A DNA stretch of 61,631 nt, taken from the NCBI GenBank assembly GCA_043804515.1, contig JAZDIZ010000024.1, positions 1-61,631 of the forward strand, in the 5' to 3' direction. The stretch is from Pseudomonadota bacterium (GTDB lineage Bacteria > Bdellovibrionota_G > JALEGL01 > DATDPG01). Both the position numbers and the translations under genes were made by a program. The notes under the pieces were generated by a model. That model was not told the origin of the DNA, did no database searches, and was given only the letters and a program-made list of their open reading frames with translations. How positions within the stretch are numbered: the first letter of the stretch is position 1; each line of letters opens with the position of its first letter. Shown here one piece after another: positions 1-61,631 of the stretch.

Positions 1-1
1 C

Positions 2-82
2 GTGGCGGACGAGATCGAAGGGTTTGTGGCGGACGAGCTGTGGACGCTCCCGAAGTACCGCGAGATGTTGTTCCTGCGCTGA
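2..82 (+). CDS. 3' end of a gene that starts upstream of the window; the C-terminus resembles type III glutamine synthetase
   Basis: Frame is open from the window edge to TGA at 80-82 and translates VADEIEGFVADELWTLPKYREMLFLR*. The family call rests on remembered C-terminal similarity only. Confidence 0.35.
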   Translation: MADEIEGFVADELWTLPKYREMLFLR

Positions 83-134
83 CGCCTCGGGACCTGATGG
101 AAATAGAGTGGTATAAGCCGCCCGGGAGAACCTC

Positions 135-863
135 ATGATGAAAAAACTTCTCTGGATCGCCGGAACCGGCGTCGTAGCGCTGATCATAGTCCTCTTTGTC
201 GCGTCGCTTTTCTTAGGCCCCATTCTCAAGGCCGGAATCGAGACGGTGGGCCCGAAAATGACCCAAACCGAATTGAACGTGGGAATGGTCACGCTGCGCC
301 CGTTTTCCGGAAAAGCGCAAATCCATCATCTCTTCGTGGGCAACCCGGCGGGCTTCTCCACGCCGTTCGCAGTCTCGCTGAAAGATTTCTCGATGCAGAT
401 GAACACCAAATCCGTTTTGTCGAAAGTCGTTTGGATCGACCACGTCCTCGTGGACGGCCCGGAGATCAGCTACGAGACCAACCAGAGGGGCAACAATATC
501 GAGACGATCCAAAGAAACGTGGAGCAGTTCACGAAGTCCCTGCCGGGCGCCACGGCGGGAAAGCAAACTTCGGGCGGTAAGAAGGTGATCATTCACGAAC
601 TCGTCGTGAAAAACGCCAAGCTTCTTTGGACTCCCAGGCTCACGGGCAAGACCACGACGGTTGATCTCCCCGAAATCCGCCTGACGGATATTGGCAAATC
701 CTCCGGCGGGGCCGAACCTTCCCAGGTGGTTTCGGAAGTTCTCGGAAAGGTCCTGGCCGGCTCGACAACGGCGATCTCGGGAGCCGTAAAAAACCTGGGT
801 GAGGGCGTCAAGGGAACCGCGGGGAATGTAGGCAAGGGCTTAGGCAAACTCTTCAAGAAATGA
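135..863 (+). CDS. membrane-anchored protein, AsmA/DUF748-like N-terminal architecture (tentative)
   Basis: ATG is preceded by GGGAGA. There is a single N-terminal TM helix (LLWIAGTGVVALIIVLFVASLFL) and the codon usage looks coding. The family call is weak. Confidence 0.6.
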   Translation: MMKKLLWIAGTGVVALIIVLFVASLFLGPILKAGIETVGPKMTQTELNVGMVTLRPFSGKAQIHHLFVGNPAGFSTPFAVSLKDFSMQMNTKSVLSKVVWIDHVLVDGPEISYETNQRGNNIETIQRNVEQFTKSLPGATAGKQTSGGKKVIIHELVVKNAKLLWTPRLTGKTTTVDLPEIRLTDIGKSSGGAEPSQVVSEVLGKVLAGSTTAISGAVKNLGEGVKGTAGNVGKGLGKLFKK

Positions 864-1941
864 TCTGGCCCGCGCTGGTGGGAGGTTCGAACACGCACCA
901 GGGCTCCTCGGCCAGGTAGTCGCGCGTGAGGGCATAGGCCCGCGAGCGGGAACCGCCGCAAATTTCACGATACTCGCAAATGCCGCACTTCCCCTTGAGG
1001 ATGGCGGCGCTCCTAAGCTCCTGGAACAGGCGGCTTTGACGGTATACGCCGGCCAAATTGCCCTGTCGGACGTTCCCCGCGGCCAGAGCCAGGAAACCGC
1101 TCGAATAGATGTCCCCATTGTACGATACGAAAAGAAAACCCTTGCCGGCGTTGACGGCGTGGGGGGCCAAACCCACGGTTCCTCCCGGCCCCTCCGATTG
1201 CCGCAGCCGGTCCGGCATCGCGTTTTTAACGTGTTCCACCTGGGCCACGTACCTCCGGTAGTGGGGCGCTTCGGTCACCTTGAGCACGAAGGAACATTCC
1301 TTGTGTACCCGGTACAGGATCTCAAAAGCCCGCTCGCAGTCTTCCGCCGTGAGAGCCTGGAGCGCGCTTCCGCGCCCGACCGGAACCAGGAAGAAAACCT
1401 CCCAGAACACGATCCCGAACTTCTGAACCAGCCGCCCCATTTCCTCCAGATAGGGAAGCGATAGCGCCGTGATCGTGGTGTTGATTTGGACGGGAAGGGC
1501 GGCCTCATGGGCCCAACCTACGGCTTGCATCGTCTTTCGATAAGCGCCAGGCGTGCCGCGAAAATTGTCGTGGAGCTCCGCCGTCGGAAAATCCAGGCTG
1601 AACGCCACCTGATCGGCTCCCGCTTCCTTGAGTTCGAAGAGCACGTCCCTTTGAAGAAGTTCCGTGGCCGCCGGGATTGTGGCCATCCTAAGGCCGTTGG
1701 ACTTGCCGTGCCGGATCAGATCGTAGAGATCGGGGCGCTTCAAGGGATCGCCGCCGCTCAGGACAACGATCCGGCACCCCATCCCGCTGATGTCGTCCAG
1801 GAGCTTCTTTCCTTCCTCGAACGACAGCTCGCCCGGGAGAGGGTGGGGTTGGGCCGACGCGCGGCAATGCTTGCACGTGAGGTCGCATGCTTGGGTGGTT
1901 TCCCAAATGACGAGAAACGGACTTTTGGAATAATCGGGCAT
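853..1941 (-). CDS. radical SAM/SPASM domain protein (AhbD/NirJ/TIGR04053-like)
   Basis: CDLTCKHC (CxxxCxxC) lies near the N-terminus. A C-terminal Cys-rich SPASM-like segment is present (KGKCGICEYREICGGSRSRAY...WC). The 362-aa ORF overlaps the convergent neighbour by 11 nt. Confidence 0.85.
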   Translation of the reverse strand: MPDYSKSPFLVIWETTQACDLTCKHCRASAQPHPLPGELSFEEGKKLLDDISGMGCRIVVLSGGDPLKRPDLYDLIRHGKSNGLRMATIPAATELLQRDVLFELKEAGADQVAFSLDFPTAELHDNFRGTPGAYRKTMQAVGWAHEAALPVQINTTITALSLPYLEEMGRLVQKFGIVFWEVFFLVPVGRGSALQALTAEDCERAFEILYRVHKECSFVLKVTEAPHYRRYVAQVEHVKNAMPDRLRQSEGPGGTVGLAPHAVNAGKGFLFVSYNGDIYSSGFLALAAGNVRQGNLAGVYRQSRLFQELRSAAILKGKCGICEYREICGGSRSRAYALTRDYLAEEPWCVFEPPTSAGQIIS

Positions 1942-2066
1942 GTCCTACCCAAGCTCTTAGCGCCCGGCTTCAACCTAGTCAAAGGGGCCCGTCCGAGGAC
2001 GTGATTCAACGTGACAGATCCGGTCGCCTTGGTATGGTACCGGCGTTTCTTGAAAACGGAGGCTCC

Positions 2067-3434
2067 ATGCGAAAAAATCTTTCGGCTCTCTTCATCGCTC
2101 TGGTTCTGATCGCTCCCGCGGCGTTCGCCCGAGGGGCGAGCGAGGGGGCTTTTGAAATCGGCCCGTACGCCGGCTGGGCCTGGCTGGACGACTACCAGAC
2201 CGTCGTTCCGAAAGATAACGCGCTGTTCGGAGCGCGATTCGGTTACTTCATCGACGACAACGTGAGCTTCGAGCCTTCGTACCAGCGCCTCTATACGAGC
2301 ACGGCGCTTGGGCCGGGGATGCAGATCCGGTCCCTCCGTTTCAATTTCCTTTACAACTTCCTTCCGGATTACATCCTGGATCCCTTTGTGTCCGTCGGAT
2401 TGGGATGGGAGAACACGCGAGTTTATAACACGCTCAGCTCCCAGGACTTGGGTGTGATCCTGGGCGCGGGCACCCGGGTTTTTCTGACGGACCGGATCGC
2501 TTTCCGCGTTGAAGGCCACTATGTGTACACGGAAGTGGGAAAGACGATCAGTCAGCGTGAGCACAACATCGAGGCCATCGGTGGCCTTTCGTTCTTTTTC
2601 GGCGGAAAGCCCCCCAAGGACGGGGACGGGGACGATGTTACGGACAAGTCGGACAAATGCCCCAATACGCCGAGAGGAGCCGTGGTCGATAAGGACGGAT
2701 GTCCGATCGATGGGGATGGTGACGGTGTGGCCGACGGCATTGACCAGTGTCCGAACACGCCCAAGGGCACACTCGTGGATGAGAAAGGCTGCCCGATTGA
2801 CAGCGACAAAGACACTGTCCCGGACTATCTGGACAAGTGCCTCAATACGCCGGAAGGCGTGAAGGTGGATGCCGACGGCTGCCCGATCGACAGCGATAAG
2901 GACGGCGTGGCGGACTATCTGGACAAGTGCCCCGACACGTCCCCGGGAACGAAAGTGGATGATACGGGTTGCCCCGTTTCGCTCGACAGCGACAACGACG
3001 GCGTGCCGGACAGCCTGGACAAGTGCCCCAATACTCCTGCGGGGACGAAGGTCGACGCGATGGGATGCCCCATCGTGACCAAGGCCCGCGGCGTTCTCAA
3101 AGGGGTGACGTTCAAATTCGGAAGCGCCCAACTCACAAAGGAGTCGGGACCGGTTCTGAAGGAAGCTGCCAAAGTCCTCAACGAGTTTCCGCAGGTTCGG
3201 GTGGAGGTCCAGGGGCACACGGATAACGTGGGTCCGGAAGAAGCCAATGTCCGTCTTTCACAGGCGAGGGCCCAATCCGTAGCCGATTCCCTAGTCGGCC
3301 AGAGCGTGGATAAAGCCCGCTTGGATGTGAAGGGATACGGTTCCTCGAAGCCCCTCACGGAGAACAAGACAAAGGCTGGGCGGGCGAAGAACCGGCGCGT
3401 GGAACTGAACTGGCTCGACCAAGCCGTGAAATAA
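2067..3434 (+). CDS. OmpA-family outer membrane protein with an N-terminal beta-barrel, thrombospondin type-3 repeats and a C-terminal OmpA peptidoglycan-binding domain
   Basis: GGAGG precedes the ATG at 2067. Signal peptide is MRKNLSALFIALVLIAPAAFA. Repeated D-x-D-x-DGV-x-D/KCPNTP motifs are present. The C-terminus reads VEVQGHTDNVG...NRRVELNW. Confidence 0.9.
   Translation: MRKNLSALFIALVLIAPAAFARGASEGAFEIGPYAGWAWLDDYQTVVPKDNALFGARFGYFIDDNVSFEPSYQRLYTSTALGPGMQIRSLRFNFLYNFLPDYILDPFVSVGLGWENTRVYNTLSSQDLGVILGAGTRVFLTDRIAFRVEGHYVYTEVGKTISQREHNIEAIGGLSFFFGGKPPKDGDGDDVTDKSDKCPNTPRGAVVDKDGCPIDGDGDGVADGIDQCPNTPKGTLVDEKGCPIDSDKDTVPDYLDKCLNTPEGVKVDADGCPIDSDKDGVADYLDKCPDTSPGTKVDDTGCPVSLDSDNDGVPDSLDKCPNTPAGTKVDAMGCPIVTKARGVLKGVTFKFGSAQLTKESGPVLKEAAKVLNEFPQVRVEVQGHTDNVGPEEANVRLSQARAQSVADSLVGQSVDKARLDVKGYGSSKPLTENKTKAGRAKNRRVELNWLDQAVK
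2619..3075 (+). repeat. in-frame tandem coding repeats (about 5 thrombospondin type-3-like Ca-binding units) inside the OmpA-family gene
   Basis: The units DKCPNTPxGxxVDxxGCPxDxDxDGVxD are repeated at protein and DNA level. Confidence 0.85.
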
Positions 3435-3443
3435 CGTTGACGG

Positions 3444-3485
3444 GGTGAGCGCTCCGGCCTTCCGAAGCCTCACCTTGTTTCGATG
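3444..3485 (+). terminator. candidate intrinsic terminator after the OmpA-family gene
   Basis: GGTGAG (3444-3449) pairs with CTCACC (3469-3474) and is followed by TTGTTTCGATGTTT. The stem is imperfect. Confidence 0.4.
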
Positions 3486-3525
3486 TTTACATAACTAACC
3501 TATTTAAATTGTGAGGTATTTTGAA

Positions 3526-4212
3526 ATGAAAAAATACTTGTTCGGCGTTGCGATTCTCTCGCTTGCTCTCTCCTCTTCCGTTCGGGCTGAAAACGGAGCC
3601 AAGGGGGATTGGGAGCTGGGCCCCGAGGTGGGCGTTGGATTTCCGGATCGCTACGCGCCCGTGAATCCCGATCCGGGGTTCCTGGCCGGCGTGCGTTTCA
3701 GTTACGCGTTCTGCGACACGTTCAGTCTGGAACCCTCGTTTCACAGGGTGTTCTCGAACGCGACGGGGGCGCTCGAAACCGTCCACTTTGATTCGTACCG
3801 GGTCAACGCGGTCTGGGGTTTGAATCCCGGCCAGACATTTCGGCCGTTTCTGACATTGGGAGCGGGACTGGAGCGGGCGCATCTCCCGATCGGAGTTCAC
3901 AAAGATTTCGCCCCGAATGCCGGGATCGGCGTCAAATACTATGCAAGCCGGTTCGGCGGCTTCCGCCTTGAGGGAAGATATATCCCTGTGAAGGTCGGAG
4001 GCGTGATCGACGACTGGCAGCACAACTTCGAAGGGATGCTGACGTTTTTCGTCACGCTTCCGGCCCGGCACGAGGAGGAGAAGGTGACTCCGGCTCCTTC
4101 GGCAACACCCGTGCCCGCTCCACAGGCTACACCGGCCGTGACGCCGGCACCCGCGCCCGAACCCAATGCCATAGGCACGCCTGCCGCGACACCGACACCG
4201 AACGCGCCGTAG
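3526..4212 (+). CDS. outer-membrane beta-barrel (OmpA-like TM/porin family) protein with a Pro/Ala/Thr-rich C-terminal tail
   Basis: GAGG lies 9 nt upstream of the ATG. Signal peptide is MKKYLFGVAILSLALSSSVRA. The sequence has an alternating-hydrophobic beta-strand pattern and a PAPSATPVPAPQATPAVTPAPAPEP tail. Confidence 0.75.
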   Translation: MKKYLFGVAILSLALSSSVRAENGAKGDWELGPEVGVGFPDRYAPVNPDPGFLAGVRFSYAFCDTFSLEPSFHRVFSNATGALETVHFDSYRVNAVWGLNPGQTFRPFLTLGAGLERAHLPIGVHKDFAPNAGIGVKYYASRFGGFRLEGRYIPVKVGGVIDDWQHNFEGMLTFFVTLPARHEEEKVTPAPSATPVPAPQATPAVTPAPAPEPNAIGTPAATPTPNAP

Positions 4213-4229
4213 AACTTCGGCGACCCGGG

Positions 4230-4556
4230 TTAAACCTCAGGTCTTTTGGGCGTCGGTGGAAAAGCCTGGATGACTTCAGCCCAGGAGCGTCCCGAAATCT
4301 CGACGGCTTTGTTCCGGCCCGCGTGCCCCCGGACGATCCGAACTGCACTCTTGGGTACGTGAAGCAGTGCGGATAGAAGTTCGACCAGCCCTTCGTTTGC
4401 CTTGTTCTCCACGGCCGGGGACGTCAGGCGCACTCTAACGGTGCCGTCGGCCAGAAGCTGGATCCGGTTTTCGCTCGCCCTCGGTTGAACGCGCACGGAA
4501 AGCTTCGTAACAGCCGGCCTGCTGTTCTGTTGATGACACTGAGATTCTCGATTCAT
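4230..4556 (-). CDS. DUF167 (YggU) family protein
   Basis: LSVRVQPRASENRI...VRLTSPAVENKANEGLVELLSALL...VRIVRGHAGRNKAVEI is typical of DUF167. The start is placed at the internal ATG at 4556 because the longer ORF would run into the divergent rlu gene. Confidence 0.8.
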   Translation of the reverse strand: MNRESQCHQQNSRPAVTKLSVRVQPRASENRIQLLADGTVRVRLTSPAVENKANEGLVELLSALLHVPKSAVRIVRGHAGRNKAVEISGRSWAEVIQAFPPTPKRPEV

Positions 4557-4594
4557 TCTTCCAGGTTGTATATACGAACTTCTTTGGGTGCTCC

Positions 4595-5536
4595 ATGACC
4601 GGCGAAGCCCTACAACCGAAGCCCACCGTCTGGGAAGTGAGCGAACGCCACGCGGGATGGCGGTTGGACCGGTTTCTGGTCGAGATGATTCCCAAGTTGT
4701 CGCGCACACGCCTTCAAAAAGTCATCGGGGAGAGGATCTCGTTGAGCTGGCGTGAGACGGTTGCGGCGGGAACGCGGCTTAAAGCCGGGGGCCGAGTGAT
4801 CGCCTCTTTTCCAAAGTTGGACGAAGTGGCGAACCCGATTTCGTGTCCGATCCTGTACGAGGATTCGGACATCCTTGCCGTGGATAAGCCCGCGGGCTTG
4901 GTCGTGCATCCCACGAACAGCTGCCGTGCCAACAGCCTGATCGAGGCGCTCCGCCGTGAGCGCGGCGAGTCGGAGTTGAGGCTCGTGCACCGGTTGGACC
5001 GCGAGACTTCCGGCGTTCTCCTCTTGGCGCGCTCGGCCGAAGCCGCCAGAATATGGGGAAAAGCGCTGATGCGGCGGAAGGTCGAAAAAATCTATGTGGC
5101 GCGCGTCCAGGGCCGGCCGCCGGGGAAAGAGGGGGAGGTGGACCAACCGATCGGGAGGGACATCAGAAGCCGGGTCTTCGTGCGGCGAACCGTGACGCCG
5201 GACGGAGAACAGGCGTTGACGCGGTACCGCGTGCTTTCCGAAATCGGCGGGACGAGCCTGGTGGAATTCCGCCCTTTGACGGGCCGTTGCCACCAGCTTC
5301 GAGTCCACGCGGAATGGCTGGGATGTCCCATTCTGGGTGACCCGCTTTACGGGAAGCCGGACGAGGCGTACCTCAGGTACCTGACGGGCCTGGGTGGGCG
5401 GGAGCGGCTGTTTCTTCACGCCTGGAAACTGGAAGGGAAGGTGTCGGGCCGCGTAATCCGCTTGGAGGCGCCCGTCCCCGAGATCTTCTACGAGGAGGAG
5501 GCCGAATGCCTTCGTACCAAAAGGAATTCGTTCTAA
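4595..5536 (+). CDS. RluA-family 23S rRNA pseudouridine synthase (RluD/RluC-like) with an N-terminal S4-like domain
   Basis: HRLDRETSGVLLLA catalytic-Asp motif, with WRLDRFL at the N-terminus and HQLRVH at the C-terminus. Confidence 0.9.
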   Translation: MTGEALQPKPTVWEVSERHAGWRLDRFLVEMIPKLSRTRLQKVIGERISLSWRETVAAGTRLKAGGRVIASFPKLDEVANPISCPILYEDSDILAVDKPAGLVVHPTNSCRANSLIEALRRERGESELRLVHRLDRETSGVLLLARSAEAARIWGKALMRRKVEKIYVARVQGRPPGKEGEVDQPIGRDIRSRVFVRRTVTPDGEQALTRYRVLSEIGGTSLVEFRPLTGRCHQLRVHAEWLGCPILGDPLYGKPDEAYLRYLTGLGGRERLFLHAWKLEGKVSGRVIRLEAPVPEIFYEEEAECLRTKRNSF

Positions 5537-5919
5537 GTTCCCGCTCCGCGAACGAAGTGGTCGATATCACGTCGCGGGTTAAGGCGATCGTCCGCGATTC
5601 GAAGGCCGACGGCGGGATCGTGACGGTGTTCACGCCCCACGCCACGGCCGCCGTGACGGTGAACGAGAACGCCGATCCCAACGTTGCCGTGGATTTTATC
5701 GAGGCCCTAAGGCGGATGGTTCCCGATCACAACGGCTGGCTTCATGACCGGGTGGACGACAACGCCGCCGCTCACATCAAAGCGGCGATCGTGGGTCCTT
5801 CGGTGGCGATCCCTCTTAAAAATGGACAGCTCGGATTGGGCACATGGCAGAACATATTTTTGTGCGAGTTCGACGGCCCCCGCTCGCAGCGACGCGTGAT
5901 CGTCACGGTAATTTTCTAG
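5506..5919 (+). CDS. YjbQ/UPF0047 family protein (secondary thiamine-phosphate synthase-like)
   Basis: GAGGAGGAGG precedes the ATG at 5506. Motifs include TVFTPHATAAVTVNENADP, AAHIKAA and QNIFLCEFDGPR. The gene overlaps the rlu gene by 31 nt. Confidence 0.85.
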   Translation: MPSYQKEFVLSSRSANEVVDITSRVKAIVRDSKADGGIVTVFTPHATAAVTVNENADPNVAVDFIEALRRMVPDHNGWLHDRVDDNAAAHIKAAIVGPSVAIPLKNGQLGLGTWQNIFLCEFDGPRSQRRVIVTVIF

Positions 5920-5949
5920 CCCGAATTATCTGCGGGCCGCGATGAGTGA

Positions 5950-6073
5950 GGCGGGGTGGTCTGTTGCCTGCGCTCCGTGGCTCGGATCGCATCACGTGGG
6001 ACACCCACTGATGGGTGTCTCCACCCCGGCGATCCTGCGCTTGACCTCCGCTCCGGCACCGGCCCACCCCGTC
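5950..6073 (+). repeat. structured extragenic element, copy A (long imperfect hairpin)
   Basis: Shares TGCCTGCGCTCCGTGGCTCGGATCGCATCAC..GGGACACCC-ACTGAT-GGGTGTC..GGCGATCCTGCGC with the copies at 15.7 and 30.9 kb. Begins 31 nt after the yjbQ-like stop. Confidence 0.8.
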
Positions 6074-6216
6074 TGTTATCCTTCCAAGATGCGTGTATTC
6101 TCCGACAGACCCCCCGATCCCTCCGCCGCTTTGTTTTGCCTACGACCTCGCCTCCAATTGGAGAAAGAACGGTAAGTATGCCGTTTGTCTCGAGAACTAT
6201 CCGCCCTGGCAACCTG

Positions 6217-7218
6217 CTACCGAATCTTTAGTACGGCGGTGCCGTTGATCCGGTCGGCCTTCAGGTCCTGGAGGGCCTGATTGGCTTTGGCCAGGGGAAA
6301 AGTAGTCACGTGCGGGCGGATCGGAATCCGGGCGGCCTCGGCAAGAAGCTCCAGGCCGTCAGCCCTCGTGTTGGCCGTGACCGAGCGGACATTCCGTTCG
6401 TAGAAAAGGTGCTTCTCGTAGTTCAGAGTCGGGATGTCCGTGACGTAAATCCCCGCGATCGAGAGTGTTCCGCCGCGCTTTAAAACGCCGAGCGCCGGGG
6501 GAACCAAATCCCCGACGGGGGCGAAGAGAATGGCGCCGTCCACCTTTCCCGGGAAGCCCCGAATGTCCTCCCCGACCCAGGCAGCGCCCATGGCGCTGGC
6601 CAGCTGGCGGTGTTTTTCCCCACGGGTCACGACGTAGACTTGGCTCTTCCGGCTCAGGGCGATTTGGAGAACGATATGTGCGGAAGACCCGAAGCCGAAG
6701 AGAGCCAGCGAGCCCGCCGCCGGGATCCCCGTGAGCTTAAGGGCCCGGTAACCGATGATCCCGGAGCAGAGGAGGGGAACGGCGTCGGAATCGGAAAGCG
6801 GCTGGGGGATCGGATAAGCGAAGTCTTCCGGAACGGCGAGGAACTCGGCGTACCCACCGTCGGCGTGGTAACCGGTGAACCGTTGGTTTTCGCAAAGGTT
6901 CTCCAAACCGCGGAGGCAGAACTCGCACTTTCCGCAGGTATGTCTGAGCCACGCTACGCCGACTCTGTCGCCGATTCCGAACCGCCGACATTGCGGACCG
7001 AGCTTCGACACCCGGCCGATCGCTTGATGGCCCGGGATGAGAGGGAGTTTTTGGGGAGGAAGATCCCCCTCGATAACGTGGAGGTCGGTGCGGCAGACGG
7101 CGCAACACGAGACCCGGACCTGAAGTTCCCCGGGACCCGGCTCCGGGACTGGGCGTTCCTGGAGGATCAGCGGAAAGGTTTCGACGGGAGCCTGGTTGGA
7201 AAAGACCATCGCTTTCAT
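6217..7218 (-). CDS. zinc-dependent alcohol dehydrogenase (MDR superfamily)
   Basis: CAVCRTDLH, GHQAIG and structural-zinc CGKCEFCLRGLENLC motifs, plus a Rossmann segment LALFGFGSSAH. Confidence 0.9.
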   Translation of the reverse strand: MKAMVFSNQAPVETFPLILQERPVPEPGPGELQVRVSCCAVCRTDLHVIEGDLPPQKLPLIPGHQAIGRVSKLGPQCRRFGIGDRVGVAWLRHTCGKCEFCLRGLENLCENQRFTGYHADGGYAEFLAVPEDFAYPIPQPLSDSDAVPLLCSGIIGYRALKLTGIPAAGSLALFGFGSSAHIVLQIALSRKSQVYVVTRGEKHRQLASAMGAAWVGEDIRGFPGKVDGAILFAPVGDLVPPALGVLKRGGTLSIAGIYVTDIPTLNYEKHLFYERNVRSVTANTRADGLELLAEAARIPIRPHVTTFPLAKANQALQDLKADRINGTAVLKIR

Positions 7219-7281
7219 TATGGCGCCGTCATCGTAGGTGCGTTTCTTTCGGAGCGCAATTCGTGAAATGTCCGCCGGGCG

Positions 7282-8766
7282 GTGATAGAAAAGCCCCTCG
7301 ATATGAGGCTGACGCTAAGACTCACGGCCGTCATCGTATTTGGGATCTGTCTGATTCAGATCGGCAATGGGATTCTGAGAGTGCAACGGGAGACCGCAGC
7401 CTTCGAGAAGGATATGCGCAGCGACCACCAAACGGAAGGCGCGGCGCTGGGGCACCTGATCGCCGTGGCATGGCGGGAACAGGGAATGGGCGAGGCTCTC
7501 CGGTTGATTAATGAAGTCAACGACGCCAGGGGTGTGATTCACCTCCGGTGGATGTGGCTGGACGCCCCTGCGGCAACCGCTGAAGGCATAAAGACGCCGC
7601 CCGATGTCCTTGCGGGCCTGGCACCGGACCACCCCGTGTTTTGGAAGGACAAAACGCAGAGTCCGGGCTTCTTCCGCAGCTATTTCCTGGTGGATGTTCC
7701 GGGTGGGCGAAGAGGGGGGATGGAGCTCTCGGAATCGCTTGCGGCGCTGAAGGCTTTCACAAGAGGCACGCAGCTTCGGATCGTCGCGACGACGGTTGTA
7801 ATCACGTTCCTTGCGGCGATCCTTTCCGTGGTTTTCGGGTTCCTGTTGGTAGGACGCCCCATGCGCGCCATGGTGAAGAAGGCGAGGCGGATCGGTTCCG
7901 GCGACTTTTCGGAACCGTTGGTCTCCTACCGCAGTGACGAGGTCGGACAGCTCGCGTACGAGATCAACCTGATGAACGATCGCCTGCGGACCGCCCGTGA
8001 GAACCTTGAAGCCGAGACCGGCGAGCGGTTGAAAGTGTTGGCCCAGCTTCGGCACGCCGACCGCCTGTCTACCGTTGGAAAGCTGGCCGCAGGCATGGCG
8101 CATGAGCTGGGAACGCCGCTGAACGTCATCTCCGGCAGGGCAAAGATGTGCCTGCGGGGGGAATTGGAGGCCGCGGAACTCCGCGACTCGGCTCAAGTGA
8201 TCGTCGAACAAACGGACCGGATGACGATGCTCATCCGCCAGCTCCTGGATTTTTCGCGTCAGCGCAAACTCGAGCGGGTGCACACGGACTTGAACCAAAT
8301 GGTGTCCAGGACGTTGATCGTTCTTGGAACGCTGGCGGCGAGACAGAAAGTGGTATTGGAAGGTAAAGACAGCGGGAAGCCCGTGTATGCCGAAGTGGAT
8401 GCAATTCAGATGCAGCAGGTGGTGACGAACCTCGTCCTGAACGGCATTCAAGCCATGCCGGAAGGCGGCACGTTGTCGGTCGAGGTGATCCCTTCGCACC
8501 CCGCTCGACGCCCTATCCCCGGTTCCTTGGAGATTGAAGCCGCATGTATCCGAGTGCGTGACCAGGGAAAAGGCATCCCCCCCGAAGTGATCGATCACAT
8601 TTTCGAGCCTTTCTTCACGACAAAGGGCACCGGGGAGGGGTCCGGATTGGGGCTCTCCGTTTCCTACGGCCTGGTCGAGGAGCATGGCGGGTGGTTCGAT
8701 GTGCACAGTGAAACGGGGAAGGGGTCTCTCTTTTCAGTCTATCTTCCGGTCCGGAGCCGACCATGA
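7282..8766 (+). CDS. sensor histidine kinase (TM-periplasmic-TM, HAMP, HisKA, HATPase_c)
   Basis: HAMP motif (DEVGQLAYEINLMNDRL), H-box AHELGTPLN, and N/G boxes (LNGIQAM, GLGLSVSYGLV). The start is GTG 7282 or ATG 7303. Confidence 0.9.
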   Translation: MIEKPLDMRLTLRLTAVIVFGICLIQIGNGILRVQRETAAFEKDMRSDHQTEGAALGHLIAVAWREQGMGEALRLINEVNDARGVIHLRWMWLDAPAATAEGIKTPPDVLAGLAPDHPVFWKDKTQSPGFFRSYFLVDVPGGRRGGMELSESLAALKAFTRGTQLRIVATTVVITFLAAILSVVFGFLLVGRPMRAMVKKARRIGSGDFSEPLVSYRSDEVGQLAYEINLMNDRLRTARENLEAETGERLKVLAQLRHADRLSTVGKLAAGMAHELGTPLNVISGRAKMCLRGELEAAELRDSAQVIVEQTDRMTMLIRQLLDFSRQRKLERVHTDLNQMVSRTLIVLGTLAARQKVVLEGKDSGKPVYAEVDAIQMQQVVTNLVLNGIQAMPEGGTLSVEVIPSHPARRPIPGSLEIEAACIRVRDQGKGIPPEVIDHIFEPFFTTKGTGEGSGLGLSVSYGLVEEHGGWFDVHSETGKGSLFSVYLPVRSRP

Positions 8767-10121
8767 GCGCGCGCATCCTTGTGGTCGATGATGACAGGGG
8801 CATGTGTGAACTTCTTCACGCAAGCCTGAAAAAGCGCGGGTACGAAATCCGGGACCACTTGGATGCCGCCGCCGCTTTGAGGGACCTGGAAGCGGAAGAT
8901 TTCGACGTCGTCGTTACCGATCTCAACATGAGAGGGATGAACGGCATCGAACTGTGCCAGAAGATTTCGGAAAACCGGCCTAACACGCCCGTCATCGTGA
9001 TCACGGCGTTCGGAAGCCTGGAAACGGCGGTGGCCGCCATCCGGGCCGGCGCCTACGATTTCGTCCAGAAGCCACTTGAAATCGACGCGCTCGTCCTCGT
9101 CCTGGAACGGGCGATCCAACATCGTACGCTGCGCGAAGAGGTGAGGCGCTTGCGTCAAACCGTCCAACGTTACACGGAACCGGAGATCATGCTTGGGGCC
9201 AGCGAGCCGATGAGCAAGCTCCTGCAGATGATCGAAAAAGTATCTCAAGGCGACCCCACGGTCCTCATCTACGGCGAAACGGGCTCGGGCAAGGAACTCG
9301 TGGCGCGCCGGATCCACCAGTCGGGGATGCGGAGCAGAGAGCCGTTCATTGCCGTCAATTGCGCCGCCATGCCGGCCACGCTTTTGGAGAGCGAGATGTT
9401 CGGCCACGTTCGGGGAGCTTTTACGGACGCCCGAAGCGACCGGAACGGCCTCTTCGTTCAAGCCCATCGCGGCGTATTGTTCCTGGACGAGGTCGGAGAG
9501 CTTCCTATGGAGCTGCAGCCGAAGCTCCTCCGCGCCTTGCAGGAGCGAAAAGTGCGCCCCGTCGGATCGGACCGGGAGGTCCCTTTTGACGTTCAGATCA
9601 TCGCCTCCACGAACCGGGACTTGGAACAGGAAGTCGAGGAGGGCCGATTCAGGAAGGATCTCTTCTTCAGGATCCACGTGGTCTCCATCTTCGTTCCGCC
9701 CCTTAGGATGCGCGGAAACGACATCTTGCTCTTGGCGCAGCATTTTTTGGGGCAATTCGCGGCGAAGTCGAAAAGGCCCGTGGATGGGATATCGACGCCG
9801 GCGGCCGAAAAATTGCTGGCGTACGACTGGCCCGGAAACGTCCGGGAGCTTCAGAACTGTATCGAGCGCGCCGTGGCGCTGACCAGCTTCCAGTCCATCG
9901 TCGTCGGGGATCTGCCGGAGGCCGTGAGTGAGCCGAAACATTCCGCGTCCGCGTTGCGCACGAGTGATCCAGGGGAGATTCTTCCGATCCAGGAGATGGA
10001 GCGCCGCCACATTCTGAACGTGATGGAGCGGTTGGGTGGAAACCGGACCGTGGCTGCCAAGGCTCTCGGCCTGGATCGCAAGACTCTCTATCGCAAGCTC
10101 AAAGCCTTCGGCATCGACTAA
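8763..10121 (+). CDS. sigma54-dependent response regulator (NtrC family: REC-AAA+-Fis HTH)
   Basis: The receiver Asp lies in VVVTDLNMRGMNG. Walker A is GETGSGKE, the GAFTGA-type loop reads GAFTDA, and the C-terminus has VAAKALGLDRKTLYRKL. There is a 4-nt overlap with the kinase gene. Confidence 0.92.
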   Translation: MSARILVVDDDRGMCELLHASLKKRGYEIRDHLDAAAALRDLEAEDFDVVVTDLNMRGMNGIELCQKISENRPNTPVIVITAFGSLETAVAAIRAGAYDFVQKPLEIDALVLVLERAIQHRTLREEVRRLRQTVQRYTEPEIMLGASEPMSKLLQMIEKVSQGDPTVLIYGETGSGKELVARRIHQSGMRSREPFIAVNCAAMPATLLESEMFGHVRGAFTDARSDRNGLFVQAHRGVLFLDEVGELPMELQPKLLRALQERKVRPVGSDREVPFDVQIIASTNRDLEQEVEEGRFRKDLFFRIHVVSIFVPPLRMRGNDILLLAQHFLGQFAAKSKRPVDGISTPAAEKLLAYDWPGNVRELQNCIERAVALTSFQSIVVGDLPEAVSEPKHSASALRTSDPGEILPIQEMERRHILNVMERLGGNRTVAAKALGLDRKTLYRKLKAFGID

Positions 10122-10126
10122 CCGGG

Positions 10127-10156
10127 GCGTTTTGCCACGTGTGGCGTTTTGCCACG
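10127..10156 (+). promoter_or_regulatory. tandem 13-nt direct repeat GCGTTTTGCCACG (x2, 17-nt period) containing the palindrome GCCAC-GT-GTGGC; candidate activator binding site
   Basis: Read directly from the sequence, just after the NtrC-type gene and about 60 nt upstream of a -24/-12-like element. Confidence 0.3.
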
Positions 10157-10198
10157 CATTTCTCACATCGAATTCCCGTCATTTCAACGGCTTACTCT

Positions 10199-10214
10199 TG
10201 GCATCATTCTTGAT
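10199..10214 (+). promoter_or_regulatory. weak sigma54-type promoter candidate, TGGCAT-N5-TTGAT
   Basis: The GG to G spacing is correct (12 nt), but the conserved -12 C is an A. It overlaps the upstream ATG at 10213, which favours the ATG at 10237 as the start. Confidence 0.25.
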
Positions 10215-10236
10215 GAAGAAGAGGGCGAGGGAAATC

Positions 10237-10719
10237 ATGACACAAGCTGAAACGTTCACGATTCGTGAGGAGAGGTACGGCAAAGAGCACGCGGCTGACA
10301 ACGAAGTTTGGCTCAGCCAGCGGCCCACGAGAGTCTTAGTAGCCGAGGATGACGACGAGATGCGGAAGTTGATCACGTCGTCACTCAGAAAGGACGGCTA
10401 CGAAGTATGGGAAGCGCGCAACGGCATGGAGTTCCTGAGTTATCTCTCCGCGTTCGACACGACGATCTCTCATTACACGCGGAAGGAACCTCCGGATCTC
10501 ATCGTAACGGATGTCCGGATGCCCGGATTGAGCGGTCTGGAAGTATTGGAAGGGCTCCGGCAGATGAATTGGGCGGTGCCCGTGGTTTTGATTACGGCCT
10601 TCGGAGATGAGGCGACGCACGCCGAGGCCGAGCGACTTGGGGTAGTGGCGATTTTCGACAAGCCGTTCGACCTATACGAATTCCGAGGGGCGATTCTGAA
10701 GGGGATGCCTCCCTACTAG
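10237..10719 (+). CDS. stand-alone response-regulator receiver protein
   Basis: VLVAEDDDEMRKL...DLIVTDVRMPGLSG...VVLITAFGD...FDKPF. GAGGG lies 6 nt upstream of the ATG at 10237. The alternative start is ATG 10213. Confidence 0.85.
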   Translation: MTQAETFTIREERYGKEHAADNEVWLSQRPTRVLVAEDDDEMRKLITSSLRKDGYEVWEARNGMEFLSYLSAFDTTISHYTRKEPPDLIVTDVRMPGLSGLEVLEGLRQMNWAVPVVLITAFGDEATHAEAERLGVVAIFDKPFDLYEFRGAILKGMPPY

Positions 10720-10920
10720 TCGCACTCCTTCAGCATTGCTCCGCCGCCGGTGTTGTGGGCGAGATGGGACGTGGCGGCACCGGCGGCGGATGCACATGGA
10801 TGATGCGGGGCTGAGCAGCCAGCCCCCAGGCTAATGAGCCCCGCCATCCATAGTTTTCACATTTAAGAGTTAATCCTTAATAGTTTACTGCCACGGGGGG
10901 GATCACATACGTTGGTTGCG

Positions 10921-11760
10921 ATGAAAAGATCCCACGCTTTGGGGCTCTTGGCGGCGACAGCCGTTCTCTGGAGCCTGGGAGGACTCCTCATCAAATTGGT
11001 GGTGTGGCCTCCCTTGGCCATCGCCGGATTTCGAAGCGCCATTGCAGCTCTGGTCCTCTGGATTCTATGCCGGCCGGTCCGGTTGACCTTTTCCCGCTAC
11101 CAATGGGGCGGGGCCATCGCTTACGCGGGAACGGTGATGCTGTTCGTTACGGCTACCAAGATGACGACGGCGGCGAATGCGATCCTGCTTCAGTACACGG
11201 CCCCGGTGTACGTGGCCGCTTTCGCCTACCCGTTCTTGAAAGAACGCACCACGAAGCTGGACTGGTTCGCCATCCTTCTCGCCCTTTCGGGGATGCTTCT
11301 TTTCTTTCGGGATCGGATTTCGGTCAGCGGGGCCTGGGGAAACCTTTGGGCGATCATCAGTGCCTTGACGTTCGCGTGGCTGACGTTGTTCCTTAGGAAG
11401 CTGAAAGGACCGGAGACGTTCGGGGCTGTCCTCCTGGGAAATGTCATTACGGTCGTGCTGTGTTCGCCGTTCATGCTTCAAGTCCAAAAACCGGATGCCG
11501 TAAGCCTCTTTTCCATCCTAGGCCTCGGCGTTTTCCAGCTCGGGCTCTCGTACTATCTCTATGCCAAAGCCATCCAGCACGTCAGGGCTTTGGAGGCAAT
11601 GATGGTGCAGTTCATCGAGCCGATCCTGAATCCGATCTGGGTTCTTATCTTTGTGGGGGAGAGGCCCGGGGCGTTCGCGATCGTGGGCGGAATCATGATC
11701 CTGACGGCCGTGGCCATGCGCACGATGCGCGGTTTGTCGAAATCACGCGCCCTTGCTTGA
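10921..11760 (+). CDS. EamA/DMT-family transporter
   Basis: About 10 predicted TM helices and a two-fold EamA repeat pattern. The ATG at 10921 lies just inside the longer TTG-initiated ORF. Confidence 0.8.
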   Translation: MKRSHALGLLAATAVLWSLGGLLIKLVVWPPLAIAGFRSAIAALVLWILCRPVRLTFSRYQWGGAIAYAGTVMLFVTATKMTTAANAILLQYTAPVYVAAFAYPFLKERTTKLDWFAILLALSGMLLFFRDRISVSGAWGNLWAIISALTFAWLTLFLRKLKGPETFGAVLLGNVITVVLCSPFMLQVQKPDAVSLFSILGLGVFQLGLSYYLYAKAIQHVRALEAMMVQFIEPILNPIWVLIFVGERPGAFAIVGGIMILTAVAMRTMRGLSKSRALA

Positions 11761-11800
11761 CGTTCCGTTTTCCGGGCGTAAATGAACATCCGACAGTGAA

Positions 11801-12325
11801 ATGATGCGATCTCTGTTTTTTTTGGCCCTTCTTTCAGGAGGAACCGCGATGGCGATGGAAATTTCTTCCCCCAGCTTCAAACCGAACGGTGAAATCCCGG
11901 CCCCTTTCACATGCGAGGGACGCGACGTCTCCCCCGAGCTCCGCTTTTCCGGCGTTCCGGCGGGTGCGAAAAGCCTTGTTCTGATCGTGGATGACCCGGA
12001 CGCCCCGGATCCGAAAGCGCCGCGGACAACTTGGGTGCACTGGGTGCTGTACGACATCCCTCCGAAGACGGCAGGCATCAAGGAAGCGATGACGTCGCGG
12101 GACCTTCCGAAAGGTATTCGGGAGGGCCTTAACGATTGGAACCACACGGGATACGGCGGGCCGTGTCCGCCGATCGGGCGGCATCGTTATTTTTTCAAAC
12201 TCTATGCTCTGTCCAAGGAACTCGGTGACCTCAAGCGCGTTTCGAAAGGGCAAGTCGTGCAAGCGATGGAAGGCGCCGTGATTGAAAAAGCCGAGATGAT
12301 CGGCACGTACGAAAAGAAACATTAG
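11801..12325 (+). CDS. YbhB/YbcL family (PEBP/Raf-kinase-inhibitor-like) periplasmic protein
   Basis: Signal peptide, then DDPDAPDP, WVHWVLYDIP and GYGGPCPPIGRHRYFFKLYAL. Confidence 0.9.
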   Translation: MMRSLFFLALLSGGTAMAMEISSPSFKPNGEIPAPFTCEGRDVSPELRFSGVPAGAKSLVLIVDDPDAPDPKAPRTTWVHWVLYDIPPKTAGIKEAMTSRDLPKGIREGLNDWNHTGYGGPCPPIGRHRYFFKLYALSKELGDLKRVSKGQVVQAMEGAVIEKAEMIGTYEKKH

Positions 12326-12400
12326 CGTCGAAAAGTTCGCGTCCTCGAATAAGTCCGAACGGCAAGTGTTCCGAAAACGGGGAAATACACACAAAAACCG

Positions 12401-12428
12401 TTGACACTGGATGACAATACATTACATT
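12401..12428 (+). promoter_or_regulatory. sigma70-type promoter candidate, TTGACA-16 nt-TACATT
   Basis: Consensus -35 at 12401-12406 and TACATT at 12423-12428, about 65 nt upstream of the next gene. Confidence 0.45.
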
Positions 12429-12491
12429 TCTGCGCTGCGTTGCTGTTGAAGTAGACGCTGAAGTCCGTTTCCACAGTTGAATAGGAGATTG

Positions 12492-13217
12492 ATGATGAGA
12501 CCTACGCCCAAAACGTCCCACAAAATCCAAGAGACCGTCGAGCTGTTCGGTGAAGACGGCCTGGAAGGGGATTTTCTATCGGACCTGGATAAGGCATTTG
12601 AAGCCATCCAGATCACGCCCAAGTCCGTCCCCAGGAACGCTCCCACGGTCAAGCGCAGGAAGCGCGAGCGCGAGATGCTTCAAATGCAAAATACGTTCGT
12701 TGCCGTCACGCAGGTTCACCTGCGTCCCACGCTCCGGTATCTCAAGGCGATCCGGTTGGGCGTGGCCTCGAGGGATTTGTGCGAGATCGTCCACTATGTG
12801 GTGGGCCCGATTATCGGCAAGACCCGAAAGGTCGGCTTGGATGAACACACGAGGGCGCTTATCGCATTCCAACGGGTTCTCAAGAATTCGCTGAAGTCCC
12901 GGAACCACCGGATCACCCTGGACCAGCAGAAAGAGCTGGCCGCTGCGTTCATTCCTGTCGAGAAAGTGTTCCGATTGGACTTTCGCGGCCACTCCACGGC
13001 GGTCGTGAACCTTCTGGGTTATTACAAGGCGCTCAAGCGCAATCCGGAAGTGACCGAGACGGAGATGAAGAAGCTTTTCGCGATCGGCATACCTTCGCTC
13101 ACGATGCTTAGGAAGTCCTCCGTCGAAGAACTCGTCAGCCTTTCGGGCGTGGAGCCCGAGAAGATGTGGACGCTGCGGCGGAGCGCACGCCAGTTCAGCA
13201 TCTTGTCGCTCGTTTAA
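12492..13217 (+). CDS. hypothetical protein, no family recognised
   Basis: AGGAG precedes ATGATG at 12492/12495. The ORF is about 240 aa with a basic KRRKRERE patch and a predicted helical C-terminal part. No motif was recognised. Confidence 0.7.
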   Translation: MMRPTPKTSHKIQETVELFGEDGLEGDFLSDLDKAFEAIQITPKSVPRNAPTVKRRKREREMLQMQNTFVAVTQVHLRPTLRYLKAIRLGVASRDLCEIVHYVVGPIIGKTRKVGLDEHTRALIAFQRVLKNSLKSRNHRITLDQQKELAAAFIPVEKVFRLDFRGHSTAVVNLLGYYKALKRNPEVTETEMKKLFAIGIPSLTMLRKSSVEELVSLSGVEPEKMWTLRRSARQFSILSLV

Positions 13218-13323
13218 CGAAGAAACCTACTGGTAGCGGGTATTCGATCCGGATGCCCGCTTGCCGGGCGCCAAGAAGCTCCGTCTAGGAGACTGACGTA
13301 GCTGAGGGTAGGATGACCTCCTT

Positions 13324-13698
13324 ATGGGATTCCTCCTTCGTGTTCTGGTCAACGCTCTCGCGATCATTCTTGTGGCCTCCGTTGTCCCCGGCATCGAGGT
13401 CACCGGTCTGGTTCCGGCCATAGCGGCCGGTTTGATTCTGGGCCTGATCAACGGATTCATCCGGCCCATTCTCATTCTCCTCACGCTTCCGTTCACGATC
13501 CTCACGCTGGGCCTCTTTCTTTTCATCTTGAATGCGCTCTGCCTGGAACTCACGTCGGCTTTGGTGAAGGGCTTCGTTATCCACGGCTTCGGATCGGCTC
13601 TCTTGGGAGCCCTGATCGTAAGCGTTGTGAGTTGGATTCTGACGGCGCTTATCTCGGACCGGGGGAAGATTGCTTTCATCCATCGGAAAGGACCGTAA
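13324..13698 (+). CDS. small 4-TM membrane protein of the YvlD/DUF360 family (Pfam phage_holin_4_2)
   Basis: LLRVLVNALAIILVASVVPGIEV...LINGFIRPILILLTLPFTILTLGLF is typical of this family. Confidence 0.8.
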   Translation: MGFLLRVLVNALAIILVASVVPGIEVTGLVPAIAAGLILGLINGFIRPILILLTLPFTILTLGLFLFILNALCLELTSALVKGFVIHGFGSALLGALIVSVVSWILTALISDRGKIAFIHRKGP

Positions 13699-13699
13699 C

Positions 13700-14656
13700 G
13701 TGCATAGAAACCGCTTCTTCCTGATCGTTCCGGTTTTGCTTCTGGCCTTTGGGTGTGTGAAAAGACCTCCGGATCTTTCGCACCCTGCGGGCGCGCCCGA
13801 GATCAAAGCCGTTCATAACGCTCTTGGAGTGACGGTCTGGAACCGGGGCACGTCATACATCCTCCATAACGAACCCGATGCCAAAGGCGTGATCTCCGAG
13901 GAAAAGAAAGGGAGCCTCCGGGCTTTAGTCTGGGGATTGGCCGCTCCGATCGGTTTCGCGGTGGACTCCCGCCGGGCGCAATTCTATGTCATCGACGGCT
14001 CTCACGTGGCGATCTACAAGATCAAAAACCCGGGAGAGGCTCCCAAGATCATCGAAGTGGCGGAAAGCTCACCGCTGTCCGACATCACGTTTTCGATCAT
14101 GAACCGGCGGGCGTACGCGGTTTCGCCCGAGGCACGGGCCGTCTGGGTCGTGAATCCCGTGGACGGGAAAGCGGATCGGATCGTCGGGCCGGAGGTTTTC
14201 CGGCCGGAGGCATTCGGAAAACCCACCCGCGTCATGGCCACCACGGACGGGATGCGACTTTACATCGCCACGGCGGCTCCCGCCCAACTCCTGGCTTACG
14301 ATCTTCACCGGCGGAAACTCTCGCTTCTGGCGGCGCTTCCCGAGGGGACGGAGCCTATGGCATTGGATCTCTATAAGGAGCACTTTATCGTTACGGGAGG
14401 TGCCGAGGGGGAGGTGTATGCGATCCACCGGAAAACCCTCGATGTGTCTTCCGTGGCTCTCCCACCGGAGGCCTTTGGCGTGGTTGCGGCCGTCGCAGGA
14501 GACGTGGGCCTGGTTCTTCTCGTGAAGGAAGGCGACGACAACCGGGAGAAGCTGATCCGTACGCCGTTTAAGATCCAGGAAATGGAGGACGAAGACGACG
14601 ACTCGGGGGCCGGCCCGGATTCCTGCGAGGGTTCCGATAAAGAACCAGGATCTTGA
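13700..14656 (+). CDS. secreted or lipoprotein candidate with beta-propeller-like repeats and an acidic C-terminal tail
   Basis: The GTG at 13700 comes directly after the previous stop. The N-terminus is VHRNRFFLIVPVLLLAFGC. Repeated xYVIDG/VWVVNP/LYIATA strands are present, and the tail is EMEDEDDDSG. Confidence 0.7.
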   Translation: MHRNRFFLIVPVLLLAFGCVKRPPDLSHPAGAPEIKAVHNALGVTVWNRGTSYILHNEPDAKGVISEEKKGSLRALVWGLAAPIGFAVDSRRAQFYVIDGSHVAIYKIKNPGEAPKIIEVAESSPLSDITFSIMNRRAYAVSPEARAVWVVNPVDGKADRIVGPEVFRPEAFGKPTRVMATTDGMRLYIATAAPAQLLAYDLHRRKLSLLAALPEGTEPMALDLYKEHFIVTGGAEGEVYAIHRKTLDVSSVALPPEAFGVVAAVAGDVGLVLLVKEGDDNREKLIRTPFKIQEMEDEDDDSGAGPDSCEGSDKEPGS

Positions 14657-14682
14657 CGCCAGGCCCTAAAACGGGTGGTAAA

Positions 14683-15282
14683 ATGCGCCTTATGAACCGC
14701 CATCTCGCCTATTTCTCTCTATTGGGGATCGCTCTTTTCGCCTCCGCCCCGTATGCAACGGCAGGAGGGACGGGGAAACTATCGATCGCCACGACGCCTC
14801 GAGTTCAGATCTACCTTGACGAGAAATCGATCGGCAGATCCCCGATTCGGGGACTCAACGTGGCATCGGGCCGTCACCGTCTGGCGTACGAGAGCAAGAA
14901 GTTGGGGTCCCGCATCGAAATGGATGTCCTCGTGAGGGAGGGAAGGCATCTGGAATGTTCGTACAATTTTGAAAAAGGGGAGCAGAACTGCTCCGAGGCG
15001 AAGCCCAAGACGGCGTCCGCAAAGGTCTCCACGACCCTCGACCTCCTCTCCGACCCTCCTGCGGACGTGTATTTAGATGATCGATGGATCGGAAAATCAC
15101 CGCTTAGGAAATTCGAAGTCACCGACGGAGCCCACCGCGTGGAATTCCGCAATCCTGCATACGAACCGGTAATCCGTGATGTCGACGTGAAAACCGGGGA
15201 GAGCATGGAGGTTAAAGCGAAATTCACGTCGGTGCAGAAGACGGTGGTAACGCCGGAAGAGTCCAAATCCGAGGCAAATTGA
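14683..15282 (+). CDS. PEGA-domain protein (two PEGA repeats), secreted
   Basis: Signal peptide, then two copies of the pattern xxVYLDxxxIGxSPLxxxxVxxGxHRV. The start is ATG 14683 or 14692. Confidence 0.8.
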   Translation: MRLMNRHLAYFSLLGIALFASAPYATAGGTGKLSIATTPRVQIYLDEKSIGRSPIRGLNVASGRHRLAYESKKLGSRIEMDVLVREGRHLECSYNFEKGEQNCSEAKPKTASAKVSTTLDLLSDPPADVYLDDRWIGKSPLRKFEVTDGAHRVEFRNPAYEPVIRDVDVKTGESMEVKAKFTSVQKTVVTPEESKSEAN

Positions 15283-15292
15283 GTACGGCGCG

Positions 15293-15664
15293 ATGACGCG
15301 CGAGAGCTTCGAGGACCTTCTGGACGAGATCCTGGATTCGATTCCCGACGAATTCGCCGAAAAGCTGGAGAACGTGGAGTTTATCGTTCACGCCCAGCCG
15401 AACGAAACCACTCGCAAGCAGATGAAACTTCGAGGCGACGAGACGCTTCTGGGGCTGTACCAGGGGGTCCCGTTTTCGTACCGTTCACCCACCTGGTATG
15501 CGGGCGTCCTACCGGACCGGATCATCATTTATCAGAAGAACATCGAGGCTGTGGCGGGGAGGGGCGACAGAGTGAAAACGGTGCTTCGCCGGACGCTTCT
15601 CCACGAGGTCGCCCATTACTTCGGGATCAGCGACAAGCGCCTGCGCGAGATCGGGGCGTACTGA
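15293..15664 (+). CDS. zincin-like metallopeptidase family protein (DUF1025/Zincin_1)
   Basis: LLHEVAHYFGISD HExxH motif at the C-terminus; the small acidic protein is typical of this family. Confidence 0.8.
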   Translation: MTRESFEDLLDEILDSIPDEFAEKLENVEFIVHAQPNETTRKQMKLRGDETLLGLYQGVPFSYRSPTWYAGVLPDRIIIYQKNIEAVAGRGDRVKTVLRRTLLHEVAHYFGISDKRLREIGAY

Positions 15665-15693
15665 AAGCGCTTTTCCACGTGCTTCCAAATAAT

Positions 15694-15813
15694 GGCGGGC
15701 GGATCACTGCCTTCGCTCCGTGGCTCGGATCGTATCACCGGGGACACCCTTAGGGGTGTCCCCATCAGCGCGATCCTGCGCCTTACCTCCGCTCCGGCAG
15801 CGCCCCGCCCGCC
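15694..15813 (+). repeat. structured extragenic element, copy B
   Basis: GGCGGGCGG...TCGCTCCGTGGCTCGGATCGTATCAC-GGGGACACCC-TTA-GGGGTGTCCCC...GCGATCCTGCGCC...CCGCCCGCC. Begins 30 nt after the preceding stop. Confidence 0.8.
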
Positions 15814-15970
15814 TTCGCTTTGCAGCAGTGGCCAAGCTCCACCACAGCGCCCGGGTCGTCGCTTCTAGATAAACAAAAAAAGGCGACCCGCCGAAAGCCG
15901 TAAACCGGCGAGGCGACCTAATTAGGAAATAAAGAATGGAGGAGGGGCCGGGTTCAACATTGCATCCGCC

Positions 15971-16027
15971 CCGGAGGTAGGCCGTAGGTGCCCACTCGTT
16001 AATTGGTCTGGCGTCCCTCGAATTCTC
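15971..16027 (+). repeat. direct repeat, left copy, upstream of proC; ends in AATTGGTCTGGCGTCCCTCGAATTCTC
   Basis: 25 of the 27 terminal nt are identical to 17140-17166, with weaker similarity over the preceding 30 nt or so. Confidence 0.6.
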
Positions 16028-16086
16028 TACATCCTGTCCCTTTCCCTGAGGATCGATGGTAAAAGAGGGTCGATAGGAGAGTCGGG

Positions 16087-16914
16087 ATGCTCAAAGAAAA
16101 GAAAATCGGATTTATCGGGGCGGGAAGCATGGCTCGGGCTTTCGTGGGGGGGCTCTTGCGCGGCAATCACACGCAAAAGTCGCAGCTCCTTGCCTCCCAC
16201 CACCGTGAGGAAAAGGCGAAAGCGTTCGCGGCGGAGTTCGGGATCGAGACATTTACAGACAACAAACGGGTCGCCACACGCGCGGATATCGTCGTGCTCG
16301 GCGTGAAACCGCAGGTTCTCGAGAAAGTGGTGGATGAGATCGCTTCGGAGATCACCCCGTCAAAGTTGGTGATCTCGATCGCGGCCGGCGTGCCGATTGA
16401 GGCGATCGAGAAGCGTCTCCCGCCTCGATCCAGGGTCATCCGGGTGATGCCGAATATTCCCGCTCTCGTGGGAGCCGGCGCTACCGCTCTCTCGGGAGGG
16501 GACCACGCCTCGGAAGAGGACCTTTCCATCGCGCGGGCGCTTTTCGACGCCGTCGGAAAGACGGTGGTGGTGGAAGAGTATCTTCTGAATGCAGTGACGG
16601 GGCTTTCGGGGAGCGGCCCGGCCTATGTCTTTCTCATGATCGATGCGCTGGCGGATGCCGGCGTGAAAGTCGGACTTTCCAGGGACACTTCGTTGATGCT
16701 GTCGACCCAGACGGTTCTCGGAGCGGCCAAGCTTCTGATGGAATCGGGGGAACATCCCGGAAGGCTCAAAGACATGGTGACGTCGCCCGGCGGGACGGCG
16801 ATTTCCGGGATTCACACGCTGGAACAGGGTGGTCTTCGAACGACCTTGATGAACGCGGTGGAGTGCGCGACGGAACGCTCGCGTGAGCTGGGAAAGCTCT
16901 ACTGGGGAAAATAG
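16087..16914 (+). CDS. proC: pyrroline-5-carboxylate reductase
   Basis: IGFIGAGSMA NADP-binding motif, VTSPGGTAISG...LEQGGLR, and full-length similarity to ProC. Confidence 0.95.
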   Translation: MLKEKKIGFIGAGSMARAFVGGLLRGNHTQKSQLLASHHREEKAKAFAAEFGIETFTDNKRVATRADIVVLGVKPQVLEKVVDEIASEITPSKLVISIAAGVPIEAIEKRLPPRSRVIRVMPNIPALVGAGATALSGGDHASEEDLSIARALFDAVGKTVVVEEYLLNAVTGLSGSGPAYVFLMIDALADAGVKVGLSRDTSLMLSTQTVLGAAKLLMESGEHPGRLKDMVTSPGGTAISGIHTLEQGGLRTTLMNAVECATERSRELGKLYWGK

Positions 16915-17109
16915 GAGTTTCCCGGCCCACGTCTTCACATCCTTGCAAAGATTTCGAAACTAGGTAGGAATCGGGGAGGAATCGAGGAATCGGGGGACAG
17001 CACACCCATTTGCTAGCCCGCCGTGGGCGCGGGGGAGACTCCGTCGCTTCACAAAATCATTTCACGGCTCTGAAGACGGGGCGGGGGCGGCATATGTGGC
17101 CAAGGCACC

Positions 17110-17166
17110 GCGGAGATAGGCCATGGAGGGCTATCTCCTAATTGGTAGGGCGTCCCTCGAATTCTC
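17110..17166 (+). repeat. direct repeat, right copy, downstream of proC; ends in AATTGGTAGGGCGTCCCTCGAATTCTC
   Basis: See the left copy. It also contains the hairpin GGAGATAG-N11-CTATCTCC and abuts or overlaps the stop of the convergent DUF3467 gene. Confidence 0.6.
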
Positions 17167-17485
17167 AATGAATTATCTGTGGTGTCGGCGGGGCGGTAGT
17201 CTCGGGGATTGAGCCGTACATTTCTTCGTACCGCCTAACGGAATCGGCCATAACTCTTAGAACGCGTTTCATGTGATTCGGATTAACGATGACCCGCGCT
17301 ACGAGTTTTCCAGCGGGAGGGAAGACGCTGAAAAAATCGAGAATGAATTCTTCTCTCGTGTGAGCAATGTTGGCGTTATTAGAGTAGGTTCCCCCAAGCG
17401 TTTCATCTGTCACTCGTACCTGTAGTTGTTTTTCCGATTTAACTGGATCGTCCGCCATTTGGCTTCCTCCCCCGTTGTTGGTCAA
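17165..17485 (-). CDS. DUF3467 family protein
   Basis: GTYSNNANIAHTREEFILDFF...ARVIVNPNHMKRVLRVMADSVRRYEEMYG is characteristic of DUF3467. Confidence 0.8.
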   Translation of the reverse strand: MTNNGGGSQMADDPVKSEKQLQVRVTDETLGGTYSNNANIAHTREEFILDFFSVFPPAGKLVARVIVNPNHMKRVLRVMADSVRRYEEMYGSIPETTAPPTPQIIH

Positions 17486-17664
17486 AGTCCTCGCCCCATT
17501 TTCGGGTCACAGACCATCAAAAACAAGCAAGATTAGCAAGGTTTGCAATGGCAGCAAGATCGCAACCTTCTGAAACCCTTTCCTAACAAGGCTGGCAAGA
17601 GGGAGGTGGTGCTCACATACACGCCCGGCACTCTGAGTTAGACGTAATGGCTAAAGTGACCGCA

Positions 17665-19032
17665 TCAATATGAACGTTTTCGGACCTTGGCCTTCCTGCC
17701 GCCCGGGGGCAGGGGCAATTTCCGCTGGGTGGCCGACCACTTTCTCTTCTCCGCGGACGTCAGGCTGCGTGACGAGGCCAGGAGGTCGTGGCAATTCTTG
17801 GATAACAGGGAATCCGGCGAAAACAATCTCTCATGGCAGTACGGCGCTTCCAGGGATGACAGTTTTCCGAAGACCAGCGTCCGAACTTCCTTGAAACGCG
17901 GTGAAGCCGAAGCCTCGGCCAGGATCCCGATCGGCAAAAGCTTGGGCAACCGCACGCTCGGCCGGAGGCTCTCGGGCGATTCCGCTTTGCGCATGAAGTC
18001 GGTCGATTCCTTCAGGTGGGCATCGTCCCCCGGGCCGAAGTTCTGGGCGTTCAGGACATTCACGAGGTGGAACCTGAAATCGTCCGGGGCCTCATTCTTC
18101 TTGAGGTCCACAAGGACGCGATGGGCGTTTTGTCTTTGATTATGGGCCGCGGTCGTCTCCGTGGTCTGAGTCGCGCCGAAGGGGGCCACGTCCAAATAAG
18201 CCTTCAACTTGGGAAGGAATTCGGCGGAGTAGTACTCCTCGATCAGCTTCCGCCCTCTCTGGGCTGCTTCCGATCCAAGGGATTCAGTGATCGCGTTCTC
18301 TACGATCGCCGGGATCGGCTCCCGGCCCTTCTCGTCCGGTTTCAGGCGCAGGAACGTCTCGAAATAGCGGAGGCTTGCCGGATTGTAAGTCTTCCCGGAC
18401 AAAATATAGGCGGCCAACGTGCAGCCTGCCTCATACTGTACCTCGGCATCGTTCGGCTCGGCAGCCGCCAGCTTTTCGACATCCAACCAGACGACCTCCA
18501 GATCCTTCGCTCCGCCGCCGGAACGAAAGGCACCGAGGAACCGGTTCGGCATGGCCGCCAGGTACATCCTCCGAAGGGAAACGCGGACGTCCGCCGGAAT
18601 CCTCGGAACCGACGTGGCATCCTCCAGCAGGGTGCGGGCTTTATCCCAGTCCCGATCGGAAATGTACTTCGTGAGAAGCGCGGAGGAGCTATGCGTGAAC
18701 AACTCGCGGTACCCACGGTCCGATGGGTCGGCGGCGAACTTGGGTCTTACGCCCCGGTACACGTACTCCGCTTCCCCCTTTTGCCATGCGCGCTGGAGCG
18801 TTCGCATACGCGGCCCTGTATATCGCTCGACGTACTTCGACAGCGGCGTTTCGACGAAGTACTCTGCCACGCCCCACGCGACGATCCCGCCGATGATCAG
18901 GAGTATGAGTCGGCGCAGGACAAACGAAAAACCCTCGGGCGGTTTCTTGGGAGGCCGGGTGACGCTCATCACGTCCGTAATGTCGCTTAGAGATGAAGAA
19001 GATTCGCTGTGCGTGGGATCGTCGGATGGCAT
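17665..19032 (-). CDS. hypothetical membrane-anchored protein (one N-terminal TM, a large helical domain, basic C-terminus)
   Basis: 455-aa ORF with the TM segment LILLIIGGIVAWGVAEYFV. No family was recognised. The overlapping plus-strand ORFs are Arg/Pro/Gly-rich junk. Confidence 0.7.
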   Translation of the reverse strand: MPSDDPTHSESSSSLSDITDVMSVTRPPKKPPEGFSFVLRRLILLIIGGIVAWGVAEYFVETPLSKYVERYTGPRMRTLQRAWQKGEAEYVYRGVRPKFAADPSDRGYRELFTHSSSALLTKYISDRDWDKARTLLEDATSVPRIPADVRVSLRRMYLAAMPNRFLGAFRSGGGAKDLEVVWLDVEKLAAAEPNDAEVQYEAGCTLAAYILSGKTYNPASLRYFETFLRLKPDEKGREPIPAIVENAITESLGSEAAQRGRKLIEEYYSAEFLPKLKAYLDVAPFGATQTTETTAAHNQRQNAHRVLVDLKKNEAPDDFRFHLVNVLNAQNFGPGDDAHLKESTDFMRKAESPESLRPSVRLPKLLPIGILAEASASPRFKEVRTLVFGKLSSLEAPYCHERLFSPDSLLSKNCHDLLASSRSLTSAEKRKWSATQRKLPLPPGGRKAKVRKRSY

Positions 19033-19147
19033 GATCCCTTATTTCAACTGAAGCGCCGGCCTAAGGCAAACCTTCTTCATATTTCGTTTTCTCCTGCGTC
19101 CTAAGTTAGTTGACAGGAAGCGAGCTGATAGGGGAAGAGGGCATTCC

Positions 19148-20344
19148 ATGTCGCAACTTGCGTTACCTCAGGTGATTCTGAAGAGGGGAAAGGCGGGCGC
19201 CGCTATCGGGCGGCATCCGTGGGTCTTCAGCGGCATGATCGATAGCGTGGACGGCGATCCCCAAGACGGGGACCCGGTGAAGGTCCTGAGGGGAGAGGAT
19301 CGGGCTTTCGTAGCGTACGGCCTCCACAATTCAAAGAGCGAGATCCGAATACGCCTCTATTCCTGGAACGAGGCGCAGTCCGTTGATGAAGATCTTTTCC
19401 GGCGCCGGATCGAAGCGGCTGTGGCGCTTCGCAAGGACGTTTTGGGCCTTACGGATCCCTCGGGAGCCCGCCGGCTCATCTTCAGCGAGGCGGACGGTCT
19501 GTCCGGACTGACCGTGGACGAGTACGGCCCCTATCTCGTCTTTCAGGTCACGAGTGCCGCGCTTCATCGAAAGGCCGATCTTTTGGCCGACATCCTTTCC
19601 GAAATCCGGAAACCTAAAGGAATCCTTCTTCGATCCTCCGGGGAGATGGCCAAGAAGGAGGGCATGCCTGCGGAGGATCGGGTTCTTTTCGGCGACGTCC
19701 CCACGGGCCGGATCCCCTTCGTCGACCACGGGATCGAGTTCGACGTGGATCTCTGGGGAGGCCAGAAGACGGGCTTTTTCCTGGACCAAACTGAGAACCG
19801 TGTGGCGGCGGCGCAATACGCCAAGGGAGCGAGGGTCCTGGATCTCTATTGTTATACGGGCGCGTTCGCCCTCCATTGCGCGCGTGCGGGTGCCAAAGAG
19901 GTGGTCGGCGTGGATTCCTCCGGGCCTGCAATCCAGCAAGCGGACGAGACAGCCCGCAGGAATCGGTTTCAAAACGCCCGGTTCGTGGAGGATGACGTTT
20001 TCCGTTTCCTGGAGGCGAGCGTGGAAGGCTCTTACTCGTTGATCATTGTGGATCCCCCGCGCTTCGCGGCGGCACGGGAGAACAAGAACAACGCCCTTCG
20101 GAAATATCATCGCGTGAATTCGGAGGCGATGAAACGGCTTGAAAGAGGCGGGATGCTGGTCACGTGCAGTTGCTCCGGCCGCGTCTCAATGCATGAGTTT
20201 ATGGGGATGCTGGGCTCCGCAGCCCGCAGGTCGGGCCGGTTTCTTCAGGTATTGGAACTTCGCGGCGCCTCCCGGGACCACCCGTTCACGCCGTTCTGCC
20301 CCGAGAGCCAGTATCTCAAGTGCGTGATTGCAAGAGCGCAATAG
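19148..20344 (+). CDS. class I SAM-dependent rRNA methyltransferase (RlmI/YwbD-like, N-terminal PUA)
   Basis: HPWVFSGMI, GQKTGFFLDQTENR, DLYCYTGAFAL, DPPRFA. Confidence 0.85.
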   Translation: MSQLALPQVILKRGKAGAAIGRHPWVFSGMIDSVDGDPQDGDPVKVLRGEDRAFVAYGLHNSKSEIRIRLYSWNEAQSVDEDLFRRRIEAAVALRKDVLGLTDPSGARRLIFSEADGLSGLTVDEYGPYLVFQVTSAALHRKADLLADILSEIRKPKGILLRSSGEMAKKEGMPAEDRVLFGDVPTGRIPFVDHGIEFDVDLWGGQKTGFFLDQTENRVAAAQYAKGARVLDLYCYTGAFALHCARAGAKEVVGVDSSGPAIQQADETARRNRFQNARFVEDDVFRFLEASVEGSYSLIIVDPPRFAAARENKNNALRKYHRVNSEAMKRLERGGMLVTCSCSGRVSMHEFMGMLGSAARRSGRFLQVLELRGASRDHPFTPFCPESQYLKCVIARAQ

Positions 20345-20347
20345 CTC

Positions 20348-21625
20348 ATGAAACACGCTCTTACCAAATGTCAGAAGGAAGCCCTTCCGATCCTGCAATC
20401 GGACCAGAACGTGTTTCTCACGGGGCATGCGGGGACGGGGAAGAGCTACCTCATTTCTCATTTCCTCGAGGCGTGGCCGGATCGGCAAGAAGTGCCGGTA
20501 TTGGCCAGCACGGGCGTCTCCGCTGTTTTGATCGGTGGCCGGACGTTTCACAGCTTCTTCGGCCTGGGAACGATGCAGGGCACTCCTCTCGCCGTCGTCC
20601 AACGGGCTCTAGCCAACAAGAACGTCAAGTATCGGGTCCGCCGGGCGCATACGGTCGTCGTCGATGAAGTCTCCATGCTGCCGGGGGACGCTCTGGGAGC
20701 GGCCGAGGCTGTTGCACGGGCGGCGCGAAAGAGCGACGAACCCTGGGGCGGCCTTCGTCTGATCGTCGTGGGTGACTTCGCCCAACTTCCGCCCGTAAAT
20801 CGGTCCGGCGAGAGAGCCTGGGCATTTGCCGACCCCGTTTGGGAAGAAAGCGCCTTTGAGCCGGTAATCCTGGAAACGGTCGTTCGTTCCGGCGACGCGA
20901 AGTACACGGCGTTCCTGGAGGAAATTCGGAAGGGACAAAACTCGCCTTCGGTGACGGAATTTTTGAACAGCAGGTCCAAGCTTCCGGAGAATTTCGATGG
21001 TACGCGTCTGTATCCGCTCCGCGTGCCCACGGAACGGTTCAATCGGGAGTGTCTTGCGGAGCTTCCGGGCAGGGAATGGAAGTTCCCGACGCTGTATTCC
21101 GGTTCGGAGGCAGATGCGGAGGTCCTGATCCGCACTGCGCCCATTCCGGAAGTGCTTCACGTCAAGGAAGGGGCGCGGGTGATGATCCGCGTGAACGATC
21201 CCAAGCTCCGGTACGTGAACGGAAGTGTGGGGCGTGTCGTGTCTATTGAGGCAAAGGAAATTCTGGTCCGATTGGGCCGCACGACGCTGGAGTTTCAACC
21301 CGAGCTGTTTTCTTTGCTGGATGGGGACGGAAACGTTCGGGCCACGGCCCAGAACTTTCCGCTTTCGCTGGCCTGGGCCTCGACGATCCACAAGGCTCAG
21401 GGAGCTTCACTCGACGCCGTGCTTTTGGACCTTCACGGCCTTTGGGAGCCTGGGCAGGCCTACGTGGCGCTCAGCCGGGTCCGCTCGGGCCGGGACGTTT
21501 TCGTCTCGCGCTGGAGCCCGGAAAGCATTCACAGCGACCCGCTGGTCCGGAAATTCTACGACGAGGGTTGCCCGGCCAACTTTTCCAGCCGGCTTGAATA
21601 CGGCCAATTTGAGAGTGAAGATTGA
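20348..21625 (+). CDS. PIF1/RecD-like SF1B DNA helicase
   Basis: Walker A is LTGHAGTGKS, Walker B is VVVDEVSM, followed by GDFAQLPPV and a C-terminal TIHKAQGASL...YVALSR. It starts 3 nt after the methyltransferase gene. Confidence 0.85.
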   Translation: MKHALTKCQKEALPILQSDQNVFLTGHAGTGKSYLISHFLEAWPDRQEVPVLASTGVSAVLIGGRTFHSFFGLGTMQGTPLAVVQRALANKNVKYRVRRAHTVVVDEVSMLPGDALGAAEAVARAARKSDEPWGGLRLIVVGDFAQLPPVNRSGERAWAFADPVWEESAFEPVILETVVRSGDAKYTAFLEEIRKGQNSPSVTEFLNSRSKLPENFDGTRLYPLRVPTERFNRECLAELPGREWKFPTLYSGSEADAEVLIRTAPIPEVLHVKEGARVMIRVNDPKLRYVNGSVGRVVSIEAKEILVRLGRTTLEFQPELFSLLDGDGNVRATAQNFPLSLAWASTIHKAQGASLDAVLLDLHGLWEPGQAYVALSRVRSGRDVFVSRWSPESIHSDPLVRKFYDEGCPANFSSRLEYGQFESED

Positions 21626-21630
21626 AACGC

Positions 21631-21729
21631 AAATGGGGACACGTACCAATTAGAAGATTGTCAGCAAAATTAAGCGAATAATTCAGTTAGGTTCCGCAGG
21701 CCTGAGAAATTCGTACGTGTCCCCAATTT
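21631..21729. repeat. inward-facing inverted repeat pair (GGGGACACGTAC ... GTACGTGTCCCC, 12-bp perfect core) around an AT-rich loop of about 66 nt; possible bidirectional terminator or MITE-like element
   Basis: Read directly from the sequence. It lies between the convergent helicase and Fn3 genes. The motif is the same as at 32580 and 33597. Confidence 0.75.
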
Positions 21730-21746
21730 CCTCTAAAGAGTCCGGC

Positions 21747-22889
21747 TCAATTTAACTCTTCTGACATAGTCCGATCAGGTACCCAGAACGGCAAACGTTT
21801 GGTTTGGCAGACGGGACCGCATACGCCTGATCCACCCCAAGTGGGAATCGTCACGGTCTTTTCGATCGCTGGGGATTCATTTCCGTGCCGATCTACGGCA
21901 CGTACACTGATCGCATACACTCCGGGACGGTAATCTATGTTTACGTTAGGTCCATAATGCCCGGAGCCATTGATGGTGATGTACTCCGAATACGCCGGGA
22001 ACTCCCAGGATTGAGGTGTCGCGTTCGGAGGGCCGCCGGATAACCGGATCTTGTAATAACTGATCTCATCATTGTCGGAGGCACCGCCCCAGCCGAGCCA
22101 GATAAACAATGGGCTGGCATAAACGTCCAGGATCGTGGGTGCGGTCGGAGGCGTCAGATCAACCACGGGTTCCAACGGCACGGACACGGTCAGGGGTTCC
22201 GACCAGTCGGAGAGGCCGAGAGACATGCTCAAAAGTCTAAGCCTGTAAGTGTAGGTTCGACCCGGCGAAACCATGTCATCCACTTGGAACGGGTTAAGAC
22301 AGCCGCCAGGTATGCCATCAGAGAATACATCAAGCCCTTCATTGCCGCACACTCGGTCGAGTTCTGTACTAAGGATGTCGTTGGCCGGATTCTCCCAGGA
22401 TAGCCGAACCGCTAACGGTGAAAGAATCTCAGCGTGAAGTGTCGGAGGGGGGCACACGCTTGCCGGGGTGGGCATAATGATGACGTTCGAAAATTCGGAA
22501 CATCCGGAACTATTGCAAGCTTGGACCTTGAATTCATAGGTCCAGTTGGCCGTAACATTAAGGGTGGCGGTCGTCGTGTTTTGAGGAGAAATCCCGCACA
22601 TAACCACGTCACTCCACCCTTGGCATAGAATCATTTCTGTCTCATTGTCCGATCGGTCTTGCCATTTAAGCTCAACCCGATTGTAGGTGCGCTGCGCGGT
22701 GAGGTTGGCCGGAGCGGCGGGGACTGTAAGCAGGAGCTTGCCAGCGAGAACCAGCGGGTCCAGATTTGGTTCGCTCGAGAGTTTCACTGAAGGCTTGGGA
22801 GACTCGTCAACATTGGACCCGCAGCCGGTCAAGCAGACCGCAAGAGCCGTTGTAACGATGAATAGCGAAAGGGCTGTGTTCTTGCTCAT
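21747..22889 (-). CDS. fibronectin type III repeat lipoprotein
   Basis: MSKNTALSLFIVTTALAVCLTGC carries an LTGC lipobox. Several Fn3-like modules are present (LTAQRTYNRVELKWQDRSDNE...). The gene looks visibly less GC-rich than its neighbours. Confidence 0.8.
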   Translation of the reverse strand: MSKNTALSLFIVTTALAVCLTGCGSNVDESPKPSVKLSSEPNLDPLVLAGKLLLTVPAAPANLTAQRTYNRVELKWQDRSDNETEMILCQGWSDVVMCGISPQNTTTATLNVTANWTYEFKVQACNSSGCSEFSNVIIMPTPASVCPPPTLHAEILSPLAVRLSWENPANDILSTELDRVCGNEGLDVFSDGIPGGCLNPFQVDDMVSPGRTYTYRLRLLSMSLGLSDWSEPLTVSVPLEPVVDLTPPTAPTILDVYASPLFIWLGWGGASDNDEISYYKIRLSGGPPNATPQSWEFPAYSEYITINGSGHYGPNVNIDYRPGVYAISVRAVDRHGNESPAIEKTVTIPTWGGSGVCGPVCQTKRLPFWVPDRTMSEELN

Positions 22890-23061
22890 ACCTGCACCTT
22901 TCGCAAGAATCGCACCACGCACAGAAATACATGTATTCATTCGGTTTTAAACGTGCCGTATGTCTCAGAAACGCTGAAAAATGGCGCGGGTGAGCAACCA
23001 CGGCATCGCCACGCGGAAGCGAGGGGCGGATATCGGGTCGCCCGAATCCGGAGGTTGCGAT

Positions 23062-23409
23062 TTACTTCTGCCCCTGCTCCAAGTGAAAGCGAGGGAGGAA
23101 GCGGTGGAACAGCGGGGCTATGAGCACCGCCACGCTGGATAAAAAGATGACGCCGCTGAAGAGGGCGTAACAAGACGCAAAGACCTTGGCTGTGGGAGTG
23201 GTCATCGGGTCCACGGGCCCCATTCCCGTGAGAATCATGGAGGCGTTCAGAAGGGCGTCGATCCAGGGAAGATCGGCCACCCAGTGGTAACCCAGTACCC
23301 CGAGCGCAAGCGAAAAGACCACCAGTGAGAAAGAAAGACCGGCATACGCCGCCATCCGAAGAAGGAATTGACGTTGGCTGAGTAGCGGCGCCTTGCGATG
23401 CTCTAACAT
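23062..23409 (-). CDS. small 3-TM membrane protein of unknown function
   Basis: 115-aa ORF with three hydrophobic helices and a possible re-entrant segment, ILTGMGPVD. Confidence 0.6.
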   Translation of the reverse strand: MLEHRKAPLLSQRQFLLRMAAYAGLSFSLVVFSLALGVLGYHWVADLPWIDALLNASMILTGMGPVDPMTTPTAKVFASCYALFSGVIFLSSVAVLIAPLFHRFLPRFHLEQGQK

Positions 23410-23502
23410 GGACGAAAGTCTATAGATGATCGGGGGGGGTTGTCACGATGGAACAGAGCCCGCCAAGGACCCCGAGGTTGTTGCGGACAAACTCGCGAAG
23501 CT

Positions 23503-24249
23503 TCAGAAGAAGTAGGACGCTACGACGGAGGCGTTCTCCGTCGATACGACAGGCGTGATTTGCCAACGCGCCTGACCGGCATTTTCAGACGCCAGTCTCC
23601 GATGGCCCAGGTAAACGGCCGTCGAAAACAGAGCCCCGATGCCGGCTCCCGCCACGACATCGGACACAAAATGTCGTTTCGAATCGGCCCTCGCAAAACC
23701 CACGGCCGTCGCGAACCCCAATGCGGGGGCGCCGACAAACCAGGGAAATCGGTACGCGAGCGTCGTGGCGGCCGAAAACGTCGCAGCCGTGTGAAAAGAG
23801 GGAAAGGATTGGCTTCCGCCGTCGGGGCGCGTCCGGTCGATCGTGAGTTTCAAAAATCCGGCGGCCGCGATCGTGAATAGCAAGGATTCGACCATCTCCT
23901 CGCCCGTTTGAAGCGCTACCGTCCTGGCCTGGGAGTTTGAATTCAGAATGAGGGCAACGCCCAAAAATCCGGCCGGCGCAGCCAGGGAAAGATAGAGGCC
24001 GGCGTCGGACAGACGCTTATCCGCCGTGGAAAAGTATGGAGAGCGTGTCGGGGAGGCCGCGCGGTCGTCGGCGCTGTGATTCGTGATCAACCCCGCGGCG
24101 ACGGTTCCAGCCGCGAGCCCCAGGCTTTCCCACGTGAAAAGCGATTCGTAGTCGGCAGCGAGGTGGCGCGCCGTCTCCCGGACCGCGCCGGCGCCAGCGG
24201 AAGCCGGAACGACGAGAGCTAGCGCCAGGAAAACCAACGAAAATCGCAT
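23503..24249 (-). CDS. PAP2-family phosphatase
   Basis: The three PAP2 motifs are present: KLTIDRTRPDG, PSFH and ARADSKRHFVSDV. There is a signal peptide. Confidence 0.88.
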   Translation of the reverse strand: MRFSLVFLALALVVPASAGAGAVRETARHLAADYESLFTWESLGLAAGTVAAGLITNHSADDRAASPTRSPYFSTADKRLSDAGLYLSLAAPAGFLGVALILNSNSQARTVALQTGEEMVESLLFTIAAAGFLKLTIDRTRPDGGSQSFPSFHTAATFSAATTLAYRFPWFVGAPALGFATAVGFARADSKRHFVSDVVAGAGIGALFSTAVYLGHRRLASENAGQARWQITPVVSTENASVVASYFF

Positions 24250-24303
24250 CGCGTGATTAAAGACTCCTCTTTACGATTTGCAACTTTCCTTTAGGATGCC
24301 GAG

Positions 24304-25296
24304 GTGCAAGACACCGAGTTTTTCTTTTCTCTCACGCAGGACGGAGTCCTGGATGCCGTGGAGGCGGAGGGGTTCCTCTGCACAGGGCGCTGTTTCGCGC
24401 TCAACAGCTATGAAAACCGCGTCTACGAGGTTGAACTGGAAGGGGAGGGAACCCCCATCGAACGCAAGCGGGTGATCAAATTCTACCGCCCCGGGCGATG
24501 GACGATCGATCAGATCCTCGAGGAGCACGAATTCCTGAGGGAACTCAAGGAAGCCGAGATTCCCGTGGTTTGGCCATTGACGTTCGCGGACGGCGCCACG
24601 CTCCACGTGACGAAAGAGACCCATCTGGCCTATGCGATTTTTCCCAAAGTGGGAGGCCGCCAACCGGACGAATTGGACGAGGATCAATCCCAGTGGCTGG
24701 GACGGCTCATCGCCCGGATTCATAATGTGGGGGCCGGCCATCCGGCGCGCCACAGGATTCATCTGGACCTGCCTACGTACGGCTTGAGCAATCTGGATTT
24801 TCTTCTTCGCGGAGAATGGCTCCCCCCGGTTTTCTCGAAGCGATTCGAAGCGGCCGTTTTGGAGATCTGCCGCCTTTCACAAGCCGGATTCCCCTCGGAA
24901 GAGGTTCAGAGAATTCACGGCGACTGCCACATGGGAAACCTACTGTGGGACACGAAGGGTCCCTTCTTCCTCGACTTTGACGACATGGTGACCGGACCTC
25001 CGGTTCAGGATGTTTGGCTTTTGACGCCCGGGAGAGACGAGCTAGCCCAAGAGGAGCGCGAAGCGCTTCTCGACGGATATACGAGCATGCGCGCGTTCGA
25101 CCGGCGCACGCTCAAATGGGTGGAGACCCTGCGGGCGCTTCGCTACGTCCACTTCTCCACGTGGATCGCGCGCAGGTGGAAGGACCCGGCGTTTCCGATC
25201 GCTTTTCCTCATTTCAACACGCCGAAATATTGGGAGGAGAAGACGCATGATCTGGAGGAACAGGTGTTTCGCGTGAGGGAAGCCCTGGAGGCGTAG
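24304..25296 (+). CDS. srkA: stress-response serine/threonine kinase SrkA (YihE/RdoA family)
   Basis: LNSYENRVYEV, KFYRPGRW, HGDCHMGNLLW, FLDFDD. The GTG start has AGGA upstream. Confidence 0.88.
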   Translation: MQDTEFFFSLTQDGVLDAVEAEGFLCTGRCFALNSYENRVYEVELEGEGTPIERKRVIKFYRPGRWTIDQILEEHEFLRELKEAEIPVVWPLTFADGATLHVTKETHLAYAIFPKVGGRQPDELDEDQSQWLGRLIARIHNVGAGHPARHRIHLDLPTYGLSNLDFLLRGEWLPPVFSKRFEAAVLEICRLSQAGFPSEEVQRIHGDCHMGNLLWDTKGPFFLDFDDMVTGPPVQDVWLLTPGRDELAQEEREALLDGYTSMRAFDRRTLKWVETLRALRYVHFSTWIARRWKDPAFPIAFPHFNTPKYWEEKTHDLEEQVFRVREALEA

Positions 25297-25301
25297 CTCG
25301 T

Positions 25302-26228
25302 ATGGCGTTGTTCTTCTTCCTTCTGCTCACGCTCTTCTGGGGCTGTTCGTTTATCGCGATCCGCTTCAGCTTGGAGGGCTTCCCGCCCTTTGTCGCGGCG
25401 GGCCTTCGGATCCTCATTGCGACGCTCTTTTTCTGTGCCTTGGTGGTCGCGCGCAGAACCCCATCCGGGAGCGCGAAAGGAGCGATCTGGCGCTTGATCG
25501 GCGTGGGAATCCTGAACTTCGCCTTTCCCTGGGCCTGTCTGTTCTGGGGGGAGCAGACGGTCTCCCCGGCATTGGCCTCGATTCTGAACAGCACGATGCC
25601 GATCTGGGTGCTTCTGTGCGCCTGGATGTTGCTCCCCGACGAGCCCCCCACATGGCTCAAAGGCGTCGGCGTGGCGATCGGGTTCCTGGGAATCTCCCTC
25701 GTCTTCGCTCCCGGCCTCGAAGGGGGTGAAAACATCGCAGGGATGGCGGTAATCCTGCTTATGGCGGTCTCTTATGCCCTGGGAGCCGTTCTTACGCGCA
25801 AGATCGCGCTCGCGATCGACATCCGCTGGAGCCTGATCATCCAGGGAACGGCATCGGCGCTCCTCCTCTTTGCCCTGAGCGTACCCACCGAGGGCTTGGG
25901 CTGGACTTCGTCGATCTGGCAGAACCCGAAGGCGATTTGGGGAATTCTTTATCTTGGGGTCTTTTCCACGGCGTTGGCCTGGCTCATGTATTTCCGGCTG
26001 ATCCGGGATTGGGGCGCGCTCCGGGCGTCCTCGGTGACGTATGCGATGCCTTTCGTGTCCATTGCGGCGGACTGGCTCTATTTCCGGAAGATCCCCTCCC
26101 ACACCCAACTGGCAGGGGCGGGAGCCATCCTAAGCGGTCTTTCGTTGATCCACTGGGCGCGGGTAAAAGAAATCCGGCGCCGCCGGGCCCTCTCTGCAGG
26201 GTCCAAATCCGCGGCGCCGGCATCTTAA
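25302..26228 (+). CDS. EamA/DMT-family transporter
   Basis: 10-TM pattern with duplicated EamA halves. Confidence 0.8.
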   Translation: MALFFFLLLTLFWGCSFIAIRFSLEGFPPFVAAGLRILIATLFFCALVVARRTPSGSAKGAIWRLIGVGILNFAFPWACLFWGEQTVSPALASILNSTMPIWVLLCAWMLLPDEPPTWLKGVGVAIGFLGISLVFAPGLEGGENIAGMAVILLMAVSYALGAVLTRKIALAIDIRWSLIIQGTASALLLFALSVPTEGLGWTSSIWQNPKAIWGILYLGVFSTALAWLMYFRLIRDWGALRASSVTYAMPFVSIAADWLYFRKIPSHTQLAGAGAILSGLSLIHWARVKEIRRRRALSAGSKSAAPAS

Positions 26229-26284
26229 TTTAAACCTTTAACTATATTTACGTATCTTGTTGATACTTAACAACAATACTTTTG

Positions 26285-26764
26285 CTATTTTACGCCAAGC
26301 AACTCTACGTCGAAGACGAGCGTCGCATTGGGCGGAATCACGGGCGGTGCGCCGGTGGTTCCGTAGCCCATCGTGGGTGGGATCGTGAGTTTTCTCTTCC
26401 CTCCCACTTTCATCCCTTGGACGCCTTCATCCCATCCCTTGATGACCTGACCGGTCCCGAGCTTGAATTCGAAGGGCTGGTTTCGATCCACGGATGAGTC
26501 GAACTTCGTGCCGTTGGTGAGCCAGCCGGTGTAATGCACCGACACGCTCTTTCCGGCAACGGCTTCCGCTCCGGTCCCGGCTTTCAGGTCCTCTTTCTTG
26601 AGATCCTTTACGTCCGCTGTCTGTGTAGCCATCGATTGCCCTTCTTTCTGTGTCTCTGTGGCCGTCGATTGGCCCTGTGTTTCCTGACTTTTCTTCGTGC
26701 ACGAGCTTCCGACTCCGAGAGCCAGAAGGCCGGCAACAAAGTACAACATGATATTTGTTTTCAT
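26285..26764 (-). CDS. FKBP-type peptidyl-prolyl cis-trans isomerase, secreted or lipoprotein
   Basis: [16 protein letters not shown]...[29 protein letters not shown]...LVFDVELL. The start is at ATG 26764, in front of the signal peptide. Confidence 0.9.
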
Positions 26765-26816
26765 GGGTGGCAGTTTTACATACGCGGCCGCGGCGATAAA
26801 GAAGTTTCGTTTCCGC

Positions 26817-27485
26817 TCAGCCGGCCCGGGACTCAAGGACCGAAGGATCGTCGTTCCGAGGGGAATTCACGCGCTTGGAGACCTCCGAAGCCACGAGGTT
26901 CGGAGGCGGAAGTTTAGAGACAAACGCTTTCGGGTCCGTTGATTTCTCCAGCCATTCATCGGCTTGATCCGGTTCCAGAATTACGGGCATCCGGTCGTGG
27001 ATCTCCCGGACTGCTCCCTGCGCCTCAGTCGTGAGGATTGTGAACGTCCGGCGCGGAACTTTCAGTTTCGGGTCGGTCCAATCCTCGAAGAGGCCGGCGA
27101 ACGCGAATAGGCCACCCTTCTCAAGGCGGAACCAGTAGGGCCGGCGATCGGTCTTATCTCCGGTCCATTCGAAAAACCCGTCCGCAGGGATCGCGCAACG
27201 CCTGGATCGGAAGGCTGAACGAAAGGCGGGCTTCACGTCGGCCGAATCCAGCCGGGCGTTCATAAAACCGCGGGGTTCCTTGGCCCAGGACGGGATGAGG
27301 CCCCATTCGGCCCGCTCCAGGATCGGTTCGCCTTTTTCGGGGCGCAGGATGAGATGAAAATCCCCCGGCGCCACGTTGAAGCGCGGGCGATACTCGGCGG
27401 CCCAGTCGGGCGCGGCCCGGCGTATGCCGAAGGAACGGGCTATGTCGGCATATTGGCTGTTCGTAAGCGTGAACCGGCCGCACAT
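26817..27485 (-). CDS. SOS-response-associated peptidase (SRAP/YedK, abasic-site processing)
   Basis: N-terminal MCGRF with the catalytic Cys2, and family-typical length and motifs. Confidence 0.9.
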
Positions 27486-27626
27486 AGCTCCGACTCTATA
27501 TCACGATCGCGGCCTGTCGGATCGGGTGTGAATTAGAGGAACAGCTCACCTATTTTCGGCGCGTCCAAGGAACTCCACCACGGGAAATAGGCTAGCTGTC
27601 ACCATATTTTCCGGAAACGTGAAAAC

Positions 27627-27643
27627 TGACACGGCGTGTGTCA
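27627..27643. promoter_or_regulatory. palindrome TGACAC-GGCGT-GTGTCA; candidate enhancer (UAS) for the adjacent sigma54 activator
   Basis: Perfect 6-bp arms. The same TGACAC-N5-GTGTC(A/G) is seen at 31094 and 32731. Confidence 0.55.
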
Positions 27644-27681
27644 GGATCTCGGGTCAGGCGCGCCACAATCGCGCTCACGCA

Positions 27682-27697
27682 TGGTCTGGATTTTGCG
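27682..27697 (+). promoter_or_regulatory. sigma54 -24/-12 promoter candidate, TGGTCT-GGATT-TTGCG
   Basis: The GG-N10-GC spacing is exact. The GG lies 48 nt from the palindrome centre, the same spacing as at 31149. Confidence 0.45.
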
Positions 27698-27710
27698 ACT
27701 CACAGGGTTG

Positions 27711-29531
27711 ATGCTTCGAAAGATCTGTTCCTTTCGCTTCCTGGGTTTCGCGCTTTACGTGGGTTGGGCCATAGGTCTTTCCATGGCGGTTTCAAGAGGG
27801 GCGTTGGAGACCGTCCAAATGCCGTTTGCAGGGATTCTGCCGTACGCCAATCTTTACGTGGGGGCGTTCACCCAGCCCCATTGGTCGGGGGGGGAGAACC
27901 GGCTGAGGCTTCACGATCGCGTCGTGGCACTGGACGGTGAACCCGTTCCGGATTCGCGGGCGTTCTTAGAAAAAGTCGCCTGGGCCGAGGAGGAAGGCCG
28001 GCCGGCGATGAACGCCACGATCGCCCGGGGCCACGAGCGGTTCCAATCGCACTTGGATGTGGGCCGCCTGGACCCCAAGGACATATTTCTGATCTTCGGC
28101 CCGCTCTTCATAACGGGCCTTGCGTTCTTCCTGATCGGCGCGCTGGCGTTCGTGATCCGCCCGCTTCCTCCGGGGGTTCTTTCGTTCTGGATCTACTGTC
28201 TGACGGCGGGGACCTATCTCCTGACGGCGTACGATTTCCACACGACGTACCGGTTCATTCCCATCCTGCTCACGGCGTTCGCCTTCATTCCGGCCAGCGT
28301 GGTTCACCTGGCGTTCACGTTTCCGCGGCCGATCGTGGAACCGAAAGTGAGCCGCGTGACGTTGCTGGCCCCGTATCTGATGTCGGCCCTGCTTCTCGTG
28401 GGGTATCTTCTGTTCTTCGAGCGGGATCCGCGCACGTGGGCGGTATTCGAATCGAGCTTTTTCTTCTATCTCTCGCTGGCGTACTTGGGATGGCTCGGGA
28501 ACATGCTTTACCGGGCTCTTCGGGATCGGGACGTCCGGATCCGCGAGCAATGCCGCGTGATCTTGGTGGCCCTGATCCCGGCGTTCGGGACCATCTTCGT
28601 CCTGGGTTGGATGGTCTTCGTTTTCGGATCCACGGTGCCGCTCACGACGGCGGTACCTTTCGCGATACTCTTTCCCTTGGCCGTTCTGTACGGGATGCTG
28701 AGACGGAATCTCTTCCTCGTGGATCATCTGGAAGCGCGCGTGCGCGAAAGAACGGAGGCCCTCCAAAGAACGCAGAGCGAGTTGGGCGAGGCCAAGAAAA
28801 TGGCGGCGGTGGGTGTCCTGGCCGCCGGAACGGCCCATGAGATCGGAAACGCCATGAACCTGATCTCGTCGAACCTCCCGGTTTTGCGGCGTTACGCGGA
28901 ACGCCTCTTGAGCCTGGCCGAGAACGATGCAGCGCCGGCGGAGATTCCCCGCCTGAAAACCGAAATGGATTTCGATTATGTGCGGTCGGATCTTCCCGAT
29001 CTTCTGGGAAACCTGGAAAAGGGATCGGAGCGGGCCATCCGGATCGTCCAGGATTTGAAGAGCTTCGCGCGCCCGCCGTCGGCGAAGAAAGAGGCCCTGG
29101 ATCTGGGAAGCCTCGTGGAAAGTACGCTGCGGCTCTTAAAGCCCGAGTTGAAAGAGCGGATCGAAGTGGAAAAAGACATCGGAGAGGTTCCCTCGATTGT
29201 CGGCTCCAGGGATCAGCTTCAACAGGTGATCGTGAACCTGCTCCTGAACGCCGTTCAGGCCATCGAGGGAACCGGCACCATCCGCGTCGAGCTTCATAGC
29301 GCGGCGGATCATTTGATCCTATCGGTCCGGGACTCGGGGCGAGGAATTCCGAAGGAGCTTCTTTCTAGGGTTTTTGAACCGTTTTTCACGACCAAACAGA
29401 GCGGAACCGGGATGGGGCTGAGCGTGAGCTACGGAATCGTGAAGGACCACGGCGGAACATTGCGTTTGGAGAGTGAAATGGGTCACGGCACCAACGCCGT
29501 GATGGAATTACCTTTGGAGGCGAAAACATGA
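27711..29531 (+). CDS. sensor histidine kinase with a periplasmic (PDZ-like?) segment, a multi-TM domain, HisKA and HATPase_c
   Basis: H-box is AHEIGNAMN and the N/G boxes are LLLNAVQA and GTGMGLSVSYGIV. There are at least 7 hydrophobic helices. The frame is open from 27636. The start at ATG 27711 was chosen because it lies downstream of the putative promoter, so the start is uncertain. Confidence 0.85.
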   Translation: MLRKICSFRFLGFALYVGWAIGLSMAVSRGALETVQMPFAGILPYANLYVGAFTQPHWSGGENRLRLHDRVVALDGEPVPDSRAFLEKVAWAEEEGRPAMNATIARGHERFQSHLDVGRLDPKDIFLIFGPLFITGLAFFLIGALAFVIRPLPPGVLSFWIYCLTAGTYLLTAYDFHTTYRFIPILLTAFAFIPASVVHLAFTFPRPIVEPKVSRVTLLAPYLMSALLLVGYLLFFERDPRTWAVFESSFFFYLSLAYLGWLGNMLYRALRDRDVRIREQCRVILVALIPAFGTIFVLGWMVFVFGSTVPLTTAVPFAILFPLAVLYGMLRRNLFLVDHLEARVRERTEALQRTQSELGEAKKMAAVGVLAAGTAHEIGNAMNLISSNLPVLRRYAERLLSLAENDAAPAEIPRLKTEMDFDYVRSDLPDLLGNLEKGSERAIRIVQDLKSFARPPSAKKEALDLGSLVESTLRLLKPELKERIEVEKDIGEVPSIVGSRDQLQQVIVNLLLNAVQAIEGTGTIRVELHSAADHLILSVRDSGRGIPKELLSRVFEPFFTTKQSGTGMGLSVSYGIVKDHGGTLRLESEMGHGTNAVMELPLEAKT

Positions 29532-30895
29532 GCCTGCTGCGACCGCTTTTGTATGTCGATGACGACATTGAAAACCTTTCCACGTTGAAAAGGGTCCTGC
29601 GGGGCCAGTATGAGGTGACCACGGCCGTCACGGCCTCCGAAGCCCTCGCCCGGATGGAGAGGGACTTTTTCCCGGTGGCCGTCGCGGACCAGCGGATGCC
29701 CAAAATGACCGGCGTGGAGTTTCTAAAGGAGGTCCGCCGGAAATATCCGGAGTGCGTGGGCCTGCTTTTGACGGCATACGCCGACATGGACGCGCTCGTG
29801 GACGGCGTCAACGCCAACGTCATCTACCGGTATCTCACCAAGCCGTGGAACGAGACGGATCTTCTCTCGGCCCTCCACCAGGCCTATGAGCATTACGATC
29901 TTAGGAGGGAGAACCGGAAACTCCTGGAGGAACTCAAGAAAGCCAACGCCTACTTCCGCCAGGAAATCGACGAGGCGTTCGATTTTTCCGCATTGGCGGG
30001 GGCCGACCAAGGCCTCAAGCAAGTCGCGGCGCTTGTGGCCAAGGTGGCGCCCACGGATTCGGCCGTCTTGATCCGGGGTGAAAGCGGCGTCGGGAAGGAG
30101 CTGGTGGCGAGAGCGATTCATCAGATGAGCTCTAGGAAGGAAAAACCTTTTGTGCGCGTGAATTGCGGCGCCTTGGCTGAGGGCCTGCTGGAAAGCGAGC
30201 TGTTCGGTCACGAGAAGGGCGCGTTTACGGGCGCGGAGGGACGGAGGATCGGGAGGTTCGAGTTCGCCGAGGGAGGGACGATCTTCCTGGACGAAGTGGG
30301 GGATCTCTCGCCGAAGCTGCAGGTGAACCTCCTGCGCGTATTGCAGGAAAAGGAGTTCGAGCGGGTGGGTGGAAACGAAACGATCCGCGTGGATGTCCGC
30401 GTGATCGCGGCCACGCACCGCCATTTGGAGGAGCTTACGAAGGCGGAAAAATTCCGGCAGGATCTCTTTTTCCGGCTGAACGTTTTTCCCGTCACGGTCC
30501 CGCCGCTCCGGGAACGCATCGGGGATTTGGCCGTTCTGGTCCCCAGGCTTCTGGAAAAGGCGGCCAAGCAAACCCGTCTCGCGCCCAAGACGGTCTCCAA
30601 GCCGGGGGTGGACAAGCTCAAAGGATACGACTGGCCCGGGAATATCCGGGAACTGGAGAATGTCGTTCAGCGGGCGCTGATTCTCTCGACCGGCTCGGAG
30701 ATCGGACCCGATGACCTGATTCTGGGCCCGGGCGTGGACGACACGGTTGTTCCGGCCGTTGAAGCCAAGGAGCTGACGCGGGAGCAACTCGTTGAAACGA
30801 TTCAGGCCTGCGGCGGGAACAAGCTGGAGGCTGCGCGCAAACTGGGAATCAAGCGTCCCACGCTTTACTACCACCTGAAGCGCTTCGGGCTTTAG
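29528..30895 (+). CDS. sigma54-dependent response regulator (REC-AAA+-HTH)
   Basis: VAVADQRMPKMTG (receiver), GESGVGKE, GAFTGA, ESELFGHEKGAFTGA, and a C-terminal AARKLGIKRPTLYYHLK. There is a 4-nt overlap with the kinase gene. Confidence 0.93.
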   Translation: MSLLRPLLYVDDDIENLSTLKRVLRGQYEVTTAVTASEALARMERDFFPVAVADQRMPKMTGVEFLKEVRRKYPECVGLLLTAYADMDALVDGVNANVIYRYLTKPWNETDLLSALHQAYEHYDLRRENRKLLEELKKANAYFRQEIDEAFDFSALAGADQGLKQVAALVAKVAPTDSAVLIRGESGVGKELVARAIHQMSSRKEKPFVRVNCGALAEGLLESELFGHEKGAFTGAEGRRIGRFEFAEGGTIFLDEVGDLSPKLQVNLLRVLQEKEFERVGGNETIRVDVRVIAATHRHLEELTKAEKFRQDLFFRLNVFPVTVPPLRERIGDLAVLVPRLLEKAAKQTRLAPKTVSKPGVDKLKGYDWPGNIRELENVVQRALILSTGSEIGPDDLILGPGVDDTVVPAVEAKELTREQLVETIQACGGNKLEAARKLGIKRPTLYYHLKRFGL

Positions 30896-30927
30896 CGCGG
30901 GACGTCCACGAAACGTCATGAGTCGGG

Positions 30928-31051
30928 GGCGGGCTGGCCCGTTGCCTGCGCTCCGTGGCTCGGATCGCATCACGGGGGACACCCACTGATGGGTGTCCCC
31001 ACCCCGGCGATCCTGCGCTGAACCTTCGCTTCGGCACCGGCCCAGTCCGCC
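30928..31051 (+). repeat. structured extragenic element, copy C
   Basis: GGCGGGCTGGCC..TGCCTGCGCTCCGTGGCTCGGATCGCATCAC-GGGGGACACCC-ACTGAT-GGGTGTCCCC..GGCGATCCTGCGC..GGCCCAGTCCGCC. Begins 33 nt after the stop of the activator gene. Confidence 0.85.
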
Positions 31052-31093
31052 GACGATTCGGGGCAGGTTCATGGGAAGACCTGACACAACTCC

Positions 31094-31110
31094 TGACACG
31101 TCAGGTGTCG
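31094..31110. promoter_or_regulatory. palindrome TGACAC-GTCAG-GTGTCG (UAS candidate), with an extra TGACAC half-site at 31082
   Basis: Read directly from the sequence; paralogous to 32731-32747. Confidence 0.55.
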
Positions 31111-31148
31111 GAAAACGAGGTTCTTCTCTAATAGGGAAGAAGATAGGA

Positions 31149-31164
31149 TGGCATGGGTGGTGCA
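31149..31164 (+). promoter_or_regulatory. sigma54 -24/-12 promoter candidate, TGGCAT-GGGTG-GTGCA
   Basis: The GG-N10-GC spacing is exact and the GG lies 48 nt from the palindrome centre. An alternative register gives GG at 31156 with TTGC at 31166. Confidence 0.55.
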
Positions 31165-31176
31165 GTTGCGGGGGGC

Positions 31177-31641
31177 ATGACAACGCACATAAATAATATG
31201 ATAGCCGGATGCCTGGTCGCGCTGGCTCTAATTCCCGATCTCTGCCGAGCGGGCGAGGAGGTGCCCCTTAAGGAGAAATCGGTGGCCATAGCCACGCTCC
31301 TCGGCCTCGATCCGATCCCTGCCGACGCGCTTTTCTATGCGGGAAGACCCGCTCAGGCCATGGCGAATTTGGTAGTGGGTTTAGCTGGGGTCGGGATGAT
31401 CGCGGGTGCCTTAAGCGTTGGACGCACGACGGATTACAACATTACAACAAAACTCAGTGTCGCCGCGGGAGGCGTTGGGGTTTACTTGATTACGCTGATC
31501 TGGGACCTGGCCGGAGGGGTCTCGGCCGTGCGCGCCGACAATGAAAAGGCCGCTCAATCCGCATTGCCTCACCAACACGTGCGTCCGACGCTGGCCATCG
31601 GGCCCAACGGCGGGTTCGGCGGCGTGGAAGTCAGGTTCTGA
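31177..31641 (+). CDS. small secreted/membrane protein, paralog 1 of an unrecognised family
   Basis: Signal peptide ends CRA|GE. Motifs are LDPIPADALFYAGRP and LIWDLAGG, with Gly-rich hydrophobic segments and a terminal GGVEVRF. The start is ATG 31177 or 31198; the track ATG at 31153 lies inside the promoter. Confidence 0.7.
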   Translation: MTTHINNMIAGCLVALALIPDLCRAGEEVPLKEKSVAIATLLGLDPIPADALFYAGRPAQAMANLVVGLAGVGMIAGALSVGRTTDYNITTKLSVAAGGVGVYLITLIWDLAGGVSAVRADNEKAAQSALPHQHVRPTLAIGPNGGFGGVEVRF

Positions 31642-31665
31642 AAAGAGACCTGAAGATGAGGGCCG

Positions 31666-32244
31666 TCAGAATCCAGCTTCCTTAATCGCTTTCCCGAGCA
31701 ACTTGTCGATCTGGAGACGCCGGGCCCAGCGCCTCATGTAGGAGGTGTCCAGCCGTTTGGATTGAACGCGCAGAACACTGGTCACGTCTCTCCACTGGCG
31801 GTCGGAAATCCGGGCCCCCTTTTCGAACCAGATCAACTTACGAAGAACGAGGTCTTCCGGGCTCGAGACGTACAGCGTCTTCTTCGGTCTCTTTTGAACC
31901 ACTACCAGCTGCCGTCGCCTGAGCTGGGCGCGATCGAAAGGCATGTCTCCCAAGACGAAGATGTCCACCTTCTGAACGGATTCTTGTTCGATCACGTTGA
32001 AGGATTGGGCCTTCTGAACGGCGGTTTCAACGGTTCTCTTGTCGATATAGAAACGGTGCTTAAGAGCCGCCACGAAAGACTTGATGTGGATGGTTCTAAG
32101 TGCTGCGGCGATATCGACATCGTTGGTGGCTCTCGGCTCACCGTATATGGAGCTCGCCAGGGAACCGCCCAGAAAGTGGCCCACCCGCAGGTCTTCGAAA
32201 ATACCGGAAATGTGCAGAGCGACCCGTATCGGCTCGGGGATCAT
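31666..32244 (-). CDS. minimal nucleotidyltransferase-fold protein (Pol-beta superfamily, GS...DxD)
   Basis: GGSLASSIYGEPRATNDVDI matches the G[GS]-x9-13-DxD nucleotidyltransferase signature. The protein is 192 aa. Confidence 0.7.
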   Translation of the reverse strand: MIPEPIRVALHISGIFEDLRVGHFLGGSLASSIYGEPRATNDVDIAAALRTIHIKSFVAALKHRFYIDKRTVETAVQKAQSFNVIEQESVQKVDIFVLGDMPFDRAQLRRRQLVVVQKRPKKTLYVSSPEDLVLRKLIWFEKGARISDRQWRDVTSVLRVQSKRLDTSYMRRWARRLQIDKLLGKAIKEAGF

Positions 32245-32245
32245 T

Positions 32246-32518
32246 CTAATAACCTTCTTGCGCAGGATTCCAATTGAACAGGCGAACCATTGTTGCCCGG
32301 TCCAGGCAAAGAGCGATCAGGCGAAGCCGCAATTCTTTACGGCCGATCCCGGGATGGCGCCTCCTGACGCCTGCCGCAGCGAGGGCTCGACTGCTGCGAA
32401 TCAACTCTCCCGCCTTCTCCAGTTTCTTCCATGGGGGCATAGCCCGGTAGGCCCGAATCAGTCTCTTCTCGGACCAAGGATCCGTGTCCGTCAGCGGGTT
32501 CCGCCCAGGGCCTGTCAT
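32246..32518 (-). CDS. small helical partner protein (antitoxin-like candidate) upstream of the nucleotidyltransferase
   Basis: 90-aa ORF whose stop lies 1 nt before the nucleotidyltransferase start. No family was recognised. Confidence 0.55.
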   Translation of the reverse strand: MTGPGRNPLTDTDPWSEKRLIRAYRAMPPWKKLEKAGELIRSSRALAAAGVRRRHPGIGRKELRLRLIALCLDRATMVRLFNWNPAQEGY

Positions 32519-32579
32519 AAGGGTTCATCTTATACCGTAGCCGGAGCGGGGTGAACCATAACGATTAAAGATCTCGAGA

Positions 32580-32596
32580 AATTGGGGACACGTACC
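32580..32596. repeat. left arm of a perfect 17-bp inverted repeat, AATTGGGGACACGTACC
   Basis: Exact reverse complement of 33597-33613. Confidence 0.85.
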
Positions 32597-32730
32597 AGTT
32601 TCCCATTATGGATGTCACAAGGATCGCAAATCTCCACACCAGGCTCTGGTAACGGTTCCCCGGGACCGGCTGCCGGCTGCCGGGATCTGATAGCAGCATT
32701 CGTCCACGGACATGCTCCTGACACCCAACT

Positions 32731-32747
32731 TGACACGTCAGGTGTCA
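32731..32747. promoter_or_regulatory. palindrome TGACAC-GTCAG-GTGTCA (UAS candidate), with extra half-sites at 32719 and 32878/32889
   Basis: Read directly from the sequence. Its flanks are homologous to the 31082-31140 region. Confidence 0.55.
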
Positions 32748-32937
32748 AAAAAGCGGTTTCTTTCGAACAGGAAGCTTTAGACTGTGATGTTCGATAGCGT
32801 GGCGGCATGGGTGCCGATCGACCGTCCTCACAGCGAGGCAGCGAAGGGGCACACCTCTTCGTGGAAGCTGAACATCCTGACACGCTTCTGACAGCGCGCG
32901 AACTTTGGAACGGGCTGAAATTACTGAAAAATGCCCG

Positions 32938-32953
32938 CGGCATGAGAGTTGCA
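32938..32953 (+). promoter_or_regulatory. sigma54 -24/-12 promoter candidate, CGGCAT-GAGAG-TTGCA
   Basis: GG-N10-GC with a consensus TTGCA. It lies 30 nt upstream of the GTG start, with AAGGAG in between. Confidence 0.6.
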
Positions 32954-32982
32954 AAAGCCAACGAACAGAAAAGGAGAACATC

Positions 32983-33462
32983 GTGAAAAGATTAATGGCG
33001 CTCGGCTTGGTGATCGGAATCGTGGCGTCGGCGGTACCGGCGAAGGCGGGCGAACTCGAAAAGAAATCGATGGGCGTTGCTGCAATATTGGCTTTCGATC
33101 CGATTCCCGGGGACGCACTCTTGTATGCGGGAAAGCCGGTTCAAGGCACGATCAACCTGATTTTGGGTGGGCTTTCGGGGGGTTTCTTTTGGGCCGGGTT
33201 TATCGGCAGTCAGATGATCACGGAACAAGAGCGGCGGGACAGCTCGAGCATGGCCGGCGTTGGCAGAGCGTTGATGATGATCGGGGGCGGAACTATTTAT
33301 TTTCCGATGCTTCTCTGGGATGCGATCGGAGGCATCTACGGCGTGGCCCAATACAACAAGGAAGTGGATCGGAGAAGGAGCTTGGGATTCTTGGAAACAA
33401 TTCAGCCGTCGTTCGCCTACACATCGAATGGGACGTACGTCGGGGCAAAGTTCACATTCTAG
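32983..33462 (+). CDS. small secreted/membrane protein, paralog 2 of the same unrecognised family
   Basis: AAGGAG lies 6 nt before the GTG at 32983. Signal peptide ends AKA|GE. Motifs are FDPIPGDALLYAGKP and LLWDAIGG, with a terminal VGAKFTF. Confidence 0.75.
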   Translation: MKRLMALGLVIGIVASAVPAKAGELEKKSMGVAAILAFDPIPGDALLYAGKPVQGTINLILGGLSGGFFWAGFIGSQMITEQERRDSSSMAGVGRALMMIGGGTIYFPMLLWDAIGGIYGVAQYNKEVDRRRSLGFLETIQPSFAYTSNGTYVGAKFTF

Positions 33463-33596
33463 GAGCAAATCGTGCTAGCGAGAATCCAGGGTACGTCATC
33501 AACGTCGGGCGGTTCTACCGTTACGCGCCGATGGGAATTCCGCTCCTGGCTTTCGGTTACAAGTTCTGAGGCGAAGCGAAGCCGGACCTTGAAATT

Positions 33597-33613
33597 GGTA
33601 CGTGTCCCCAATT
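33597..33613. repeat. right arm of the perfect 17-bp inverted repeat, GGTACGTGTCCCCAATT
   Basis: Exact reverse complement of 32580-32596; ends 41 nt upstream of the next start codon. Confidence 0.85.
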
Positions 33614-33653
33614 GCATGGTGTAAAACTTCCGCCAGCCGGGGAGGTTGTCGGA

Positions 33654-34922
33654 ATGGGATCGAAATCAGGCGGGAGCAAACAAAAAAAGAAAGCGACGTA
33701 CGTCGTGCGGCCCACAACGGCGGTGCTGACGCGCGGATACGATCCGAAACTGTCCGTTGGATCCGCCCGCCCCGCCGTCTTCCGTTCCTCCACGTACGTG
33801 TTTTCGACGCCGGAAGCGGCCGAGAGAGCATTTGACCTGGCGTTGGGAAGGGACGTTCCGAAAGAGGGCGAGGAAGCCGAACTCATTTACGGCCGGCTGT
33901 CCCACCCCAATGCCGAAATCCTGGAGGATCAGATTTGTCCCCTGGAGCCGTTGGCGAGGAGCGCCGCATGCTTCAACACCGGAATGGCCGCAATCTCGAC
34001 GGTGTTCTTCACGTTCTGTGCCCCGAAGACCAGGTTCGTATATACGATGCCGCTCTACGGCGGCACGCACCTTTTGATCCACCAGATCCTGCTTCCGTTC
34101 GGTATGGAGGGGGTTCCGGTGGCCGCGGGGGATACGAAGGGCCTTAAGGAGGCGATCCGAAAGACGAAGGATCTCCGCCTGGTGTTCATCGAGACTCCGT
34201 CCAATCCCACGATCCGCATGACGGACATACGGGCCGCCGTGGAAGCGGCGAAAACCCACAAAACTAAGCCGCTGGTGGCCGTGGACAACACGTTCCTGGG
34301 TCCGGCGTTCCAGCATCCCCTGAAACTGGGGGCGGATCTTTCGATTTATTCCGCCACCAAGTATCTGGCGGGGTTCAGCGACATGTTGGGGGGCGTCGTT
34401 CTGGGGCGGGACCGCGATCTGATGGCCCAGCTCCGGGGCGCTCGGGCGGTGTTCGGAAACATCCTTCAGCCCGACGAATGCTGGATATTGGACACGCGTC
34501 TTCCGACCGTGATTCTTAGGATGAACCGCCAAAGCAAGAACGCGCAGCGAATCGCCGAAGCGCTGGTCGACCACGAAAAGATCAAGAAGGTGTACTACCC
34601 GTCGTTGTTCGACGACCCGGAGCAGATCCGCATCCGGGATTCCCAGTGTGATTTTCCGGGCGGCCTTATCTCCCTTGATCTCAAAGGGGGGAAAAAGGCG
34701 GCGTTCAATTTCCTCCGTCGTCTGCGGCTGGCCAAAAACGCCGTCAGCCTCGGAGGAATGGAAACGCTGGCCTGCCACCCGGCCACGACGACGCATTCGG
34801 AGATTTCGCCGGAAGAGCTTGCGCAAGCTGGTGTGACCGACGGGCTGGTGCGGCTTTCGATCGGCCTGGAGGACTGGCGCGACCTTCTCGACGATTTCAC
34901 GTCCTCCCTGGACGCGGCATAG
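33654..34922 (+). CDS. Cys/Met-metabolism PLP-dependent enzyme (cystathionine gamma-synthase/gamma-lyase family)
   Basis: GGGGAGG lies upstream of the ATG at 33654. The PLP-lysine motif is YSATKYLAGFSD, with a C-terminal LVRLSIGLED. Confidence 0.88.
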   Translation: MGSKSGGSKQKKKATYVVRPTTAVLTRGYDPKLSVGSARPAVFRSSTYVFSTPEAAERAFDLALGRDVPKEGEEAELIYGRLSHPNAEILEDQICPLEPLARSAACFNTGMAAISTVFFTFCAPKTRFVYTMPLYGGTHLLIHQILLPFGMEGVPVAAGDTKGLKEAIRKTKDLRLVFIETPSNPTIRMTDIRAAVEAAKTHKTKPLVAVDNTFLGPAFQHPLKLGADLSIYSATKYLAGFSDMLGGVVLGRDRDLMAQLRGARAVFGNILQPDECWILDTRLPTVILRMNRQSKNAQRIAEALVDHEKIKKVYYPSLFDDPEQIRIRDSQCDFPGGLISLDLKGGKKAAFNFLRRLRLAKNAVSLGGMETLACHPATTTHSEISPEELAQAGVTDGLVRLSIGLEDWRDLLDDFTSSLDAA

Positions 34923-34966
34923 ACAACGAAATCTCGGCACTGACAGATATGAAGCCTAGGTGCGGT

Positions 34967-35072
34967 GCGGGTGACTGCCTGCGCTCCGTGGCATGGATCG
35001 TATTAAAGGACGCCGGTGTTCCGTCGGCTCCGCCGGCACTCTAAGGCTCCGCCGCCGGAGCCCCCGGCGTCC
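34967..35072 (+). repeat. divergent copy D of the structured extragenic element; the 5' part is shared and the apical part differs
   Basis: CTGCCTGCGCTCCGTGGCATGGATCGTAT matches copies A-C. It then diverges into GGACGCCGG...CCGGCGTCC and an inner GGCTCCG-CCGC-CGGAGCC hairpin. Confidence 0.55.
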
Positions 35073-35252
35073 CTATCAAACAGCAAAGGAAGCGGCAGCC
35101 CTCGCCCTGCACGAGGATAAAAACGCAGGTCGGGTCCGAGGTTCGACATGATTGAAGCGCGAGCGCGGTATTAAAACCGGCGCTCCGGTTGTAGGGGTTG
35201 CTTTAATAGGGGGTGGCGACATGATAAGCAGTAGTCTTTCGGGAGGTGATAG

Positions 35253-35690
35253 ATGCCACATCCGTTTCCACACCAATATTCTTTAACGGTTTCCTGGCGA
35301 GGGGGGCGTAGCGGTAGGGTTCAAGCAGGGCCGAGGCCGGAAATATCCGGTGGGCCTCCACCGGAGTTCGACGGAAATGAGAAGGATTGGAGTCCGGAGC
35401 ATCTGCTCCTCGCGGCCGTCAACCTGTGCTTGATGATCTCGTTTCTATCGCTGGCCCGGAAGTCGCGGTTGGATGTGAAAAAATACGAAGGACGCATCGA
35501 CGGCACGCTGGACAAGACCGAGGAGGGCCTCGTGTTCACGTCGATCGGCGTGCATGCGGATTTGGGAGTGGGACGAGGTGCCTCGGCCGAAGGCCAAAAG
35601 CTGATGGAGAAGGCCAAAAAATATTGTATCGTTTCCAACGCCCTCCGTGTTCCGGTGAACGTTGAAAGCCGTGTTACGGAGAGCGACTGA
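35253..35690 (+). CDS. OsmC/Ohr-family peroxiredoxin-like protein
   Basis: SPEHLLLAAVNLCLMISF and KYCIVSNAL contain the two conserved Cys contexts of OsmC. Confidence 0.85.
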   Translation: MPHPFPHQYSLTVSWRGGRSGRVQAGPRPEISGGPPPEFDGNEKDWSPEHLLLAAVNLCLMISFLSLARKSRLDVKKYEGRIDGTLDKTEEGLVFTSIGVHADLGVGRGASAEGQKLMEKAKKYCIVSNALRVPVNVESRVTESD

Positions 35691-35703
35691 AAGGGGACGT
35701 ATC

Positions 35704-35928
35704 GTGAAGAGAAATATGGGGAAAGTGGACCGTGGGATCCGGGTCGTCTTCGGCCTCGCCGTTCTCCTGTTGGTCCGATATTCCTGGTGGTGGTTGCTCG
35801 GCTTGCTGCCGCTTTTGACGGGTCTGGTCGGCTTCTGCCCGGGATACAAGCTCTTTGGGATCAGGACGTGCGGTTGCACGTGCAAGACAGAGGGCGGATC
35901 CTCGGGTCAGCCTCCGCAGGCCTCCTGA
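35704..35928 (+). CDS. DUF2892 (YgaP-like) small membrane protein
   Basis: DRGIRVVFGLAVLLL...LLPLLTGLVGFCPGYKLFGI. The GTG at 35704 has AAGGGGA upstream; the alternative start is ATG 35716. Confidence 0.75.
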   Translation: MKRNMGKVDRGIRVVFGLAVLLLVRYSWWWLLGLLPLLTGLVGFCPGYKLFGIRTCGCTCKTEGGSSGQPPQAS

Positions 35929-35944
35929 AGAGGAAAAAACCGCC

Positions 35945-36391
35945 ATGCGAATCAGGAGTCTCCTTTTGAGCCTTGCCTGCATTGCCCTCTGGACCGCGTG
36001 TGCGGCGCCTCGCCAGCCGGCACCGGCCCCTGAATTCAAGAATCTGGAGAAGAAAGACCTTTCGGATGCGATGTGGAAGCTGGCGGTGGGTGCAGCCAGT
36101 TTGAGGAAGATTCTGGCGGAGCCTGACGCCACAACGCGGGCGCACCGGCACGAGGTGGTGGATCAATTGAAGGAAATGGAAAAGACGGCCAGGAAACTGG
36201 GCGGGGGAGAGGTCCACACCAACCATCCGGAGATCGATCAGCATATCGGCCGATTCATCGCGGACATCGCCGAGGCGAGAAAAGGCGCCGAACACAGCCC
36301 TCCGAATTACTTCGGAGCCGGCGTAGTGTCCGGCGGTTGCGGGTATTGCCACCTCTCCCAGACTAAAGATAGAGACCGATCCAAAAACTAG
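35945..36391 (+). CDS. secreted class II c-type cytochrome candidate (cytochrome c'-like four-helix bundle)
   Basis: Signal peptide is MRIRSLLLSLACIALWTAC. There is a single CxxCH (CGYCH) about 15 residues from the C-terminus, and the mature size of about 125-130 aa fits class II cytochromes c. Confidence 0.6.
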   Translation: MRIRSLLLSLACIALWTACAAPRQPAPAPEFKNLEKKDLSDAMWKLAVGAASLRKILAEPDATTRAHRHEVVDQLKEMEKTARKLGGGEVHTNHPEIDQHIGRFIADIAEARKGAEHSPPNYFGAGVVSGGCGYCHLSQTKDRDRSKN

Positions 36392-36396
36392 AGCTG

Positions 36397-37557
36397 TCAG
36401 GCGCGCAAGGCCTGATCGAAGTCCGCCACGAGATCCTCGGTCCCCTCGATCCCGACCGAGACGCGCACGAGCGTGTCCGAAATCCCCAAGCTCTTCCGCT
36501 CCGCGGGCGCGAGGCCTGCGTGAGATGTGGTGGCCGGGCGGGTCACGAGCGTCTCAATCCCTCCCAAGCTGGGCGCCACATGCGCCAAGTTCAGCCGGTG
36601 GAGCATCGCTTCCGTCCGATCCACGTCCAATTTGGTCTCGAAACTCAGCATTCCGCCGAAACCACGAAACCATCGGCGGGCCCGCTGGTACTGGGGATGG
36701 GTTTCGAGCCCCGGATAATTCACGCGTTCGACCGAGGGGTGGCGGGAAAGGGCCTTGGCCAGGGTGAGAGCGCTCTCATTCTGCCGGCGCACGCGCAGGG
36801 CCAGAGTTTTGAGGCCCCGTTGAAGGAGATAACAACCGAACGGGGTCAGACTCCCTCCGAAGTGATTCGCCTTGTCCCGGATGCGGTCGATCCATGCCCG
36901 GGAGCCGACGACGCATCCCGCGGCCAGATCGGTGTGCCCGTTCAAGTATTTCGTGGCGCTGTGGACGACGAGATCGAAACCGAGATCCAGCGGATTGAAG
37001 TTCACCGGGGAGGCGAACGTGTTGTCGATGATCGTCACGAGGTTGTGGACTTTCGCGAACTTCACGACGGCTTCCAAGTCGCCCACTTGAATGAGCGGGT
37101 TCGTGATGCTTTCGACATAAAACGCCCGCGTGGTGGTTTTCAATTTGGAAGCCCACGTTGCGGGATGGTCCAAGTCCACAAAGTCGTGCGTCAGGCCGAC
37201 GTCGTGGAAATTCTGGGTCAGGAATGTGTGCGTGCCGCCGTAGAGACTGCTTTGGGCCAGGAGGTGGTCCCCGCTCTTGAGGGCCGTGAGAAGGGTCGTG
37301 GTGATGGCGGCCATTCCGCTGGACATCACCAACGCGGCCTCTCCGTGCTCGATCGCGGCCAGCTTTTCGTGCAGCACCAGGTGATTGGGGGTGTTGTTCA
37401 TCCGGGCGTATCGGACGTCCCCGTACGAGGCCTCCCCGGCATAGAGATACGTGGCGCTTTGATAGATCGGCATAGCGACGGCACCCTCGTGTTTCGAGGG
37501 ATCCTCGCCGGCGTGAATTAGAGTGGTATCGATAGACGGATTCTCGTTTTTGGCCAT
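36397..37557 (-). CDS. Cys/Met-metabolism PLP-dependent enzyme (cystathionine gamma-synthase/beta-lyase/gamma-lyase type)
   Basis: HSATKYLNGHTDLAAG PLP-lysine motif, and LVRVSVGIE at the C-terminus. Confidence 0.9.
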   Translation of the reverse strand: MAKNENPSIDTTLIHAGEDPSKHEGAVAMPIYQSATYLYAGEASYGDVRYARMNNTPNHLVLHEKLAAIEHGEAALVMSSGMAAITTTLLTALKSGDHLLAQSSLYGGTHTFLTQNFHDVGLTHDFVDLDHPATWASKLKTTTRAFYVESITNPLIQVGDLEAVVKFAKVHNLVTIIDNTFASPVNFNPLDLGFDLVVHSATKYLNGHTDLAAGCVVGSRAWIDRIRDKANHFGGSLTPFGCYLLQRGLKTLALRVRRQNESALTLAKALSRHPSVERVNYPGLETHPQYQRARRWFRGFGGMLSFETKLDVDRTEAMLHRLNLAHVAPSLGGIETLVTRPATTSHAGLAPAERKSLGISDTLVRVSVGIEGTEDLVADFDQALRA

Positions 37558-37622
37558 GAGCCCTCCTTATCTTCTTCGCAAGGGAACTTCCAGTTCCCGC
37601 CGAACTGCTCCCGAAAAAACGG

Positions 37623-38966
37623 TCAGAAGAAATATTTAGCCGATACGAAGATCTCGTCGTTGTTCGAAATCAGGCCGAAGAGGGAGTTTCCGAATCCGCC
37701 CCAAAAATTCGCTCCCAGGGCGAACTCCCAGGGAGGAGTCGGGCGATAGAGGAGCCGTGGATCGATGAAATAGGCGTGTTGGTTGACGATCGTCGTCCCT
37801 TTGAATTCCACCGACCAGGTGCGGGCGTCGAAGTTCAAAATCGCGGCAGCGGAAAGAAGGTGCTGGACCCGGTCCCGCGCGAAGAACGAACGGCCCCCGG
37901 AATGAACGGCCCGATCCTGCGCGTATTCGACGGTGAACAGGTGTTGAAGGTTCCAGTCGTAGTCGATGCCGGCCGTCCATTGGAGTTCCGGCTCGCGAAC
38001 GAGGAAAAGCTGCGCGTCATAAAAGGAGGCGTTGCTCTTATAGAGACCTTCTCCCTTGAGCGTGAAGCCCGAATCGAAAACCCAACGGAGCGTTCCCCCC
38101 GCCAGGTGCGCCCGCGGGAAAAAGCCCTGGTCGGCCAAGAGGGCGGCGGACGGCGTGAGACCGGCGGGGTTCAGGGCCTGGGCGCCGTTCGAAAAATTGA
38201 ACGTGGGGAGGGGGTCCCTCTTATAAAGATAGACCGCCGAAAGATCCAGGTCGCCGCTCCTCCACGAAATCCGCGCGCCGGCGTCGCCTTTGGCGGGATT
38301 GTCGTCCGGATCGCGTGCGACGAGGCCGGACAGATGATCCTCCGCTGATCCGCCGACCACCTGGGAGAAGTCCACGAATGGCAGGCCGAAGTGGGAGGTA
38401 AGGGAAGGGCGATAAACGGCCGCGTCGGTTCCGGCCCAATCGATGCGAGAGGCCCGGAAGAACGGCTGGTACACCGCTTCGAGCGTCCAGGGCTCCGGCT
38501 CGGCGACAATTCGGAGCATGGGCACGGGAAGATAACGATCCTCCACGTCCGGGTCGGTGAGCTGCGAAAAGTCATGAGGATTGAGGGCGTCCGTCGGGCT
38601 CAAGTATTCCATGACACCCCACCTAAGGACGCGCTCTCCTCCTTCGAAAGCCCAATCCCCGCCGGACCGTCGGATATAGGCTTCATAAAGATCCACCCGA
38701 TACCGGGTCTTTGTACCCCGCGGGGCCATCACCTCGACGCGCCCCAACAGAGAAGCGGTGGCGCTCCAGCCTCCGGAGGTATAGCGACCTTCGGCGAACA
38801 GGTGCAGGTTGCTTTCCACGAAGCGTTCCGCCGGATCATCGTGCCGCATGTCGGCCGCGAAGATCTCCCGGGCGTCGCCCCGGTACGCGAACTCACCGGC
38901 GAGCAGGAAGGCGGGCCAGAAGCAGGCCAGGGCCGTCGATGTGAAGCACGCTCGAAGGACCATCAT
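37623..38966 (-). CDS. outer-membrane beta-barrel candidate (DUF1302-like?), last gene of the ABC/LolA-like operon
   Basis: Signal peptide and a C-terminal ...VSAKYFF beta-signal. The ATG overlaps the upstream stop (ATGA). Confidence 0.7.
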   Translation of the reverse strand: MMVLRACFTSTALACFWPAFLLAGEFAYRGDAREIFAADMRHDDPAERFVESNLHLFAEGRYTSGGWSATASLLGRVEVMAPRGTKTRYRVDLYEAYIRRSGGDWAFEGGERVLRWGVMEYLSPTDALNPHDFSQLTDPDVEDRYLPVPMLRIVAEPEPWTLEAVYQPFFRASRIDWAGTDAAVYRPSLTSHFGLPFVDFSQVVGGSAEDHLSGLVARDPDDNPAKGDAGARISWRSGDLDLSAVYLYKRDPLPTFNFSNGAQALNPAGLTPSAALLADQGFFPRAHLAGGTLRWVFDSGFTLKGEGLYKSNASFYDAQLFLVREPELQWTAGIDYDWNLQHLFTVEYAQDRAVHSGGRSFFARDRVQHLLSAAAILNFDARTWSVEFKGTTIVNQHAYFIDPRLLYRPTPPWEFALGANFWGGFGNSLFGLISNNDEIFVSAKYFF

Positions 38967-39724
38967 TGCCCCAAAGCGCTCACGGTGAAAAGGCTGGAGT
39001 CCAAGGGACCGTCGTACCGGATCGAGAGGTTCTCGTAGGCCGTCTTCGTTCCCTTTTGGAGGTTATCCATTTCAAGTTTGGTTTGCGTCCAGATGCCTAA
39101 AATCAGCTCCGATCCGAGGGATCGAATCGTTATGATCTTCGTTCCCCCTCGGTCGTACAGGTCGATCCTTCGAAAGAGGAAGGTCTCCTTGTCGATCCAG
39201 CTGACGGTGCGGCCGTATTGAGACCGAACCCGCTTTTTGGTCGTGGCGGTGATCTTCCAACAGGGCCTTCCGTCCAGCGCCTCCTCGCCGTCCAGCGAGT
39301 AATCGGAATCATCCGCGTGCTTCCGCTCCATGTCCTCGTAGCTGAAGTCGGTGTCGGCGAACTCCTGGCCCTTAAGGCTTCCGCGAATTCTCCGGACGCG
39401 GCGGAGGGCCGGTGTGTAGAGGTACTGGTCCGCCTCGCCGCCGGGGCGCTGAACGATCAAGAGGGAGAGCCCCTTGATGTCGGCGGGGGCCGTGAAATCC
39501 AAGCGGGTCAGCTCAGCTTCCCCGTCCGTCTTTCGCCGGAGGCGCATCGTCCGGGACCGGAGCTTCCCGTTGGGCTTCGTCTGGATCATCCGGGCTTCAG
39601 CCAGAACGGAATGGCCGGCATCCAATAGGATCGATTTGTCGATGATCTCCCGGGCGGAAAGATCCGCGCGTGCCGGGCACGGCAGGGCCAGCAGAAGGAG
39701 GAGCAGAAAGGGAACTTTATTCAT
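38963..39724 (-). CDS. outer-membrane lipoprotein-sorting (LolA-like fold) protein
   Basis: Signal peptide is MNKVPFLLLLLLALPCPARA. The family-typical segment YLYTPALRRVRRI...FADTDFSYEDM is present. The start overlaps the 3' end of the permease gene by 8 nt. Confidence 0.75.
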   Translation of the reverse strand: MNKVPFLLLLLLALPCPARADLSAREIIDKSILLDAGHSVLAEARMIQTKPNGKLRSRTMRLRRKTDGEAELTRLDFTAPADIKGLSLLIVQRPGGEADQYLYTPALRRVRRIRGSLKGQEFADTDFSYEDMERKHADDSDYSLDGEEALDGRPCWKITATTKKRVRSQYGRTVSWIDKETFLFRRIDLYDRGGTKIITIRSLGSELILGIWTQTKLEMDNLQKGTKTAYENLSIRYDGPLDSSLFTVSALGQ

Positions 39725-42281
39725 ATTCAATCGCCTTGACGATGTTGAGCCGCGCAGCGTGGCGTGCGGGAAGATATGCAGCCAAGGTCGCCAGGGCAAG
39801 CCCGACGGCGGAAACCCCGATGAGACGTGCGTATGGGATGAACATCCTGAACGTCCATCCCGTGGAAGCGGGAAGCACGGTTGAAAAGATGACCTCCGTC
39901 AGGATGACACCCAGAACGAGGCCCAGAACGAGACCACCGAACGTCAGGTATCCCCCCTCGGCGATCACCATCCGCGTGATCTGCCTGCGGGTGGCACCCA
40001 AGGCCCGCAGAACGCCGATCATCCGGGCCCGTTCCAGAACCGACGCCAAAATCGTGTTGACGATGCCGAGGATCGAAACCAGAACGGCGATGATCTCCAG
40101 GACCTTCACGACCTTGTAGGTTTCGTCAATGATCCGAAACACCTCCTCGCGCATTTCCTTGTTGGTGAGAACGAAGAGGTCCGGCGCGATTCCCTCCAGC
40201 GAAAGAACGCGCTTCCGGACCCGATGAGCGTCCCCGGGATCGCGCAGGAACACGTCCAAGCTGTCCACCAGGGGATCGTCGAAGCTCTTGGTGAACTGCG
40301 CACGGGACATAATGACGATTCCCCGATCGGACGTGTAATCCTCCACGACACCCACGATAAGGACGGGAAGGATGCCCTTGGGTGTTGGAAGATCCAGGAC
40401 ATCCCCGATTCCCTTGCGGAAGCGGCGTTTGAAATTTTCGGCCACAAGAACCGTAGGGCGGTCGTTCAGGAGGCGAAGCGCCTCGTTGCGGCTTCCGTCG
40501 ATGAACTCCCGGGGCACGTGAGTGAGGTAGATCTCGGGGCGGTTCGAGAGGAGCGTGATCGGAACGCCGTTGAAATCCACCTGAACCATCCGGACCTGGT
40601 CCACCGCCCTTACCTCGGGCCAGGCCGCGATGGTATCCGCAAGATCCGCACGCATGGGCCGGTTCTCGCTCCGAGCCAGTTTGGCGCCCGAGGTCACGAA
40701 CAGGTCGGCGGGGATCGTCTGTATCACCCAGCGCTCGATGGTGCGCTTCAGGCTGTAAATGTAGTTGTCGATCTCCACGACCATCGCGAAGCCGAGCATG
40801 ATCGCCGAAAGCGTAACCGCGGCACGCGCCGCTTGCCGCGGAAGCTGCTCGAAGGCCAGGCGCTCCGAGGGAGGGAAGAACCGCCGGGGGATCCGCGCGA
40901 AGAAGCGGAAGGCCGTAACCAGAAGGGTGGGGGCCAGAAACGCAAAGACGAGCGTGACACCGAGCTGCGTGCCGTATCCCCAATACACGCCCGGGAGCCG
41001 AGTCGCGATCCACCAAAGGAGGACCGTGAAGATGGAAAGAACGAGTGCGATCTTTGCGTTGATCGTGGTCCACGTGGGCCGGAAGGGCTTGCCTCCCACG
41101 TCGAACTTGAGGCCCTCCACGGGCGTGATCGAAGCCGCCGTCCTGGCCGGTCCCAGCGACGCGATCACGGAGGCGCCCACGCCGCAGAGGAAGCCGAACA
41201 TCAGGATCCCGGCGGAGGAGTAGATTTGATCCGGGCGGACTCTCAAAAAATTCAAGGAGACGGCTCCCGAGACGGTCTTCAGGAGAAAACTCGCGAGCCA
41301 GAGGCCGATCCCGACGCCCAGTGCGGACGCTATGCAGCCCAGGATGAGAGCCTCTCCCACGAAGAGACGGATCACGTCCCGCCTGCGGGCTCCGAGCGCA
41401 CGCGCGATGGAGATTTCCTTGCGCCGTTGGGCGACGGAAATCTGCATCGTGTTGTAGATCAGGAAAAGCCCCACCAGCAGGGCCACAAAGGCCCCCATGG
41501 TGAGTCCGGCCTGGAATGAAGCCAGGAGCGTGCGCGCGTTGTCGCCTCTCTCCGCCGGAGTTTTCACTTCATATGCGCCGTCGAGGTCCCGCTTCAGCCG
41601 GGTCATGGCCTGTTGAACCGTGAAGCTTTCGGCCGTGATGACGTCGTACCGGTCGAAGCGCCCCTCCCTCCCGAACAAGGCCTGCGCCGCGAATACGTCC
41701 ATGACCATGAAATTCCCGCCGAAAGCCCGTGCGGGGCCCTCGGCCTTGAGATGGCCCATGACCCGAAGCGTCCGTGTCCCCTCCGCCGTCCGGATGCCGA
41801 TCCGGTCCCCCGTATTCTTATCGAACTGGTCTGCAAGTTGGTCCGAAACCAGGACCGCCTCGGGATCGTTCAGGAAAGCCAGGGGATCCTCGACTTGAGA
41901 GCCCCCCTTGGAGAAACGGTAATCCCGGAATTCCTCGTCGCCCGTAAAATCGATTCCCAGGATCAGGACGGTTTCGTCGCCGAACTGGGGAACCCTCACG
42001 AGCTGTTGGATCACCGGCGTTACGTAGCGTACGCATGGGGACTTCTCGATCCGCTCCCAAAGATCCTCGGGAACTCCGGCATCCCCGGCGGTCACTTGCA
42101 GCGTAGCCCGGCCCGCAATCGAATCGATCATTCTGCGGAAGCTCTCCAGGATGGAGTGGTTCACCGTGTTGATGGCGATCACGACGGCCACGCCCAGTGC
42201 GACGCCGCTCAAGGTGAGGGCGGTGCGAACTTTATGCGTGCGGGCGTGCCGGAGGCTGAAAAAAAGAAAAAGCTGGTTCAT
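39717..42281 (-). CDS. ABC transporter permease with two FtsX/MacB-type 4-TM domains (854 aa)
   Basis: Duplicated FtsX-like modules (ISIARALGARRRDV and MIGVLRALGATRRQI) with large periplasmic loops. Confidence 0.88.
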   Translation of the reverse strand: MNQLFLFFSLRHARTHKVRTALTLSGVALGVAVVIAINTVNHSILESFRRMIDSIAGRATLQVTAGDAGVPEDLWERIEKSPCVRYVTPVIQQLVRVPQFGDETVLILGIDFTGDEEFRDYRFSKGGSQVEDPLAFLNDPEAVLVSDQLADQFDKNTGDRIGIRTAEGTRTLRVMGHLKAEGPARAFGGNFMVMDVFAAQALFGREGRFDRYDVITAESFTVQQAMTRLKRDLDGAYEVKTPAERGDNARTLLASFQAGLTMGAFVALLVGLFLIYNTMQISVAQRRKEISIARALGARRRDVIRLFVGEALILGCIASALGVGIGLWLASFLLKTVSGAVSLNFLRVRPDQIYSSAGILMFGFLCGVGASVIASLGPARTAASITPVEGLKFDVGGKPFRPTWTTINAKIALVLSIFTVLLWWIATRLPGVYWGYGTQLGVTLVFAFLAPTLLVTAFRFFARIPRRFFPPSERLAFEQLPRQAARAAVTLSAIMLGFAMVVEIDNYIYSLKRTIERWVIQTIPADLFVTSGAKLARSENRPMRADLADTIAAWPEVRAVDQVRMVQVDFNGVPITLLSNRPEIYLTHVPREFIDGSRNEALRLLNDRPTVLVAENFKRRFRKGIGDVLDLPTPKGILPVLIVGVVEDYTSDRGIVIMSRAQFTKSFDDPLVDSLDVFLRDPGDAHRVRKRVLSLEGIAPDLFVLTNKEMREEVFRIIDETYKVVKVLEIIAVLVSILGIVNTILASVLERARMIGVLRALGATRRQITRMVIAEGGYLTFGGLVLGLVLGVILTEVIFSTVLPASTGWTFRMFIPYARLIGVSAVGLALATLAAYLPARHAARLNIVKAIEYE

Positions 42282-42958
42282 CCCGCGTTTCGGTCCGAAA
42301 AGATCTTCCCGTCCCGGATGTCCAGCACCCGGTTGGCGAAGCGGGCGGCGCGGGGATCGTGCGTGACGATCACGACGGTCTTGCCGAGATCGGTGTTCAG
42401 GCTCTTCATCAGGGACAGGATTTCCTCTCCTTTGTGCGAATCCAGATTCCCGGTAGGCTCATCGGCCAGAAGGATCGGGGGATCGTGGATCAGCGCCCGA
42501 GCAACGGCCACTCTCTGCGTCTCGCCGCCCGAGAGCTGGTCGGGCGTGTGGGATTCCCGGGAAGTCAGGCCCACTTGCGCCAGAAGCTCCCGTCCCCGGG
42601 CCTCCGCCTTTCCTCGGGAAACGCCGTCCATCAGCGCCGGGAATATGACGTTTTCCAGCGCGCTCAATGTGGGGAGGAGGTGAAAGAATTGAAATACGAA
42701 GCCCAGTTTACGGCGGCGCAAGAGCGTGCGGGCGTCGTCATCCAACCCCGAGAGCCTCATTCCGTCGATGATGACTTCGCCGCCGGTGGGCTCGTCGAGC
42801 GTCCCCATCAGATGAAGGAGCGTGGACTTTCCGGATCCGGATGGCCCCACGACGATCACGAAATCACGGGGAGGCACGTGTAAACTCACGTCGGCCAGGG
42901 CTACGACCTTCTCGGCGGCCCCTTCATAGATCTTGGTGACGTTTTCCAGGCGAATCAT
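42278..42958 (-). CDS. ABC transporter ATP-binding protein (LolD/MacB-type)
   Basis: Walker A is GPSGSGKST, the signature is LSGGETQRV, and Walker B is ILLADEPTGNLD. The start is at ATG 42958 (MIRLENVTKIY). Confidence 0.92.
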   Translation of the reverse strand: MIRLENVTKIYEGAAEKVVALADVSLHVPPRDFVIVVGPSGSGKSTLLHLMGTLDEPTGGEVIIDGMRLSGLDDDARTLLRRRKLGFVFQFFHLLPTLSALENVIFPALMDGVSRGKAEARGRELLAQVGLTSRESHTPDQLSGGETQRVAVARALIHDPPILLADEPTGNLDSHKGEEILSLMKSLNTDLGKTVVIVTHDPRAARFANRVLDIRDGKIFSDRNAG

Positions 42959-43038
42959 CGGGGTGAGAACCGCTCTCCTACCTTCGTGAGAGAGATCTTG
43001 CAAAAAAGAACGCGTTCCGATGAAGTTCTCCAAGACCC

Positions 43039-43362
43039 GTGAATCGCAAGGTTTTCAAGCTCTGGGTGAAGCGCTCGGCCGTGCTCCTTTGGGGGATGCT
43101 CGTCTACAACGCGTTTGTGGCGCTGGTGCTGACGCCTCTCTTTCGGAAATGGTTTCCGCCTCTCACGGGATGGGAGCGGGTCACGAAGCTCTTTACGGGC
43201 GCGTCTCGGACCACGTACAGGGACATCCTTCCCTATGCGGGGCCCGCGCTTTGGATCGCGGGAAACGCGCTTCTCTTTGCCTTAATTCACAGGGAGCTAA
43301 ACGAGGCCCGGGGCACGCTTGGTGGACCCGGCGGGAAACCGGCGGATGTCGAAAAGAACTAA
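43039..43362 (+). CDS. hypothetical small membrane protein (uncertain gene)
   Basis: GTG start and two hydrophobic segments. It overlaps the convergent cNMP-domain gene by 66 nt. Confidence 0.35.
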   Translation: MNRKVFKLWVKRSAVLLWGMLVYNAFVALVLTPLFRKWFPPLTGWERVTKLFTGASRTTYRDILPYAGPALWIAGNALLFALIHRELNEARGTLGGPGGKPADVEKN

Positions 43363-43704
43363 GGGGCTCCTTCTCGAAAGCCAGTCGAAAAACAGCGTTT
43401 TGTCGAGGAAGGACGCCTGGAGGTTCTCCGCGACGATTCCCGTGTACGGGTACGGCTCCTCGGTCTGGAGCAGTTCATAGCCGATCAGCATCCCCTTCCC
43501 GAGATCGAACGGGAGGAGCACTTCTCTCTGGTGATCCAGGAGTTCCAGCCGGCCGGAATGGATCAAAAAGACCCCGTACGGATAGTGGCCTTGATAAAAA
43601 AGTACTTGGCCTTTCCGATACTCCCCCGGGGGGAGCTTCCCGCGCCACTGGTTCCGCGTTCTCTCCGTCACATGAAACGCCAGCAGTTGCGACGTCTGAT
43701 GCAC
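43297..43704 (-). CDS. stand-alone cyclic-nucleotide-binding domain protein
   Basis: YRKGQVLFYQGHYPYGVFLIHSGRLELL is a typical cNMP beta-roll. There is no HTH domain. Confidence 0.7.
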   Translation of the reverse strand: MHQTSQLLAFHVTERTRNQWRGKLPPGEYRKGQVLFYQGHYPYGVFLIHSGRLELLDHQREVLLPFDLGKGMLIGYELLQTEEPYPYTGIVAENLQASFLDKTLFFDWLSRRSPLVLFDIRRFPAGSTKRAPGLV

Positions 43705-43747
43705 GTCGCTATTCTTGGCGAGCGCCCGTCAAACACTATGATCTAAA

Positions 43748-44458
43748 TCAGACCTCGATGTTCGCTTCGCGGAGGAGTTCGCCGGAATTCCGGATCAGGA
43801 TGCGCTTTCCGTCCAGACGGATGTAATTCGAGTCGCTGAAATCGGAGAGCAGGCGGATCACGGTCTCCGGTGTGGCCCCCACCATGGAGGCCAGTTCCGT
43901 GCGCGTGAGGCGGAGATCGATAAAAGTCTCGTTCCCCTGTTTTTGGCCGTGCGTCTTTTGAAGCGTCAGGAGCAGATGGCTGAGCCGCTGGCGGACGCTT
44001 TTGCTCAAAACGTCCGAAAGCTGGGCCTGCACGATCGCGAGTTCGTGCCCGAGGCGCCTCAACACGCTCAGGGCGATCGAAGGTTCCTTGGCGATCAGGC
44101 CGGAGAAGAAGTGCTTATCGATAAAACAAACCTCGGCGTCCTCGATCACCTCGGCCGTCAGGTTGTACGGCTCGTCGGTCAGGATGCTTCGGTAGCCCAG
44201 GATGTCCCCCGGGCCCTCGACTTTGATAATGGTTTCCCGGCCGTCGTCACCCGTTTTGAAGAGCTTGATCTTCCCCCGGTAGACGCAAAAAAGGCCCTTC
44301 GGTTGATTCCCCTCGTAGAAGATCACTTGGCCGCGCTTGTATTGATTCGTGGTCTTGGCGCCGTTGAGTTCCTCGACCTGGCTCCCATCGAGTTCGCAAA
44401 AGACCCCCTCCAGCCGGGAGGGGCAAATCGCACAGTGATGGACAAGTTCCTTCGACAT
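43748..44458 (-). CDS. Crp/Fnr-family transcriptional regulator with an N-terminal Cys cluster
   Basis: HHCAICPSRLEGVFC at the N-terminus, the cNMP-like domain YKRGQVIFYEGN...GLFCVYRGKIKL, and the HTH segment TRTELASMVGATPETVIRLLSDF. Confidence 0.88.
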   Translation of the reverse strand: MSKELVHHCAICPSRLEGVFCELDGSQVEELNGAKTTNQYKRGQVIFYEGNQPKGLFCVYRGKIKLFKTGDDGRETIIKVEGPGDILGYRSILTDEPYNLTAEVIEDAEVCFIDKHFFSGLIAKEPSIALSVLRRLGHELAIVQAQLSDVLSKSVRQRLSHLLLTLQKTHGQKQGNETFIDLRLTRTELASMVGATPETVIRLLSDFSDSNYIRLDGKRILIRNSGELLREANIEV

Positions 44459-44635
44459 AAAGGGAAAACCTATTCGTCTTGAGTGTCCGCGTCAATCCGG
44501 GATGCTGATCTTTGTCATGATCGGGCGTGGGAACGTCGGAGGCACTTGCCGGAGATGAAAAACAAGGCTAAACAGGCATACACGAAGGATTTTCAAGGGA
44601 CACGACCGAAACGATTTTTGCGGAGGTTGGGCGGT

Positions 44636-45292
44636 ATGACGCACATAAAGACGTTGTTCATTGCGGCGCTCTCGGCTCTTATAATCACTGCTTCGCCCGC
44701 GGCGAAGGCCTATCCGCCGTCCGTCGTGGGCGGAGCGCCAATGCAGCCGGGAACGGCTCACAATATCGGGCTTGGCTGGCCCAGCATCATGTACGAATGG
44801 TGGCATTCAGGCGTGCCGGATTGGGCGCTTGGGGCCGAACTGGTCTATGGCGACTGGTCGGGTGCATTTTCGGATATGACGATCGGCCTTGGGCTGAACG
44901 CCCCCTTCAGATTCCACCTGGCCACGAACGGGCGGGCCGATTTCGCCCTTCGCATAGCGCCTGGCGTCCTCATTGCGGATGCTCACGATAGTCACGAGGA
45001 CATCTTTGTCCTCGGCCTGCGGGGCGAGTTCGCAATGCCGGTCAGCGTGGGGATCAGCCCCAAGGTGAACCTGATCACCGGGCTTGCGGCCCCGGTGGCG
45101 GTCTATATCCCGGAACACGGCGATACGATCTTCGTTTTTCCGATCCTGATCCGCCTGGGTGTTGAGTTCCTTCCTCAGCAACCGTACCTGCCTTGGCTTC
45201 TGGTCGAAGTGGGACCCACGATCGGCCATAGGAGCGGGCATACGGAAGTGGACCCGGGGTTCCGCATATGGATCGGCACCACCATTTGGTAG
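44636..45292 (+). CDS. secreted beta-barrel-like outer membrane protein candidate
   Basis: GGAGG lies 9 nt before the ATG at 44636. Signal peptide is MTHIKTLFIAALSALIITASPAAKA. The sequence has an alternating strand pattern and a terminal aromatic (IGTTIW). Confidence 0.65.
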   Translation: MTHIKTLFIAALSALIITASPAAKAYPPSVVGGAPMQPGTAHNIGLGWPSIMYEWWHSGVPDWALGAELVYGDWSGAFSDMTIGLGLNAPFRFHLATNGRADFALRIAPGVLIADAHDSHEDIFVLGLRGEFAMPVSVGISPKVNLITGLAAPVAVYIPEHGDTIFVFPILIRLGVEFLPQQPYLPWLLVEVGPTIGHRSGHTEVDPGFRIWIGTTIW

Positions 45293-45534
45293 ATCCAGCC
45301 GTTGGCCTGGGCAGGGCCGTATACGGTCGGCCCGCTGGGGCGAATAACGCGTAAGCGTAATACGTAAATACCCATAACGCCGCGCGCAAATAAAAGTCTT
45401 AAATTGTGACAAGTTAGATAACATTATCTAGATTTCTAGTATTGACATTGCAGCGTCAAAGTGATTTGTTTGAGCTGCCTGGTAGGGGGAACTGCTAGGG
45501 CCAAGTAAGCGAAGTTTTCAGGAGGGGGAAAACT

Positions 45535-46968
45535 TTGTGGGTCAGGGGTTGTAGCGGGGTCTTGGCGTCTGCTCTTGTTCTTGTGCAGCAGCCGGCCGTA
45601 GCTGCGGAAAAAATCGAGTTCGTAAGATTTCCGGACACTTTTAAATGGTGCGTAGCCACATCGGGCCACCAGATCGAAGGAAACAACGTCAACAGCGACT
45701 GGTGGCGTTGGGAACATTCGAAGGGAAAGATCATCAACGGAGAGATGTCGGGTTGGGCCACGGACCATTGGAACCGGGTCGAGGAGGACGCGCAGCTGAT
45801 TTCGGACCTGAATGTCGGCTACTACCGCATGTCCGTCGAATGGTCCCGTTTGGAACCGAGGCCCGGTGTGTTTTCGAACAAGGCCTTGGAACACTACCGC
45901 CACGAACTCAAGGAGCTGTTGCAGCGCGGGATCCAGCCGATGGTTACGCTGAATCATTTCACGCTTCCGATTTGGGTCGCGGACCGGGGCGGCTGGGAAT
46001 GGGACGGGATGCCGGAAGCGTTCGCACGATACGCGGAGTTCGTCTACCGAGGCCTCGGACACGATGTGCAGGACTGGATCACGATTAACGAACCCATGGT
46101 CGTCGCAGCCTTCGGGTACATCGGCGGCACGTTTCCCCCGGGCAAAACGAACGACGGCGCTGCCGCAGTGAGGGCAGTCGAGAAGATGCTTCGTTCCCAT
46201 GCCCTGGCGTATCACCTCCTGCACCGTCTGGCGGCCATGGAGAAACGGGCTATTCGCGTGGGCGTGGCCCATCACTTCAGAATCTTCGACCCGAAACGGC
46301 CCCTTCCGGCGGATTGGCTGATGAGCTGGGTGATCAGCGGCGCGTTCAATTGGGCATTTCCGGATGCGTTGAAAACCGGGACGCTAAGGCTTCTGATCCC
46401 GCAGGTCGTGTTGAAGTCCTTCGAGGGACTCAAGGGAACGCAGGATTTTATCGGCGTGAATTACTACACCCGGAACCGAGTGGACTTCTCGTCGCTTAAG
46501 CACACGGAGGACTTTCAACTGGTCGGCGAAGGGCACGCCACGACGGATGTGGGCTGGGAGATCTATCCTGAGGGGATCTATCGGATCCTCAAGTCGGTGG
46601 CGAAGCGCTATCGAGGCCTGCCGATCCTCGTTACGGAGAACGGCCTGGCCGACGGCGCCGACATTCGAAGGCTGGAGTTCCTCAAAGACCACCTCTTTCA
46701 GCTCTCCCGAGCCGTCCGGGAAGGTGTGCCGCTCGAGGGGTATTGCTATTGGTCGCTGCTCGATAACTTCGAATGGACTGAGGGGTTCGAGCCGCGCTTC
46801 GGCCTCTACGAAGTGGATTACCGGACGTTTGAAAGGATCCCGCGTCTGAGCGCCCGGTTTTTCGCACATGTGGCGCGCACGGGCCACTTCTGGTACCCGA
46901 ATCAATCCGAAATTCAGCTGGCTTCGAACCGCTCAAGCTCGGTCCCATCCTTCAACGCTCTGCCGTAA
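45535..46968 (+). CDS. glycoside hydrolase family 1 (beta-glucosidase-type), secreted
   Basis: TLNHFTLPIW, ITINEP (acid/base Glu), VTENG (nucleophile Glu), and YCYWSLLDNFEW. The TTG start has AGGAGGGGG upstream. Confidence 0.9.
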   Translation: MWVRGCSGVLASALVLVQQPAVAAEKIEFVRFPDTFKWCVATSGHQIEGNNVNSDWWRWEHSKGKIINGEMSGWATDHWNRVEEDAQLISDLNVGYYRMSVEWSRLEPRPGVFSNKALEHYRHELKELLQRGIQPMVTLNHFTLPIWVADRGGWEWDGMPEAFARYAEFVYRGLGHDVQDWITINEPMVVAAFGYIGGTFPPGKTNDGAAAVRAVEKMLRSHALAYHLLHRLAAMEKRAIRVGVAHHFRIFDPKRPLPADWLMSWVISGAFNWAFPDALKTGTLRLLIPQVVLKSFEGLKGTQDFIGVNYYTRNRVDFSSLKHTEDFQLVGEGHATTDVGWEIYPEGIYRILKSVAKRYRGLPILVTENGLADGADIRRLEFLKDHLFQLSRAVREGVPLEGYCYWSLLDNFEWTEGFEPRFGLYEVDYRTFERIPRLSARFFAHVARTGHFWYPNQSEIQLASNRSSSVPSFNALP

Positions 46969-47032
46969 GCCGTCCGCGTGACACAGTTTCTTGACTAATC
47001 CGAGGCCGTACTCTTTAACGTCGGGCACTATA

Positions 47033-47425
47033 ATGCACATAACCCCCCCGAAACTTAAGGTAGTCGAAGAGTTCAAATCCTTTCTCTTGAAACACCAGGT
47101 GGTGGGGTTGGCGGTCGGTGTCGTGATCGGCGCCGCCGTCGGCAAGGTGGTGACCGCCCTGGTAGGCGACATCATCATGCCGGTCGTCGGCCTGCTGACG
47201 CCGTCCGGTGAGTGGAGGGCGGTGAAGCTCGGGATTTTCGGCGTCGGCGACCTGCTCGGCAACATCCTGGATTTTACGATCGTGGCCTTTGTGGTCTTCA
47301 TGATCATCAAGCAGTTCATCAAGGAGGCGCCGCCGGCACCTTCCAAAACATGCCCGGCCTGCAAAGAGTCGATCCATCCCGAAGCGACGCGATGCAAGTT
47401 CTGCACGGCCGAGGTGGGTAAATGA
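47033..47425 (+). CDS. mscL: large-conductance mechanosensitive channel with a C-terminal CxxC...CxxC extension
   Basis: EEFKSFLLKHQVVGLAVGVVIGAAVGKVVTALVGDIIMP and FIVAFVVFMIIK are typical MscL segments. The tail is CPACKESIHPEATRCKFC. Confidence 0.9.
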   Translation: MHITPPKLKVVEEFKSFLLKHQVVGLAVGVVIGAAVGKVVTALVGDIIMPVVGLLTPSGEWRAVKLGIFGVGDLLGNILDFTIVAFVVFMIIKQFIKEAPPAPSKTCPACKESIHPEATRCKFCTAEVGK

Positions 47426-48222
47426 GATTCGCGCCATTCCTGCTCTTTCTCTCCCTCAGTTCGGCGGCCTGGGCGCAGGAGCCGACGCCTGCGACACAAC
47501 CCGCCCCCAACGCCGCTCCGGCATCCGCTCCAGTCGAGGCGCCCAAACCTCCGGTTGGTGAGTGGAAGGCGAGTGTGGGCGCCAGCGCCTTGATGAACAC
47601 GGGAAACTCGGAAAACACGACGTTCGGAGGAAACGGCCTGGCGAGTTACAAGTTTGAGAGGAACAAACTGGAAAGCACGGCCATAGGGGCGTACGGCCGC
47701 GCCAAGAGCCCCGCAGGCGTGAAAACGACTAACACGAAGAACTGGAAGATCCAGGAACGGTATGACCGGTACATCCTGGATCCTCTTTCGATCTTCGCCT
47801 TCGGGCACCTGGGGCAGGACAGACCGAGCGGTATCGATTGGAGATACGGCGGCGCGACCGGTCTTTCGCACGAAGCGTACAAAGTGGATCCGCACTTCTT
47901 CAAGTACGAACTCGGCTTCGACTACACACGCGAGCTGCGCACCCCACCGCCGGACGTGAATCGATATTCGGCCCGGATCTTTCTGGGTTACAAGTACAAG
48001 CTCTCGGATTGGGCTGCGTTCGGCGAGAGTCTGGAGAACCTCGTCAACGTCAAACACGGGAAAGCGTATCGGCTCGACGCTTTGTCGACCCTAACGATGA
48101 AGCTGACGACGAAGGTGGCCTTCCAGTTCGGCTTCGATGTCCGCTTCGACAACGCGCCGCCCGTGGGCAAGAAGAAAACGGACACCAGTACCCAGGCGGG
48201 CCTGGTCATCACACTCCTTTAG
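47422..48222 (+). CDS. DUF481 (YdiY-like) outer membrane protein
   Basis: Signal peptide and NTGNSENTTFGG...YKFERNKLE. There is an ATGA overlap with mscL. Confidence 0.8.
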   Translation: MRFAPFLLFLSLSSAAWAQEPTPATQPAPNAAPASAPVEAPKPPVGEWKASVGASALMNTGNSENTTFGGNGLASYKFERNKLESTAIGAYGRAKSPAGVKTTNTKNWKIQERYDRYILDPLSIFAFGHLGQDRPSGIDWRYGGATGLSHEAYKVDPHFFKYELGFDYTRELRTPPPDVNRYSARIFLGYKYKLSDWAAFGESLENLVNVKHGKAYRLDALSTLTMKLTTKVAFQFGFDVRFDNAPPVGKKKTDTSTQAGLVITLL

Positions 48223-48958
48223 AGAGGCGGCGGCTATCAAGGCATTTTCGCTTTCGGTTATCGTGCCCATGTTCAACGAGGCTCACCGCCTCGAAGCGTG
48301 CCTCGGTCCGGCCTTGGGATACCTTGCCCGAGAATTTCCGGGCGCCGAGGTATTCATGATCGATGACGGGAGTCGGGACACGACACTGGACGCCGCCAAG
48401 GAACTCGCGCGTCGTTTCCCGGGGCTGAAAGCGAAAGCCCTAAGGCTCTTTCCCAACCGGGGAAAAGGCGCGGCCGTGCGGGAGGGGATGCTAAAAGCTT
48501 CCGGCGAAATCTGCGTGTTTCTGGACGCCGACAATGCCACGCCGGCCGAGGAATTGGGACGCCTCGTCCCGTTGGTCCGGACACCCAGAACCATCGTGAT
48601 CGGCTCGCGCGCTCACAAAGGGACGCAGCTGGAGCAGAAACAGCCTTGGTGGCGCCAGGGAATGGGAAAGACGTTCAACCTCCTGGTGAGGCTGTGTCTG
48701 GGGTTGCCCTATCGGGATACGCAGTGCGGGTTCAAATTATTCGGCCGGGAGGCCGCCGAAGTCTGCTTCAGCCGTCAGAAACTCGATCGTTTTGCATTTG
48801 ATGCCGAACTCCTGTGGATTGCGCACCAGGAGGGCCTGACCATTATCGAGGCGCCGGTCCGATGGCGGCACGTCGAAGAAAGCCGCGTCCGTCCCGTGGG
48901 GGACAGCCTTAAGATGATCCGGGATCTCCTGCGAATTCGCTGGCTCCACCGGTCTTAG
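48137..48958 (+). CDS. family 2 glycosyltransferase (polyprenol-phosphate glucosyl/mannosyl-transferase-like)
   Basis: SVIVPMFNE, MIDDGSRDTT, VFLDADN, QCGFKLF. The only canonical start, ATG 48137, gives an 86-nt overlap with the DUF481 gene, so the 5' end is uncertain. Confidence 0.8.
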   Translation: MSASTTRRPWARRKRTPVPRRAWSSHSFREAAAIKAFSLSVIVPMFNEAHRLEACLGPALGYLAREFPGAEVFMIDDGSRDTTLDAAKELARRFPGLKAKALRLFPNRGKGAAVREGMLKASGEICVFLDADNATPAEELGRLVPLVRTPRTIVIGSRAHKGTQLEQKQPWWRQGMGKTFNLLVRLCLGLPYRDTQCGFKLFGREAAEVCFSRQKLDRFAFDAELLWIAHQEGLTIIEAPVRWRHVEESRVRPVGDSLKMIRDLLRIRWLHRS

Positions 48959-49037
48959 TCGTGTCTTAGACTTTCCTGACGTCATCCGAATTGATTTGCC
49001 GTACCGCCATCAGCCGTCACAATAGAACTCAGACCAA

Positions 49038-50384
49038 ATGACGACGCCCACCGCACAGGCCCAAGCGCCTGCAGAATCAAATTTGAATCGACCCCGTCAT
49101 CCCAAAGGACTTTACGTCCTGTTCGCGACCGAGATGTGGGAGCGGTTCGGGTTTTACGGAATGCTCTCTCTGTTCGTGCTTTACCTCCGCAATCCGGTGG
49201 ACGGGTTCGGTTGGTCGGCCGAACAGGCCACCGGCCTCTATTCGAATTACTATGCGTTCATTTATTTGAGTCCGCTCCTGGGGGGATGGCTCGCGGACAA
49301 GAAGCTGGGCCACCGGCGCGCCGTCATGATCGGCGGGCTGTTCTTCATGCTCGGGTATTTGCTTCTCGGCGTTCACTCTCTGCCGATGATTTACCTGGCC
49401 CTCACGCTCCTTGTGATCGGGAACGGCCTGTTCAAACCGAACGTCTCCACGATGGTCGGAAACCTCTATCCCGAGGGGAGCCGCCTCAAAGACCGCGCAT
49501 TTCTCATCTTTTATATGGGCATCAACATCGGCGCCTTTTTCGGGCCGGTGGTCATGGAATTCGTCAAACGTACCTGGGGGAACCGGCCGGCGTTCACGGT
49601 GCTGGCCTTCGGTATGATTTTTGCCGTCGGCATACTGTGGCGGTTCCGGCGTCTGGTGGAAGGGACGCAGCCGGCGGATCCGTCATCCGCCGCGAGTGCC
49701 GTGAATTCGCCCGCTTCGGCGCAAGCGATCGATTCGATATCCGACCGGAAGCGCATCCTGGCGCTGATCGTGATCTTTCTGCTCGTGATCGTCTTTTGGA
49801 TGGTTTACTTCCAAAACGGTTCCACGCTCACGTACTGGGCGGATGAGAACACGGATTGGAATGTGTCGGGAACGATCTCCAACGCGATCAATCCCTTCTT
49901 CGTCGTTTTGTTCACGTTTCCGCTGATTTGGTTCTGGAAAAAATTGGATGCGAGGGGCCGGGAACCCTCCACGCCGACGAAGATGGCGATCGGGATGTTC
50001 CTGACTGCCATCTCGTTCCTGATCCTATGGGCGGCCGCGAAGATGGGCGAGGCCACGGCGACAACGGGAAATCCGTACGCCTTCAAAGTGTCTCCAAACT
50101 GGCTCGTGAGCGCCTATGCCATCGTGACCCTAGGCGAACTCATGCTCTCCCCCATGGGGCTGTCGCTTGTCTCCAAGGTGGCGCCCCAGCGTATGCGGGG
50201 CCTCATGATGGGGGCCTGGTTCGTGGTCCTTGGAATCGGAGGAAAGCTTACGATGATCGGAGTGCTTTGGACGAAGTGGCTCCACTCCGAGTTTTTCCTG
50301 TTGCTCGCGATGATGGCGCTCGGGATGTCCGTATTGCTGTTTGTCCTGGTCCGGCCGCTCAAGAGAGCGATGCCGGGCGTGTGA
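49038..50384 (+). CDS. POT/PTR2-family proton-dependent oligopeptide transporter
   Basis: HPKGLYVLFATEMWERFGFYGM and GGWLADKKLGHRRAV are PTR2 signatures. Confidence 0.9.
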   Translation: MTTPTAQAQAPAESNLNRPRHPKGLYVLFATEMWERFGFYGMLSLFVLYLRNPVDGFGWSAEQATGLYSNYYAFIYLSPLLGGWLADKKLGHRRAVMIGGLFFMLGYLLLGVHSLPMIYLALTLLVIGNGLFKPNVSTMVGNLYPEGSRLKDRAFLIFYMGINIGAFFGPVVMEFVKRTWGNRPAFTVLAFGMIFAVGILWRFRRLVEGTQPADPSSAASAVNSPASAQAIDSISDRKRILALIVIFLLVIVFWMVYFQNGSTLTYWADENTDWNVSGTISNAINPFFVVLFTFPLIWFWKKLDARGREPSTPTKMAIGMFLTAISFLILWAAAKMGEATATTGNPYAFKVSPNWLVSAYAIVTLGELMLSPMGLSLVSKVAPQRMRGLMMGAWFVVLGIGGKLTMIGVLWTKWLHSEFFLLLAMMALGMSVLLFVLVRPLKRAMPGV

Positions 50385-50439
50385 CGGGCCGGGGGCGTGG
50401 GTTTTCTGCAGAATCGGCCCGACGTTGGGTTGGGGATCC

Positions 50440-51105
50440 CTATTTGGCTGACGTGAGACGACTGTGGCGCCACCAGGCGGCGAGCACCTCTTTAAACAGC
50501 GGTAGGGCGGAGACAAAAACAATGACGAGAACGGTTGCCTCGAAGTTTCTCTTGATGAACGGGACGTTCCCCAGGAGATAACCGGCCCCCGTCATGGACA
50601 GGACCCAACCGACTCCGCCGAATACGTTGTACGAGAGGAACTTCATGTACGTCATGTCGGCCATTCCGGCCACGAAAGGCGCGAACGTCCGGATGATCGG
50701 TATGAACCGGGCCAGGATGATGGTCTTTCCCCCGTGCCTTTCATAAAAGTCGTGCGTCTTGCGGAGGTGGGATTTTTTGAAAAAGAGCGAGTCCTCCCGG
50801 GTGAAGACCCTCGGCCCGGCCTTCTTGCCCAGGAAATAGCCTACGCCGTCTCCCACGATCGCGGCGACGGAAAGAAGGACGAACAAAAGCGGAAAACTCA
50901 GGATGTCCTTGCTGGATACAAACCCGGCGACGAACAGGAGCGAGTCTCCGGGGAAGAAAAAACCGATCAGAAGCCCGGTCTCGGCGAACACAACGCCGAA
51001 GAGAAACGGATAAGCCAACCATCCCCAGGTCATCAGCACCTGCTCCAGATAGTTAGGGTTCAAAAGCTGGGCGAAAAAGCCGAGAACGGCTTGGAGCGTC
51101 TCCAT
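50440..51105 (-). CDS. DedA-family membrane protein
   Basis: VFAETGLLIGFFFPGDSLLFVAGF and the ARFIPIIRTFAPFVAG motif. The start is placed at ATG 51105. Confidence 0.85.
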   Translation of the reverse strand: METLQAVLGFFAQLLNPNYLEQVLMTWGWLAYPFLFGVVFAETGLLIGFFFPGDSLLFVAGFVSSKDILSFPLLFVLLSVAAIVGDGVGYFLGKKAGPRVFTREDSLFFKKSHLRKTHDFYERHGGKTIILARFIPIIRTFAPFVAGMADMTYMKFLSYNVFGGVGWVLSMTGAGYLLGNVPFIKRNFEATVLVIVFVSALPLFKEVLAAWWRHSRLTSAK

Positions 51106-51460
51106 GGAAGGTGCAAGACAATACACGACTCGAGGCCGGCGCGCAGCAAACGAGGAGAAACCGGGGTAGTAGGATGCCCTTGACGCGGATTGGTAAAGGA
51201 GCGAGAAATGGGTCATTCAAACGGGGGTGAGTCCAATGGGCAGAAAAGTCCTTCGTGGAATTCCTGAGGCCGATCGGAGGGAGATCGCTCACGGAATCCA
51301 CGTCGTAGGTGGACAGGTGCACTCTTTGGTCGTGCAGGCGGCGTTGGGCCAGGTCACGGTTCTTGAAGAGGAACCGTCGGAACCGGGCACGCCCGCCGAG
51401 AAATCGCAACAGGCGTCAGAATCCTGACGCCGGGCGGGTTTCCCGCCCATCGAAATTTTC

Positions 51461-52117
51461 TCAGTTTACCAGCCTGGCAAAATCGGGGACTAGGTCTTTG
51501 AGGCCGTTGATGATGAATTGAATCGAGATGGCCGCCAGAAGAAGCCCCATGAGCCGGTTCATGACGCGCACGCCGGACGCTCCGACCAACCTTTGCAGAA
51601 TCGATGAGTTCACCAGGATGAAGTACGTCGCCAGGCTGATCACCAGGATGGAGACGATTACATACGCATCCTGAGCGAAGGTCTTGGAGCGGGTCATCAG
51701 GACGATCACGGTCGTGATGGCGCCGGGGCCCGACAGGAGCGGAATGGCGAGAGGGATGATCGAAATGTCGTGCTTTTCCGCCGCGTCTTTCTGCTCTTCA
51801 GGAAGCGTGCGGCTCCGGACGTTCTGACCCTTGAGCATGTTGAGGGAGACGCCGAAGACCAGGATCCCTCCGGCGATCCGGAACGCGGGAATCGAGATCC
51901 CCATCACATGGAAGACCCATTGTCCCGTAACCGCGAAAAAAATCAGAACCAGCGCGCACGCCAGGCTGGCGCGCCGGGCGATTGATCTTACGTCATGGGG
52001 AGGCGTCGTGATCGTGTGTCCCAGGAACATCCCCGTGGCCCCCAAGGGGTTCACGATCGTGAACAACGACACGAGCGTGACGGCGGCGAAGTCGGTAGTG
52101 ATTCCGAGGAAGTTCAC
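51461..52117 (-). CDS. MarC-family (UPF0056) integral membrane protein
   Basis: FTIVNPLGATGMFL N-terminal motif, 6 TM helices, 218 aa. Confidence 0.85.
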   Translation of the reverse strand: MNFLGITTDFAAVTLVSLFTIVNPLGATGMFLGHTITTPPHDVRSIARRASLACALVLIFFAVTGQWVFHVMGISIPAFRIAGGILVFGVSLNMLKGQNVRSRTLPEEQKDAAEKHDISIIPLAIPLLSGPGAITTVIVLMTRSKTFAQDAYVIVSILVISLATYFILVNSSILQRLVGASGVRVMNRLMGLLLAAISIQFIINGLKDLVPDFARLVN

Positions 52118-52139
52118 GTGAATCGGGGTGGGGATTCCG

Positions 52140-52478
52140 CTATTTCTTGAACGGCGCCGGGTCGAAATGCTGCCGCTTATCTTTCTTGTCTTTCCAGGCG
52201 TCGGCGTCGGGTAGGGCGGCCTTTTTCTCGGCGATATTGGGCCATTCCTTGGCGTATTTGGCGTTCAATTCGACGTATTCTTTCCACTGATCCGGAAGCT
52301 CATCCAGAGGGAAGATCGCCTGCGTCGGGCACACGGGCTCGCAGGCTCCGCAGTCGATGCAGTCGTCCGGATGGATTGCGAGGAAGTTCACGCCCTCGTA
52401 AAAACAGTTCACGGGGCACACTTCCACGCAATCCGTGTATTTGCATTTCACACATGGGTCGGCAACCACGTAGGCCAT
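52140..52478 (-). CDS. fdxA: 7Fe ferredoxin (3Fe-4S plus 4Fe-4S, Azotobacter type)
   Basis: [18 protein letters not shown] and [12 protein letters not shown]. Confidence 0.92.
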
Positions 52479-52559
52479 AGCGCGGAGTTTCTAGGCCATA
52501 AGCGCAGGCCCGTCAAGTTCGGCTTTTAAAAGAGGAGATTGTCCGTCGAAATAGACGTG

Positions 52560-53189
52560 TCAATGTTTGGCCTGGAGGCCCATGAGGCCGAAACGCAGGA
52601 GTTCCTCCACGATCGCCTGCCGGTTGGGCTCGCCGCCTCGACGGACGACGAGGTGTTGGTAGAGCACTTCCTTGATGCTTCCCAGCACGGCCATCGCGAT
52701 CAGCTCCTCGTTCACTTCCCGGGTCAGGCCCCATTTGGCGCCGTTGTGCAGCGCCCGGGCGATGTTCTCGTGGAGGAACAGATAAAGCTTGGTGAGCTTC
52801 TGATCCACCGTCTCGTTGAACGCGATCGCCTCGCGCAAGAGGATCACGGTGAGGTCCTGCTTCCCGAAGAGGAGATCCACGACGCGCGTGAGATTGTCGC
52901 GAAGCTGGTCTACCGGGTTTCCGTGTTCGAGGCGCACGGGCCGGATGCACGCCATCAACTCCAGGATGAACGCGTCGACGAGTTCATAAAAGAGAGCGTC
53001 GATTCCGTCGAAATAGAGATAAAACGTGCCCCGCGAGATCCCCGCAGCCTCCAGAACGTCGGCCACGCTCGTGGCCTGATATCCTCGGCGGCTGATGACC
53101 TCCTGTGCCGCCTGAAGGATCTCCCCCCGGCGCGTGGTTCGCTGGCGGTTGGCCCGAAGGCTCCGCCCGTCGATTGCAAGTTCGTTCAT
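52560..53189 (-). CDS. TetR/AcrR-family transcriptional regulator (last gene of the lipid operon)
   Basis: ILQAAQEVISRRGYQATSVADVLEAAGISRGTFYLYF HTH motif. There is a 4-nt overlap with the acyltransferase gene. Confidence 0.9.
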   Translation of the reverse strand: MNELAIDGRSLRANRQRTTRRGEILQAAQEVISRRGYQATSVADVLEAAGISRGTFYLYFDGIDALFYELVDAFILELMACIRPVRLEHGNPVDQLRDNLTRVVDLLFGKQDLTVILLREAIAFNETVDQKLTKLYLFLHENIARALHNGAKWGLTREVNEELIAMAVLGSIKEVLYQHLVVRRGGEPNRQAIVEELLRFGLMGLQAKH

Positions 53190-53941
53190 GTGTTCACTGC
53201 CTCTCTCTGACTGGATACTTCCTCGGGCGACTCGACGTAGGACATGACCATCTCCTGCAATTTCCGCGTCAGGTCGGAAATCCCGGAATCACTCAATCCG
53301 GCCGTCTCGATCTGGGGCCCGAAGTGGACGGAAACGGGGCCCGGCCGGAACAGATAGGAGCCTCTTTGATTGACGGCGTACATCCCCCGGATCCCCGCCG
53401 GAACGACCGGATAACCGGCGTCCCGTGCCATGAGGATCGAGCCCTTGTGGAACCGGTGGACGCGGCCGTCCGGCGTGCGGTGGCCTTCGGGAAATACCAG
53501 AATGGACATGTTCTCACGCCGCCGCTGGAGAGCGTGTTCCGTGATCCTCTCGAGGTTCCGTCCGAAGTCCTTCTTGCGGATGGGGATCCCCCGGGACAGT
53601 TTCATGAGCCACCCGTAGAACGGGATCCAGAACTGCCAGGCGTTCATCAGGCCGCAAAACGCGTGCGGGATCGATGCGGACGTCGTGTGTCCGTCCAAAA
53701 GGTTGGTGTGGTTGAAACAAAACACGCTCAGCCGCTCGGGATCGAAGGCCGGGTCGAACGTCACCCGAAAGCGCCCCAACGTGACGAACAAGATGATGTG
53801 TCTAAACCCGGCCGCGGGTACGCGGCTGTGGATCTGCGGATACGTGAAAAAGAGCCGCAGCGCCATCGTGGCGAGGGCGAGCACGGCCATATATGCGAAC
53901 GCAAAAATCCAGAAGAAAATATTAAAAAGGACAACCATCAT
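53186..53941 (-). CDS. lysophospholipid/1-acylglycerol-3-phosphate acyltransferase family (PlsC-like)
   Basis: HX4D motif is NHTNLLD, followed by FPEGHRTPDG. There is an N-terminal TM helix and a 1-nt overlap (TGATG) with the kinase gene. Confidence 0.88.
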   Translation of the reverse strand: MMVVLFNIFFWIFAFAYMAVLALATMALRLFFTYPQIHSRVPAAGFRHIILFVTLGRFRVTFDPAFDPERLSVFCFNHTNLLDGHTTSASIPHAFCGLMNAWQFWIPFYGWLMKLSRGIPIRKKDFGRNLERITEHALQRRRENMSILVFPEGHRTPDGRVHRFHKGSILMARDAGYPVVPAGIRGMYAVNQRGSYLFRPGPVSVHFGPQIETAGLSDSGISDLTRKLQEMVMSYVESPEEVSSQREAVNT

Positions 53942-54849
53942 CAGGCCCTCGCGTCGAACGCCCCCGGAAGAACCTCAAGTCGCTTCGGAACCACGCGGAG
54001 CGATTCGCCGTCCACCATGACGTCGATTTCCCGGTCCATGTCGAATTCGATCGTTCGCACCTTGAGCGCATGGATCTGGGGAAGCCCGACGTGTGTTCCC
54101 TTGAAAATCGTAGGGAACGCCTTGAGGAGCGAGAATCGCCCCATCCGATCCACCAGGATCAGGTCGGCAAGGCCGTCGGACGTGTCGGCCGCCGGCGCCA
54201 TCATCATCTTCCCTCCGGTGAACCGGCTGTTGTTGATGGAGAGAAACGTGAGAGGCCTTCGGATCTCCTCGGCGCCGTCGATTTTCATCGGGAAGGCGCG
54301 GGGATGGAGGCCGGCCAGCTCCTTGAAAACGCCCAGAACGTAACCGAACTGGCCGAACGCTTGAAACCGGCGGTTCCGGGTGGCCGCCACGTCGGCCACG
54401 AATCCCATGCTCAAGAGGTTGATGTAATAAAACTCCCCGTCCCGATGTGTGAGGCGGATCACGTCGCAAGATCGCCGGCGCCCGTCCAGGATGGCTTTCA
54501 TCGAATACTCGGCCGTGTCGTGAGAGAAATCACGAAGGAAGGAATTCCCCGTCCCGGTAGGAAGGAGGCCCAGAGTTGGGCGCGCGGCCCCTTTTTCCGC
54601 CGCGGCGGGGAAAAGGCCGTTGATCACCTCGAAGCCGGTGCCGTCACCACCGATGGCCAGAAAGTCCCTCCGCCCCGCAGCGTAGGCCTCCCGGGTGATC
54701 CTCATGGCGTCCCCCGGGCGGCTTGTTTCAGAGACTTCGATGGCGATTCCCGAAGCCCGGAGACGGTCCAACATCGCCGGCGCCATGTCCTTGGAACGCC
54801 CGCCTCCCGCGGCGGGATTGAAGACGGCGAAGAGGGGAGAAGAACCCAT
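53941..54849 (-). CDS. diacylglycerol-kinase-family lipid kinase (YegS/BmrU-like)
   Basis: FNPAAGGGRS, AIGGDGTGFEVINGL, LPTGTGNSF. Confidence 0.88.
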   Translation of the reverse strand: MGSSPLFAVFNPAAGGGRSKDMAPAMLDRLRASGIAIEVSETSRPGDAMRITREAYAAGRRDFLAIGGDGTGFEVINGLFPAAAEKGAARPTLGLLPTGTGNSFLRDFSHDTAEYSMKAILDGRRRSCDVIRLTHRDGEFYYINLLSMGFVADVAATRNRRFQAFGQFGYVLGVFKELAGLHPRAFPMKIDGAEEIRRPLTFLSINNSRFTGGKMMMAPAADTSDGLADLILVDRMGRFSLLKAFPTIFKGTHVGLPQIHALKVRTIEFDMDREIDVMVDGESLRVVPKRLEVLPGAFDARA

Positions 54850-54850
54850 A

Positions 54851-56548
54851 TCAGATGATCCTCACGGCATCCGAGCGCGGGAGCGCTTGAGCGAGTTCTC
54901 GGGCCAGGATGCCGCGCTTGATCTTGAGCGAGGCGGTTCTGGGAAATTCCCGGGGCCAGACGACATATCCGGTCACGCGTTTGAAATCGGCCAATTGCCG
55001 GTTCCGCTCTCTCACATGCGCCACGAGGGCATCGCTCGTGACGCCCTCGCGCGGACGGACCACGACGACCAGTTTGTCCCCGGTGAATCCCGCCTCGGGC
55101 CAAATGTAGTTCGCGGCGAAAACGGATTGCTCGTACGTGCCCTCCAAGCCGTCGAAAACGGTCTCGATGTCTTCGGGATAGATGTTCTTCCCCCCGTCGG
55201 TGACGATCATGTTCTTGGCTCTTCCGACCAGGCGGACATGGCCGGAATCGTCGACGAACCCCAGGTCCCCCGTCCTCAGCCAACCGTCCACGATCGTCTC
55301 GTCGGTGAGCTCGGGCTCGTCGAGATATCCTTTCATCACCGAAGGGCCCCGGACCCAGATTTCACCGATCCCCTCCCCATTCTTCTCCCGGATGTCGAGT
55401 TCAATCCCGGTGACGGGTTTTCCGACCGTATCGCTCCGGAACGGGCGGAGATCGTTCACCGTCAGAGCGGTCCCGGCCTCGGTGAGGCCGTAGCCGATGA
55501 CGACCGGAATCCCGATCCGGTAGAAAAAATCAGCCGTGGTCGGGTCCACAAACGCGCCGCCGGCGATGATGATTCTGAGCTTTCCGCCGAAGGGCTCGTG
55601 GAGAGGTTTTAAAAGCATTCTGGAGAGGCGATGTCTCGGCCTCCTTCGGGTGGCGAAGGCGTTCACGCCGATCAGGGCGTCGAGGGCTCTTCGTTTGAGT
55701 GGAGAGAGGAGGGCGATGTTTTCACGGATCTTCTTCTCCACGGCTTTCAGGATCATCGGCACCATCGCCATGTGCGTGATCCCGTATTTCTTCATCGTCG
55801 CGGCCAGAAACTCAGGACGGAGCGTGCGTTGATGCACAACGGTGCCGCCGCAGAGCATCGGGATGATGAAGCCGCACATGAAATCGATGGCGTGGTTGGT
55901 CGGCAGGATCGAGAAGAAACGCTCTCCCGGCTTCATCGGGTACATGCTTCCGAGTTGCTCCGCCTGCGATAGATAGTTCGCGTGCGTCAGCATGCACCCT
56001 TTGGGGGTTCCGCCCGTACCCGAGGAATAAACGATGCAGGCCACGTCTTCCCTGGCGGCCGCGCGGTATTCGAAACGATCCCCCTTCACGGTTTCCCAAC
56101 GGGAAGCGCCGTTCAGCCAGGCATCCGGGGGCGCCTCGGTTACGATCACGTGCATGGGAGGCATGTCGGCCCCGAGACGGTTGAAGATGGGCCATTCGGT
56201 GATGAGGACGCTCGGCTTGGCGTGGCGGAGAAGGGCCGCCTGCTCTCCGGGCGTCAGCTTGTAATCGAGGGGTACGAGCGTCAGGCCGGACCAGAACGCG
56301 GCGGCGGCCGAAAACACCCATTTGGACTGGTTGGACATCAGGATCGCGCACCGGTCGTTGGGCTTGCAGCCGATGGATTGCAGCCATGAGGCGAAACGCT
56401 CTGTCTCCCGCTGGAACTCCGCGAAGGTCCATCGCCCGTTCTCACGATCCCGATCCGCCTCGATGAATGCCACGTGGTCCCGGGACCGGGATGTGGCGTC
56501 CCGAAGGGCGTCGCCGATCGAGGAAAATCGGGAGAGATCCAGCTTCAT
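54851..56548 (-). CDS. AMP-dependent acyl ligase (fatty acyl-AMP/CoA ligase), coupled to the ACP gene
   Basis: YSSGTGGTPKG, GYGLTEAG, TGDLGFVD, plus a KIKR C-terminal Lys motif. There is an ATGA overlap with the ACP gene. Confidence 0.9.
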   Translation of the reverse strand: MKLDLSRFSSIGDALRDATSRSRDHVAFIEADRDRENGRWTFAEFQRETERFASWLQSIGCKPNDRCAILMSNQSKWVFSAAAAFWSGLTLVPLDYKLTPGEQAALLRHAKPSVLITEWPIFNRLGADMPPMHVIVTEAPPDAWLNGASRWETVKGDRFEYRAAAREDVACIVYSSGTGGTPKGCMLTHANYLSQAEQLGSMYPMKPGERFFSILPTNHAIDFMCGFIIPMLCGGTVVHQRTLRPEFLAATMKKYGITHMAMVPMILKAVEKKIRENIALLSPLKRRALDALIGVNAFATRRRPRHRLSRMLLKPLHEPFGGKLRIIIAGGAFVDPTTADFFYRIGIPVVIGYGLTEAGTALTVNDLRPFRSDTVGKPVTGIELDIREKNGEGIGEIWVRGPSVMKGYLDEPELTDETIVDGWLRTGDLGFVDDSGHVRLVGRAKNMIVTDGGKNIYPEDIETVFDGLEGTYEQSVFAANYIWPEAGFTGDKLVVVVRPREGVTSDALVAHVRERNRQLADFKRVTGYVVWPREFPRTASLKIKRGILARELAQALPRSDAVRII

Positions 56549-56778
56549 CGCCTCACCTCGATGATTCGCGCCAAGGCGGCGAATGTTTTCACCCCCTGCA
56601 GCTCGTAGTCGGGGATCTCGACGTGAAATTCCGTCTCCAGCTCGGTCAGGAGGCTGAGCGCCGCCATGCTGTCGATCTTGAGCGTCTCGAAAATGTCGGC
56701 TTCGGGGCGGATCCGGGCCGGGTCCGTCTTGAATCGTCGAGCGGTTATCGCAATGAGCCTGTCCAGCGTGTCACTCAC
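56545..56778 (-). CDS. acyl carrier protein (discrete)
   Basis: 77 aa, with LKIDSMAALSLLTELETEF as the phosphopantetheine Ser context (DSM in place of the usual DSL). Confidence 0.85.
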   Translation of the reverse strand: MSDTLDRLIAITARRFKTDPARIRPEADIFETLKIDSMAALSLLTELETEFHVEIPDYELQGVKTFAALARIIEVRR

Positions 56779-56786
56779 ATTTTCTC

Positions 56787-57563
56787 CTAAGGCAGGTAAG
56801 GGTGGGCGTCCGTGCTGTCCACGAACTTTTGAAGTGCCGCGAGCACGACCGGGCGTCCGAAGAGCCGGATCGCCAGCTCCTTCTCGCGCGCCAATTCCTC
56901 ATGCGGAAGACGCTTGATGAACGCCTTCGCCTCCGCCACCGTGACGGAGTCGAACTTGGCCACTTGGCGGGCCATCGTTCGGGCCACGGCAACGGCCTCG
57001 CCGGGGGCCACGACCTGGCTCACAAGTCCCAGTTCCGCGGCCTTGCGGGCGTTGATGCTGCGTCCCGTAAGAAGGAGGTCGCGCACGACACAGTTTCCCA
57101 GCTCCCGTTTCAGGCGCGGGATACCCCCGAAACAGGGTAGGATTCCCAGACGCAGCTCGGGAAAACAGAAACGGGCCGTCTGGTCGGCCACGAGGAGATC
57201 ACAGGTGAGGGCCAGCTCGAAGCCGCCGCCGAAACAGACGCCGTGAATGGCCCCGACGGTGGGAAGCGGAAGAAGATCGAGCCGATCCATCACGGTATGG
57301 ACCCGGTCCAGAAACTCCTTTAAGAGCGGGGAGTGCTCGGCCTGCGGACGGGAGAGCATTCCGCCGTGCAGCTCACGAAGATCGGCCCCCGCGGAGAACC
57401 CGTTCTTTTGGCGGCTGTAGATGACCAGTGCCCTGCCTTTCTTCGGGTCGATCTCGTCGAGCGCCCGCTCCAGGGCTCGAAGCATCTCGGTTCCGATCTC
57501 ATTGCACGGCTCCCGGAAGAGCGCCAACTCGTATACCCGGTCGCTGAGTGTGAGCTCGATCAT
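56787..57563 (-). CDS. enoyl-CoA hydratase/isomerase (crotonase) family protein
   Basis: FSAGADL, GAIHGVCFGGGFELALTCD. Confidence 0.88.
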   Translation of the reverse strand: MIELTLSDRVYELALFREPCNEIGTEMLRALERALDEIDPKKGRALVIYSRQKNGFSAGADLRELHGGMLSRPQAEHSPLLKEFLDRVHTVMDRLDLLPLPTVGAIHGVCFGGGFELALTCDLLVADQTARFCFPELRLGILPCFGGIPRLKRELGNCVVRDLLLTGRSINARKAAELGLVSQVVAPGEAVAVARTMARQVAKFDSVTVAEAKAFIKRLPHEELAREKELAIRLFGRPVVLAALQKFVDSTDAHPYLP

Positions 57564-59209
57564 GATTGTCCTTCGCTTTCTCCGTAGATTCCGTTGATGA
57601 ACCGTTTCATCCGGGTCTCGATGGCGCTCCGGCGGATCTTCTGATTGGCCGTGAGAAGGCCGTTCTCCACGGTGAACCTCTCATCGAGCCGGCGGTACTT
57701 GCGGATCTTTTTGTAGTGAGGAAGCGCGTCATTCACCTTGCCCAGGGCACGCACGATCTCTTCGTCTTCCGCGGAGCCGGTGATGAGAACGGCCAGATAC
57801 GGTTTTCCGTGTCCTACGACCACGGCATGCTCGATCCCGGGGCAGTTCTCGAGGATCTGCTGCTCGATCGGCTCGGGAGCCACGTTGTGAGCGGAGGCCG
57901 GAACGATGATATTCTTCAGCCGACCGATGATCTTGAGGTTTCCGTCGGATGCCGCCTCTGCCAGGTCCCCGGTGTACAGCCAGCCGTCCCTAAGAATCGC
58001 CCGCGTGGCCTCGGGTTTCCTCCAATAACCCGGGAAGAGGTTGGGGCCGCGGCAGGCCAGCTCCCCTTCGTCCGTGATCCGGACGTCGCACCCGTCGATC
58101 GGTTTACCCACGAATCCGGTCCGAACGGATTCCTTCCGGTCCATCGTGACGATCCCCGTTGTTTCCGTGAGGCCGTACACCTGAAGGACCTTGAGCCCGA
58201 TCATTTTGCACCAACGCTGGGTCTCCTCGCTGAGAGCCGCGGAACCGCAGATGATGAATTCGAGATTCGGGCCCACCTTTCGGCGGATCTTTCGAAAGAC
58301 GACGAGTTTGCTGATTCCAAGCAGCAAAAGATCCACCGGCCCGGCTCGGCGGCGGGATACCCGGTCGCCGGCTTCCGCGCCGACGCGATACAGGACCGCA
58401 GGAAGTCCGCCGGCTGCGTGGAGCTTTTCGGAGACGGCCGAACGAATCCGGTCCAGGAAGGCCGGAACCGTCAGAAAATATTGGGGGGAGGCCGTCGCCA
58501 GCTCTTCGGGGAGGTTCTTAAGATCGGTGGAGATCATTAGGGGATTTCCGCGATAGAGCTGCGTCCAGAGCATCAGTCGGGAGCCTGCGAAACAGAACGG
58601 AAGAAAGTGAAAGATCCTGTCCTCTGCGCTTTGCCGTCCCGTGGTTTCGGCCAGGCGGGCCGCAGTTCTTTGGATCATGAAATCGATGTTGGCCCGGGTC
58701 AGAACGACGCCCTTCGGCTCGCCGCTGGTTCCCGAAGTGTAAATAATCGTGACCGGATCCTCCGGCCGAACGGAATGCGGGTCCTCAGGAGAGCCCGAAG
58801 CTCCGTGAACAACGTCAGTCAGGAAGAGAACGGGGCAGGAAGGGTTCCATGCCGTCCGAAGATTCGTGAGAACCGCCGGATCGGAACAGATCAGAAGCTT
58901 CGGTTCGCAATCGCGCAGCATCTGGGCCAGCTCCTTGGCCTCCTGTCGATGGTACAGCGGCACGCAGACGGCGCCGTGAGCTAGAACGGCCAGATCGGCG
59001 GCCACCCAATGGATCGAATTGGGTCCGAGCAGGGCCACGCGGTCTCCCGGTCCGACTCCCTGATTCCTAAGCTGCGCGCGCGCGGATGAGACCAGACGCA
59101 GAACCTCGTTTCCGGAGCACGGACAAAGTTCTTTTCCCCGCACTTCGAAAAGCACCGGGAATTCCGCCCGACGTTGAAGACTCCGGACTATGGTCTCGAT
59201 AAAACTCAC
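57560..59209 (-). CDS. AMP-dependent long-chain acyl-CoA synthetase-like ligase
   Basis: YTSGTSGEPKGV, VYGLTETTG, TGDLAE. The start is placed at GTG 59209 (a GTGA overlap with the upstream stop), because the 5' part of the 754-aa ORF is Arg/Gly/Pro-rich read-through of the neighbouring gene. Confidence 0.85.
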   Translation of the reverse strand: MSFIETIVRSLQRRAEFPVLFEVRGKELCPCSGNEVLRLVSSARAQLRNQGVGPGDRVALLGPNSIHWVAADLAVLAHGAVCVPLYHRQEAKELAQMLRDCEPKLLICSDPAVLTNLRTAWNPSCPVLFLTDVVHGASGSPEDPHSVRPEDPVTIIYTSGTSGEPKGVVLTRANIDFMIQRTAARLAETTGRQSAEDRIFHFLPFCFAGSRLMLWTQLYRGNPLMISTDLKNLPEELATASPQYFLTVPAFLDRIRSAVSEKLHAAGGLPAVLYRVGAEAGDRVSRRRAGPVDLLLLGISKLVVFRKIRRKVGPNLEFIICGSAALSEETQRWCKMIGLKVLQVYGLTETTGIVTMDRKESVRTGFVGKPIDGCDVRITDEGELACRGPNLFPGYWRKPEATRAILRDGWLYTGDLAEAASDGNLKIIGRLKNIIVPASAHNVAPEPIEQQILENCPGIEHAVVVGHGKPYLAVLITGSAEDEEIVRALGKVNDALPHYKKIRKYRRLDERFTVENGLLTANQKIRRSAIETRMKRFINGIYGESEGQS

Positions 59210-60639
59210 GCGTATGTCTCCAGGAGTCTTTTCACGGTGGCGGGAAGCGGCGGCAGGTGGTCCTCCCATGTCCTCTTGAGATTCGGCGGTGTGAACTCCG
59301 GGTAGACCCGCCGCACCTCGTCCACGAAATCGATTCCCATCTGTCCCATCAGCCGGAGCTGTCCGGGCACCGCGCATCCGATCTGATCCCGGATCGCGTC
59401 GGTCTCTCTCGGCATCCGCCGGAGCAAAGCCAGGAGGCGGTCCCCGAGGTCGGGGTCGTCCACCTCCAGGAAGAAGTCGGCGTGGCCCCGGTCGTTCATG
59501 AGATTTCGGATCCGCTCGTCCATCGTGACGCCGACGGAGGGCACCTGGGCCGGCATGGAACAGACGATGGCGTGGAAACGGGAGCTGACCATCATGGACC
59601 CGTTCCGAAGGATGCTCACCAGGTCGTACATGTTGTGCTCGTCGCTGATAAAGAGGGGCGGTTTGGGATCCAGCCGCTCGGCCAGACGCTCGCAGGCGCG
59701 CCGGTCCAGGCGTTCCATCCCCACCAGAACCGGGAGGACATCCTCTTCGTTTCGGAAGGCCGTGACGGCCGTCGCCAAAGCGTCGAGATATCGGTTGTAC
59801 TTGCGGGCGGCTTCCCCGGACCAATCGTGGAAGTAAATCGACTTGTAATGCTGCTCGCCGTACCTCCCCGCCAGGCGGTTCGCCGCAAACTTATAGAGGC
59901 TCGGCCGGACCGGCCACCAGAAGGGGTTGATCGGGCACACGATCAAAACCTTCTTTTTCCCGTCCCACCCGGCGTTCCGCAAGAGCCCCGCGCCACGCTC
60001 GGGGGGCGAAGGTTCGAACGTCCACGCGGTGTCCGTTCCCCCGCGGGTCCGGATCCCCATATCCTCCAAGACTTTCCGGGAAGGCTCGTTCCGGCAGATG
60101 ACCAGGGCGTTCTTGCAGTGCTTGGCCACGAACGATTTCAGGCTCGGCGACATCGCGCCGGCCTCGGCGCCGTATCCGACACACAGTTTGTCCTCGGCGG
60201 CGGCCATGCCGAGCGCGCCGGCCATCATCGTCGTGAGGGCCTCAGCGAACTTGGATTTGAACATGGATCCCTCGCAAGCCACGACGCCGTGATGCTTCGG
60301 GCACTCCCGGTACAGAAAACGCGGAAATACCTGGGGCATCAGGATCTGCTGGACGCCCTCGAAGTAGTCCGCCGAAAGCTCCGGATCCAGAGTCATGATC
60401 GTGAGCGCGAGGTTCCCGTCCCCCAGGATGTGCCGGAACTGGCGGATCATTTCCTCCACGCGCACGTCGGCCCCGGTGTTTCTCGTCCCCGTGTAGCACG
60501 CCAACAGGAGTTTCAGGGGTTTCCCCGGCTCCCAGCGGTCGCCCCGCAAACCCACCGCGTCTTTGAGGGACGCCGTTTGAATGAAAGACCCCATGTACAT
60601 CCGGAGGGCCCGATCGGGACTCAATGCATCGGTGATCAT
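59206..60639 (-). CDS. polysaccharide pyruvyl-transferase-family (PF04230-like) protein
   Basis: The C-terminal half has [11 protein letters not shown], typical of this family. The protein is 477 aa. The start is ATG 60639, in an ATGA overlap with the upstream gene. Confidence 0.7.
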
Positions 60640-61631
60640 GCGACCTTGGCCTCCTTCTTCCCGACCCATGGTTTGTAGGGATAGGTGAACCCGTGCTCCC
60701 TGGCGAAACGGAGCAAAGGGAGGGCGTACGCCGAAAACGGCTTCGGGGCCTCCCCAAGCTCGGCGCACACGCGCGCGTTGTCGAAAACCGTGTTGAACGC
60801 GAGGTACGGAAGAAACACTTGCATGGCCGAAGCCGGCAGGGAGATCCCCCAACTCCGGGGCGTGGCCGCCAGGATGTTCGTGAAAAACGAAAACGGCCCG
60901 AGGAGGCGGGGGGTGACGAAATGCCACATTCTAAAGCCGGCTTCGTTCATGGCTTTAAGGATCTCGGCGTAGCTCAGAGCCGCAGTGCCGGAACTGAGAT
61001 GGTAGATGTGATGGCGGGGCGCGTCGCTTTGGTGGATCCGGATGATCGCGCGGGCGACGTAATCGGCCGGAACGATGTCGAGCTTCCAATCGCTGTGGAA
61101 CGGAAGGATCGGGAGCTGCGCCAGAAAGGCGAATGCGCGGACCATGTCGAATTGAGTGGTTTGTGGAAAACGGCTGTCTCCCAGCACGATGCTGGGGCGG
61201 AACACGAGGCGGGCCACGTCGGGCAAGAATTCCGCCACCATGTGCTCGGCAAGCTTCTTCGTGCGGGCGTAAGGATCGTAGTCGCTCCGGTCCCATTCGA
61301 TCGCCCGGTCCTCCGTGACCACCTCGTTCGAGCGCTTTCCCGCCACGGCCACTGTGGAAATGTCGCTGAAGCGGCGCAGGCCGTGCTGCTCGTGCGCCGC
61401 CCGAGCCAGCTTGATGACCTGGAGAGTGCCCCGGAGGTTCACGTTCATGCAGGTCTTCTCGGACTTTCGGTTGAGGGATGCCGCGCAGTGGATGACCGAG
61501 TCCATGGACCGGATCAAACGATCCCGGGCGGAGGAATCCATGCCCAGGTTCTCCTGTGTCAGATCGCCCAGATAGATGTCGACGCGGTCGCGCATGAGGG
61601 CATGGAACGTTTCGGCGTCCATGTGGAGCTG
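60636..61631 (-). CDS. NAD-dependent thioester/fatty-acyl reductase-type SDR (NAD_binding_4, male-sterility-like), 5' end outside the window
   Basis: [16 protein letters not shown] and YARTK (YxxxK). The frame is open to the window edge and the GxxGxxG motif is not yet reached. Confidence 0.75.

Follow-up and report, generated by a model that had tools for sequence, protein, structure and literature searches.

A candidate sigma-54-dependent two-component regulon with a shared palindromic enhancer and two small envelope-protein targets

An NtrC-type activator gene that lies among three copies of a palindrome, each upstream of a gene or operon, raises the question of whether the activator, its partner kinase and the neighbouring genes form one regulatory circuit. 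We addressed this in the window, by which we mean the whole 61,631-nt stretch of DNA analysed; features with a direction are on the plus strand unless stated otherwise. Matches to TGACACNNNNNGTGTCR occur in the window at 27627, 31094 and 32731 only, the same three sites listed in an earlier note on this DNA, and the set does not change when one mismatch is allowed. For TGACAC-N5-GTGTCR, 0.31 occurrences are expected by chance against the 3 seen, and none of 100 dinucleotide shuffles reached the observed count. The earlier note had also placed all extra half-sites within this locus, which is true only of the extended form CTGACAC (5 of 5 copies); TGACAC by itself, the bare hexamer, is found 18 times in the window when its complement is counted too, close to the expectation from composition, and 10 of these copies are outside the sigma-54 locus.

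Candidate sigma-54 promoters were scored at all positions on both strands of the window with an approximate matrix based on the frequencies of Barrios 1999. The three GG-N10-GC elements that had been proposed to follow the palindromes proved to be among the four best matches in the window: TGGCATGGGTGGTGCA before target 1 (31149..31164; score 13.2, rank 1), CGGCATGAGAGTTGCA before target 2 (32938..32953; score 12.2, rank 3) and TGGTCTGGATTTTGCG before the kinase/activator operon (27682..27697; score 11.8, rank 4), which is the weakest of the three and has TGGTCT at -24. The rank-2 match (49610) is inside a transporter coding region. Only ~0.0075 matches of that strength are expected within 230 nt after any one site. 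All three elements are TGGCAC-N5-TTGCW-like, with GG and GC ten bases apart, and lie upstream of a gene in its orientation; with scores of 11.8-13.2, they belong to the candidate -24/-12 class. No sigma-70-like promoter was found in 27300-33800, and the region has no Rfam match. The distance from the palindrome centre to the -24 GG, recomputed, is indeed 48 nt at both the kinase operon (27635 to 27683) and target 1 (31102 to 31150). Relative to this GG, the kinase-operon enhancer recovered by the motif scan (CTGACAC-GGCGT-GTGTCAG; 27626..27644) has half-sites at -56 and -45, and the target-1 enhancer (CCTGACAC-N4-CCTGACAC-GTCAG-GTGTCG; 31080..31110) has half-sites at -68, -56 and -45.

The first gene of the operon encodes a histidine kinase (27711..29531) whose likely start is ATG 27711, 13 nt after -11, where its orthologs start at the equivalent Met. 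One N-terminal membrane helix is followed by a periplasmic stretch of ~95 amino acids, about six membrane helices and a DHp/HATPase_c core. Sub-threshold PDZ_2/PDZ_6 matches (E 0.01-0.06) fall at the same place in the periplasmic segments of the window kinase and the L012 kinase; the L005 kinase does not have the PDZ-like segment, and a single-sequence structure model was useless (pLDDT 51). The second gene (29528..30895) encodes a response regulator with the domains of an NtrC-type sigma-54 activator: REC (Response_reg, 4.9e-17), the AAA+ sigma-54 interaction domain (Sigma54_activat, 2.3e-71, with AAA_lid_14) and a C-terminal Fis-type HTH (HTH_8, 7.5e-10). Its translation shows the GAFTGA loop, the Walker A motif and the phospho-acceptor Asp (GHEKGAFTGA, GESGVGKE, VDDD and ADQRMP), and its recognition helix is KLGIKRPTLYYHLKRFG. 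After its stop codon there is a strong stem-loop (30962..31013; -40.3 kcal/mol, z -4.35) that contains a GGGGACAC/GTGTCCCC pair and no U-tract; it probably ends the transcript of the kinase/activator operon or insulates that operon. Palindromic repeats of the GGGGACAC type are present in the window.

The window also contains a second sigma-54 activator system (7282-10121), which includes a REC-AAA+-HTH_8 protein at 8763-10121. This second system, together with an RpoN-box search that found no rpoN in the window, makes the earlier description of the circuit as 'self-contained' a loose one. Further sigma-54 activators are surely encoded elsewhere in the genome, and because of them the motif is assigned to the adjacent activator by linkage and conservation.

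Homologous loci in several other metagenome genomes and contigs provide both. Before target homologs in L001, L005, L006, L008, L011 and L019, a candidate sigma-54 promoter stands 47-49 nt from the palindrome, and those of the loci that were scanned whole contain no second palindrome of this kind. Matrix scores at the homologous loci are 13-17, and motif, register and promoter are conserved before homologs of 30-46% identity. Other loci vary the theme: at the four promoters of L007 the site set is the same but displaced by 21 bp, in L012 there are four direct half-sites, and in L004 the half-sites are in the opposite arrangement. The AT-rich homolog loci L002 and L010 contain neither motif nor promoter. 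Orthologs of the kinase (50-51%) and the activator (68-69%) adjoin targets in L005, where they are in the same operon, and in L008 and L012, where the pair is divergent from the target; on the P0007 contig, three target paralogs are followed by a kinase. The recognition helix is nearly identical among the orthologous activators and different in paralogous ones. Autoregulation elsewhere is suggested by a sigma-54 promoter on the kinase side in L012 and by the place of kinase and activator within the target operon in L005. No such promoter is seen on the kinase side in L008; autoregulation is therefore not universal.

Taken together, we consider it probable (about 0.8) that the locus is a sigma-54-dependent two-component regulon comprising sensor kinase, activator, their own operon and two targets. 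The earlier proposal that the adjacent activator controls its own operon and drives the two genes for small envelope proteins thus receives strong support from comparative evidence, namely register, linkage and recognition helix. In the mechanism we propose, the membrane kinase would answer a signal that is probably of envelope or membrane origin and phosphorylate the activator, whose dimers would bind TGACAC-type half-sites spaced by one turn of the helix (near -68, -56 and -45 relative to the -24 GG) and assemble into an AAA+ ring. ATP hydrolysis by this ring would then open sigma-54 holoenzyme complexes at three promoters: those of the two targets and that of the operon encoding the activator itself, the last amounting to positive autoregulation. 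The motifs with their statistics, the domain content and the conserved layout and gene linkage are direct observations, whereas activator binding, sigma-54 dependence, transcription starts, signal and target function are all inferred here.

A different regulator could instead bind the palindrome, either a repressor or another sigma-54 activator such as the protein at 8763-10121, which has the same REC-AAA+-HTH_8 architecture; in keeping with this, the motif is present in L006, L011, L001 and L019 with no kinase/activator pair within the locus DNA compared. We regard this as improbable, however: the palindrome stands before the operon that encodes the activator itself, in three independent genomes an orthologous pair is linked to targets that carry the motif, and the recognition helix common to the orthologs differs from those of the second activators of the window and L012 (14-40% identity in this segment). 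It is scarcely credible that the motifs are chance matches or remnants of repeat elements that regulate nothing and that the genes are read from ordinary promoters, given that motif and promoter matches are jointly improbable in the window, that the region has no sigma-70-like promoter, and that the arrangement is kept before distant homologs in several other genomes or contigs; in favour of such an account are the bare hexamer, which is not enriched window-wide, and the GGGGACAC-type repeats.

If the regulon reading is correct, the position of the start codons has consequences for translation. In 11 of 13 promoters, from the window and the homologous loci, the -12 element is followed by the start codon at a distance of 12-15 nt. 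For the kinase operon and target 1 this distance, which the earlier note does not mention, is 12-13 nt; it predicts a leader of 0-3 nt and thus translation that uses no Shine-Dalgarno site. Target 2 departs from this in having a 29-nt leader (the gap after -11) and the Shine-Dalgarno site AAGGAG. The Lys-rich N-termini of the signal peptides leave no alternative start downstream. Judged from geometry, this implies a near-absent mRNA leader at most of these promoters. We tentatively suggest, at slightly less than even odds, a conserved class of sigma-54 genes with near-leaderless mRNAs, in which an activator-gated open complex would lead to Shine-Dalgarno-free translation. Other sigma-54-like promoters in the L005 genome have the same start-codon spacing, so it may be lineage-wide. 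Leaderless mRNAs have been tied to RpoD-type or extended -10 promoters (PMC4842269), and a transcription-start survey does not discuss sigma-54 in connection with them (PMC3616915).

The two targets are paralogs (33% identity, E 4e-20). Target 1 (31177..31641) is a small secreted or membrane protein whose start we take as ATG 31177, 12 nt after -11 as in its homologs, with an alternative at ATG 31198; target 2 (32983..33462) has a GTG start. Each target combines a signal peptide, Sec-type in the family alignment, the motif DPIPGDAL(F/L)YAG, a pair of long helices rich in glycine and a C-terminal beta-hairpin, whose last residue is Phe in almost every family member. The family is rare, with about 128 clusters among 1.84 billion representatives; its predicted fold is confident and has no solved relative, and the targets have no match or similarity in Pfam, NCBIfam or the PDB. 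More speculatively, the kinase may sense its own products, through the membrane block, as PilS does PilA, or through the PDZ-like segment reading the conserved C-terminal Phe in a DegS-like way. Neighbouring genes encode SRAP, a PLP enzyme and two small uncharacterised proteins.

The target-2 promoter departs from the pattern seen at the other sites. It lies 207 nt from the palindrome, close to the ~200 nt first estimated, and the direct pair TGACAC-N5-TGACAG described upstream of it is present at 32878-32894. This pair forms a near enhancer (CCTGACAC-GCTT-CTGACAG; 32876..32894) with half-sites at -61 and -50, and the palindrome belongs to a far enhancer (CCTGACAC-N5-TTGACAC-GTCAG-GTGTCA; 32717..32747) at -220, -208 and -197 from the 32938 promoter. 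Between them is a possible decayed promoter, CGGCATGGGTGCCGAT (32803..32818; matrix score 0.0), with a -24-like element that retains GGCATGGGTG, common to the target-1 promoter. The earlier note took this as the position homologous to the first promoter with its -12 element lost; there is indeed no -12 GC, but the relic is 72 nt from its palindrome rather than 55 nt, that is, 17 nt farther than the live promoter at target 1.

The suggestion that this promoter was rebuilt after duplication is a plausible hypothesis. It would mean that the proximal promoter decayed, leaving the relic at 32803, that the 32938 promoter with its own enhancer and leader took over, and that the far palindrome is a remnant or auxiliary site. 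Several observations point this way: target 2 is the sole promoter of the 13 with a 29-nt leader and this half-site layout, the target-1 and far target-2 enhancers are 76% identical over 46 nt and even share GTCAG as N5 spacer, a stretch that other genomes do not conserve, and the collinear 10-mer GGCATGGGTG was reached in only 78 of 5000 shuffles. However, in addition to the shift in register, MAFFT aligns the relic with the sequence around the target-1 start codon. With just 33% identity between the proteins, the closeness of the enhancers could stem from gene conversion or selection instead of a recent duplication. Sigma-54 promoters normally tolerate an enhancer 200 nt away, so the far site may simply act over that distance and nothing need be 'dead'. 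On balance, we consider rebuilding in place possible, with the odds somewhat against it. Less likely still is that the target-2 unit came in, or was moved, as a cassette with a repeated inverted-repeat element at its borders. A 23-bp inverted repeat, 96% complementary (arms 32580..32602 and 33591..33613), exactly brackets the enhancers, promoter and gene (32580-33613), its 16-mer recurs between two convergent genes, where it forms a compact inverted pair (21633/21711), and two unrelated minus-strand genes part targets 1 and 2, whereas in L005 and on two other contigs the paralogs stand in tandem. Against this, there was no sign of a transposase, a target-site duplication or an empty site, and a REP-like element that flanks the gene by chance may account for the repeat.

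The proposed circuit would constitute a concrete regulon for an uncultivated lineage, with sensor, activator, enhancer motif and register, three promoters and two effectors, and would give regulatory context to a rare, unannotated protein family. Its logic is conventional, being autoregulated two-component control of small envelope proteins, as in ZraSR/ZraP and PilSR/PilA. Like ZraS/ZraR-ZraP of E. coli and Salmonella, it combines a kinase and a sigma-54 activator response regulator with sigma-54 promoters at their own operon and at a small exported envelope protein. In addition, zraP and zraSR are divergent (PMC4987338), a layout shared by target and kinase-activator genes in L008 and L012, and ZraR provides both the best NCBIfam model and the closest solved relative (1OJL) of the activator. 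The activator is nevertheless not a ZraR equivalog (NF007689, 374 bits versus a cut-off of 760), and the targets are not ZraP-type, having no similarity to ZraP. Further differences from ZraSR/ZraP are the roughly seven membrane helices and the distinct sensor of the window kinase, the co-directional arrangement of the window units and a spacing that predicts almost no mRNA leader.

The GlrK/GlrR (QseE/F) system likewise has an NtrC-family response regulator that acts on a short inverted repeat with a TGTC/GACA core, TGTC-N10-GACA (PMC4987338, table). Here, in contrast, GACA-N7-TGTC is found inside TGACAC-N5-GTGTCA, a different orientation and spacing; GlrR targets are sRNAs, and the activator scores too low to be GlrR (307 bits versus a cut-off of 763). 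PilS/PilR-PilA offers a kinase with a six-helix membrane block and a sigma-54 activator, and the likeness may extend to its main target, a small, hydrophobic, highly expressed exported protein. Within the membrane, PilS detects the very protein whose gene it controls (PMC6058289), which would be an attractive feedback model for this circuit. A further likeness is that PilR sites are described as including short GTCT-type elements (PMC6058289). The binding motif here is nevertheless a different sequence, and the window kinase has an extra N-terminal helix and periplasmic segment. We reject identity with PilSR/PilA: the targets carry Sec-type signal peptides, not prepilin leaders, and no pilus genes are nearby. 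What is new here is the placement of the start codon, at most of these promoters, 12-15 nt after the -12 element; if the near-leaderless prediction is true, sigma-54 promoters can couple directly to leaderless translation.

Three copies of the 17-mer TGACAC-N5-GTGTCR, at 27627, 31094 and 32731, are the only ones in the whole 61.6-kb window, as the earlier note had claimed for the full palindromes, and tolerating one mismatch adds none; 0.31 occurrences are expected by chance, and 0 of 100 dinucleotide-preserving shuffles matched the observed count. That note also placed all extra half-sites in this locus. This holds for the extended form CTGACAC, whose five occurrences in the window all fall within the locus, but not for the bare hexamer or its complement, as 10 of its 18 copies lie outside and its abundance is near the composition expectation.

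To locate -24/-12 promoters, every position on both strands was scored with an approximate sigma-54 matrix, its frequencies based approximately on the Barrios et al. 1999 compilation. The three GG-N10-GC elements proposed earlier rank first (TGGCATGGGTGGTGCA at 31149, target 1, score 13.2), third (CGGCATGAGAGTTGCA at 32938, target 2, score 12.2) and fourth (TGGTCTGGATTTTGCG at 27682, kinase operon, score 11.8) in the window. The match ranked second, at 49610, falls within a transporter-like coding sequence and was dismissed as a chance hit. Because only about 0.0075 hits this strong are expected in the 230 nt after any given site, a match of this strength at three of three sites greatly exceeds what chance would give. 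Palindrome centre and GG are 48 nt apart at the kinase promoter and at target 1 alike, as previously described. No exact match to the IHF consensus lies between enhancer and promoter, the locus region yielded neither a sigma-70-like promoter nor an Rfam family, and no frame of the window contains an RpoN box.

An SRAP (SOS-response-associated peptidase) gene (26817-27485, minus strand) is divergent from the kinase operon, with the 27627 palindrome 142 nt upstream of its start. A LexA-type operator for this gene was considered and rejected because the motif accompanies sigma-54 promoters in unrelated neighbourhoods elsewhere. A literature search for TGACAC with sigma-54, or for PilR with GTGTC, yielded noise only.

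The kinase ORF (27636-29531) contains an HATPase_c core and is laid out as one N-terminal hydrophobic helix, an external stretch of ~95 residues and about six further membrane helices. Because the promoter sits within this longest ORF, the kinase start must be downstream, and the ATG at 27711 agrees with the ortholog N-termini. For a PDZ-like sensor segment, Pfam hits were sub-threshold only, the segment is absent from the ortholog in the related locus L005, and a single-sequence AlphaFold model was unusable. The activator (29528-30895) is a complete NtrC-type protein with REC, Sigma54_activat (E 2e-71), AAA lid and HTH_8 domains, and its translation contains readable GAFTGA, Walker A and phospho-acceptor motifs; its closest solved structure is ZraR (1OJL). 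A stem-loop 3′ of the activator gene (30962-31013, -40.3 kcal/mol, z -4.35) probably separates the kinase/activator operon from target 1. The sequence GGGGACAC and its complement form four inverted pairs in the window (15740/15756, 21635/21717, 30975/30993 and 32584/33602), one of which is the strong hairpin 3′ of the activator gene. The window also encodes a second two-component system with a sigma-54 activator (7282-10121), whose histidine kinase carries a HAMP domain; just downstream is a weak -24/-12-like element, TGGCATCATTCTTGAT at 10199, with a response-regulator-like ORF 22 nt on.

Comparison with other metagenome loci connects the motif to this activator. In six loci from several different metagenome genomes and contigs (L001, L005, L006, L008, L011 and L019), TGACA[CG]-N5-[CG]TGTCA and then a sigma-54 promoter precede a target homolog with 34-46% identity to target 2. 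The promoter begins 54-56 nt from the palindrome start in these loci, versus 55 nt in the window, and none of those scanned whole contains a second such palindrome. The half-sites keep a register relative to the GG, with forward copies at -68/-69 and -56/-57, a reverse copy at -45/-46 and often another forward copy at -27. Variants of this layout include L007, where four promoters have the half-site set shifted by 21 bp (two helical turns), L012, with four direct half-sites and a strong promoter, and L004, with a perfect promoter and half-sites in the opposite arrangement; the AT-rich loci L002 and L010 have neither motif nor promoter.

Orthologs of the two-component pair are linked to these sites. 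In L005, three tandem paralogs are followed by the kinase (50%) and activator (68%) in one operon. The L008 kinase (51%) and activator (69%) genes point away from the target gene, and the intergenic region between them contains the palindrome; a matrix match in L008 at 9850 (minus strand) was rejected as a promoter since it overlaps the kinase start codon. L012 is arranged divergently like L008, and there the kinase side, too, has a sigma-54 promoter (score 13.6); the P0007 contig, compared at the protein level only, carries three paralogs and then a kinase. The recognition-helix segment KLGIKRPTLYYHLKRFG is near-identical across the orthologous activators of these loci, and is different in the second activators of the window and of L012. 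Taken together, the conserved motif and register, the linked orthologs and the common recognition helix assign the motif to this activator as its putative enhancer, and conservation supports a prediction that the kinase/activator operon is autoregulated. The proposal that the activator would both autoregulate and drive the two small-protein genes is thus well supported by conservation across loci.

A scan of metagenome contigs for a composite pattern (palindrome, 36-41 nt, then -24/-12) gave 10 matches, about the chance number, with nine inside coding sequence. The sole real-looking match, in L022 (252-420, oriented +), has a palindrome and a sigma-54 promoter; the ATG, 12 nt after -11, begins a hydrophobic ORF of 28 residues that bears no relation to the target family. 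In L007 (5944-7445), a palindrome and a sigma-54 promoter precede a stub of 12 codons, whose ATG is 12 nt after -11; an ISL3 transposase comes next, and the arrangement looks like a target gene wrecked by an insertion sequence.

Target 2 departs from the family norm. Its half-sites are at -220, -208 and -197, plus -61 and -50, and -11 is followed by a 29-nt gap; the gene begins with GTG behind an AAGGAG Shine-Dalgarno site. The unusual features described in the earlier note are all present: a -24-like element without a -12 GC (CGGCATGGGTG at 32803), a live-looking promoter remote from the palindrome (207 nt) and a direct pair, TGACAC-N5-TGACAG, near that promoter (at 32878). The far enhancer with 46 nt of context is 76% identical to that of target 1, and this stretch includes the spacer GTCAG and the following A/T-rich segment, neither of which is conserved between genomes; this is evidence for common ancestry of the two enhancers, or conversion, within this genome.

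How this arrangement arose can be read in several ways. That the promoter was rebuilt after duplication, with the ancestral one decayed at 32803, is a reasonable reading: the putative relic and the target-1 promoter have the 10-mer GGCATGGGTG in common, and such a match arose in 78 of 5000 shuffles. However, the 10-mer of the putative relic is 72 nt from its palindrome rather than 55 nt, and the alignment that MAFFT prefers places it opposite the region around the target-1 start codon. It is equally possible that the far palindrome is a working remote enhancer. The whole target-2 unit also lies between the two arms (32580-32602 and 33591-33613) of a 23-bp inverted repeat with 96% complementarity, and the core of this repeat, TTGGGGACACGTACCA, recurs as a compact inverted pair (21633-21648 / 21711-21726) that spans about 95 bp in the gap between convergent genes. 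The repeat looks like a REP- or MITE-like element, and its position hints at a cassette-like history for the target-2 unit.

The distance from -11 to the start codon is 12 nt at target 1 and in L001, L004, L006, L008 and L012, and also in L017 and L019 if an in-frame third codon is used; it is 13 nt at the window's kinase and two L007 promoters, 15 nt in L011, 24 nt in L005 and 29 nt at target 2. Target-family proteins have Lys-rich signal-peptide N-termini, and therefore no downstream start is available. Numbering the C of the GC as -12 puts the A of the ATG near +3 or +4, so the predicted mRNAs would have a leader of 0-3 nt with no room for a Shine-Dalgarno site. The conserved spacing thus predicts almost leaderless sigma-54 transcripts. 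Among sequencing runs, none containing the window turned up, and those containing L005 or L007 were all DNA runs. Shine-Dalgarno sites are present on other window genes, including the activator gene and target 2. A start codon also follows at 12-15 nt in several further sigma-54-like promoters of the L005 genome, so the short spacing may characterize the lineage and not this regulon in particular. Other sigma-54-like promoters of L005, at 4337, 5185, 5940 and 20421 (-), serve genes for secreted proteins; in three of these four the distance from -11 to the start codon is 14-15 nt, and three have in common a ACGTATTGAT-like motif upstream, where another activator may bind. In a non-exhaustive literature search, leaderless mRNAs were tied to RpoD-like or extended -10 motifs in a transcription-start survey (PMC4842269), and a transcription-start survey contained no sigma-54 link for them (PMC3616915).

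The proteins made from target 1 (31177, or 31198, to 31641) and target 2 (32983 to 33462) are paralogs (33% identity, E 4e-20), neither with a Pfam or NCBIfam match. A single-sequence search of 5.8 billion proteins found three relatives, a profile search 34, and a full HMMER scan of 1.84 billion cluster representatives 128 at E <= 1e-3 (85 at E <= 1e-10), all from metagenomes and almost none named. Their alignment contains a Sec-type signal peptide, a near-invariant DPIPGDAL(F/L)YAG, a WD..GG motif and, in nearly all members, a C-terminal Phe. An AlphaFold2 model built with this alignment is confident (mean pLDDT 92.2) and consists of helices (52-77 and 90-139) and, at the C-terminus, a beta-hairpin (140-157); Foldseek found nothing similar in the PDB (best E 1.3), and a profile search of PDB sequences gave no match. 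We infer an envelope location for the family, possibly with outer-membrane association. In L012, the first gene behind the promoter encodes a 256-residue protein without a Pfam match, followed by the family member; by eye this protein resembles an outer-membrane beta-barrel and it, too, ends in Phe. In L007 (11012-11160), the same enhancer and sigma-54 promoter drive a 42-residue ORF consisting only of a signal peptide and the family C-terminal motif (…NGAMVGAQIKF), a minimal or truncated member. An EAL-domain gene is directly upstream of the enhancer in L001 (1-798) and L019 (192-788), and L015 has a PilZ gene close to its family member; these neighbours hint at a c-di-GMP connection. Between the two targets are two adjacent minus-strand genes (31666-32244, 192 residues; 32246-32518, 90 residues), without Pfam or NCBIfam matches, which are possibly an inserted two-gene module. 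The N-terminus of the 192-residue protein is nucleotidyltransferase-like by eye; comparison with a DUF6036-like protein of L012 gave no real similarity.

Overall, the sigma-54 regulatory interpretation of the locus is well supported by conservation. Its wider interest lies in an unannotated effector family without a structural match and in a conserved geometry that predicts near-leaderless sigma-54 transcripts. The putative circuit is like ZraSR/ZraP in logic, where divergent promoters bring both the operon of a sigma-54 activator and the gene of a small periplasmic protein under that activator's control (PMC4987338). PilSR/PilA is a second parallel: its kinase, whose membrane domain has six helices, detects the small hydrophobic protein that its own system produces (PMC6058289). 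The circuit is a member of neither system: the activator reached no NCBIfam equivalog, scoring far under the cut-offs (ZraR 374 bits versus 760, NtrC 373 versus 559), and neither ZraP nor the pilins are related to the targets. The circuit is a new member of an already known kind.

Follow-up and report, generated by a model that had tools for sequence, protein, structure and literature searches.

The window, by which we mean the whole 61,631-nt stretch analysed, is an entire public contig of a metagenome-assembled genome (MAG), and positions 52560-61631 hold nine minus-strand ORFs packed as one operon. In gene order these are:

60636..61631, minus strand: TR, a thioester-reductase-type SDR (PF07993, 1.9e-33; YARTK motif)
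59206..60639, minus strand: PyrT-like protein of the PF04230 family, 477 aa, with an ATGA overlap with TR
57560..59209, minus strand: ligase 1, an ACSL/FadD11-like AMP ligase of 549 aa with a GTG start in a GTGA overlap (PF00501, 2e-66)
56787..57563, minus strand: ECH, a crotonase-family enoyl-thioester hydratase (PF00378, 4e-38)
56545..56778, minus strand: free-standing ACP with a GTG start, GGAG 8 nt upstream and a DSM phosphopantetheine site (PF00550, 2.8e-11)
54851..56548, minus strand: ligase 2, an AMP ligase with an ATGA overlap with the ACP stop (PF00501, 2.7e-74)
53941..54849, minus strand: DAGK, a lipid kinase of the YegS/Rv2252/BmrU family (TIGR00147; PF00781 and PF19279, YegS_C; GGDG motif)
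53186..53941, minus strand: PlsC/LPLAT-type acyltransferase (PF01553, 8e-19; HTNLLD, i.e. HX4D, and FPEG motifs)
52560..53189, minus strand: TetR-family regulator (PF00440, TetR_N, 6e-15), ATGA-coupled to the acyltransferase

The junctions, read from the sequence in gene order, are ATGA, GTGA, ATGA, an 8-nt gap, ATGA, a 1-nt gap, a 1-nt overlap (TGATG) and ATGA; at the 8-nt gap, GGAG lies upstream of the ACP start. The cluster is a genuine, tightly packed operon. Its coupling by ATGA/GTGA overlaps, a 1-nt overlap and gaps of 8 nt or less had been described in the original prediction; the junctions comprise one 1-nt overlap and one 1-nt gap. The operon also runs past the window edge, as had been proposed: TR is open there, with no start codon and about 48 N-terminal residues cut off by the contig end, and what remains is 55% identical to residues 49-369 of a full-length orthologue (L051). 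Since the window is the entire contig, the 5' end of the operon can be deduced only from relatives. All nine family assignments made earlier hold in Pfam and NCBIfam, with the seven Pfam families then named (PF07993, PF04230, PF00501, PF00550, PF00378, PF00781 and PF01553) matching above threshold, and the catalytic motifs are present (YxxxK, DSM, GGDG, HX4D with FPEG, both crotonase Glu in GGGFE and PELRLG, and SRFHA).

Several of the proteins can be placed more closely. The top NCBIfam match of TR is TIGR01746, thioester reductase (3e-27, under cutoff); secondary matches are to sugar epimerase families. Ligase 1, which carries an AMP-binding_C_3 domain (PF23562, 3e-9) and TSGTSGEPK and GWLYTGD motifs, is only 30% identical to ligase 2, a probable acyl-ACP synthetase. 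Aligned to M. tuberculosis EchA8 (3pzk), the crotonase keeps both catalytic Glu, and its PDB relatives include 3-hydroxypropionyl-CoA dehydratase, which acts on an acryloyl thioester. DAGK scores 129.8 bits on TIGR00147, above the cutoff of 118.65. The PlsC-type protein has a hydrophobic N-terminal segment and aligns to the acyltransferase part of the Aas-type acyl-[ACP]-phospholipid O-acyltransferase (NF006386, E 1e-12, under cutoff). The TetR protein, which weakly resembles fatty-acid regulators (Bacillus-type FadR, 1e-11; FadR/FabR type), is a variable accessory found in only about six loci (the window and L015, L029, L040, L041 and L069).

The order HAD–FAR–TR–PyrT–ligase1–ECH–ACP–ligase2–DAGK–PlsC recurs in 131 loci with a PyrT identity of at least 50%, and the recurrence of one gene set in a constant order exceeds chance association. 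The hosts include Nannocystis, Paraliomyxa, Bradymonadia and an unplaced soil/peat clade, mostly Myxococcota and Bradymonadia; the MAG of the window is itself labelled Pseudomonadota. Among loci with enough flank, the PyrT gene is accompanied upstream by TR (93/106), FAR (79/94) and HAD (67/80), and otherwise by ligase 1 (75/98), ECH (69/83), ACP (56/77), ligase 2 (50/64), DAGK (41/59) and PlsC (25/55). The two extra upstream genes of the relatives encode a FAR-type reductase (NAD_binding_4 plus Sterile) and a HAD-IB hydrolase/phosphatase; the conserved unit is larger than the nine genes of the window and includes both. Ligase 1 is missing in 23 of the 98 loci, nine of which, checked by eye, have ECH directly after PyrT, and in the soil clade DAGK is not followed by any detected PlsC. 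At 60-69% identity, PyrT is better conserved than any other protein of the cluster, and its gene lies mid-way among the coupled ones.

Two rival explanations can be weighed here. The first, a glycan or cell-envelope polysaccharide pyruvylation operon, draws on the secondary epimerase matches of TR and on the name that Pfam and NCBI give the PyrT-like protein, 'polysaccharide pyruvyl transferase family protein'. It is hardly tenable: TR scores 116 bits on NAD_binding_4 against 44 on Epimerase, its top NCBIfam match is a thioester reductase domain, and all the other genes encode lipid or acyl enzymes. Moreover, glycosyltransferase, flippase, polymerase and sugar-nucleotide genes are absent from the conserved neighbourhood in loci with annotated flanks, and the absence of polysaccharide genes beside the cluster in several such relatives favours a lipid product. 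A glycan-modification operon, the alternative raised in the original prediction, is thus largely refuted by the neighbourhood data and the reductase scores. The second explanation is salvage or remodelling of lipids by a predatory or soil bacterium under TetR/FadR-like control, in which the two ligases, a β-oxidation-type hydratase, a DAG/MAG kinase and Aas-like reacylation would recycle fatty acids, alcohols and lysolipids of external origin, aldehyde detoxification would fall to the reductases and the PyrT-like protein would be incidental. The TetR and PlsC similarities, the generic YegS/DgkB type of the kinase and the mostly myxococcotal and bradymonadial hosts agree with this, but most relatives have no TetR gene, both FAR and TR work in the reductive, anabolic direction, and neither acyl-CoA dehydrogenase, 3-hydroxyacyl-CoA dehydrogenase nor thiolase belongs to the conserved core (thiolase occurs upstream in three loci only). 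With PyrT best conserved and central besides, we consider salvage quite unlikely.

Part of the cluster also occurs on its own. In a Planctomycetota MAG (L052), TR–PyrT–ligase1–ECH stands alone, all four genes having 4-nt overlaps, with no FAR, AT, kinase or HAD alongside; in a distant, probably archaeal subfamily, PyrT recurs with a TR–ligase fusion and a GMC oxidoreductase takes the place of the crotonase. In view of these two occurrences, the four genes are a self-standing module rather than a loose add-on. Fusions join PyrT with the ligase-1 type (P0179), the Sterile domain of FAR with PyrT (P0138), TR with the ligase-1 type (L057, L138 and L140) and HAD with FAR (L077). No partners accompany PyrT more constantly than the acid-activating ligase and the thioester reductase, which are there even when ECH, FAR and ACP are missing. 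Carboxylic acid reductases (A-PCP-R) likewise combine an adenylating enzyme with a terminal NAD_binding_4 reductase, and both window proteins partially match the CAR model. However, the fusions of the pair in distant relatives have the order R-A and no carrier domain, and the window encodes the two separately, on either side of PyrT.

The PyrT-like protein itself matches PF04230 with 45.6 bits (1.1e-11; cutoff 25.3), and its AF2 model (pLDDT 88) predicts a GT-B fold, to which a helix is added at the N terminus and a long helical extension at the C terminus. Its SR354-F-H356-A stretch (SRFHA) aligns with the R337/H339 PEP site of Pvg1p; R183, H356 and D374 are invariant across the PyrT family and the Arg-x-His is invariant or near-invariant, while R183 and R376, invariant or near-invariant Arg, match CsaB R148 and K328 in their spacing. 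By alignment, the protein keeps the Arg-x-His PEP-binding motif of Pvg1p and CsaB. With CsaB (Paenibacillus alvei), Pvg1p (S. pombe, PDB 5ax7) and WcaK it shares this motif and a PF04230 match above the gathering score, and it covers 2-295 of the 301 positions of the CsaB model TIGR03609. In contrast to these ketal-pyruvyl transferases, it is 100-150 aa longer and lies among lipid/acyl rather than glycan genes; it falls far under the CsaB and WcaK equivalog cutoffs. The best PDB structural matches of the model are generic GT-B enzymes and not Pvg1p, and the full PyrT profile has no PDB sequence matches at E<=1. Within the literature searched, there was no description of a role for such a PEP-transferase-like protein in lipid synthesis.

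Characterised PF04230 enzymes are all PEP-dependent, and they form ketals with sugar diols rather than enol ethers with lipid alcohols. The cluster might accordingly make a pyruvate-ketal lipid, with the reductases and hydratase producing a lipid diol (an alkane-1,3-diol from a 3-hydroxyacyl thioester, or a monoalkyl/monoacylglycerol) whose two hydroxyls the PF04230 enzyme would bridge, giving a lipid or head group that is anionic through its carboxylate. Sugar 4,6-ketals bridge a 1,3-diol, which ECH, TR and FAR could supply, and the PEP-binding motif is conserved. We see this as a minor possibility, since once the diol is ketalised the conserved kinase and acyltransferase have no hydroxyl left to act on, and the constancy of ligase and thioester reductase beside PyrT would go unexplained.

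Among the closest known systems is elbABCDE of M. xanthus (ElbD MXAN_1528, ElbB MXAN_1530), an ether-lipid operon proven by genetics. It and the present cluster both have a HAD-IB protein (PF12710), a FAR-type PF07993 plus PF03015 protein, an AMP ligase, an ACP, a PlsC-type acyltransferase and 'epimerase-type' SDR reductases, and both occur mostly in Myxococcota. As the original prediction noted, ElbD fuses PF07993/PF03015, PF00501, PF00550 and PF01553, which here are on separate polypeptides, in another order. The upstream FAR and the HAD-IB hydrolase of ElbB's family make the link to Elb stronger than the window alone could show. Beyond elb, the cluster has the PF04230 protein, crotonase, second ligase, YegS-type kinase and, in some loci, TetR. 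The claim that the lipid kinase lies outside the Elb route holds for the elb operon, which has no PF04230, crotonase or DAGK gene, but DAG kinases have been noted beside elbD/elbB homologues in sponge symbionts. The eukaryote-like FAR/GNPAT/AGPS route (MXAN_1676-1674) also places an alcohol-forming FAR and an acyltransferase in one locus; the cluster differs in having no FAD-dependent AGPS gene and in that its FAR and acyltransferase are unfused.

One may ask whether the cluster follows an Elb-type route on the usual glycerol/DHAP backbone. FAR would then make the alcohol, the AT, kinase, HAD and SDR would handle DHAP/G3P in the eukaryote-like manner, ligase 1 and ECH would merely supply or trim acyl chains, and the PyrT-like protein would be a non-PEP enzyme, perhaps one that forms the ether on acyl-DHAP, the step still missing, or that transfers some other group. 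The shared enzyme set, the still unknown ether-forming enzyme of Elb, the G3P acyltransferases that, like the DAG kinases, are reported beside elbD/elbB homologues and the generic GT-B matches speak for this. Set against them are the conserved PEP-site Arg-x-His, the TR–PyrT–ligase–ECH module that occurs without FAR, AT, kinase or HAD, and a crotonase left without a role; ElbC, the unknown of the Elb operon, is of a different family (DUF2088/PF09861, LarA-like) that the cluster lacks. On balance, we hold this route to be unlikely.

We tentatively favour, at a probability of about 0.35, an anabolic operon in three functional blocks for an alkyl (ether-type) glycerolipid-like membrane lipid. The sequences establish which genes are present, their order, coupling and conservation, the protein families and the catalytic motifs; from these we infer all substrates, PEP use, the succession of steps and the product. 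In relatives, the upstream FAR, partnered or fused with the HAD-IB phosphatase, would form a fatty alcohol by reducing an activated fatty acid. The PF04230 enzyme would join a PEP-derived C3 unit to this lipid alcohol, giving an enolpyruvyl ether (2-alkoxyacrylate), chemistry that MurA performs on a sugar hydroxyl. MurA and EPSP synthase convert PEP and an alcohol to an enol ether and phosphate, and MurB-type enzymes then convert the enolpyruvyl group to a saturated C3 ether; the fold and family of MurA and EPSP synthase are unrelated to PyrT, and the likeness would be mechanistic only. Ligase 1 would turn the carboxylate of the enolpyruvyl ether into a thioester, the crotonase would add water at C3, and TR would reduce C1, yielding an O-alkylglycerol-like diol. 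The four genes of L052 would be exactly the set needed from enolpyruvyl ether to glyceryl ether. DAGK would then phosphorylate a free primary hydroxyl and the PlsC-type enzyme acylate the remaining one, producing a phosphatidic-acid analogue. Ligase 2 would provide the acyl donor, acyl-ACP, by charging the dedicated ACP. This follows the logic of E. coli Aas, in which an AMP ligase acylates ACP to serve a PlsC-type acyltransferase; here the components occupy three genes and score far under the Aas cutoffs. TetR would be a local regulator.

This scheme draws on the tight coupling and intact catalytic motifs of all nine genes, the conserved order, the stand-alone module, the fusions involving PyrT, TR, FAR, HAD and ligase, and the enzyme set matching ElbB and ElbD. 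The PEP step is suggested by the Arg-x-His and the CsaB-like spacing of R183/R376, hydration by the crotonase glutamates and the acryloyl-thioester relative, and Aas-like acylation by the PlsC alignment and the ligase 2/ACP gene overlap. Against the scheme stand the ketal precedents, the low equivalog scores and generic structural matches of PyrT, the loci lacking ligase 1 or PlsC, the GMC oxidoreductase of the distant subfamily and a HAD that fits no assigned step; in addition, the predicted glycerol is 2-O-alkyl, whereas the ether lipids known from myxobacteria are of the 1-O-alkyl type. Alternatively, the alcohol acceptor could itself be the product of the ligase-1/TR pair.

The original interpretation is thus partly supported, its 'ether-type' label being a conjecture that we share. 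Such a pathway has no description within the literature searched. The cluster combines parts of the known Elb machinery with a novel four-enzyme module built around a PEP-transferase-like protein.

Calling of open reading frames (ORFs) placed nine consecutive minus-strand genes at 52560-61631, and reading every junction on the sequence confirmed the tight coupling claimed in the original prediction.

Junctions of the nine-gene operon, all on the minus strand, as read on the sequence
thioester reductase (TR) to 477-aa pyruvyl-transferase-like protein (PyrT): ATGA overlap
PyrT to ACSL/FadD11-like AMP ligase (ligase 1): GTGA overlap
ligase 1 to crotonase-family hydratase (ECH): ATGA overlap
ECH to acyl carrier protein (ACP): 8-nt gap, GGAG upstream of a GTG start
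ACP to second AMP ligase (ligase 2): ATGA overlap
ligase 2 to DAGK/YegS-type lipid kinase: 1-nt gap
kinase to PlsC-type acyltransferase: 1-nt overlap, TGATG
acyltransferase to TetR regulator: ATGA overlap

The operon does run past the window edge: its first gene, TR, is open at the window end and corresponds to residues 49-369 of an orthologue of full length. Its first ~48 residues are therefore missing, and with them the N-terminal Rossmann motif, which full-length orthologues possess. Since the window is the complete NCBI contig of 61,631 bases, it offers no extension towards the 5' end, and an exact-protein look-up had no match. A Pfam search matched window proteins to all seven families that had been named for them, in each case above the gathering score, and the catalytic motifs are all found (YxxxK, the phosphopantetheine site DSM, GGDG, HX4D and FPEG, and the two glutamates of the crotonase). 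The window matched no Rfam family and no tRNA, a search for terminators and promoters near the TetR end gave nothing above background, and a search of a plasmid collection returned no match. Downstream of TetR the same strand carries the following genes:

52140-52478, minus strand, 7Fe-type ferredoxin with a DUF3470 tail, 81 nt after TetR
51461-52117, minus strand, MarC-family membrane protein
50440-51216, minus strand, DedA/VTT-domain membrane protein

No terminator-like site lies between the operon and these genes (50440-52478), and they are absent after the cluster in relatives with annotated downstream flanks. The contig also encodes two histidine kinases, a PIF1-like helicase, a MacB/FtsX-type permease and ORFs of 374-486 aa without any Pfam match (1761-3218, 8742-10166, 17668-19032, 29726-31183 and 46936-48057).

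The gene order is widely conserved. The nearest relative (83% identity), a 7.7-kb contig that starts at TR, reads TR–PyrT–ligase–ECH–ACP–ligase–(kinase), and a scan of one genome per species returned 50 loci, nearly all from Myxococcota, in nearly all of which tblastn mapping found the order of the window. Carriers include Nannocystis exedens DSM 71, N. punicea, N. pusilla, N. bainbridge, N. radixulma and Paraliomyxa miuraensis, together with Polyangiales, Nannocystaceae and Bradymonadia metagenome-assembled genomes (MAGs) and two MAGs labelled Planctomycetota. Relatives show, upstream of TR, two members that Pfam identifies as a FAR-type reductase (565-610 aa, NAD_binding_4 plus a C-terminal 'Sterile' domain) and a HAD-IB hydrolase (PF12710, 220-245 aa). 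A metagenome scan added at least 80 more loci; 592 of its first 600 pattern matches encode PyrT relatives, and ~7,800 sequence clusters at 90% identity match the PyrT-like protein.

Neighbours of PyrT in 131 loci with at least 50% PyrT identity, counted where found in the expected place, over the loci with enough flank
HAD: 67 of 80 loci
FAR: 79 of 94 loci
TR: 93 of 106 loci
ligase 1: 75 of 98 loci
ECH: 69 of 83 loci
ACP: 56 of 77 loci
ligase 2: 50 of 64 loci
kinase: 41 of 59 loci
PlsC: 25 of 55 loci

TetR was found in only a handful of loci, and inspection by eye showed nine Myxococcota loci in which ligase 1 is missing and ECH directly follows PyrT. A second clade, from soil and peat metagenomes and suspected to be Acidobacteriota, takes in many of the loci of the metagenome scan; it keeps the same gene order at ~53% identity and is equidistant from all Myxococcota sequences. 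Its HAD-IB and FAR proteins are fused into one polypeptide of ~790-797 aa (PF12710 + PF07993 + PF03015; L077 6484-8877, with equivalents in L080, L093 and L122), which argues that the phosphatase is functionally tied to fatty-alcohol formation. No PlsC gene follows the kinase in this clade; a small ORF stands there, and then VKOR and esterase genes. In a Nannocystaceae subgroup the cluster is interrupted (L030, 5291-9825 and 11518-18800; L024, L032, L033, L035), with ~5 kb between TR and PyrT that include a SIR2-like protein and ORFs without matches, and ~7.5 kb between PyrT and ligase 1 that include a solute-binding protein and a Ser/Thr kinase with TPR repeats.

The enzymes around PyrT are recognisable as to class. 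The kinase passes the NCBIfam model TIGR00147 for YegS/Rv2252/BmrU lipid kinases (129.8 bits against a cutoff of 118.65) and has its GGDG motif at residue 67. In an alignment with M. tuberculosis EchA8, the crotonase motifs GGGFE and PELRLG fall on the positions of the catalytic glutamates, and the PDB relatives of the crotonase include a 3-hydroxypropionyl-CoA dehydratase. The PlsC-type protein carries the blocks HTNLLD (HX4D, residue 78) and FPEG (residue 150). It aligns to Aas in the acyltransferase half and stays below the TIGR00530 cutoff (60.2 versus 103). TR, with a catalytic YARTK, is likewise below the TIGR01746 cutoff (95.8 versus 213). It matches PF07993 (NAD_binding_4/thioester-reductase-like) at 116 bits, against 44 for sugar epimerases, and this bears on the possibility that the operon pyruvylates a glycan. 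The PF04230 enzymes CsaB, Pvg1p and WcaK do have saccharide acceptors and a polysaccharide or cell-wall context, and the original prediction had named an epimerase-like reductase with polysaccharide neighbours as the signs of a glycan-modification operon. The reductase is of the other kind, however, and the annotated flanks of several relatives hold no polysaccharide genes, so that glycan pyruvylation is essentially excluded.

PyrT is the best-conserved protein of the cluster, with 60-69% identity across Myxococcota. An exhaustive search among 50%-identity representatives found 845 family proteins at E<=1e-3, of which 209 reach E<=1e-30. PyrT matches PF04230 (45.6 bits, cutoff 25.3), and so do 30 of 31 proteins from across the family. 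With TIGR03609, the CsaB model, PyrT aligns over the whole length yet scores far below the cutoff (49.7 versus 213), and it is below the WcaK equivalog cutoff as well (18.9 versus 399). Its AF2 model, a confident one (pLDDT 88.4), has two Rossmann-like domains, extended by a helix at the N-terminus and by a long helical stretch at the C-terminus. The best 50 Foldseek matches in the PDB are generic GT-B enzymes at TM ~0.45-0.5, and therefore the fold alone does not indicate a pyruvyl transferase.

Full-length profiles of the PyrT family gave no significant match in a PDB sequence search. Among these searches only a 62-column sub-profile of the C-terminal core reached Pvg1p (5ax7), aligning SSR354-F-H356-A of PyrT to DRLHA of Pvg1p at a weak E of 0.025. 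Pvg1p R337 and H339 correspond to CsaB R306 and H308, which mutagenesis of CsaB assigned to phosphoenolpyruvate (PEP) binding (PMC10435577). H356 of PyrT is invariant down to 25% identity, together with G51, R60, R183, D203, P243 and D374, while R354 (at least 90% of sequences) and R376 are near-invariant; R183 and R376 would match R148 and K328, two further basic residues of CsaB that bind PEP, judged by spacing alone. Judging from these sequence features, PyrT is likely to use PEP.

The wider family indicates which enzymes accompany PyrT. One representative fuses PyrT to a ligase-1-type AMP ligase (P0179) and another fuses the FAR 'Sterile' domain to PyrT (P0138). In a Planctomycetota MAG (L052) the cluster consists only of TR–PyrT–ligase1-type–ECH–(205-aa ORF), with 4-nt overlaps at all junctions. 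A distant PyrT subfamily of ~415 aa was found in the following modules, in all three of which PyrT is followed by a fusion of TR and a ligase-1-type protein:

L057, 9001-15628
L138, 8001-14355
L140, 7278-13967

The fusion (808-942 aa) has the order reductase–ligase and is without a carrier domain; the module continues with an ATC-hydrolase-like protein and a GMC oxidoreductase, and a flavodoxin-like gene adjoins. The subfamily is probably archaeal, since its flanks (Ehb hydrogenase subunits, HTH_10) look archaeal. Contexts of the distant members thus point to an acid-activating ligase and a thioester reductase as the constant partners of PyrT, a partnership that extends to the probably archaeal subfamily. 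Other settings of family members were also seen. An Actinobacteria MAG (L054/L055, 7566-12043) has two tandem PyrT-like paralogues beside a divergent DAGK/YegS-type kinase, with two Fe-ADH-family dehydrogenases, an amine-oxidase-like flavoprotein and a methyltransferase as further neighbours; in an Elusimicrobiota genome an SDR lies two genes upstream of a PyrT relative; and a 518-aa member (L053, 10001-11557) stands in a different, natural-product-type context, between a PUFA/PKS-like synthase and an NRPS/PKS assembly line with MbtH, thioesterase and PPTase genes.

Among the closest known systems is the ether-lipid operon elbABCDE of Myxococcus xanthus, in which elbA and elbE belong to the NAD-dependent epimerase family, elbB is HAD-like, elbC is of unknown function and elbD encodes FAR–ACS–ACP–AT, while the reactions that lead from a fatty acid to an alkyl ether are stated to be unknown (PMC9131029). 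Annotation tables of M. xanthus transcriptomes (PMC6791715, PMC9548883) give PF01553, PF03015, PF00501, PF07993 and PF00550 for ElbD (MXAN_1528), HAD-IB PF12710 for ElbB (MXAN_1530) and DUF2088/PF09861 for ElbC (MXAN_1529). The last assignment rules out PyrT as ElbC, an identity suspected because ElbC was described as of unknown function, and the gene tables of two relatives (L051, L052) hold no DUF2088/LarA-like ElbC gene. PF09861 is, we presume, the N-terminal family of LarA lactate racemase, whose members act on 2-hydroxy acids. If ElbC is of LarA type, the Elb route too may pass through a C3 hydroxy-acid intermediate, which we take as a lead only.

Like Elb, the cluster has an ElbB-type PF12710 gene, which in relatives stands at its head; in the window the contig ends before its expected place. 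Whereas ElbD combines FAR (PF07993 + PF03015), ligase, ACP and PlsC in one polypeptide, these are separate genes here, and the predicted separation of ElbD-type modules is true of the window and of 131 related loci. The cluster thus holds the ElbB and ElbD enzyme set in two parts: HAD and FAR precede the TR–PyrT–ligase1–ECH module, and ACP, ligase 2 and PlsC come after it, with the kinase gene inserted between the last two. DAG kinases and G3P acyltransferases adjoining elbD/elbB homologues are described in a preprint on sponge symbionts, which mentions no pyruvyl transferase. The AGPS pathway differs in its FAD-linked alkyl-DHAP synthase, for which neither the window cluster nor the gene tables of L051 and L052 show a counterpart. 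A sphingolipid cluster (Spt/ACP/ACP-synthetase/CerR/CerK) was considered for its combination of ACP, ACP-synthetase, reductase and lipid kinase, and rejected for want of an Spt-type gene in any annotated locus; such clusters have a PLP-dependent serine palmitoyltransferase, whereas no aminotransferase-class gene occurs in the cluster or its conserved flanks. We read the operon as a lipid cluster related to Elb whose core module is uncharacterised.

The presence of the ElbB/ElbD enzyme set and a conserved module centred on a probable PEP transferase in one cluster leads to a concrete chemical hypothesis for ether formation. FAR would supply a fatty alcohol, onto which PyrT would move the enolpyruvyl group of PEP, giving a 2-alkoxyacrylate. 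Enolpyruvyl transfer to a sugar hydroxyl is the chemistry of MurA (cited in PMC10435577). Ligase 1 would turn the 2-alkoxyacrylate into a thioester, the two-Glu crotonase would hydrate C3 to the 3-hydroxy (O-alkylglyceroyl) thioester, and TR would reduce C1 to the aldehyde or alcohol, yielding an O-alkylglycerol. This could then be phosphorylated by the YegS-type kinase and acylated by the PlsC-type enzyme to give a membrane phospholipid; as the source of the acyl group, ligase 2 would load the dedicated ACP.

This scheme draws support from the occurrence of the four genes as a module of their own, from the fusions and from the conservation of the PEP site, and we give it as a whole a probability of a little over one in three. 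An anabolic, Elb-related lipid operon that uses a PEP-dependent transferase is considerably more probable than that. Against the scheme, known PF04230 enzymes form ketals on sugars, and a pyruvate-ketal lipid is an alternative product. The predicted ether is at position 2, while known myxobacterial ethers are 1-O-alkyl; an Elb-type route from DHAP or G3P, with a non-PEP role for PyrT, is another alternative. Ligase 1 and PlsC are not universal, HAD has no step in the scheme and the distant subfamily is without ECH, all of which weakens it further. Alternatively, the acceptor could be the product of the ligase/TR pair, and the genes may also form a salvage or remodelling operon. That TR–PyrT–ligase–ECH is a new oxygen- and flavin-independent route to lipid ethers, with the glycerol backbone built de novo from PEP, we consider unlikely.

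Aerobic formation of alkyl ether bonds in bacteria has yet to be explained: for the Elb operon the evidence is purely genetic, AGPS has only a small share in Myxococcus, and PlsA/Ger work only anaerobically. Among the papers listed by a literature search that covered a minority of subscription journals, none joined pyruvyl or enolpyruvyl with ether-lipid terms, and nothing came up under Nannocystis/multi-enzyme terms. Were the scheme true, the PEP route would be a fourth bacterial path to ether lipids, beside Elb, AGPS and PlsA/Ger, would be widespread in Myxococcota and in the unplaced soil/peat clade, and would predict sn-2-type (2-O-alkyl) ethers. Since the Nannocystis and Paraliomyxa carriers include cultured, genetically approachable strains (N. 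exedens DSM 71, N. pusilla, N. punicea and P. miuraensis), the question can be put to a direct test. Should the ether idea prove wrong, the PyrT family still represents a PF04230 clade set in lipid or acyl metabolism and not in that of glycans.
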